From: Atractiella rhizophila
Taxonomy: Eukaryota
Direction: 5' to 3'
Assembly: GCA_021432655.1 (NCBI GenBank)
Contig: MU271204.1
Coordinates: 1 to 47,590 of the forward strand
Length of the DNA: 47,590 nt
A program made the translations under genes and the position numbers. Shown piece by piece: positions 1-47,590 of this stretch. Positions within the stretch are counted from its first letter, which is position 1. Each line of letters opens with the position of its first letter. The notes under the pieces were generated by a model. It did no database searches and was not told the DNA's origin. It worked only from the letters and a program-made list of their open reading frames with translations.

Positions 1-118
1 CCGCCCCCGTCCTCTTGGAGAGGATGAAGTGAACGGACGGGGTCAACGGGACGGGTATACCCCGCCCGTCACCCGTTGAGAGAAAAAAATCAACGGGTCG
101 GCACGGTGTCGAGCCCTA
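1..118 (+). mobile_element. 3' end (subterminal region and TIR) of an hAT-1 copy extending left of the window
   Basis: Reverse complement of 15060-15177 with 1 substitution seen. Ends in ACGGTGTCGAGCCCTA, carries CCCGT/ACGGG subterminal repeats and is followed by ATTAAGGC. Confidence 0.92.
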
Positions 119-129
119 ATTAAGGCTTC

Positions 130-543
130 TCAGTTTTCCACCTCTTTCTTCAACAGGAGATAAGCGATGTTACCCGCCTGCATCAAAACACCATCATCTG
201 CATCTCGGATCCACTGGAAATCTCTGTCTGGAGGTTCTGGTGGTGGATTTTGGCTTCGTGGAACTATAGGTGGCATAGAAGGACGAAAGGACGGAGTCTG
301 AGACACGTCATGCCGTTGCGTACGCTGTGATATGCTGCTGGGACGATGGACTGCTGTTGTCAGGTGTTCATAGGGGTCTATTTCGGATGCTAGTAACAGG
401 AAGTTAGGGAACCCATTCATATAGTTAGATAGGGATGCGTAATTGAAGTCTTCAACATCATTATATCCTTCACCATCAGACCAATGTATGAAACCAAGGT
501 CGGAATCTGAATCTGCAAAGTTGTAAGGACGCTTTGTAGCCAA
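130..543 (-). CDS. hypothetical protein exon(s), possibly the 5' part of a gene broken by the hAT insertion/inversion
   Basis: 137-aa ORF with Ser/Pro-rich composition, reading towards the hAT junction at 119-126. No recognisable domain. Confidence 0.3.
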   Translation of the reverse strand: MATKRPYNFADSDSDLGFIHWSDGEGYNDVEDFNYASLSNYMNGFPNFLLLASEIDPYEHLTTAVHRPSSISQRTQRHDVSQTPSFRPSMPPIVPRSQNPPPEPPDRDFQWIRDADDGVLMQAGNIAYLLLKKEVEN

Positions 544-2897
544 TTAAAAGTACGATGCTTTAGATTATTCCCGGTCTATAATATATGAGGGATGCCTTTG
601 TGGTGGTAAATATCACTAGGGAGTACATACGTGAAATAAATTTTCGAATCACAATTCGACCAGCTGTATGCCCTTCGCTTGCTTATCACAAAACTCTCCA
701 GGGCCCAGATGGCGGCAATTGGGTTCATGGAGCATATATCAAGGATGTTGTGGTGCTGGCGCCAATTAGTGTTGGAGCATCAATCCGTTTGTTTTCTCAA
801 CTTTTGCTAGGGTTTGCCACAGGTTTTGCCCACATCACTTGTAGTCTCTTTCTTCCTTCTGTCAGCAAAAGTGGAGTGCCCTCTGAAGGTTCGCGCTACT
901 TAGTTTGTTTGTTACCTCTCCTCTTCGTAAAAGTCGCATTTTTGATGCAATAGGCAATTCTAAATTTTCGAACGCTGTCATCCCCACGTAGCTGCCAGCA
1001 ATCGAAAGCGGCCGCAGTTGATAAAACAACGTCCTCATCGACAAGACGAGGTTGTCTCGAAGAAATGACTCGGCACACTCGGTCCGGGTTGTGATTTGAT
1101 GTTCACGACACAGTAGAGCAAGGATTTTCAAACCGGAGCGTGACTGTATCGGCCTCCTAGAAAGGGGGGCCATACATTTTAACCCAGTGGACCATTTAGT
1201 CATGGCAACAGACACGGCTCGAACATCTGGCCAATCCATTCCAACCTCCCCTCTTTCTCCTTCCCTTCCAAGTCAGTAAGGCATGGACACGGTCCACTGC
1301 GGCGGACACGCGGGTAACCGTCCCCAAGTCCAGACCGCCATCCGCCTCTGTCCTCGTAGACGGGGGCCCGTAGCCCCGCGCGAGGAACGGTGCAAGGAGG
1401 CGAGGAACGCACTGGGTTGGCATGAGGAGCAGCATTTAGCTAAGCCAAAATTCAATGAAGCAAAGCGGAAGATGGTTTGCTCTTGACTGTAAGCAAACGG
1501 ATATCCAATCCAGCGCTGCTTCAAAGTTAAGTGATGAGATTATTAGTGCGTGGGACGTTCGAGACTGCAAGGTGCGAGACCGTTCCGAAGCGAGTTGGTT
1601 ACAGGCGACAGGCGAGGGACGGCTAAAGCTGGTTTGGGGGATGTTGGAGGGCAGGTGAAACGGGAGGGTAAAGGTAGGTGAGAGAAAACCTACCGTGCTT
1701 CTGCGACGTCCATTCACAGTCCCAACCCGTGGTCTCACCTCCATCCTCTACTTTTGCGATCCGACGCCGAATTTTACTCGGCCTTCTTTCGGAGGGCACA
1801 GAAGTTGCTGGAAGAGCAGAGGATGATGGATGACGAGAGTAGCACGGAGGCGCGGAGAGAAGCATGCAGCATTGAGAGAAGCAGGTCGAGGGTTACAGGA
1901 AAGCGGGATAGGTCGGAAAGAGGTTATTGAGACTGATGCAAGACGGCGCTTACACGATGCTCCCGCTTCTCCTTTTGGCTGCCACGCTTCCCTCACACTG
2001 CTCTCTATCTCTTCGTAGAGCTAGCGGTGAAGGAAAGTCGGGAAGGTGGAAGGGTCGAGCAGTGCTGAGGCGGGCAGCAGGAGGAGAAGGGTGAGGGGTG
2101 GAGGAACCTAATACCCATCTCATTAAGCGCGGACGCGAAGAGGGACAGGGACTGGACGGTCACCTCTTCTCTCGTACATCTCTGCTTCCCTCCTCCCTTT
2201 CTATCTCTGTCACGCTTCGCGTTCCACTATCCACCATTTTGTTCGCAATACATCCTATCCCTTCCTTCTTCTTGCTGATTATCCTTGTCCACTCGTCACT
2301 TGTGCACACCGCTACCGACTCCATCACCAGTAGTCTAGGAGGGTATATCAGCAAAAGAGGACGGTGGAGGATAGCTGAGGCGAAATATACATTAAAGAGT
2401 TGGCGAGCTTGCGATACCCGTAATTACCTCCGTGTTAGCGCGTTCTATCCTTAAAACTCGGAGAGTGTTTCTCGCCTTATTTGCTAGTTGTCGAGCCCTT
2501 GCTCCATCACGTAACGTGCGCCTGGTCGAAGGATGTTCGGAACGATATGGAACCATTGCATCAAATTGCCATGCACAGACAACGGCTGAAAGAGGCTCCC
2601 TGTTGCAAAAAGTACTCGTACGGAAGGCAAGCACCGTAAGTGATACGTCCAAGAATGTATGGTTTTCATAAGCAGTCGAGTCGCGTGAAATGAAGCTTGG
2701 AGAACACCCTAAATACAGAGCGAGCCTTCTGCATCTAGATCGAAACTATCTTCCAACTACTTCCTTTTCCTTTCCTTCATTAATTAGCTGGCTTCGATCG
2801 ATGGTTGGATGGTTTCCTTTTGCTGTGACCACGTCGTTCATTGGGTTCATGTCATCCATTGATCATTGATTTCACAAATGTGTTATGGGCCTTGGTC

Positions 2898-4388
2898 TCC
2901 TGTCAAAAGTCCTTTCCGTCGTTTGTCGACATTTCCCGACCTTTTTACAACAATTTCCGTCCTGCTGGAATATGCAGGAAACACCGAAAATTATGGCCTG
3001 GGTTGCTGATTATTTCCTGTATTTTCGCGAAGCAGAAAACATATTGAGAATGTATAATAGAATTAAATCAAATGTATAGATTGTAAATAGCTGCATTTCC
3101 CTGTATTATCCTGCACCCCCTCCCCCCTCTTTCCTGGCCGTGCGCACCTCCTCCGTCATCAGATCCCCTGCAGGTACCTCTGAAACCCATCTTCCTAACT
3201 CTTCTACGCTTTTCCATACAAGTCTGTCTTGCAGCATATTATAACTGTCCCTCCGTCGTCGAGGGGACAATGACAGGAGTCGTGCTATGATCATGAAGTG
3301 ATGCGTTGAGGTCTTTGTATCGTTTGTTCCACATCTGAAACGGTTACTGGTAAGCGAATAGATTTGTGGGATAGTAACAATACCTCACCTGCTTTTCAGA
3401 TTGAGAAAGTCGCTTGTACTCCTCTTTCCAGTTCGGTTCCAAGATGTTGCTGCCATCAGCACGTTCCTTTTCCCATTGTTCGATTCGAGAGCGCCGATAC
3501 ATTTCACTGAACAATGCGGTCTGTTAGCCTCATGTGCCTTGAGACGAAGCTGGACCTGACCGCCCTCCTTGAATCCATACAATGTGACTCTTGGAGTAAA
3601 TACTTTAGTGCAGCATTAGACACAAGAGGGAGACGGACCGGGGCTTTCCTATGCAAGGTTGTTCTTAAGGTAGTATGCGACACTGACCGGTAGCCAAAGA
3701 ACCTGTTAAGTAATGAATCAGCATGCACATGCAAATTTCGTTTGATTGCCATTCACACGTACACCTTGGAACCATCAGATGGGCAGTAAAGCTGTCCTTC
3801 ATTCGGTTGATACGAGGGGTCGGATTGATGGGCTGACTTTGCTGGAAAGCTAAGGTGGAGGTGGAGTTAACAAGCCTTATAGACTGACGGACAGGGAGAC
3901 CTTGCGGAGATTGGCCAAGAGGAGGAAGATGGTAGAGGGAATCTGTCATCAAGTTGTTGGGGACTATACTATGTCATGAAAAGCCGTGCGATCGCTTTGC
4001 TGGAAGCTGCCACTAGAAGCGTGTTGGTTAGCAGTCCATTCCACATCGTGAATAGAAGAGACAACAAACCAGAAAGAATTGTAAAGCACCTTCTCTGCAC
4101 CCTAGGTTTTGCGCTGATCGCAATTGACGGTGACTGCTTCTTGAATATCCTCGAGAACTCGAGAAAGTGACTCAGAACTGAAAAATCAGAGTTCTGCGCG
4201 TCGTCTGCGACGTAGTATGACATTGAAAGGAAAGGGAAGGAAATTCCATCAATTTCCAGCTCAGCATGAGAAAATATTTCTTCACAGTTATCGGACTATG
4301 TGTATGCAGGAAAATGCGGGAACTTTGTCTGAATTTGCTGCGAAAAGCCAGGAATAAGGGAAAATGTCGGAAAGGACTTTTGACAGGG
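2898..4388 (-). mobile_element. non-autonomous TIR DNA transposon (1.49 kb) with 7-bp TSD; superfamily uncertain (KDZ/Zisupton-like is a guess)
   Basis: Perfect 20-bp inverted repeat CCTGTCAAAAGTCCTTTCCG at 2899-2918 and 4368-4387. Direct repeat CTTGGTC at 2891-2897 and 4389-4395. Contains spliceable minus-strand coding remnants. Confidence 0.85.
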
Positions 4389-4454
4389 CTTGGTCCCTCA
4401 GGCCCCCAACCCACTTGCAAGTGGCATGGCCACTTGAACCCTAATGTGACCATT

Positions 4455-4575
4455 GTAAGGGTTCGAGTCCGCTGCAAAACACTTTTTCTCACCGCTTCAA
4501 AATAAATTTCCTTGCAGCTTCAGAAAGGCGCAAAATATACAGTAAGATGGTGTAATTCATTTCATTTCAATGTGT
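4455..4575 (+). repeat. dispersed repeat with Pol III B-box-like motif
   Basis: GGGTTCGAGTCC at 4459-4470. Clearly homologous, in inverted orientation, to about 21997-22119 (shared blocks GGACTCGAACCCTT, CCTTTCTGAAnCTGCAAGGAAATTT, ATGAAATGnATTAnACCATC). Confidence 0.7.
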
Positions 4576-5035
4576 GTCGTTTTATGACTCATGCCAAGAA
4601 CTGATGAATAGACAGATGACTTATTAAGTTCTCTGTTCGGTTCCCCTAACACTATCCTGCCACCATGTAAACATCAAGCCCTAAAGCAACTCTATCCGAA
4701 CGCCACGACCACCAGTGAAACACTATCCCGTACCATTTCTTTTTCTGAGCGGTCAAGTCTAAAACAAATATTACGGCCAGTGGGGTCTGTGTAAACTCTC
4801 CTGGATTCTTTTTTATTCAGATCGTTCTGCGCCAGCCAATGCTGTCGAAAATACGATAAGTGGAACGTTAATGTATGAATCATGTGCAGCAAAAGCATGC
4901 ATTCGTCTGTATGTCATTTGTGTCGCTTGCGTCGCTCTTGAGCCAAGCTCTTTGACCAGCAGCGGGACCATAGTTGTCTACAATCCAACGTCACCGTCAC
5001 AGATCCGCAAAAGAAATGATTGGGAAAAAGGGAGG

Positions 5036-6217
5036 AATGATGGGAAAAAAGGGAGGGAAGTCCAGAGACTGTCCAACAATTCCGGCGCCAGGCCTTCTAA
5101 TCGAGGCACACGAAGTGCCACCTCAAGCTAGATCTCTCGATTGGGACAGCCCCTCCGAGGTCAAAACCACCCACACCCAATCCCCTGAAATCTATGACAA
5201 GTAAGATGGAGTCAGTTTCTGGTGTAAGTCCCTTGATTTTTGCACTTGACTTTTCAGCTCATCATCAGTGGAATCACAGAAAACAATGGTCGTTCCTTTT
5301 GGCGCGCTGTCCGCCCAACTCCACGAAACCTTTGACAATTCTGCACTTGCAAATGTCGTTTTTGAGGTAGGCGGAAGCAAAATCTATGCAATCAAGAGCA
5401 TCCTCTGCTTAGGCTCACCGTACTTTGCGACAAGTGCGTTGTTCATTGAATCTATTTGGTATTTCTGTTCTAGAAGCTGGGATGGTAGTGTTTGAAACAG
5501 AAACCTTTAGCGAAGGAAGCACAGCGACCGTTGGTTCGCCCACAGTAGTTGAAATTGGTGGCAGTCGTTATCGAACGTTCTATTGCATCCTATTCTTTCT
5601 ATATACTGGGTGCGTTCACAGCACTTCTATCACTAACCACGTAAATCGATTGATTTAGGCACATAAAATTCGCGAAACCTTTTGCATTCGATCAAGGGTA
5701 TGAAGATTATGAACGCAAACTTTCGGAACAAGATAACACTGAGTGAAACCTTGCGTCCTAAAGCAAAGAACGCAGATCCGCTCGAATGTTATGCTTTGGC
5801 ACACAGTAGATGTTTCAGCATTTCTTCCTTTTCATACGCTGATGTGATGGAAGGATACTCTTGTGAAGAGTTGAAAGATAAAGCCTTGACTGAGTTACCA
5901 GCACTTCTTGATGGAAACACATTTGATCTTGTCTTTACTCCTTACACCATCGCCTTTGAGCCCATTAGGTTGTGTCTTCTGAGGCATCTTCAGAAGAACA
6001 GTGTACGTAGCATGCATCTCGATGAAAATAGCTTTGATTTTTGCAGAACCAACTATGCGAAAACACATCCTTTCAGTAACTCCCTCTGCACCAACTCCTC
6101 ACGCTAGACATTGAAGTGCCAGCTTTCGATCTTGGTTTACTGTATGATGAAGCAGAGAAGGAAGAAATAGCGAAGAACATCTGGAAGGAGTTGGTGAAAT
6201 ATCTTCGTTGCTACTAA
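5036..6217 (+). CDS. BTB/POZ domain protein, multi-exon (possible premature stop near 6077)
   Basis: Motifs FDNSALANVVFEVGGSKIYAIKSILCLGSPYF, YRTFYCILFFLYTG and ECYALAH..Y..EELKDKAL, split by short GT-AG introns. Start and end are approximate. Confidence 0.8.
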
Positions 6218-6399
6218 GCTGCTTACTTCGAGGAAGTCAAGAAGCAATATGTTGAAACACAAGACAAAATGTGTAACCCATTCAGCTTTATGAAGAGTAG
6301 TGATATCGTCATTAGATCAGAAATCCAAGCATGTTTTCAAGCTTGACGAGTTTGAACCGAGTCTGACAATCCCTTTACTGGCCTAGCCCTTAAATTTAG

Positions 6400-8990
6400 C
6401 TTGCCGTCTTACAATCAAGATGGTAGAACTAAGTGGGAGAGAATCAAGGATACATGCATTCTGTTTTCACATACATTTCTTGTAACCCCCATCCAGGATT
6501 CAAAAGCCTTTCCTTCTCAACCTCTAAGCATCCAACTCCTTCTTCTTCCACATGGTAAAACAATAGCCAAAAGTCAACGTCCTACCACCGTAGTAGAACT
6601 GAAGGGGGAAAGCGGACCCATAGAAAGAAATGACCATGACTACATAACAAATTATCAGAATGAACAAATAACAAATTACAAGGTCCTTGCTATATAAAGC
6701 GATCTTGGAAGCCTAAAACCCCATTCAGTTCACGGCATAGGGGGCAAATTACAAGCTCCTGCTTGCACAAAGGGACCTTGGAAGGCGATCTAACAAAACA
6801 ACACAATGCATTTCTTGCCAAAAGGCAACAAGTTTGTTGTTTTTCTCTGCTGCTTTGTTAATCTCAAACAAATGTATTATGTTTGGCTGAGCTCTTGCAA
6901 ATGCATGAGCAGCAGAAACACAAGAACAGGTGTTTATATACATGAGAGCTTGTGGCAAATAGAAACTTCCAGAATGTTCATGAAGAAAGTATTACTAACA
7001 TTTTACACATCTCCAATAAAGTTGTAAGCTTCTTGTGGCACAAAGGGATACAAATGGATTGGCTCTGTTGTGCTGGGAGGAGGTTCGCAACTTCCAACCA
7101 CTGGAACAGTTACAGAGATCCCACTTTCTTGCTCATGTTCCTTTTTTTGCTCCTTGTTGCTTACAAGTTTCTCAGACCAGTTAATATGATGTGTTCCATA
7201 TTTGCCTAAAATGCTTCTCCAGATTGTAAGACAGCATAAGCATCACAACAATACCTCTCCCTTACTACCATCTCTAACTCTTCTACTGGCATGTCTGCCA
7301 CTTCAAGATAAGAAGATCCTGCCTCTTGGAATTCTGATAAATTAAGAAGCACCTACACTGTAAACCTGCACCCCAAGATTTGTGAACCTAAGCAAGTGCA
7401 GGAAAAGGAGGATGAAGAGGAGGAGGATAAGGTTGTAAAAGAAATAGAGGAAGGAGGAGCTGCAAATATAGAGGTGCCTTTAGAAGCCTTTAGGGAACAT
7501 AAACTACAAGGAGGGAGGACCCAATGGAGAATTTAGAACCATATAAACGAGAAGATTCCTGCAAACAATCCAGATTTATCGATGGAAAGCACTAGACATT
7601 TGCAGAAGATAAGAGTGTAGCTGAGGCTGAAGCTGAAGGGTTTGGATGAATAGGCATGAGTAAACCCCTGATAATTGACATTGATAGGCATACAAGATAG
7701 TCAAAAGAAACTGTTTTGAGTGGCTTGAATATTGTTACTGTAACCATGGAAGCCAACATCCCTCATATAACCCCACCACCACACAATGCATTGAAGCCTT
7801 CTCTTCAGACTGGCTGTAGGACATGACCCTATTCTATCATTGACTTTGAGCATTCCAGAATGCCTCTACCACTAGGAAACTGGCTTAACAATAAGATTAA
7901 AAGGAGGATGGAATGGCCTGCAGTCCATGCCCTCCTGTGTCAGTCGACAGATAGTCTGAAATGTGGATTTGAGCTATCAGGGTGACAAGAAATCTTTCCT
8001 AGTTGATATATAACTTGTACAATAAGTTTGAAATCCCCAAAGCTTTTCAGAATCAGGTGTATGAATGTTTATAATAGGATCATGAAGAAAGTACTCACGA
8101 AGAGTCAGTTGGATACAAATGGATGCAAGGTCTTGTAAAAAAAGAAAAAGTGGACTACCTCTGCCTCTTAGTGCAGAACCCAGTCTATGTTTCCAATGGT
8201 TCTGTAGATTCCATCATGTTTGCAATCTCCTCTCTGTGGCAGCAAGAAATGCTCAAAAGATACTGGAAGATGGTTAGATGGATTCCATGCATAATATGTT
8301 CTTCACATGGACTTGTCAGCAATCTACAGGATCAGAGAAGGGAGAGGGAAATGATCATCAAGACTAAGAAAACCTGTTCAAACCTATTCACCATCGTACC
8401 TTCAGTGTCCAATCATGAAATTTGCCTCCACACAACCCATCTGAGGCACGATCCCCTCTACCACAAGAAGAGAGAGCTGACACCATACTGCAAGAGACTA
8501 GTCTGACAGCTCCAGTTCTAGTGCATCCAGACTCAATAAACAATATCCAAGCACCAGCTATACCCCTCACAGATCCAATTATACCCCCAGAAACATCACT
8601 AACATGCTCACCTGCAAGTGTCACAGCTTCTCCATCTGCATCGGGCTCAGACCTCAGAGAGACCCAGGTCAGTTACCTGTGGCAATATACATGATTCAAC
8701 AAACTTCCTCTCCATCATCGGTTGATTCAAATCTATCAGCATACTGCCCTATAAGGATTTTGGGATCACATACTTCCAAACCACTCATGGTTTTGGAGGG
8801 CATGCTCTTGCAAGGCTTAGGCAAGAGCCTGTACCCTCCACCAGTTGTTGCCCATCGATTTTTTGATGGGACCTGTGGGTTTTATTTTTGACCTATAACA
8901 AGAACTGTTGGATTTTAGAAGAGGAGATAGTATTTGCTCAGGTCGCCTACCCAAGGGTGGAGATATGTTAGCTCCAACTTCACAACTTGC
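6400..8990 (+). mobile_element. heavily decayed, probably Gypsy-type LTR retrotransposon remnant
   Basis: Strong CpG depletion and no long intact ORF. A degenerate zinc-knuckle-like YRWKAL(G)H(F)AED near 7577-7610 needs two frameshifts. Purine tracts AGAAGAGGAGATAG (about 8917) and AAGGGTGGAGATA-TGTT (about 8953) resemble a PPT/LTR start. No clean RT motif was readable. Confidence 0.35.
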
Positions 8991-9350
8991 ATCGAGATCC
9001 AGGAGCGGCTATTGCAGCTCTCTCGCCTACGATGACTCCCGTTCGGATAATTGATTTGCTTCCGTAACGGAGTCATGTTGATCCCTTACGAGCAGAAAAA
9101 AAGAGTAGGGGGAATGTGTCACGCAAAACCTTTAAAGTGCCTCTCTCCTCCTTCCGAAGGCTGCAGCCAAGTACCGACGAGCACCTCTAACTATCACTCA
9201 GATCCTTCACCACTTTTCGCCCCTGCGATCGCGGCTCATTCCGTCAGTCAGTTAAAGTTCAATCGAAGTCTCGTTCATCACGTCCTAATTGCACATCCAG
9301 TCACCCGAGTGATTTATCTTTGTTTGAATGGTAACGATCGGAGGAAAGGA

Positions 9351-11322
9351 TTAAAATAGCGCGATAAAGCATGAGAAAGTGTAAATGATATCACTATCGT
9401 TGTTCGGCGCACGGGCCATTTGCCCATCCCTCCTAAATACAACTCCACAGCCCTGACAAACGTTCCCATCTTCAGCAGCAGCAGAATCCGTGGCGGTGGC
9501 ATTTAAGGCGGCGGAAAAGACGAGCGCGCCAACGGAAACAAACGTGGGATCCTTCCTCGTCAGGACAGCGGAAAGACAGCATGAAACTGGAGAGTCGCAG
9601 TAGTGTGCATGCGGAGAAAAAATAATAAAACCAACGTCGCTTGAGGTGCCGTCGTGGGTTGAGGTTGACGAGAAGGTAGATATGACAGATAAGGGTATGA
9701 CAGATAAGGGTGAACGGCAACCAACCCTGTTCACCACTGCGCGGACGTTAATTTGAGAATAACGACACCACGGGCAACAAACACTCACTACCAATGCGGA
9801 GGAAGGATTCCAAGCGCGTACTTCATAAACATGTAGGACAACCCTGCTACGATGATTACAGTTGCCTGAAGAGCTCCGCAAAAGCATATCCTCCGCATTT
9901 GCTCCATACTTCCTTCCTCCAATCTCTCTCTGAAATCACGAAAATACGTGTCACGAGGATCGGGGACCCACCACAGTACTCCACCTTGCCCAAAAGTTCA
10001 GTTTCCTAGCTTTCATCGTCTTTAAAAACGACTCACCTGGGACGACCTTTCGTACAAAGTCCATGAGGTCGATAAAATAGAAAGTGGACTGCATTCCTAC
10101 AACCCAGAGGAGTAACGCGCGACAGACCCAAGTCCCGGTCAGGAACCCGTTCTGTAAGGCAGGCAACGTAGCGAGGCATACAAGGGCTCCCTGGAAGAAG
10201 GGAAAGATCAGGAGATCGATCATCAAAAAGAAAGCCAGCTTCACGACAGGCTTGAACGAATCTCGAACGACCTGTTTCGCGTATTCGCGCATTGTAGAAC
10301 GAGAGTACCGCAGAAAAAGAAAGGCGAGGGAGAGAAGAAATGCGTAGCCAATAATGGTGAATACGGCGCGGTCAAAGGCGATGGCTCCAGTTGGAAGAGC
10401 GCAATACATCGTGGACACCGTGGAGATGACTTGGTGGATGGAAGCGAGGAGAGTTTGAACATGCAAGAAAAGAGAAGAAGCTGATGGATGCCGATTGTCG
10501 GATGCATGGCCAACGATAAATTTTGTTGATTCCGCATTATTTGCAAATAAAGGGGAAAAGGGTCGAGTGTTCGGTTTCGAGCGGAGTCGGATTCGATGGA
10601 AACACCAGAGCGAAAACGGTGGCGGGGATCCAGCTGACAGCGCGGGGAGGAGCCAATATCCATTTCGCTTTGATGGAAACGATGGCGCGCCTTATGGCAT
10701 GAGGCAGAACGATGGTGATGAGCATCAGCCGCGCAAACTTCAAGGTCACAAGCACAAGATTTCGGCGGAGGGGTTTGAAGCCCCTGAAGCCCAGCGTCAA
10801 GGATCCAATCAAAGGCGGCGTTAATGGTATCAAGTTCGAAATCTTGTTCCTCGACAGCTCCCGCAAGGTGAGGCAATTTAATATTATCGCGTCCACCGGC
10901 GGCGCAGCGGGGCGGGTAACACTGGACGACTTCTCTTGATGCAACGGCTCAACATGCACCTTCTCCGCGATAATTACGGGGGGAGGTGCGACTGCCCCAA
11001 CAGGTGGACCAGCAATGTTGGCGTTCTCCGTGATTCGGATTAACGACCATTGGAGGAGTATCCACCATTTGTAGAGGAAGGCGACGGCGAACGTCAAGAG
11101 GATAATCCGACCTTACTCGACATCGGACATCAGGGTGTCTGTATCGACAGAAAGCCAAGCGGCTGGCACTGAGTCCTGAGCATTGTCGGGAGAAAGGAAG
11201 GAGTTGACGAGTGGAAAGAATGGCGACTTTTCATCCGGGTTGATATCGTGTGTGGCCTGGTCGAGGGAGGTGAACACGTGACCAATGGTGGGACATTTCA
11301 ACGCCGCTTTGATTCTAACCAC
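9351..11322 (-). CDS. Doa10/MARCH6-like multi-pass membrane protein (TD-domain region), divergent, multi-exon
   Basis: VVKLAFFLMIDLLIFPFFQG...LLWVVGMQSTFYF...VRKVVPG|VLWWVPDPRD resembles the Doa10/Ssm4 KVAFF..IEL..FP...G / W..G / RPGVLWFIRDP signature. DRAVFTIIGY lies upstream. Gene limits are uncertain. Confidence 0.65.
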
Positions 11323-12995
11323 CGTGCGGCAAGCTCATGTGAGATCATCGATTCTGATGTGGATTACGGTATTGCATGGGTTTTGCGCCGGTTTTATATC
11401 CAGCTGTAGGGAGGGTGAGCCAGAGCTGGTTGATGGCCGTTCTTTGAAGCGCCATTTAAAGGCGAGTTCGCTTCTTGTAAGCGCCTCAGACGGAGACGCC
11501 TCACGTGTAGGGCATCAAAACAGGAGCGTGGTATTCCTAAAACGCTTGGCCGTTCACCCACCTCCCTTGGGCAGTTGGGCTGACGTGGTGCGGCTCCGTC
11601 GAACCAGATGGTTCCAGCAACATCGATCGATGGCCCTGAGGCGAGACTGGCCCTCTGGAATCCGGTCAGCGCAGCTCCTCAAAACCGCGAACTTCTGTTT
11701 AAGGACGCATCTGCCCGCATCTTCTATTAAACACTGCAAGGATTTCATTCTCCATAAACGCCAACCTGACAATAGAATGTGACAAAGCAAAAGGCGCTGA
11801 TAGCGCTAGCGTGCCATGCAATAGCAATGACAAAAGAACAGGGACACGTGTAGCCCTCGCTCCGATGACCGCAATCCCAACCCTCACCTAAACATGCGAC
11901 GCACCTCAGCTGCTAAAGTGACTCTCCTTGGCTCTTTCCTTCCTTAAGATTTGAATTGGCCGCGAACAGCCTGGTTGAGTTAGCCGGACGCTGAGAACGG
12001 TAAAAAAAAATCGAGACCGGACAGTTGGGCCAAAATTCAAAATGAGGAGGCAAATGAGGTTTAAAAGCAAAGTGCACCTTGCCATCCCCAAACACTATTT
12101 AAGACCTGTCGGATCCAGCAAGGTGAGATAAATAAGATATGGAGTGCCTGAGCCAACCTTGGAAGACTAGCAGCCATCAAGCAATGGGCCCCCATGTACC
12201 AACGGGGCTAAGTGTGAGTCATGCGAACGGCTTGAAGCTGAAAAGGTTCAATTTCCTTTGCTAACCAAAGAGTTGATTTGCATATTTCAACGCGGGTTTA
12301 AGCCTCTCAGCTCCCTCGGCCGAATATTACACCCCTTATCATTGCTGGCAACTATGTCAGATAGGTCGACAACCACTAACCCGCTCTCGCGGCTGAAGTC
12401 AGTCAAGACGCAGAGTCCTGGACTACGAGTTCTAAGGAGTGCTCAGGTAGTGATGAGTTAGGATTGGTTCTTGGGAAGAGTTTGTATCATGAAGCTGTTG
12501 ATTCGTCTCAACGTATGCAGCAATGAAGGTAACATGGTGATGAAAATGCGAGATAAGATCGCGGACTATCTCGTACAAATCCTGCGTGATGCAGAAATCG
12601 GGAGAAAAATTAAAGACTGTTACGACGTTTGCTAGGTTACGAACATGAACATTCCGACAGTGCATTGGCGAAGGGTGGTAACCCTCTACTACTAAGGCAG
12701 CAAGGGTTACATACGGACAAAGGGTTCGGAACGCTCAGACCTTAAGCATAGAGCGTTGAACCGGGGCAAATAGTTCCGCCGAGATCATGGTCATCAGCAA
12801 GCGACGGCCACGGTGACATCAAACTTGGTACGGTTAGGTGTGTAGCATCGAGAACGTGTTGAAAATCTCTCACGCTTGCGTCGAAGGGGAGCTCCTGATT
12901 GGGCTTCGGTAGTTCGATGAGCGGGAAGAAGGGAGATGCAACATGTCAGCGTTTTCGTTTTTGAGAAAGGCAAAGTGGGTTGATGTGGTGGAACG

Positions 12996-13195
12996 ATCAC
13001 TTAAAGGTGCCAATCCCTTCGTAACAATTTCCTTGGGTCAGTATTTTTGTTGTATCATACTAATTATCATTATCATTATAATAATAATATGTTATCTAAA
13101 TAATCACTTAACGGTGCCAATTTCTCCGTAACAATTTCCTTGGTTAGTATTTTTGTTATATTATACCAATCATAATAATAAATCATTAATGATGC
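12996..13195. repeat. AT-rich degenerate tandem repeat, period about 107 bp
   Basis: ATCACTTAAnGGTGCCAAT...CGTAACAATTTCCTTGG..AGTATTTTTGTT occurs at about 12997 and 13103, with (ATT/ATA)n runs between. Confidence 0.8.
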
Positions 13196-13485
13196 ATATA
13201 TCCATATCCAAATGGCAGTCAATCTTGGTCATTGTCTGTCGACTACTGGCCTCAGCTTCATGCAGACGCATTCCATTCGGATGTATCGACTGCAAACAGG
13301 GATTGAGACGGTTGAAGGCAATTGGAGGGAGTGTGTTGACATGAGGAGACAGGATAACGCGAAGGCAAAGAGATGGTTTTCTGCGCCTTATGTGATGAGC
13401 TGTTGATGCGGTGTTGTGACAGGGTTAACTTGGTCTTTGCACAGGCGGGGTTTCGTTCATGGAAAATGGGTCAGGTGAGGAGGCG

Positions 13486-14312
13486 TTAGGAGGGGGGGTT
13501 TGGTAAAATAAAAGGAGGAGAAATTGGACGGTTAGGGATTTGTTTGAAAGGCAGTAGGAAAGGGTTGTTGACAGAATGCATGCATGTAGGACGTAGCAGA
13601 AAGTTGAAGGGTAGGATAGAGGACATTCGCTGTCTCTTTACTCCGAACGTTTGAAGGAGGAAGGAACCAGCAAAAGGAAGGTTTGCATACACGATACACA
13701 GTAATATAGGCGGAGCAAGGAATCGAAAGAAAAGGGTTTCTGTGACGGTGCAAAGAGGTACATCGCGAAAATTGGAGAGGGTCATGAGCAGTTGTTAGAA
13801 TCAAAACGTGAAAGGCGAGGAGGACGATAACGCATACAATAGATTTGTATTGATGAGGTTCATTGAAGGAAAGGAAAGGGTTGGCTAGAGCCTGAACGTT
13901 GAAAATTAGGTACTGAAGGAGTGGGAACAGAGGAAAACGGACCATCTTGATTCTGAGTTTCCATTTCGCGAAGGATTTCAGCTGTGCGCTTAACAATATC
14001 ACCGTCAGGCAAGGCTTCGGTGCTTGACGGATCGAGGAAGAAAGCTTTGAGATTATCCCAGGTCAAGAGTTGGATTCTTCCGGCGGAAGATGCGGGATAG
14101 ACATAAACACCTTCGGGAGCAATAGAAATGGTAGAGGTGTCTTTGAGGTTATTATGAGTAAAGGAAGGGGAGGAAGGAGGAGTTGCGTACGTAAGTGAGC
14201 GGTATCCATGTTATAAATGTTTGAGATGGGGCAGAGACAGGTCGGGTAGGTGCCCTGAGAAGGAGAGGAAGAGAGGAGAGGTTCGGATGGCTTAAAAAGA
14301 GGGGGTTTGGAT
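13486..14312 (-). pseudogene. hypothetical multi-exon gene abutted or 5'-truncated by an hAT end at 14313
   Basis: Overlapping minus-strand ORFs with GT-AG intron-like gaps (e.g. GRIQLLTWDNLKAFFLDP). The upstream reading frame runs into the TIR. No recognised domain. Confidence 0.3.
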
Positions 14313-14576
14313 TAGGGCTCGACACCGTGCTGACCCGTTGATTTTTTTCTCTCAACGGGTGACGGGCGGGGTACACCCGTCCCGTTGACCCCGTCCGTTC
14401 ACTTCATCCTCTCCAAGAGGACGGGGGCGGGATGGCATACGGTTAGCCAAAACGGGTCACCAGACGGTTTATTCGGTTCAACGGTCCAATCATTATTCTA
14501 ACTCAGCCATGTAATATAACATCATCACGTACTCTCCACGTATCCTCAATTAAGAATCTCAATCACTTCCACTTGT
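14313..14576 (-). mobile_element. solo 3' end (264 bp) of hAT-1
   Basis: Direct repeat of 15060-15323 with 1 substitution seen. Begins with the TIR TAGGGCTCGACACCGT. Confidence 0.95.
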
Positions 14577-15059
14577 AAGTCGCTGAGGCGTACTTGTTTG
14601 TTTTGAAGTGCAAGTATGTGACTGGGACTAGAATTGAGGTCGATGGTGGTTACAGGCTGGCGTAATATCGCTATGAAATGAAACTTTGATCAATTGGGAT
14701 ATCCATTGTGTGCAGCAGGAATGAGATATAGATTGGGCAATGGCGGCGGCCTATTACCAGCGACATTCGGGAGCAGCAGTTTCTACTACTACTATACAGC
14801 TACAGCTCTTTCTGGCTGCAGCGCCGTGAATCAAGAGCACAAACTCACACTCCACTATGGCCCAAGGAAGGGAAAGAAATCATGTGGGGGATTTAGAACA
14901 CACACTATTTTCAACCAAACTGAGACCAAAAGATGGAAATACTGTGCACAAAGCTCTACCCATATCTCCCAGAAGCTCCAATATTGCAATCCGTTTCTTT
15001 TCGTTTGGCTTCCTTGAACGATCGACCCTCAAGGGGCCCTGTTTACCAGCCGTCATCGT

Positions 15060-18000
15060 TAGGGCTCGACACCGTGCCGACCCGTTGATTTTTTTCTCTC
15101 AACGGGTGACGGGCGGGGTACACCCGTCCCGTTGACCCCGTCCGTTCACTTCATCCTCTCCAAGAGGACGGGGGCGGGATGGCATACGGTTAGCCAAAAC
15201 GGGTCACCAGACGGTTTATTCGGTTCAACGGTCCAATCATTATTCTAACTCAGCCATGTAATATAACATCATCACGTACTCTCCACGTATCCTCAATTAA
15301 GAATCTCAATCACTTCCACTTGTGGTCTAGTCAATGACAATAGGCATTGGGACATCCTGAGGCATGCGAAAAAGCCACTCCAAGCCTCCTTTCATCTTTC
15401 CATCATGTCTCCACCATGCTCGTAAGAGCATCAACTTGCGAACAGTTTCTGCTTTCAGTGAAGCACGACGCAAGGAGATGACATCCCGTCCAGAGGAAAA
15501 TACGCGTTCGATGGCAACAGAGGAAGCTACCAAGATGATCAGTGATCTGAGTACAACATTAACTAAGTTGTGAGCACGTACCTGGAACGCTCAACACGTC
15601 CCTGGCCAAAGGAGCCAATGCAGCAAATTTTCCGCTCTGGGCTTGCTTCTTCCACCAGAGCATCACATCAACCTGAGCATCCTTAACACAGTCTTCCGAA
15701 TCCACCTCTTCCTTAGCACTCAAGTAATTCCAGTACCGTTCCAGAGGATGCAAATGTGAAGAATTGCTGACCTTGCGAGCGTTGGGGAAGAGACGTGCGT
15801 TGAGTTTCTCCACAGCGGTCATGGGTTTTGAGGAAGCTGCAACTTCGGTAGACACTGGAGTGGAGGAGGCAGGTGTTGATGGTGGGGGAGTGACGAGTGC
15901 ATACTCAAGATCGAACTTGAGTTTGAGGCTCGACTTTGCTCGCTCAATGGCCCAAGGATCAAGACCACGAGCTGTGTCTTCCAAGGTCGTAGGACCCATG
16001 CGAGGATCCAGTACTGAAGTAAAGAGGCTAAATCAGTGATGGAACATAATTGGAAGTATAGACGTACAGATTGCCCAGTAGTACCATGGATATTCATCAG
16101 TCTTCGAGAAGTACTTGGCTAATTTCTCATGTGCCTTCATCAAGCCGACCTTGACAACTGGGGCAGTGGTGCCAGGCAGCTTGGCCACCGCTTGCTCGAG
16201 CTTCTCAAACAGCTGGATAAATAGCAAAACAACACTACTGACCGTGACACAGGAGGTGCTAGACATCAAGGCAGTGATGTCAGCAAACTCCTCCAACCAT
16301 GTCGCAACAAGTTCAATTGCAGCCCAATCTTCTTCCAACAAGCAGACACCTTTGAGTTCTTTCACTTGGATTACTGAGAAATCATCTACAGCCCGCCGAA
16401 AAGCCAGCGCTCTCTTGAGCATGAAACAAGTCGAGGACCAGCGTGTTCGAACATCGAGAAGTAAGACTTTTTCCTTCTCCTCCAGCACTGGCATCGCCGT
16501 ACCAACACATCGAAACCACCATTCCTTTTTCTGAGGAGACGACCTAGCGCACTTGACAATGACACGGAGCTAGAATGCCAATATGAGTTCATTAGCCCCT
16601 TTTATAATGAGAAAGTGAGACAGCAGGCTTACCCGTTGAATGGCAGTTCCGATGTCTGTATTACTCTCAGAACTAGGAACATCATCATCCAGCGCCTCGC
16701 TCCCACCCTCTTCAGGTTCCGATGTGTCATCTTCATCGTGGGCAGTCGTAAGATTCTCGACGGTACTCTGGTACGGTTCCCACATGCCATCATTACTGGT
16801 CCCTTCCTCGACAAGACCTGGAGGTAAAGGTTGGCTCGTTGGGGCCATACCGAGAGCATTCAGATCTTTCGGTTTTCCAGAGGCTGGAGTTGTGGAGGCT
16901 GTGGGTTTGTTCTTTGGCCATGCGCCAATCGAATTGAGCAGTTCAATAGCGGAGAGATGAATGATGTGTGGAAGGCATCTTCCTCTACACTCGTTTGCTG
17001 GGAAGGTGATGCCGTCCTTCTTGAATAGTGACTCTAGCTCTTGCATCATCGTATCGTTGGAACTGGCATTGTCAGACATGATGACAGAAATCTATGCACA
17101 CTTGAGAATGCTGAACAACTTTTAGAATATACATACCTTTTCCAATATCCTTAATTTTGTGAGAACATCATAAACTGCCTTTGCGAGCTTCTTCCCACTA
17201 TGCTTTCCGTGCACTTCAACAAAGTCCAACAGATCCGTATTGAGATTCCAGTTTGCGTCGACAGGATGGCCGCAGATCGCAAGAAAGCTTGAATTGGTGC
17301 TGGCAGTCCAAAGGTCAAGTGAGATGGCAAACTTGCATTCAAAATGCTATGTATGATGCACATCATCAGCCAGAGCATGCAACAAATGAACGTGAACAGA
17401 GTGAGAACACACCTCATAATATTGCACAAGGTTTTCTTGGAGATTGTCGAAGTACTCAGCGGTCAAACGTCGCATGGTTGTCGAAGTGGGAACATCTAAT
17501 TGAGAGCCATGAACGTAACTAAGCAGGTCCCGCAATTCCCGGCATTCAACCTCAGTAAATGGTTGAGCGCTGACTGAGAGCCAGCGGGTGAGCAGATACT
17601 TCAGCTTTTCTGGATTGACATCCTGCAATCCCCCATCAGCTTTCTTACTCTACCGAATGATAAAACGAACCTCATTGCTTTTCCGGTTAAATGTCAATCC
17701 ATTGGCTATGGAGTGACCTTGCATCCACAAGCGAATACTTCCTGGAGCTGGCACATCTCCATCATCTGACCTTGACTCTCCTCGCAAAGACTTATACTCG
17801 GGATATGTCAATTCCTTCTTGGCGAATCTGATATCGGCATCATTCAGGTCGTCGCCAGCTGCGGTACTCATAAGTCGTCTAAGGGCTTTATTGACCTGCT
17901 GTCCATGCTTGTTGTGCAGATGATTGATCAACGAGTCGTAATTGTACTTGCTTTCCATTGTTTGGCGGAAGTAGAGGTTGCATCAGCGACATTGAAAGAC

Positions 18001-19785
18001 ACGATCACTGGGAACGACGGGCCGATTGCTGAAAGTGGCTTTTGGAATGGTGGAGTGATCCTTAACAAGGTGGTAGAAGAACTTGCAGGTTGCTTTCCCA
18101 CGAGGTTCATTGTTGTGAACTCTCTAATCCTGGTGTCAAAACTGGCACTGCTGAAAAAAAGCGACTGCTACGTGCCTTCCACTTGGGCTCAGAGACATTT
18201 GGTCCCTGCTCATCATCATCGGTTGTTTCCTTGTTTGTCATCATCAGCATCTTATCTGTGTGAATAGTCAAGTCAGAAAGACAAACCACTTGCGCCCCTC
18301 CCGGTACCTTTCTCTTCTTCTGTTTCTTCTTCTCTTTTTTCTTCTGGGCTCGTGTCTTCCCCGTCACGGTTCCATCTTCCTTCCTCCTCTCCTTCATCGC
18401 ATCCGCCATTGCCTGATTCAACTCTCTCGCATCCTCCTCCGATGCTGATGTTGAAGACTCGGCTCCCTCTCCCCCTTCATCTTCACACATGAAATCTGAG
18501 TCAATTTTTCCTTCCTCAAACTCCTCCAGTTCCCCGACTTTAATCAGAAGCTTGACAATAGTAGCGCCGGCTTTGCTGAGATATCGAAGTCGTTCGACAG
18601 TTACTGACGGGAACAGGGTGTACTGCTTTCGGGTCTCAAACCAAAGCTTGACGAATGATGTAATCCCTGCTGCACCACCTATGCCAGACTGATCCAGCTT
18701 TTGTACCGAAAATTGGACAAACTCATCGTCCTCGTCCAGAGGTTGACAGTCATCAGCAGTAGTTGAGATTACAAGGGAGATGAGGTGCAGGGAACTCAGT
18801 GCCAACGTGGAGTTTGTGTTCTGGAGGTGCTTAAGTTAATCGAAGAACGTGAAATTAGAAAGAGACAAACCGAGTTGGCGTTGAGACTCTTAGTAAGAGA
18901 CTGGCTTTGCGAAAGTAGGTATCGTGTCGCATGGTATCCGCTCTCCTTTGCCTGTTTCAATAACCTGTAGGCGAACATGGTCAGTTAACAGATGAAAATG
19001 GAAAGGAAGAAGGCGTACAACTCGTGTAACTCTTTCTTCTGCGCTTTTTCCGACAGAGAGGTTCCGTCTTCGTTGTTCTTGCGAGCCATGTCGACAGGTT
19101 TCTTCATTCTGTTGCTTCTTCGACTGTGAGGTTCCATTGGATCCATGACAGGCATGCAGGAGCAGTTTCTACTCTGAGGAAGGAAACGGAAAAGGTCGAC
19201 ACCTTTTAAGAGATTCTACTATCCTTGCATTGCCCAAACTTGATGTAACATGCTTCTCGGACACGGTCCTCCTCACTGCCAGATTTACAAAGAGAAAGCA
19301 AGTGATACTCATCAGAAATTCCACAAAACACATCACAGAATGTCCATCACTTCTCGGATCTGGCATCTTCATTCTCTTCCATCCTAAATTTCCAATCTCA
19401 TACGACTCCTTCAGGTCAGAATCCATTTCTTTGGGGAGAGCGCTGGTTTGAGAGGCAAAAGCGGAACGAGGAGACGAATGCATCATAGGTGTGGATCAAG
19501 CGTTGGAATGTGAGATCAACCGTTATTGTCCTGCTGAAACTTCCATCGTCAGGAATTTGTCATTCCAGGCAAGGCATCCCACATACCTGGCCATCCCTAC
19601 CCCGTTCACTCACCCGTGACTTGTACATCTTCGAATCGGACCGGAGCCATGCGGTCTCCACCCGTCCGCTGGAACCGTCCGAGGAAGAAAATCAAAAAGC
19701 CATAACGGGGTCGGATCGGGACGTTGTTTCGGAGCCGTCCACCGTATGCCGTCACCCGTTTCCAACGGGACGGTGTCGAGCCCTA
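15060..19785 (-). mobile_element. full-length hAT DNA transposon (hAT-1), 4726 bp
   Basis: TIRs TAGGGCTCGACACCGT (16 bp perfect, 19/20) at 15060 and 19785. Many CCCGT/ACGGG subterminal repeats and an internal hAT transposase. The flanks GTCATCGT and GCCTTAAT do not match each other. Confidence 0.95.
15327..19155 (-). pseudogene. hAT transposase, multi-exon, with an in-frame stop in the BED finger
   Basis: BED finger FQCR*CNLYF...LINHLHNKH; D1 ISLDLWT; D2 MSDNASSND; CLPH (CxxH); DVRTRWSST; dimerisation domain WWK...LARDVLSVP..SSVAIERVFS. TGA at 17983-17985. Confidence 0.88.
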
Positions 19786-19793
19786 GCCTTAAT

Positions 19794-20980
19794 GAGTCTC
19801 TTCAGTATGTGTTTTGTTTTCATTTCGCCATGGGTAACAAGAAAGCGAACAATTTCCAGGTTGGCTGTCTGCAATCTTTCCATAAACGTTGCGCCACAAA
19901 ACAGACCTCAGCCCACTGCTCCCTCGCGTACGGTGTCGTGGTGCTTGAGACCAAGTTTCCCGAATTGACCCAGTGCGAAGGACATGCAATGGCCGATCAT
20001 CTCTTTGGTGAAAGCAGACATCGTCAATTAGAACGTTTTAGGTCCGGTATTAGACGTCGCGAGAAGCGTCCGAAAGTAGAAGAAGCTACTGGGAACGGAG
20101 ACGTCACGTCAGGAGCCACAACCAGTATCCCACAGAATCAGGTCTCAATTCCGCCTGTAAAAGCACACGAGCGGAACAAGAACCAACTTCTCGCTGTAGA
20201 GAGGATCAAGAAGCAAGGAGCAGATTCACGCACAATGGTCGTCATTTTCATCTGATACCACTCCAGACTAATATTCCGGCAGGTTTGTTGATGTTCCTAT
20301 ACCGATAGACCCTGCAATTGCAAGTTGCCACCATCTCCTTCAAAGGTGTGTTGTTTGCTTTGCAATGCAGACTCAAGTGGCCACGCTCACTGCAGTGATT
20401 GGCTGTGATTACGACGTGCTGCAGGTACAGTGACTTCCACTTCTGCTAAACATGTGCCGCTGGGCAATGTGGAATATGCCACCACTGTGACCCATCACCA
20501 ACTGCCTGTTGAAGAAGTTAGCATGGCAACAGATTCCATGAAGAAAGCAGGGGTTGGAACATTCTGTTTCGATAGTGGTAAGTATGTTTCTGATTTACAC
20601 AGGAATATAGCTAACCGTATTTACTTGAGCTTTACAATCGAGTGTAGACTGTGACCCTCCTGTCCAAGCCAACGGTTCAGCCCACGCTTCGCCTCCCTTG
20701 GATCCCTCAAATTCGACTAACCTCACTCAACTTACGATTGCCGAGGATAACTTCAATCTCACAGGAGCATCTGAGAGAAGCCACAGTAATTCTTCCTGGT
20801 ACAGAATGTCATGAGGCTGACCATAGGAAAGCTTCAGATGCTACGACGAATCCGCCACGTTCATCTCATGCAACAGACGTCCCAGTTTCCCTCATCAACA
20901 TACACCATGCACCTGCTGGGACCACGGATATCGCTACAGAAGCAGCGGTGCGCCTGCTTGATAGCGGAGAGTGTCGCTAA
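19794..20980 (+). CDS. hypothetical multi-exon gene lacking its own 5' end (starts at the hAT flank)
   Basis: ORF ...VVVLETKFPELTQCEGHAMADHLF... followed by further exon-like ORFs (20430-20578, 20651-20980) separated by GT-AG gaps. Confidence 0.35.
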
Positions 20981-21069
20981 TGAAAGGAATAGGCGCTGGC
21001 AGGAATGCGGGAGAGCACCGTCGATGGCACTCCGTCTGGTCAGATGCTCCTTTAATGCAAATTCTCGTT

Positions 21070-21978
21070 AACTCACCAACACATTAAAGCAAAAGGCAAC
21101 ATTTCAGGGTCTGCATGACCCTTTGCCGAGGAGACGGTGCGACCACCTCGTACGTTTGGGAAGACCATGGCAGTCAACAACGGTGGGTCATCTTTCACAG
21201 TAAGCACTGTCCACATACTACGTGTTAAGTGTGTCTGAAAGTTGCTAGGCATCTTGTGCACTTCATATTGAGTCTACCCCTGTACCAAAAGGAGGGACAA
21301 ACAAGCGGATCCTAGGTGGAAGCTGTGTCAGCAGTGCAGTATGGCATAAACTCATAACTAATGTACACATTTGTCATTTCATGGTGATGCAGGGAGATGT
21401 ACAAACGGTTCCGTATGCAACAGTACGAGCAAGAGCATGCTGCAGGCAACATGGTGGCAGAACTGGATTTAAAAAGGAATACACACTTCTTTCGGCGACT
21501 AAGAAAGCTGTTTGTCTGTCTGTCTTGTATGTCCTCTGCTGATTGCCAATTGTTTTAGGGCTGGAATAGGCGTTGGAAAGAGCAATCAGAAGCTGTCAAG
21601 GTCACGGTGAGGGATTCTACTAACTCAACTTTAACGGTAGATTGATTGTATCTGTGTAGAGCTGGAAAGGAGGGTCATGCGCAGACGGGTAGAATAGTGG
21701 AGCAGGGAGGGGAGAAGCGGGTGCCGGGGGAGGGCTTGGAACTTGGGAAGGAGGAGGGGAAGGAGGCATGGATTGATGAGAAATCAGGCAAACCGAAGGA
21801 AATAATGGAAATTCCTATTTTTTGCGCGAATCACCTTGTCACTTGTGCTGGAAAAAAACGCCAAAAAACGTAACCCAACCCATATATTCTGTGTTTTCCT
21901 GCTAGACGGAAAAGATGGAAAAAGCTAGGGGAAAATCGCAAAAACAAGGAAAATGGCCAGAAAGGATTTTTTACGGGG
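21070..21978 (-). mobile_element. truncated relative of the 2898-4388 TIR family (single terminus)
   Basis: The terminus CAGAAAGGATTTTTTACGGGG (about 21958-21978) resembles CGGAAAGGACTTTTGACAGGG (4368-4388), with similar GGAAAA-rich subterminal DNA. Cys-rich remnant MKCTRCLATFRHT*HVVCGQC near 21200-21270 on the minus strand. Left limit is a guess. Confidence 0.45.
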
Positions 21979-21996
21979 CGTCACACCTCCCTCACC

Positions 21997-22260
21997 ATGC
22001 ACAATAGAATGAAATGTATTATACCATCATATCCCATACGCTTGCCCCTTTCTGAACCTGCAAGGAAATTTTATTCCGAAAGGGTTGAAAAATACACTTT
22101 GTACTGGACTCGAACCCTTGGAAGCAAGGCAAGAATATAGCCAACTCTGTTCCCCAATTCCACCACAGCTGCCCTGCAATGAACCAAATTCCGCCACAGC
22201 AGGCGTACCCAGAGTTGCCCTGCATTTGCAGCCTTGCCCAGGGTTGCCCTGCATACTTGT
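21997..22260 (-). repeat. tRNA-derived/SINE-like dispersed repeat
   Basis: On the minus strand, A-box-like GTGGCGGAATTTGGT (about 22183-22197) and GTGGTGGAATTGG (about 22154-22166) precede the B box GGGTTCGAGTCC (22106-22117). Short GCAGGGCA(A/G)C repeats. Homologous to 4455-4575. Confidence 0.5.
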
Positions 22261-22589
22261 GATTTGTTTATATAGTGTGGTTTGATCATTTCTCAGTTGT
22301 GTGCCAAAAGTTGGCTTTTGCCATTCATGAGGGAAGGGAAGCACTGACTGTCAGTGAAATATAGGCTCTTACCTGCTTCTGATGGCCAAGTAGACTCATT
22401 ATGCCCTGTCCCAAGCAAAAAAAAAGGTGCTAAGACACGAATTGGGCCCAACATCAGAGGCGAGAAGATAGCCCTGTTGATCTGATCTCCCAGCCATTCA
22501 GAGAGACATGCTGCAGGGTTGCCTTAGCTCTTTCAGCTTACACAACCCACACCTCCTCAACATTAGACCTGTCAAATTTGTATGCAGCA

Positions 22590-23398
22590 GCAGGAGGGTG
22601 AACCTTCTAGAGGACGCCAATACCAACCACAGCCAGACCCTCCACCTTTACGTGAAGAAATCGATGACAGTCCCTTGAATGGACAGCAGGGGGAGGATTT
22701 GAGAATACCACTCTTCCTGATGAAAAGGTGGTAGCTTCTCGGGATGTAAGACAAGATTAACATCCTTTTTCCGCATTCAACTACTTACCATACACGGTGG
22801 AGGCATCCGATTTTCAGGATGGAATGAAGCCTTTTTTGCTCAGAATGTGGTGCCTTTCATTGGCTCGAGGAACGGATAGCGAGGAGCTCTAAGCAGAATC
22901 CAAAGTTTTCTAACTGTTGTTCTCTGGGAAAGATTATCCTTCCTGCTTATGAAGAACTACCAGCAGAATTCCATAAGCTATTAATCAACCCAGTTTCCAG
23001 AAAATATCCACTCCTACAATAATGCTCTTTCCTTTACTTCTCTTGGAGTCAAGCTGCCTCCTATTCCTGGGCAAGAAGTTTACTCTTTTCGGATTCAAGG
23101 GGAGATGTGCCATCACATTGGAACTTTGCTACCTGATTCTGACGGAGATGAACTGTTCGTACAAATCTACATGCTGGATTCTGAAGAGCAGATTCGACAA
23201 AGAGTAGAGACCGTTGGACAGTACAAACTCAAGGAAGGGACTTTGAGGAAGTTGCAAGGAATGATGTGGAGGGTCAATCCCTGGCCAAAAATTTATAAAA
23301 CAGCAAGAGAGTGTATGGAAGATAATCTGACTTTGAACCTCCACCTTTGAACTGTTAATCGTGCTGATCAGGACCCTCGACAATACAATAGGCCAACA
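22590..23398 (+). mobile_element. Helitron RepHel N-terminal fragment (degenerate)
   Basis: CSECGAFHWLEER...FSNCCSLGKIILP, YNNALSFTSLG, YSFRIQGEMCHHIGTLLP, FVQIYMLD, LQGMMWRVNP and DPRQYNRPT are typical motifs upstream of the Helitron Rep domain. Frameshifts and a stop are present. Confidence 0.9.
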
Positions 23399-23399
23399 G

Positions 23400-26300
23400 G
23401 TCATGGCATTGGAGAAGAAATCTAACAGAGGAACAAGCTCATCCAAGATCGACCACTCATTCCTGTCAGTCAGCATTTCTCCAGCTTCAGCTTTGGCTTC
23501 CCGCAGACATTTGCGATGGGCTCCTTCAGCTGCAGAGCACGATTGACCATTGCATCTGCGCATTCCATCGGGTGGGGCAAGCACGAATGCATCAAGCGAA
23601 ATCTTGCGGTCCGCTATTTCTTTTTTTGCCTTCATTGCAATGTACTGACCACTGTCGTGTATCTACATAGACACTCCAGTGCTGCAAGTATGGTTCGATT
23701 TCACTCGATGGCTGGACCTCTCCACATGGCTTTAGCTACATTGCGGTCATATTCCACTATCATGATGGCGGGAACATGAAGCAGATCGGGCTCGGTTTCA
23801 TCAGGTCCACATATTTCGTTTCCTTTATTTTCAGTTTATTTACTTATCCTATCCATGGAATAGAATGAAGGAGTCCCATACAGGATTCAACATGGCTGCA
23901 GCAGTATTTGAGCTTTTGGTCGAGTTTGGCATCCAATCAAAGGTAACGTTATTCTATTTTCCTTTCATCCGCTGATATTACGTTTAGGTCTTTGCTGCAA
24001 TCAGTGACAATGCATCCAACAACGATACATTTGTGGATTGCCTCCAGGATTATAGTGGCATGCATGCATTCCGCGGCACTCAAACAAGGGTGCGGTGTTT
24101 CAACCACATCCTCAATCTTGTAATGAAGGTACACATTGTTCATGACCCCTTGTGTTTTGTAACATGATGTAACCATAATACCTTTCGCAGGCATTCTTCT
24201 CCCGGTTTGAAAAGCCAGTTACCAAGAAAGCAACAAATGTGCGGGCTCTGAACGTTAGAGAGCCAGATGATGGGCTCTTGCCGAGCTGGAAGAAGAGATT
24301 GAGATTGCCTTCCGAGACAAGTTGGCAAAACGAGGTAACTCTTGCCCTTGTTTGCCTTCTGCCACTTACGGTACTGGCTCATCCATAGACAAAGATGCTC
24401 AGGAGACAGATGAAGCAGTGATTCTTCAAGAAGCTGAAGAACAGCAACAAGCGAAGATCAACAAGGAGTTGAAGACAGCTCGCTTTACAATTACTAAGGT
24501 TTGTTCCACTTCTTTTCGACACATTTTGCTTGTTTACAAGAAGAAAACAGCTTACAGCTCTTGCAAGACGTGTACAAGACTCATCCGAACGTTTGGGAGC
24601 CGAGCTGTTGGAGGCGGTAAAGCGACAACAAGAACGAGACCCAGACGGCCCTCTCAAAGATGTTGATCCTGAACTGAAGCTTATTCGGCATTGTCCGACT
24701 CGATGGAATGATAAAGGTGATATGATTGAACGAGCTCTACTCTTGGAGCCAGGCATCACTCAGCTAACAGCAGTTCCGTTAAATGGTTTGGAAAAATGTC
24801 GGCTGACTGCGGCGGAATGGACAATCCTTAAAGAGATGAAACCGACCTTGAACGTAGGTTTCTCTCTTATTCCCACAGCTGTTCTCATTGATTCGTTCCG
24901 TAGTTGGCAAAGACCATCACTCTTCAACAGTCGAAGGCTAACGTCTCCCATTTAGGAGAAATCATCGTCCTTTTCAATAACCTTGGCCAACATCTTTCGA
25001 CTTTGTACGAGCCAAAAGCAGATGGCACCAGACCAAAGGTACACAAGTCGATTCAAGCCGGTGCAGAGTTGGCACACAAAGTGCTAGATAAGTACTACAC
25101 GAAATGCGCAGACAAATCAGACATTTATCCTTGGGCTATAGGTAAAACTTTCATTCTAAGTCTTCTCGCTCCCTTTACTAGAATGCTGAGTGTATTGATG
25201 TCAGGTGTTCACCCTCAGCGACGAATTGAGTATCTGCGTTGCCTTGGATGGGATGAAGAAGTGGATATCAAGCCTCCGATGGACAGGTTGGCCAAATTCT
25301 GGGAAGAGTTCTACAAACCAAAGAATATATGCACCGTGACCCCAATGGGGATTGAGCTTGCACTCCAGCGAGTTCGTCCACTTTTCTAATCGACTGCCAT
25401 TTTCTCATTGGCTCTTGTTTTGTCAATGAAGGCCAACTTATCTCTTGCGGAGTATGATCCACAATTAATGGCCAGCTTTCAAAATCCTCGGAGAGCAGAT
25501 GATGAGGCTAACCGTGTGAAGGAGTTTGTTGAAGCACCGGCAGATTCTATGTGGGTTTGTGAGAAGAAGGAGGATGTCGAGGTCGTAAACTTAGTGCAAA
25601 TTGACCCACTTCAGTACCATTATAACAAGTGGGACGCATGCTCAGAACCGGTCCTGAAAAGCTTCCATCAAATGTGCATGGACATATCTGCTGTCCCATG
25701 TAATCATCAGGTCCACATATTTCGTTTCCTTTATTTTCAGTTTATTTACTTATCCTATCCATGGAATAGAATGAAGGAGTCCCATACAGGATTCAACATG
25801 GCTGCAGCAGTATTTGAGCTTTTGGTCGAGTTTGGCATCCAATCAAAGGTAACGTTATTCTATTTTCCTTTCATCCGCTGATATTACGTTTAGGTCTTTG
25901 CTGCAATCAGTGACAATGCATCCAACAACGATACATTTGTGGATTGCCTCCAGGATTATAGTGGCATGCATGCATTCCGCGGCACTCAAACAAGGGTGCG
26001 GTGTTTCAACCACATCCTCAATCTTGTAATGAAGGTACACATTGTTCATGACCCCTTGTGTTTTGTAACATGATGTAACCATAATACCTTTCGCAGGCAT
26101 TCTTCTCCCGGTTTGAAAAGCCAGTTACCAAGAAAGCAACAAATGTGCGGGCTCTGAACGTTAGAGAGCCAGATGATGGGCTCTTGCCGAGCTGGAAGAA
26201 GAGATTGAGATTGCCTTCCGAGACAAGTTGGCAAAACGAGGTAACTCTTGCCCTTGTTTGCCTTCTGCCACTTACGGTACTGGCTCATCCATAGACAAAG

Positions 26301-28119
26301 ATGCTCAGGAGACAGATGAAGCAGTGATTCTTCAAGAAGCTGAAGAACAGCAACAAGCGAAGATCAACAAGGAGTTGAAGACAGCTCGCTTTACAATTAC
26401 TAAGGTTTGTTCCACTTCTTTTCGACACATTTTGCTTGTTTACAAGAAGAAAACAGCTTACAGCTCTTGCAAGACGTGTACAAGACTCATCCGAACGTTT
26501 GGGAGCCGAGCTGTTGGAGGCGGTAAAGCGACAACAAGAACGAGACCCAGACGGCCCTCTCAAAGATGTTGATCCTGAACTGAAGCTTATTCGGCATTGT
26601 CCGACTCGATGGAATGATAAAGGTGATATGATTGAACGAGCTCTACTCTTGGAGCCAGGCATCACTCAGCTAACAGCAGTTCCGTTAAATGGTTTGGAAA
26701 AATGTCGGCTGACTGCGGCGGAATGGACAATCCTTAAAGAGATGAAACCAACCTTGAATGTAGGTTTCTCTCTTGTTCCCACAGCTGTTCTCATTGATTC
26801 GTTCCGTAGTTGGCAAAGACCATCACTCTTCAACAGTCGAAGGCTAACCTCTCACATTTAGGAGAAATCATCGTCCTTTTCAATAACCTTGGCCAACATC
26901 TTTCGACTTTGTACGAGCCAAAAGCAGATGGCACCAGACCAAAGGTACACAAGTCGATTCAAGCCGGTGCAGAGTTGGCACACAAAGTGCTAGATAAGTA
27001 CTACACGAAATGTGCAGACAAATCAGACATTTATCCTTGGGCTATAGGTAAAACTTTCATTCTAAGTCTTGTCGCTCCCTTTCTAGAATGCTGAGTGTAT
27101 TGATGTCAGGTGTTCACCCTCAGCGACGAATTGAGTATCTGCGTTGCCTTGGATGGGATGAAGAAGTGGATATCAAGCCTCCGATGGACAGGTTGGCCAA
27201 ATTCTGGGAAGAGTTCTACAAACCAAAGAATATATGCACCGTGACCCCAATGGGGATTGAGCTTGCACTCCAGCGAGTTCGTCCACTTTTCTAATCGACT
27301 GCCATTTTCTCATTGGCTCTTGTTTTGTCAATGAAGGCCAACTTATCTCTTGCGGAGTATGATCCACAATTAATGGCCAGCTTTCAAAATCCTCGGAGAG
27401 CAGATGATGAGGCTAACCGTGTGAAGGAGTTTGTTGAAGCACCGGCAGATTCTATGTGGGTTTGTGAGAAGAAGGAGGATGTCGAGGTCGTAAACTTAGT
27501 GCAAATTGACCCACTTCAGTACCATTATAACAAGTGGGACGCATGCTCAGAACCGGTCCTGAAAAGCTTCCATCAAATGTGCATGGACATATCTGCTGTC
27601 CCATGTACGTGATTCAGCCAATTGTCCTTCCTTCTAACATATCTCTTAGCAACCTCCACCGATGTTGAACGCGAGTTCTCAGATGGACGCCAGATTGCAT
27701 CTTATTTGCAGCGCTCCATGTCAGATGTGACCTTTCGCTCTCAAATGATGCTCCGTCTTTGGGATGAAGCTAAAGTGCTCCCGCCACTTAAGGAAATGGT
27801 TCAAATGTTAAAGGAGGAGAGGGTGGATAGGTTGGAGCAGAATCGGGAAAAGAGACAACAGAGGGACGGCAATTGAAGACGTAACTAATCGTCAATCTCA
27901 TGTCTGATGCTGATTATTTTGCGTACAATTATTATCCATTATCTCATTGGTCTGATCCCTCGGGGTACCCGAGAGCTGTTTCCCCACGGGGTCCCCTTCC
28001 CCTTCCCCGTCACGGGGTGCGCCTACGGGGGGAGGGAAGGGGATGGGTTGACTTTTTAAACCTCAAACCCCGCATGGGTTTCCCCGTACGGGCCACGGGC
28101 ACCCCGTATGGGAGCCTTA
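23400..28119 (+). mobile_element. 5'-truncated hAT transposon (hAT-2) with an internal 1.9-kb tandem duplication
   Basis: D1 FSLDGWTSP, D2 ISDNASNND, RVRCFNHILNL, HCPTRWND and TSTDVEREFS, with the stop at 27876. The 3' subterminal CCCCGT/ACGGGG repeats end in ...CCCCGTATGGGAGCCTTA at 28119. No matching 5' TIR found. Confidence 0.9.
23798..27607 (+). repeat. tandem duplication, 2 x about 1905 bp
   Basis: 23798-25702 is repeated at 25704-27607 with one extra A at the junction. The ORF track repeats at offsets of 1906/1905. 7 substitutions and 1 indel seen. Confidence 0.97.
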
Positions 28120-28264
28120 GTGGCAAAGCATCCTGATGGGATACCGATACGATTTAGCCAGCGCTAGGGATCACACAGTATTCCAAATCTCTATTGTGCC
28201 GCAATATCCTCCTGTCGGGCAGCTCAATTTCTTACACTCAGCGAAGATCACCCTGCTCTCTGTC

Positions 28265-28573
28265 ATGTCGAGGTCATCCTCTGCTGTGGATAACCTGCAA
28301 ACTTCCCTATCCAAAGACGACCCCTTCAGGAAGGATAATGCGATCCTTAGGGAAAGAGTGAGCAGTCTCGAGGATGACGTCGTCACGCTCAAGGAGAAGA
28401 CTTCTCAGCTCACAGCTGAAGTAGTCACGCTCAAGGAGAAGAATTCTCAGCTCACGGCTGTAGTCGTCACGCTCACGGGTAGAATGGAGAACCTGGAGCG
28501 CCAATTGCAGCTAGTCTTTCAAAGGACCAGTGGCGGTTCGGGTAGTCAGAATACGCTGATCCTGCTAGTCTAG
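28265..28573 (+). CDS. small coiled-coil protein or exon with a 14-aa repeat
   Basis: ORF with VVTLKEKTSQLTAE/VVTLKEKNSQLTAV, encoded by a 42-bp tandem unit at 28379-28475. Heptad Leu/Val pattern. Confidence 0.45.
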   Translation: MSRSSSAVDNLQTSLSKDDPFRKDNAILRERVSSLEDDVVTLKEKTSQLTAEVVTLKEKNSQLTAVVVTLTGRMENLERQLQLVFQRTSGGSGSQNTLILLV

Positions 28574-29029
28574 GGTATGCACCGATCCCCTGCTGAAAAT
28601 AATCTAATCTCCAACCCATGCTCCTTGTTGATAGGGTCCAAAGTCTGTTGTTAGGTGTGGGTGCGAGATAACGGTTTTCTCCCGGCTAGAGTGTTGGGCT
28701 CATAACCTATTGAGACTAGGATTCTTCCTATCATACTGGGAAGCGTGAAGGGAAAAATCCTTGTGAGGGGGGTATATGTGTATTTTACATTGCGGGGCAC
28801 TCATGTGACCATAGTTGTCACAGTTTGTCGCTTACCCCCCAACACAAACATAAATCAAACCTACAACTCCAAATAGGCTAAAAATGGGTGATCTGAGGGC
28901 GATTCCGACAATCCCCCCTTATTTTCTGAATCTGAAAGGTACTGAAATGTTCAAAGACAGGGTCAATCACTGTCGCTCTCTTACTGACCATGGAGAGCTT
29001 CTGGGAGATTTAAGAGTTTGTACTCACAA

Positions 29030-32000
29030 CAGTGTATTATGGTTTGGGTCGAAAGTATAAAATGTGCATCATGTCCGGGTGTGGTGTAAAGTGTTTACGT
29101 GGAAGGAAGCCAAATGAGACGTGTCCATAGTTTTCACAGGGGAGACATACCAATGTACACCTCGCCAAAGCACCATTGAACATGCTCTGGTGCTTCTCTA
29201 GCTGAACTAGTGGATTATCCATCGGAGAAGGCATCAAGTGTTGAACTTGGGTACAAAGGGTTAATCTACACTGTTGGTAAAATGACTAGTCAATTTAATT
29301 TAAGGGTTAATCCAACATCAAGGGTGTTTAAAAGACTGTCTGCAATGGAGTGTACGACATTAACTCTTGTCGGGTTGTCAGCAACCGCCTTGAGTATGGC
29401 ATGAACAACGTATTACCAAAAAAGGTGGTGGTTTGGGAGTGGGATTTTGTGGTGGAAGTCATTGATGGGACCTTTAGCAATCTCTTGAAGGTTTTGGAGC
29501 AGTTCCCAATGAGAGAATGGGATACTGGATGGGGCTAGAGGATAGGAGTTGATGGTCAAAGATGATGATTGCTTAAACCGCCCCCTAGGGAGTAAAACTT
29601 CCAAGTAAGTAAACACAACGGAGGTGGTTGCCCACACAAACACAACACTGAAATATCACACTTAATCCAACACTCCCACCTGGGCAGCTGCCTCCTAAAG
29701 CTCCTACTGAATCCAATAACCATCTAAATATTCGTCCAATGAAGCTCCCACCGAATGAAGGCAGCATGGAATGGCATGACACCAAGAAAACACATTAATT
29801 GACCGTCTAAAACCAGCACAGAGATCCTCATACCATGGATCTGGGATCATAGGCCAGATAAGCTGAAGATCTTGTGCAAAGGAATCCCCAGGCTCCTTGC
29901 AGTCTCTTCAAAAAGCACCATGTCCTCTAATCACACTGGGCATGATTGCTTGCCTTGTCAATAACCTCAGCCTCAACTCCTATTTCGATACTTGGGTCTT
30001 AGCATTATTGATCTCTGACCAATTCCCAATCAGCTGACTGATAGTTGTACTGGGGACGTGGATCGAACGCTGGAGGGATAAGTGACAGATTTGTGAGTAA
30101 CCTGTAGTGGTCAGATTTGTGGGTGTCTCCCCCTCAGTCAGTCATACAGTATGAGATGAACTCATCCGCAAAATCGTTTGTAAAGATTAGATTGATAGTT
30201 GTCTCGTATCCCAGGGCACTGATGTAGGTAGGTGAGTGTAAGTCCTGGTTCTTGGAAGACCTCTAGGAGAATGGCTGCATTGCCATCGGTTTCGTATACC
30301 CTGGTGGGTTCCACTCAGTGTGGTGTAGATTAAAATCACCTCCAACGTATATCAGGTCTTCCATTCTCAAAAGACCATTTGCACACAACTCCTCTATGAA
30401 TGTGGCAACATTGTGAATTGCTTGGGATTTGCTCCCAGCATTATAAACATTGATCACTAGAAGGCGCTCCCCTCCTGGAAACAAGAAGGTAGTAGTAGAA
30501 ATGTCCTTGTAAGGATTGGATAATTCAACGCAGGATTCACCGGAGAAGGAGTTATGGTTGATGAGAATGATGGATCTAGAAATTTCCGCTCTGGTATCAG
30601 ATGTCATCACTTTCTTTGAGATGACATGTTTAAAGCCAGGATAAATAATAAGTTTGCTACTATCAGGCAATACAGTAGGAGGGTCTTGAATTAAGATAAT
30701 ATCGGCAAGTCTGTCATCAAAGTTCATGAAAGAGTGGGATATTGTTCCTCTTTTATGATGGTGCTGCTGGATGATGGAAATATGTTTCTTAGATTGTAAA
30801 GTACTGATTTGAGTAAAGGGGTTAGAAGGAGGTTCAAAAAGATTATCAAGACTGGAGACACTGGCTTTGTGTGACCATGAGAAGGGTACATAATTCATTC
30901 TTGGGTAAAGTTTCTGTTGCTTTCTGGCGACGATTCCATTTCGTGTTGGGCATTGGTCTGCCCCTCAGTTCCCTTGACTGCTTCAATGTCTGTGATGTTC
31001 TCTTTGTGTTGGGCTATCGGTTGAGTACCAACAACCACATCATCTCTCTCAAAGTACTCTCCAGATTCTAGCTCTATTCTCCTGGCCCTTGCCTGTCACC
31101 AGTCTTTTTGATGTACTTGTCACCACCATATGCGCTATGCACTCCATGTCCTTTCTCCCCACAATATGCACAACAGAGGTTAACCATGATGTGTTCATAA
31201 GGAGCGCCTGGTGCATCTTCACTGCACTGTGGAGGGTTGATTCCTTCTTTCCTAAAGCAAGTAAGGTTCTTTGAGCAATGTTTTGTGTTGTGGTCCTCTG
31301 GACAGGCACCGCAGACTGGTTTACCTTTCCTATGACAATTCTTCCCAAAATGTCCTCGGTAGTGCCCTAATGGACTTTTTGGCTTGTAAGCATCTGCCAT
31401 TGAAGTAAACACCTCGTTTGATAGCGTGATGTGCTACTTTGCCACATTTGAAGAAGATCAGCAGGGACGGGAAACTTTTGGAGCGCTGGACACTCAACAT
31501 AAGATCTTCTTCGACACCCATTCTAATTTAACAATGTCATCCTCTGTCCATTTGTTGCGGTCAAGGAGTTTGGCCGTGACCTGGTCCATTCCCCTAATGT
31601 TCCAATTGGTCGCAATTTTATGAATCACCACAATGTCCGCCGGAATACTGATGGTGTAGTCCTTTAGGTCATCGCATGACCGACGCCATTGCCTGATAGT
31701 CTCTGATGCCCTTGAGCAGGTGACATCGTCATCAAACCACAGGGCTATTCCTCCTCCAGGTAATCTGTCGACAGCTGAGCTGAGACAAATGTAACTTCCT
31801 AGGAGTCGAGGTATTGTCCTGTGATTGGTCTTTGAATATCATGCTCGTAGCAAAGGCATTATTGACTTGGGATAGCAAGTCAGTGTCGGATTTATAGTCT
31901 AAAGGGCTTGTAGAGCCCTCCGGGGGGAAGAGTGTCAGTTTCCTGGCACTGTTCCTCCTCTGATGGGCCTTTTTGAGGGCCGCCTTGGAGCGGGGATGTT

Positions 32001-32990
32001 GAACATTGCTAGGAGAGAGGGAGGAGGGGAGAGCATTGAGAGGAGGGAAATCCTTTGCATTCGGAACCCATATGGGTTGAATGTTGTCCTCCTGGACGTG
32101 GATTCCATCTGCAAGTTTACATTCAATCCTTTCGATTTTGTCAAGGATAGTCCGATAAACCTGTTTTTGACAATCTGATTGAGAGAAATACGACACATTT
32201 CACTAAGTGGATCTTTGTTAAGCAGTGAGACACAGGCTCTCAGTAAGGTTTCAATGTTATCAACAATTGATTGATCAGTTTTGAATTTGCCATTTGTGTT
32301 CCTGGTTAGTTTGTTGATGCAACACATGGCTATGAATTATTGGTACGTAAATTCGAGAAGTTCAACCAGATTGCTTTGCACTTCCTCTGAAATGCCTAAA
32401 ATGTCTTTGACTCAGCTGAAGTTTGGTGTGCAGTGAAGATGTATGGAAGTGGAAGAAACGGGCTCCCCAGCCGACTTGCCAAAAAGGTGCGCACCAATGA
32501 TTCTTCCTACTCCGACACTTTCATCTATAGCCCTCTAGCTGCTTTAAGTATCCCCCCTCCTATTTTAATGTTGTTCGGTAGCTATCGGGAGGAGAGGAGA
32601 GCGTAGGTAGATGTTGAAGCAAAGTCTACCTTTGTACCCCTCCAATCCCTGGCCTAGCGTGGGCCTTACCGCCCTCCTGTGAGGACTTTGGGCCTTTCTG
32701 GGGCGTGGGAGTGGTCGGAAGGGCGTTGAGGGGTCAGTTTGTGTGGATCTTCTGTTTGTTGTTAGTGATGTTGTTAGTGATGCGTCGTCGTTGGTGCTCC
32801 CATGCTTTGTCATGTTAAGGCTGAGTGGGACCTCGTCCCTCAGGGAGAAGTCACCTGACTCAGTCATGAAAACAATTTTTTTTCATGTTTCAAATGGTCT
32901 TTGAATACTCAGAATTCTGAAAGGGTTGTTGTGGGGGTGATATGAGCGCTCAAAAGTACATGCATGAGTCATGCTAAAAACCCGTTGTGC
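29030..32990 (-). mobile_element. degenerate LINE (Tad1/I-like): ORF1, APE endonuclease and linker; RT core absent
   Basis: ORF1 Cys/His knuckles (CGACPEDHNTKHC, CAYCGEKGHGVH) at 31074-31412. APE motifs DIILIQDP, INVYN, GGDFNLHHTEW, TINLIF and SDH at about 30100-30800. Many stops and frameshifts; CpG-poor. Confidence 0.85.
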
Positions 32991-33019
32991 TTTATATATA
33001 AGGATTTTAATAGTTTCCT

Positions 33020-33510
33020 CCGATGCACTATTCCTGTTGGAACTACAACTATTCCACAGTCGCTAGAGATGAAATACCTGGGAGTGCTCCTCGACTCCAG
33101 GTTAAATTTCAACTCTCATTTAAAAGCAATTGAAAAGAAGGCTAAAGCCTTGCTCTCCCTCCTGGCACCCTTCTCCAACACAACGAAGGGAATCCCCCTA
33201 CGACTGTATCGGCGCCCCTACGAGGCTGCAGTATGTGTGATGACCGACAGCAACGCAGTGGTATGGCACCGCTTAGGGAAGAAGACAGGCAGAGCCACGT
33301 GCCTGGAAATCCCTCAATGCTATGTCCAATGACTAATACTTGGGGCCCTCCACACGACCCCCATTTCTGCCCTCTCCTACAACTCCAACCTCATGCCAGT
33401 AGTCGCCTGCCTGGACAGGGTAGTTGTTAGGGCCACAGTCAGATTACTCTCTCTTTCAAACTCCAACCCAGCAGGTCTCATAGCCTGGAAAACTCTGGCC
33501 CTGCCGTCTT
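33020..33510 (+). mobile_element. LINE RT C-terminal fragment
   Basis: MKYLGVLLDSRLNFNSHL..IEKKA...GIPLRLYRRPYEAAV...VW matches RT domain 7/thumb of non-LTR elements. Confidence 0.88.
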
Positions 33511-33529
33511 TTTCAGATGTTTTTGATGA

Positions 33530-33935
33530 GAGGGAATTTGAGAAACTATCCAAACAGTAAAGGGAACTGTCTATGAAAATTTCAAGGCTACGTGTGTGCT
33601 CTTACACTGTTAAAAAGTAGGGTTATTGTCTTAATGAAGCCAGCACTGTTAAGAATGGCTTTACGGTGCAATCTCTATTTGTCTACCCTGCTATTCGCCA
33701 GCGGGCGAGAAGATTATGGGACAGCCATTATGAGCAGCTTTGTAAACACCTTCTACAGACAAAATATGTTGTAGACAAATCAACGAAACTATCAGCCTCT
33801 ATCTCCTCCAAATTGAAGATCTCTTCCAGGCTCATGGTAAATCCCTAAGTGACATTAGACTACCACAACCCACAGAGTGACTAGAAAGGTGGGAGGTGAG
33901 ACAAGGATTGTTGGAGAAGAACTTACATATGATCA
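33530..33935 (+). mobile_element. Helitron fragment (region between Rep and helicase), degenerate
   Basis: Read across frameshifts: FEKL.TVKGTVYENFKATC.AL.LL...CLNEAS...VQSLF, LWDSHYEQLC and LLQIEDLFQAHGKSLSDIRLPQP. This matches the Helitron SFEDLRTV.G..F..AC.ALGLL / LW / GKSL.D..LP.P pattern. Confidence 0.8.
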
Positions 33936-34035
33936 ATTAGAAGATACCGAAAGAGAGCTTAAGGAAGAATTGGGCAAGTAATTCAATAATATTGTTGAAG
34001 ATTCCCGCTATCATGCATACAAACTGCATAAGAGC

Positions 34036-34455
34036 ATGAACATGGAACTAGACATGTACTTCGGCGAAGCTGAAACTGCTCATAAAGAAGTCAAGGCAAA
34101 AATTGATTTCATAAATTCCAATCTGTCAGAGAAAATACAACAGTGCAGGGAAAGAATAAATGCCGTGTGCAGCAAACAAATGGCTTCCCTACAACAACAA
34201 GTTGAGGACTTAAAAGGCCAACTTGCTGCAACTCGCTTGGAGCTGTTAGGCAACAAACAACTCAAAAGAGGAAGTGCTTACGGACAAGTACCTGATGGTG
34301 TAGACGACAAAAACAAAGCTAATGCTTCGAGTGCTAAACCATTAGGAACTACTCACTTGCACGCTAAACAAAACATACCTTCCTTCTCTCGAAGAAAGAC
34401 AAAAGCTCAACGTACGGTTTCCTCTCCATACAAATCAAAGCCGGACAGCCTCTGA
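34036..34455 (+). CDS. hypothetical coiled-coil ORF, probably a gene fragment
   Basis: 139-aa ORF with the heptad-like LQQQVEDLKGQLAATRLEL, wedged between transposon fragments. Confidence 0.3.
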   Translation: MNMELDMYFGEAETAHKEVKAKIDFINSNLSEKIQQCRERINAVCSKQMASLQQQVEDLKGQLAATRLELLGNKQLKRGSAYGQVPDGVDDKNKANASSAKPLGTTHLHAKQNIPSFSRRKTKAQRTVSSPYKSKPDSL

Positions 34456-34790
34456 AGTAAACGTGGCATTTGATTCTAAGCATTGGCCCAAGACATCGAC
34501 GTTCCCAACTTATAATGGACTCTCTACGTCAGATCATAGAGATTTTCTGAGGATTTGTCTTTGAGTAATATCAGGGTTAAGAGACCGTGATAAACGAACA
34601 TATTCGTTAATCCATCGGGAAGGATCCTGGAAACTTGTCATAGGTAGCGCATGCGCGATGGAAGCAGTGGAGATTTATTGGAAGCTCCAAGAAGAGGCCG
34701 AGAGAACCAAGGACCCCACAGTGCGCCATTTCCTATAGAGAACTTGCTTCACGGTATTCCTATCCAAATGGAAATGGAGGTTTTACCTTC

Positions 34791-47590: not shown

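Follow-up and report, generated by a model that had tools for sequence, protein, structure and literature searches.

Does a target-site duplication (TSD) of 8 bp that is divided between two oppositely oriented hAT transposon ends of Atractiella rhizophila record the inversion of some 15 kb of intervening DNA, or the path that the assembler took through a repeated element? The window analysed here, a stretch of 47,590 nucleotides that starts at base 1 of its contig (MU271204.1, below C25), carries three copies of one hAT element, designated A, B, and C (Table 1).

Table 1. Positions of the transposon copies, TSD halves, and associated repeats in the window
Feature	Position	Strand	Remarks
hAT copy A, 3' end, cut by contig start	1..118	+	TIR 103-118
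TSD half ATTAAGGC	119..126	+	single copy in empty sites
Target repeat (multi-copy), left part	119..690	-	paralogs C128 and C2, 90-92%
Would-be flipped segment	119..15059	.	all DNA between the long copies; largely a mosaic of repeats
GTTTGGAT, expected TSD of the composite	14305..14312	+	
hAT copy C, 264-bp 3' end fragment	14313..14576	-	GTTTGGAT on left
483-bp block	14577..15059	+	exact copy of C407:8772-9254 (483/483 identical); ends in GTCATCGT
hAT copy B, full length, 4726 bp	15060..19785	-	TIRs 15060-15075 and 19770-19785
In-frame TGA in assembled transposase	17983..17985	-	within zinc-finger-like CxxC
Second TSD half GCCTTAAT	19786..19793	+	
Target repeat, right part	19794..21941	+	colinear with C2 at 93%

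The hAT copies and the split target-site duplication

Copy B ends in perfect terminal inverted repeats (TIRs; 16/16 terminal bases match), which start with TAGGG and fit the hAT terminal consensus. Its membership in the superfamily is indicated by the short TIRs, the 8-bp TSD, and a C-terminal dimerisation domain (PF05699; 26.4 bits against a cut-off of 21.4, E 6e-6), matched by one of the seven transposase ORF pieces. The spliced transposase is modelled at more than 1000 codons with two inferred introns, and candidates for the CxxH and RW motifs, marks of the RNase H-like DDE core, were recognised by eye in the spliced translation. As assembled, the frame is interrupted by a single TGA, with 242 and 774 codons around it, and copy B does not qualify as autonomous; at the site of the stop, both copies compared from a related hAT family (2/2) encode Arg. 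Copies A and C have one private base each, at 57 and 14331, respectively, and run X4 contains a spliced transposase contig whose 379-letter 3' flank differs from all three found in the window. The family is probably young and comprises roughly four copies. The related family (68% identical) has 9 ends with no matching pair of flanks among them, and the flanks disagree in its sole copy with both ends; it is too decayed and, therefore, uninformative as a TSD control.

The flanks of copy B are unlike, with GTCATCGT at 15052-15059 versus GCCTTAAT on the other side. The 3' end of copy A, which is oriented opposite to copy B, is followed by the reverse complement of the latter 8-mer, a coincidence expected at about 2e-5 per flank pair, or 5e-5 over the three 3' flanks. 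The 8-mer is single at empty paralogous sites in C2 (exact) and C128 (7/8) and occurs once in a spliced read contig (run X3, record 17), and in all three the 119 side, when reverse-complemented, is colinear with the 19794 side. Since the empty sites and the read contig carry the 8-mer once between colinear flanks, the two 8-mers are halves of one hAT TSD; coincidental identity is ruled out by the empty sites together with the chance figures. This agrees with a preliminary description of the locus, the letters and coordinates of which were all correct on re-check. A GT..AG intron (19805-19859) is spliced out in that contig. Run X3, which holds just 0.07 of words at depth 2-10, was used for the bridging contig alone, and we therefore make no claim about strain or habitat from it.

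A composite unit with a captured donor flank

The block between copies C and B, which abuts the 3' TIR of copy B, went unrecognised in the preliminary description as an exact copy of C407. Because 14577-15059 copies C407, GTCATCGT is a captured donor flank and not an inversion partner; for the same reason we reject ACGATGAC, which had been put forward as the flank of the left copy and is the end of the captured block. Judged by eye from its translation, the C407 block comprises the final codons of a short-chain-dehydrogenase-like gene and DNA downstream of it. The donor site in C407 lacks the element and is colinear with the paralog C86 across the site. An excision footprint in C407 was considered and dropped, because C86 shares the remnant-like bases.

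Thus, positions 14313-19785 look like a composite insertion that consists of a 264-bp 3' end, the captured flank, and a full element, and is bounded by transposon termini, namely, a 3' TIR at 14313 and, as assembled, a 5' TIR at 19785. The joint 14576/14577 is blunt in the assembly, the only place where it is seen, with 0-bp microhomology and no filler; among the read pieces listed, this joint and that at 15059/15060 are both absent. The junction 14312/14313 is bridged by contigs of runs X1 and X2 at single-copy depth, and the paralog C3 continues past it without the element; the first 250 bases of that continuation match only C3 among the 40 of 73 candidates that were scored. The flanks of the composite are unlike as assembled, the right one being the disputed join, and neither a partner of GTTTGGAT nor a second 5' junction beside this 8-mer was found in the assembly (30 of 31 matches checked). 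A TIR match near GTTTGGAT in C65 showed no subterminal similarity and was taken as chance. We regard the composite with its captured 483 bp as a sturdier finding than the 15-kb flip.

Inversion or mis-join

Three 3' ends in the assembly stand against a single element body and a single 5' end: the 400 bp of the 5' end have 5 matches, of which 1 is near-identical, and none of 55 further 10-mer TIR matches is an element end. Relative to four difference-free contigs inside 119-14361, the depth of the body is 3.4-4.3x in X1 and 3.6-3.8x in X2, a read-contig measure distinct from copy number, which suggests that more element bodies exist than were assembled; X1 and X2 are one sample, from which the assembly itself may derive. 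One X1 contig stops exactly at the 5' TIR, branch-like; 19 differing letters and 10 gaps in 928 set it apart from the window. Compared with the main path of X2, the assembled body shows 12 differences among 2516 letters in 16373-18938 and none among 831 in 15065-15895. Such a contrast is expected of a mosaic body, which a real crossover would leave as well. No short-read contig spans the whole element. Neither a further 5' end nor the missing flank was recovered from the assembly, and scans of JGI metagenomes with the flank motif and the 5'-end motif yielded 0 and 0 matches.

No allelic contig was found for the whole segment between the two long copies, a mosaic of dispersed repeats, among the candidates scored (40 of 126 and 40 of 386). 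Of the genes named there earlier, the BTB label is borne out (PF00651, 23.6 bits against a cut-off of 20.5), and the Doa10-like label at 9354-11112 is not backed by Pfam, with matches in 0 of the 5 ORF pieces tried.

On balance, the apparent 15-kb flip is probably a mis-join through the multi-copy element that connects two ordinary neighbouring insertions. As the split TSD shows, a hAT copy inserted into the repeat and duplicated the 8-mer now seen at 119-126 and 19786-19793. This copy would lie intact, with matching TSDs, to the left of base 119, and both its 5' part and the sequence beginning at 19786 would belong there. About 14.2 kb away and in the opposite orientation, the second insertion would be the composite, most of which can be followed in the window: the 264-bp 3' end, blunt joint, 483 bp, and long copy. 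It may have arisen when the ends of a copy at the C407 site took part in a single aberrant transposition coupled to replication or, alternatively, when gap repair continued copying beyond the end of the element; the two broken arms would then have been ligated. The assembler would then have collapsed the near-identical bodies, entering through the 3' end of the composite and leaving through the 5' end of the other copy, and the contig would have stopped where the body was needed a second time. Indeed, the contig starts 118 bp inside copy A, and an intact left copy combined with a mis-join produces a sequence identical to that of an inversion. Against this reading, the join runs through the element without a gap or N, and assemblers often will not cross 4.7-kb repeats without linking data. 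The assembler also passed through a 1046-bp identical stretch within a 1.9-kb tandem duplication on the same contig, so some long-range information may have been available. Moreover, the assembly leaves the element into the TSD partner of a copy that this contig carries, a pick of roughly one in four if made at random. Nevertheless, with the element collapsed and no contig spanning it, mis-assembly, which the preliminary description itself listed as a refuting case, is a more likely source of the observed order than the flip in vivo that it proposed, and a TSD split at the end of a contig does not by itself discriminate between the two.

A real inversion, all routes taken together, is possible but doubtful. 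Ectopic recombination, in which a crossover between the inverted 4.7-kb bodies flipped 119-15059 and swapped the 5' flanks, is unlikely, even though the DNA is assembled in this order and gap-free, the split TSD is proven, the body looks mosaic, and long inverted copies of about 99.5% identity, separated by 15 kb, could plausibly serve as substrate; PMC8225341 describes non-identical TSDs of just this type in recombination inversions. The left copy, however, is visible for 118 bp only, the element is collapsed, and the second 5' end with its flank is absent from the assembly. After such a crossover, the 5' end of the left copy would carry ATCCAAAC, and the segment could flip back; this 8-mer, the sole remaining flank prediction of the preliminary description, lay next to a 5' end at 0 of the 30 loci checked (31 matches), and of the reciprocal TSD swap one pair was found, with no second 5' junction at the 30 of the 31 matches checked. 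As the set of junctions is the same as for the mis-join, it lends ectopic recombination no specific support. Recombination of copy A with the short fragment C alone is excluded by reasoning, because the 5' end of copy B would not gain GCCTTAAT. Still more unlikely is alternative transposition. Here the 8-mer 14 kb off would have received a 3' end together with a 5' end, drawn either from sister chromatids or from two direct copies, and the split TSD and the inversion would follow in one step, along with a second copy in the sister-chromatid case. In its favour, X4 contains spliced transcripts of the family, the two direct 3' ends and single 5' end of the composite are reminiscent of an Ac/fAc substrate, and a hAT-linked inversion that was accompanied by loss of its middle segment has been reported from the basidiomycete Marasmius oreades (PMC9674265). 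According to PMC8225341, 3' and 5' ends on inverted TSD halves are the signature of maize Ac inversions; this arrangement is present here but is unspecific, because a mis-join yields the same pattern. The same assembly ambiguity also weighs against alternative transposition. Standard local hops are commoner, and the passage from 12/2516 to 0/831 differences along the body is not readily derived from one unbroken sister copy, an argument weakened by the possibility that the differences are clustered.

Two more elaborate histories are improbable. In a wider, translocation-like tangle, the long copy would reside at the C407 locus, and fragment C would lead into the right arm of C407. The block is identical at 483/483 positions in two places, and such an exact two-copy repeat, spanned by none of the read pieces listed, may have its entries and exits mispaired; yet an extra rearrangement is required, 483 bp is within paired-read reach, and C407 remains colinear with C86 across the site. 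The other is a natural Ac/Ds-style chain in one young fungal hAT, in which re-replication would have formed the composite and captured the 483 bp of donor flank starting from a single element, and a sister-chromatid or reversed-ends event would then have produced the 15-kb inversion that split the TSD.

Relation to known systems

With the hAT superfamily, as represented by maize Ac/Ds and the fungal MarorhAT-10 (PMC9674265), the element shares short TIRs, an 8-bp TSD, PF05699, a spliced transposase, and several young copies; copy B differs by its in-frame stop, and the likeness is one of features rather than of sequence comparison with a named family. The closest parallels to the composite are the Composite Insertions of maize Ac/fAc (PMC4270019), which likewise join 3' and 5' termini, combine element sequence with duplicated donor flank, connect their arms without homology, and retain the donor flank elsewhere. 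The maize insertions originate from a pair of elements with reversed ends and are flanked by matching TSDs, whereas here one donor copy would suffice, and the 5.5-kb fungal composite has unlike flanks as assembled. Single-copy Pack-TIRs formed by gap filling (PMC8277862) also copy non-transposon DNA between their ends while the source stays in place. Their filler, however, replaces internal element sequence, and 67.6% show microhomology; here the joint has no microhomology and the filler flanks a complete internal 3' end, lying outside it.

The maize Ac/fAc inversions (PMC8225341) resemble the present locus in that 3' and 5' ends abut inverted halves of an 8-bp TSD, but in maize the two breakpoints were sequenced with a known progenitor for comparison, whereas here one breakpoint is the contig end. 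False inversions between reverse-complement repeats in genome assembly (10.1101/2022.07.06.499059) similarly involve segments bracketed by inverted repeats that reads cannot orient; those cases concern finished bacterial genomes, whereas here only one repeat body is assembled.

If true, the inversion would be one more transposon-bounded inversion in repeat-rich DNA, a kind known from maize, and a hAT inversion in a mushroom is already on record. The composite unit matters slightly more: a hAT that copies donor-flanking host DNA to another place while leaving the donor intact would be a route to segmental duplication, of which we found no description for fungi in the open-access papers searched. 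Should the improbable Ac/Ds-style chain hold, the maize p1 rearrangement series would have a natural counterpart in a basidiomycete, in a species where a transcribed transposase persists.

The hAT element and its split target-site duplication

The long hAT element of the window (copy B) carries terminal inverted repeats (TIRs), a duplicated target site (TSD) of 8 bp and the PF05699 hAT dimerisation domain (26.4 bits against a cut-off of 21.4 in a profile search), as hAT elements do, and copies A and C have one private base each. The left and right flanks of copy B (15060-19785) differ, and re-reading of the sequence bore out the flanking letters given in the preliminary description, which had proposed that the 8-mer at 119-126 and its reverse complement at 19786-19793 are halves of one TSD. 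This proposal held: an empty site was found as paralogues on two other contigs of the assembly, C2 and C128, and in a read contig from sequencing run X3. Window segments 119-690 and 19794-21941 belong to a single dispersed repeat. On C2 and C128 the two segments are colinear, share 90-95% identity with the window and are joined by one copy of the 8-mer (exact on C2, 7/8 on C128). The X3 contig (243 letters) matches 119-239 in reverse complement (0 differences), followed by 11 letters and then 19860-19970 (2 differences), which fits the empty allele minus a GT..AG intron at 19805-19859; because X3 is shallow (depth 2.4), the contig is used as a third instance of the empty site and for nothing more. 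The chance of a reverse-complement flank match over the three 3' flanks is ~5e-5, and the TSD is exactly 8 bases long. The insertion target is a multi-copy, intron-bearing repeat, two pieces of which gave no Pfam match.

Features of the window
Feature	Position	Size	Details
Inverted hAT 3' end, copy A	1-118		adjoined by reverse complement of copy B right flank
Non-autonomous TIR element	2898-4388	1.49 kb	26-bp inverted arms; intact 7-bp TSD (2891-2897, 4389-4395)
Very high-copy repeat	6835-7016	~180 bp	binned depth 5,400-14,400 vs ~90-140 in unique DNA
Third hAT 3' end, copy C	14313-14576	264 bp	
Full hAT element, copy B	15060-19785	4726 bp	16-bp perfect TIRs; transposase on minus strand
Tandem duplication	23798-27609	1906 bp	99.6% identity; within second hAT-like element
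Three 42-bp tandem units	28367-28478		in short coiled-coil-like frame
Open frame	34644-36758	704 codons	DDE_1 domain PF03184, E 2e-12
Zn2Cys6 fungal transcription-factor domain	41765-42211		PF00172

A single TGA interrupts the assembled transposase frame between 242 and 774 codons, a position at which 2 of 2 copies compared from a related hAT family have Arg; owing to this codon, the assembled body cannot encode the full transposase. Run X4 lists seven intron skips, of which the gene model applies six, retaining the seventh as exon because its removal breaks the frame, plus two further inferred introns. From these skips we take X4 to be RNA. Its 4134-letter spliced transposase contig covers 15060-18820 and extends 379 letters beyond the 3' TIR into a flank matching none of the window's three, and hence the family is transcribed from a copy other than the window's. 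The related family (L003, L004, L006, L009, L010, L014, L015, L022), ~68% identical, has the same terminal 10-15 bases, so that each family might act on the ends of the other; of the nine ends seen in the related family, none had a matching TSD partner.

Probable copy collapse and the orientation of 119-15059

Window base 1 is also base 1 of its contig, C25, in an assembly of 51.5 Mb and 1998 contigs (the contig ranked 200 is 78 kb). The assembly contains one near-identical hAT body and one near-identical 5' end (one of five matches to the 5' 400 bp), and a search with the terminal 10-mer gave 69 matches, 14 already known and none of the other 55 an element end. This single copy disagrees with the read contigs. 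Body depth, which is no copy number, is 3.4-4.3x (X1) and 3.6-3.8x (X2) the baseline (three body contigs among those listed), which is 86 (X1) and 137 (X2), the mean of four difference-free read contigs inside 119-14361, with one contig per run omitted for lying inside the multi-copy element at 2898-4388. X1 and X2 come from a single sample, from which the assembly itself may have been made. An X1 contig stops exactly at the 5' TIR, with 19 letters and 10 gaps unlike the window in 928; this end and the foreign 3' flank in X4 point to hidden hAT copies. The assembled body differs from X2 at 12 of 2516 letters and then at 0 of 831, and no read contig listed spans the element.

With copies collapsed, two layouts share the same junctions, and the earlier claim that the DNA from 119 onward has been flipped is unproven. 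Either the left copy is intact, with the 8-mer on both sides, and the assembler followed the wrong 5' end out of the body common to the copies, or 119-15059 is truly inverted. We give the intact left copy a somewhat better than even chance: the contig breaks off at the point where the body would have to be used a second time, and the other hAT copies and their flanks are absent from the assembly. In favour of a true flip, the join runs through the element without a gap, assembly of the same contig passed through a tandem stretch identical over 1046 bp, and the 5' end was left at the local partner of the TSD. The body looks mosaic, which is compatible with a crossover or a mis-join and suits a single sister-copy event less well. 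A flip by recombination appears unlikely, and alternative transposition more doubtful still. It is improbable that the fault is wider and translocation-like, with entries and exits of the 483-bp block 14577-15059 wrongly paired between the window and its identical counterpart on contig C407. These weightings are judgements, not computed values. Overall, we regard the split TSD as confirmed and the inversion as unproven, an assembly mis-join being more likely.

A candidate composite insertion

Compared with the inversion, a small composite insertion of a kind already known is the better-supported feature. Segment 14577-15059, a captured block absent from the preliminary description, is identical (483/483) to C407:8772-9254, comprising the final codons of a gene resembling a short-chain dehydrogenase (labelled by eye) and the DNA behind it. 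The C407 site is free of element and duplication and colinear with a paralogue on C86; hence GTCATCGT (15052-15059) marks a former insertion site, the flank of which moved together with the element. The block meets copy C bluntly in the assembled sequence (0 microhomology, 0 filler), a joint that repeat mis-joining cannot produce. Neither internal joint, at 14576/14577 or 15059/15060, occurs among the read pieces listed. Read contigs of X1 and X2 cross the 14312/14313 junction at single-copy depth, reaching 49 and 47 letters into the element, and a diverged paralogue on C3 runs past this point without an element. As assembled, 14313-19785 thus reads as 3' fragment, captured flank and long element, its putative 3' and 5' termini facing outward. 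Its TSD should be GTTTGGAT (14305-14312), a partner for which was sought beside a hAT 5' end at 30 of the 31 matching loci and seen at none.

Maize Composite Insertions have termini flanking duplicated donor DNA and arms united by end joining (PMC4270019), a working that the window composite resembles; it is treated as a candidate of this kind. Gap-filling capture (PMC8277862) has an unlike anatomy. PMC8225341 sets out how TSDs differ between reversed-ends and recombination inversions, and the window's split TSD is compatible with either. Alternative transposition has been studied in maize, snapdragon and Drosophila (PMC12312487), and one hAT-linked inversion is described for Marasmius oreades (PMC9674265), so that such an inversion in a fungus would have a precedent. 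For fungal composite insertion or alternative transposition, the open-access literature searched yielded two reviews and otherwise no paper centred on the subject, judged partly by title. Aberrant transposition by impala in Fusarium has reportedly been observed.

The composite probably began with a hAT copy at the C407 site; the element's 5' end on one sister chromatid and its 3' end on the other may then have inserted at the GTTTGGAT site. Copying would then have added 264 bp to one arm and the whole element plus 483 bp to the other before aborting, with ligation of the ends. The same product would result if gap repair had switched to the copy at C407 and continued beyond the end of that copy. 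A standard local hop, after composite formation or before, would have put an oppositely oriented copy at a distance of 14.2 kb.

Other repeats and genes

The 2898-4388 element has halves, 97-99% identical, that are separated by ~5 kb on C187 and by 17 kb on C1, suggesting that it is an internal-deletion derivative. One copy of the ~180-bp repeat adjoins an older hAT fragment on C103. The C128 paralogue of the 1906-bp tandem has one unit; similar 2-3 kb tandem pairs occur on C30, C57, C129 and C41, and such pairs are either common in the genome or an assembly habit. Chance 10-mer matches often fell in pairs that lie on different contigs and are 97-99.9% identical (9 of 10 cross-contig pairs aligned), which points either to widespread recent segmental duplication or to the presence of two haplotypes. 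The product of 34644-36758 is likely a Tc1/mariner-pogo-type transposase.
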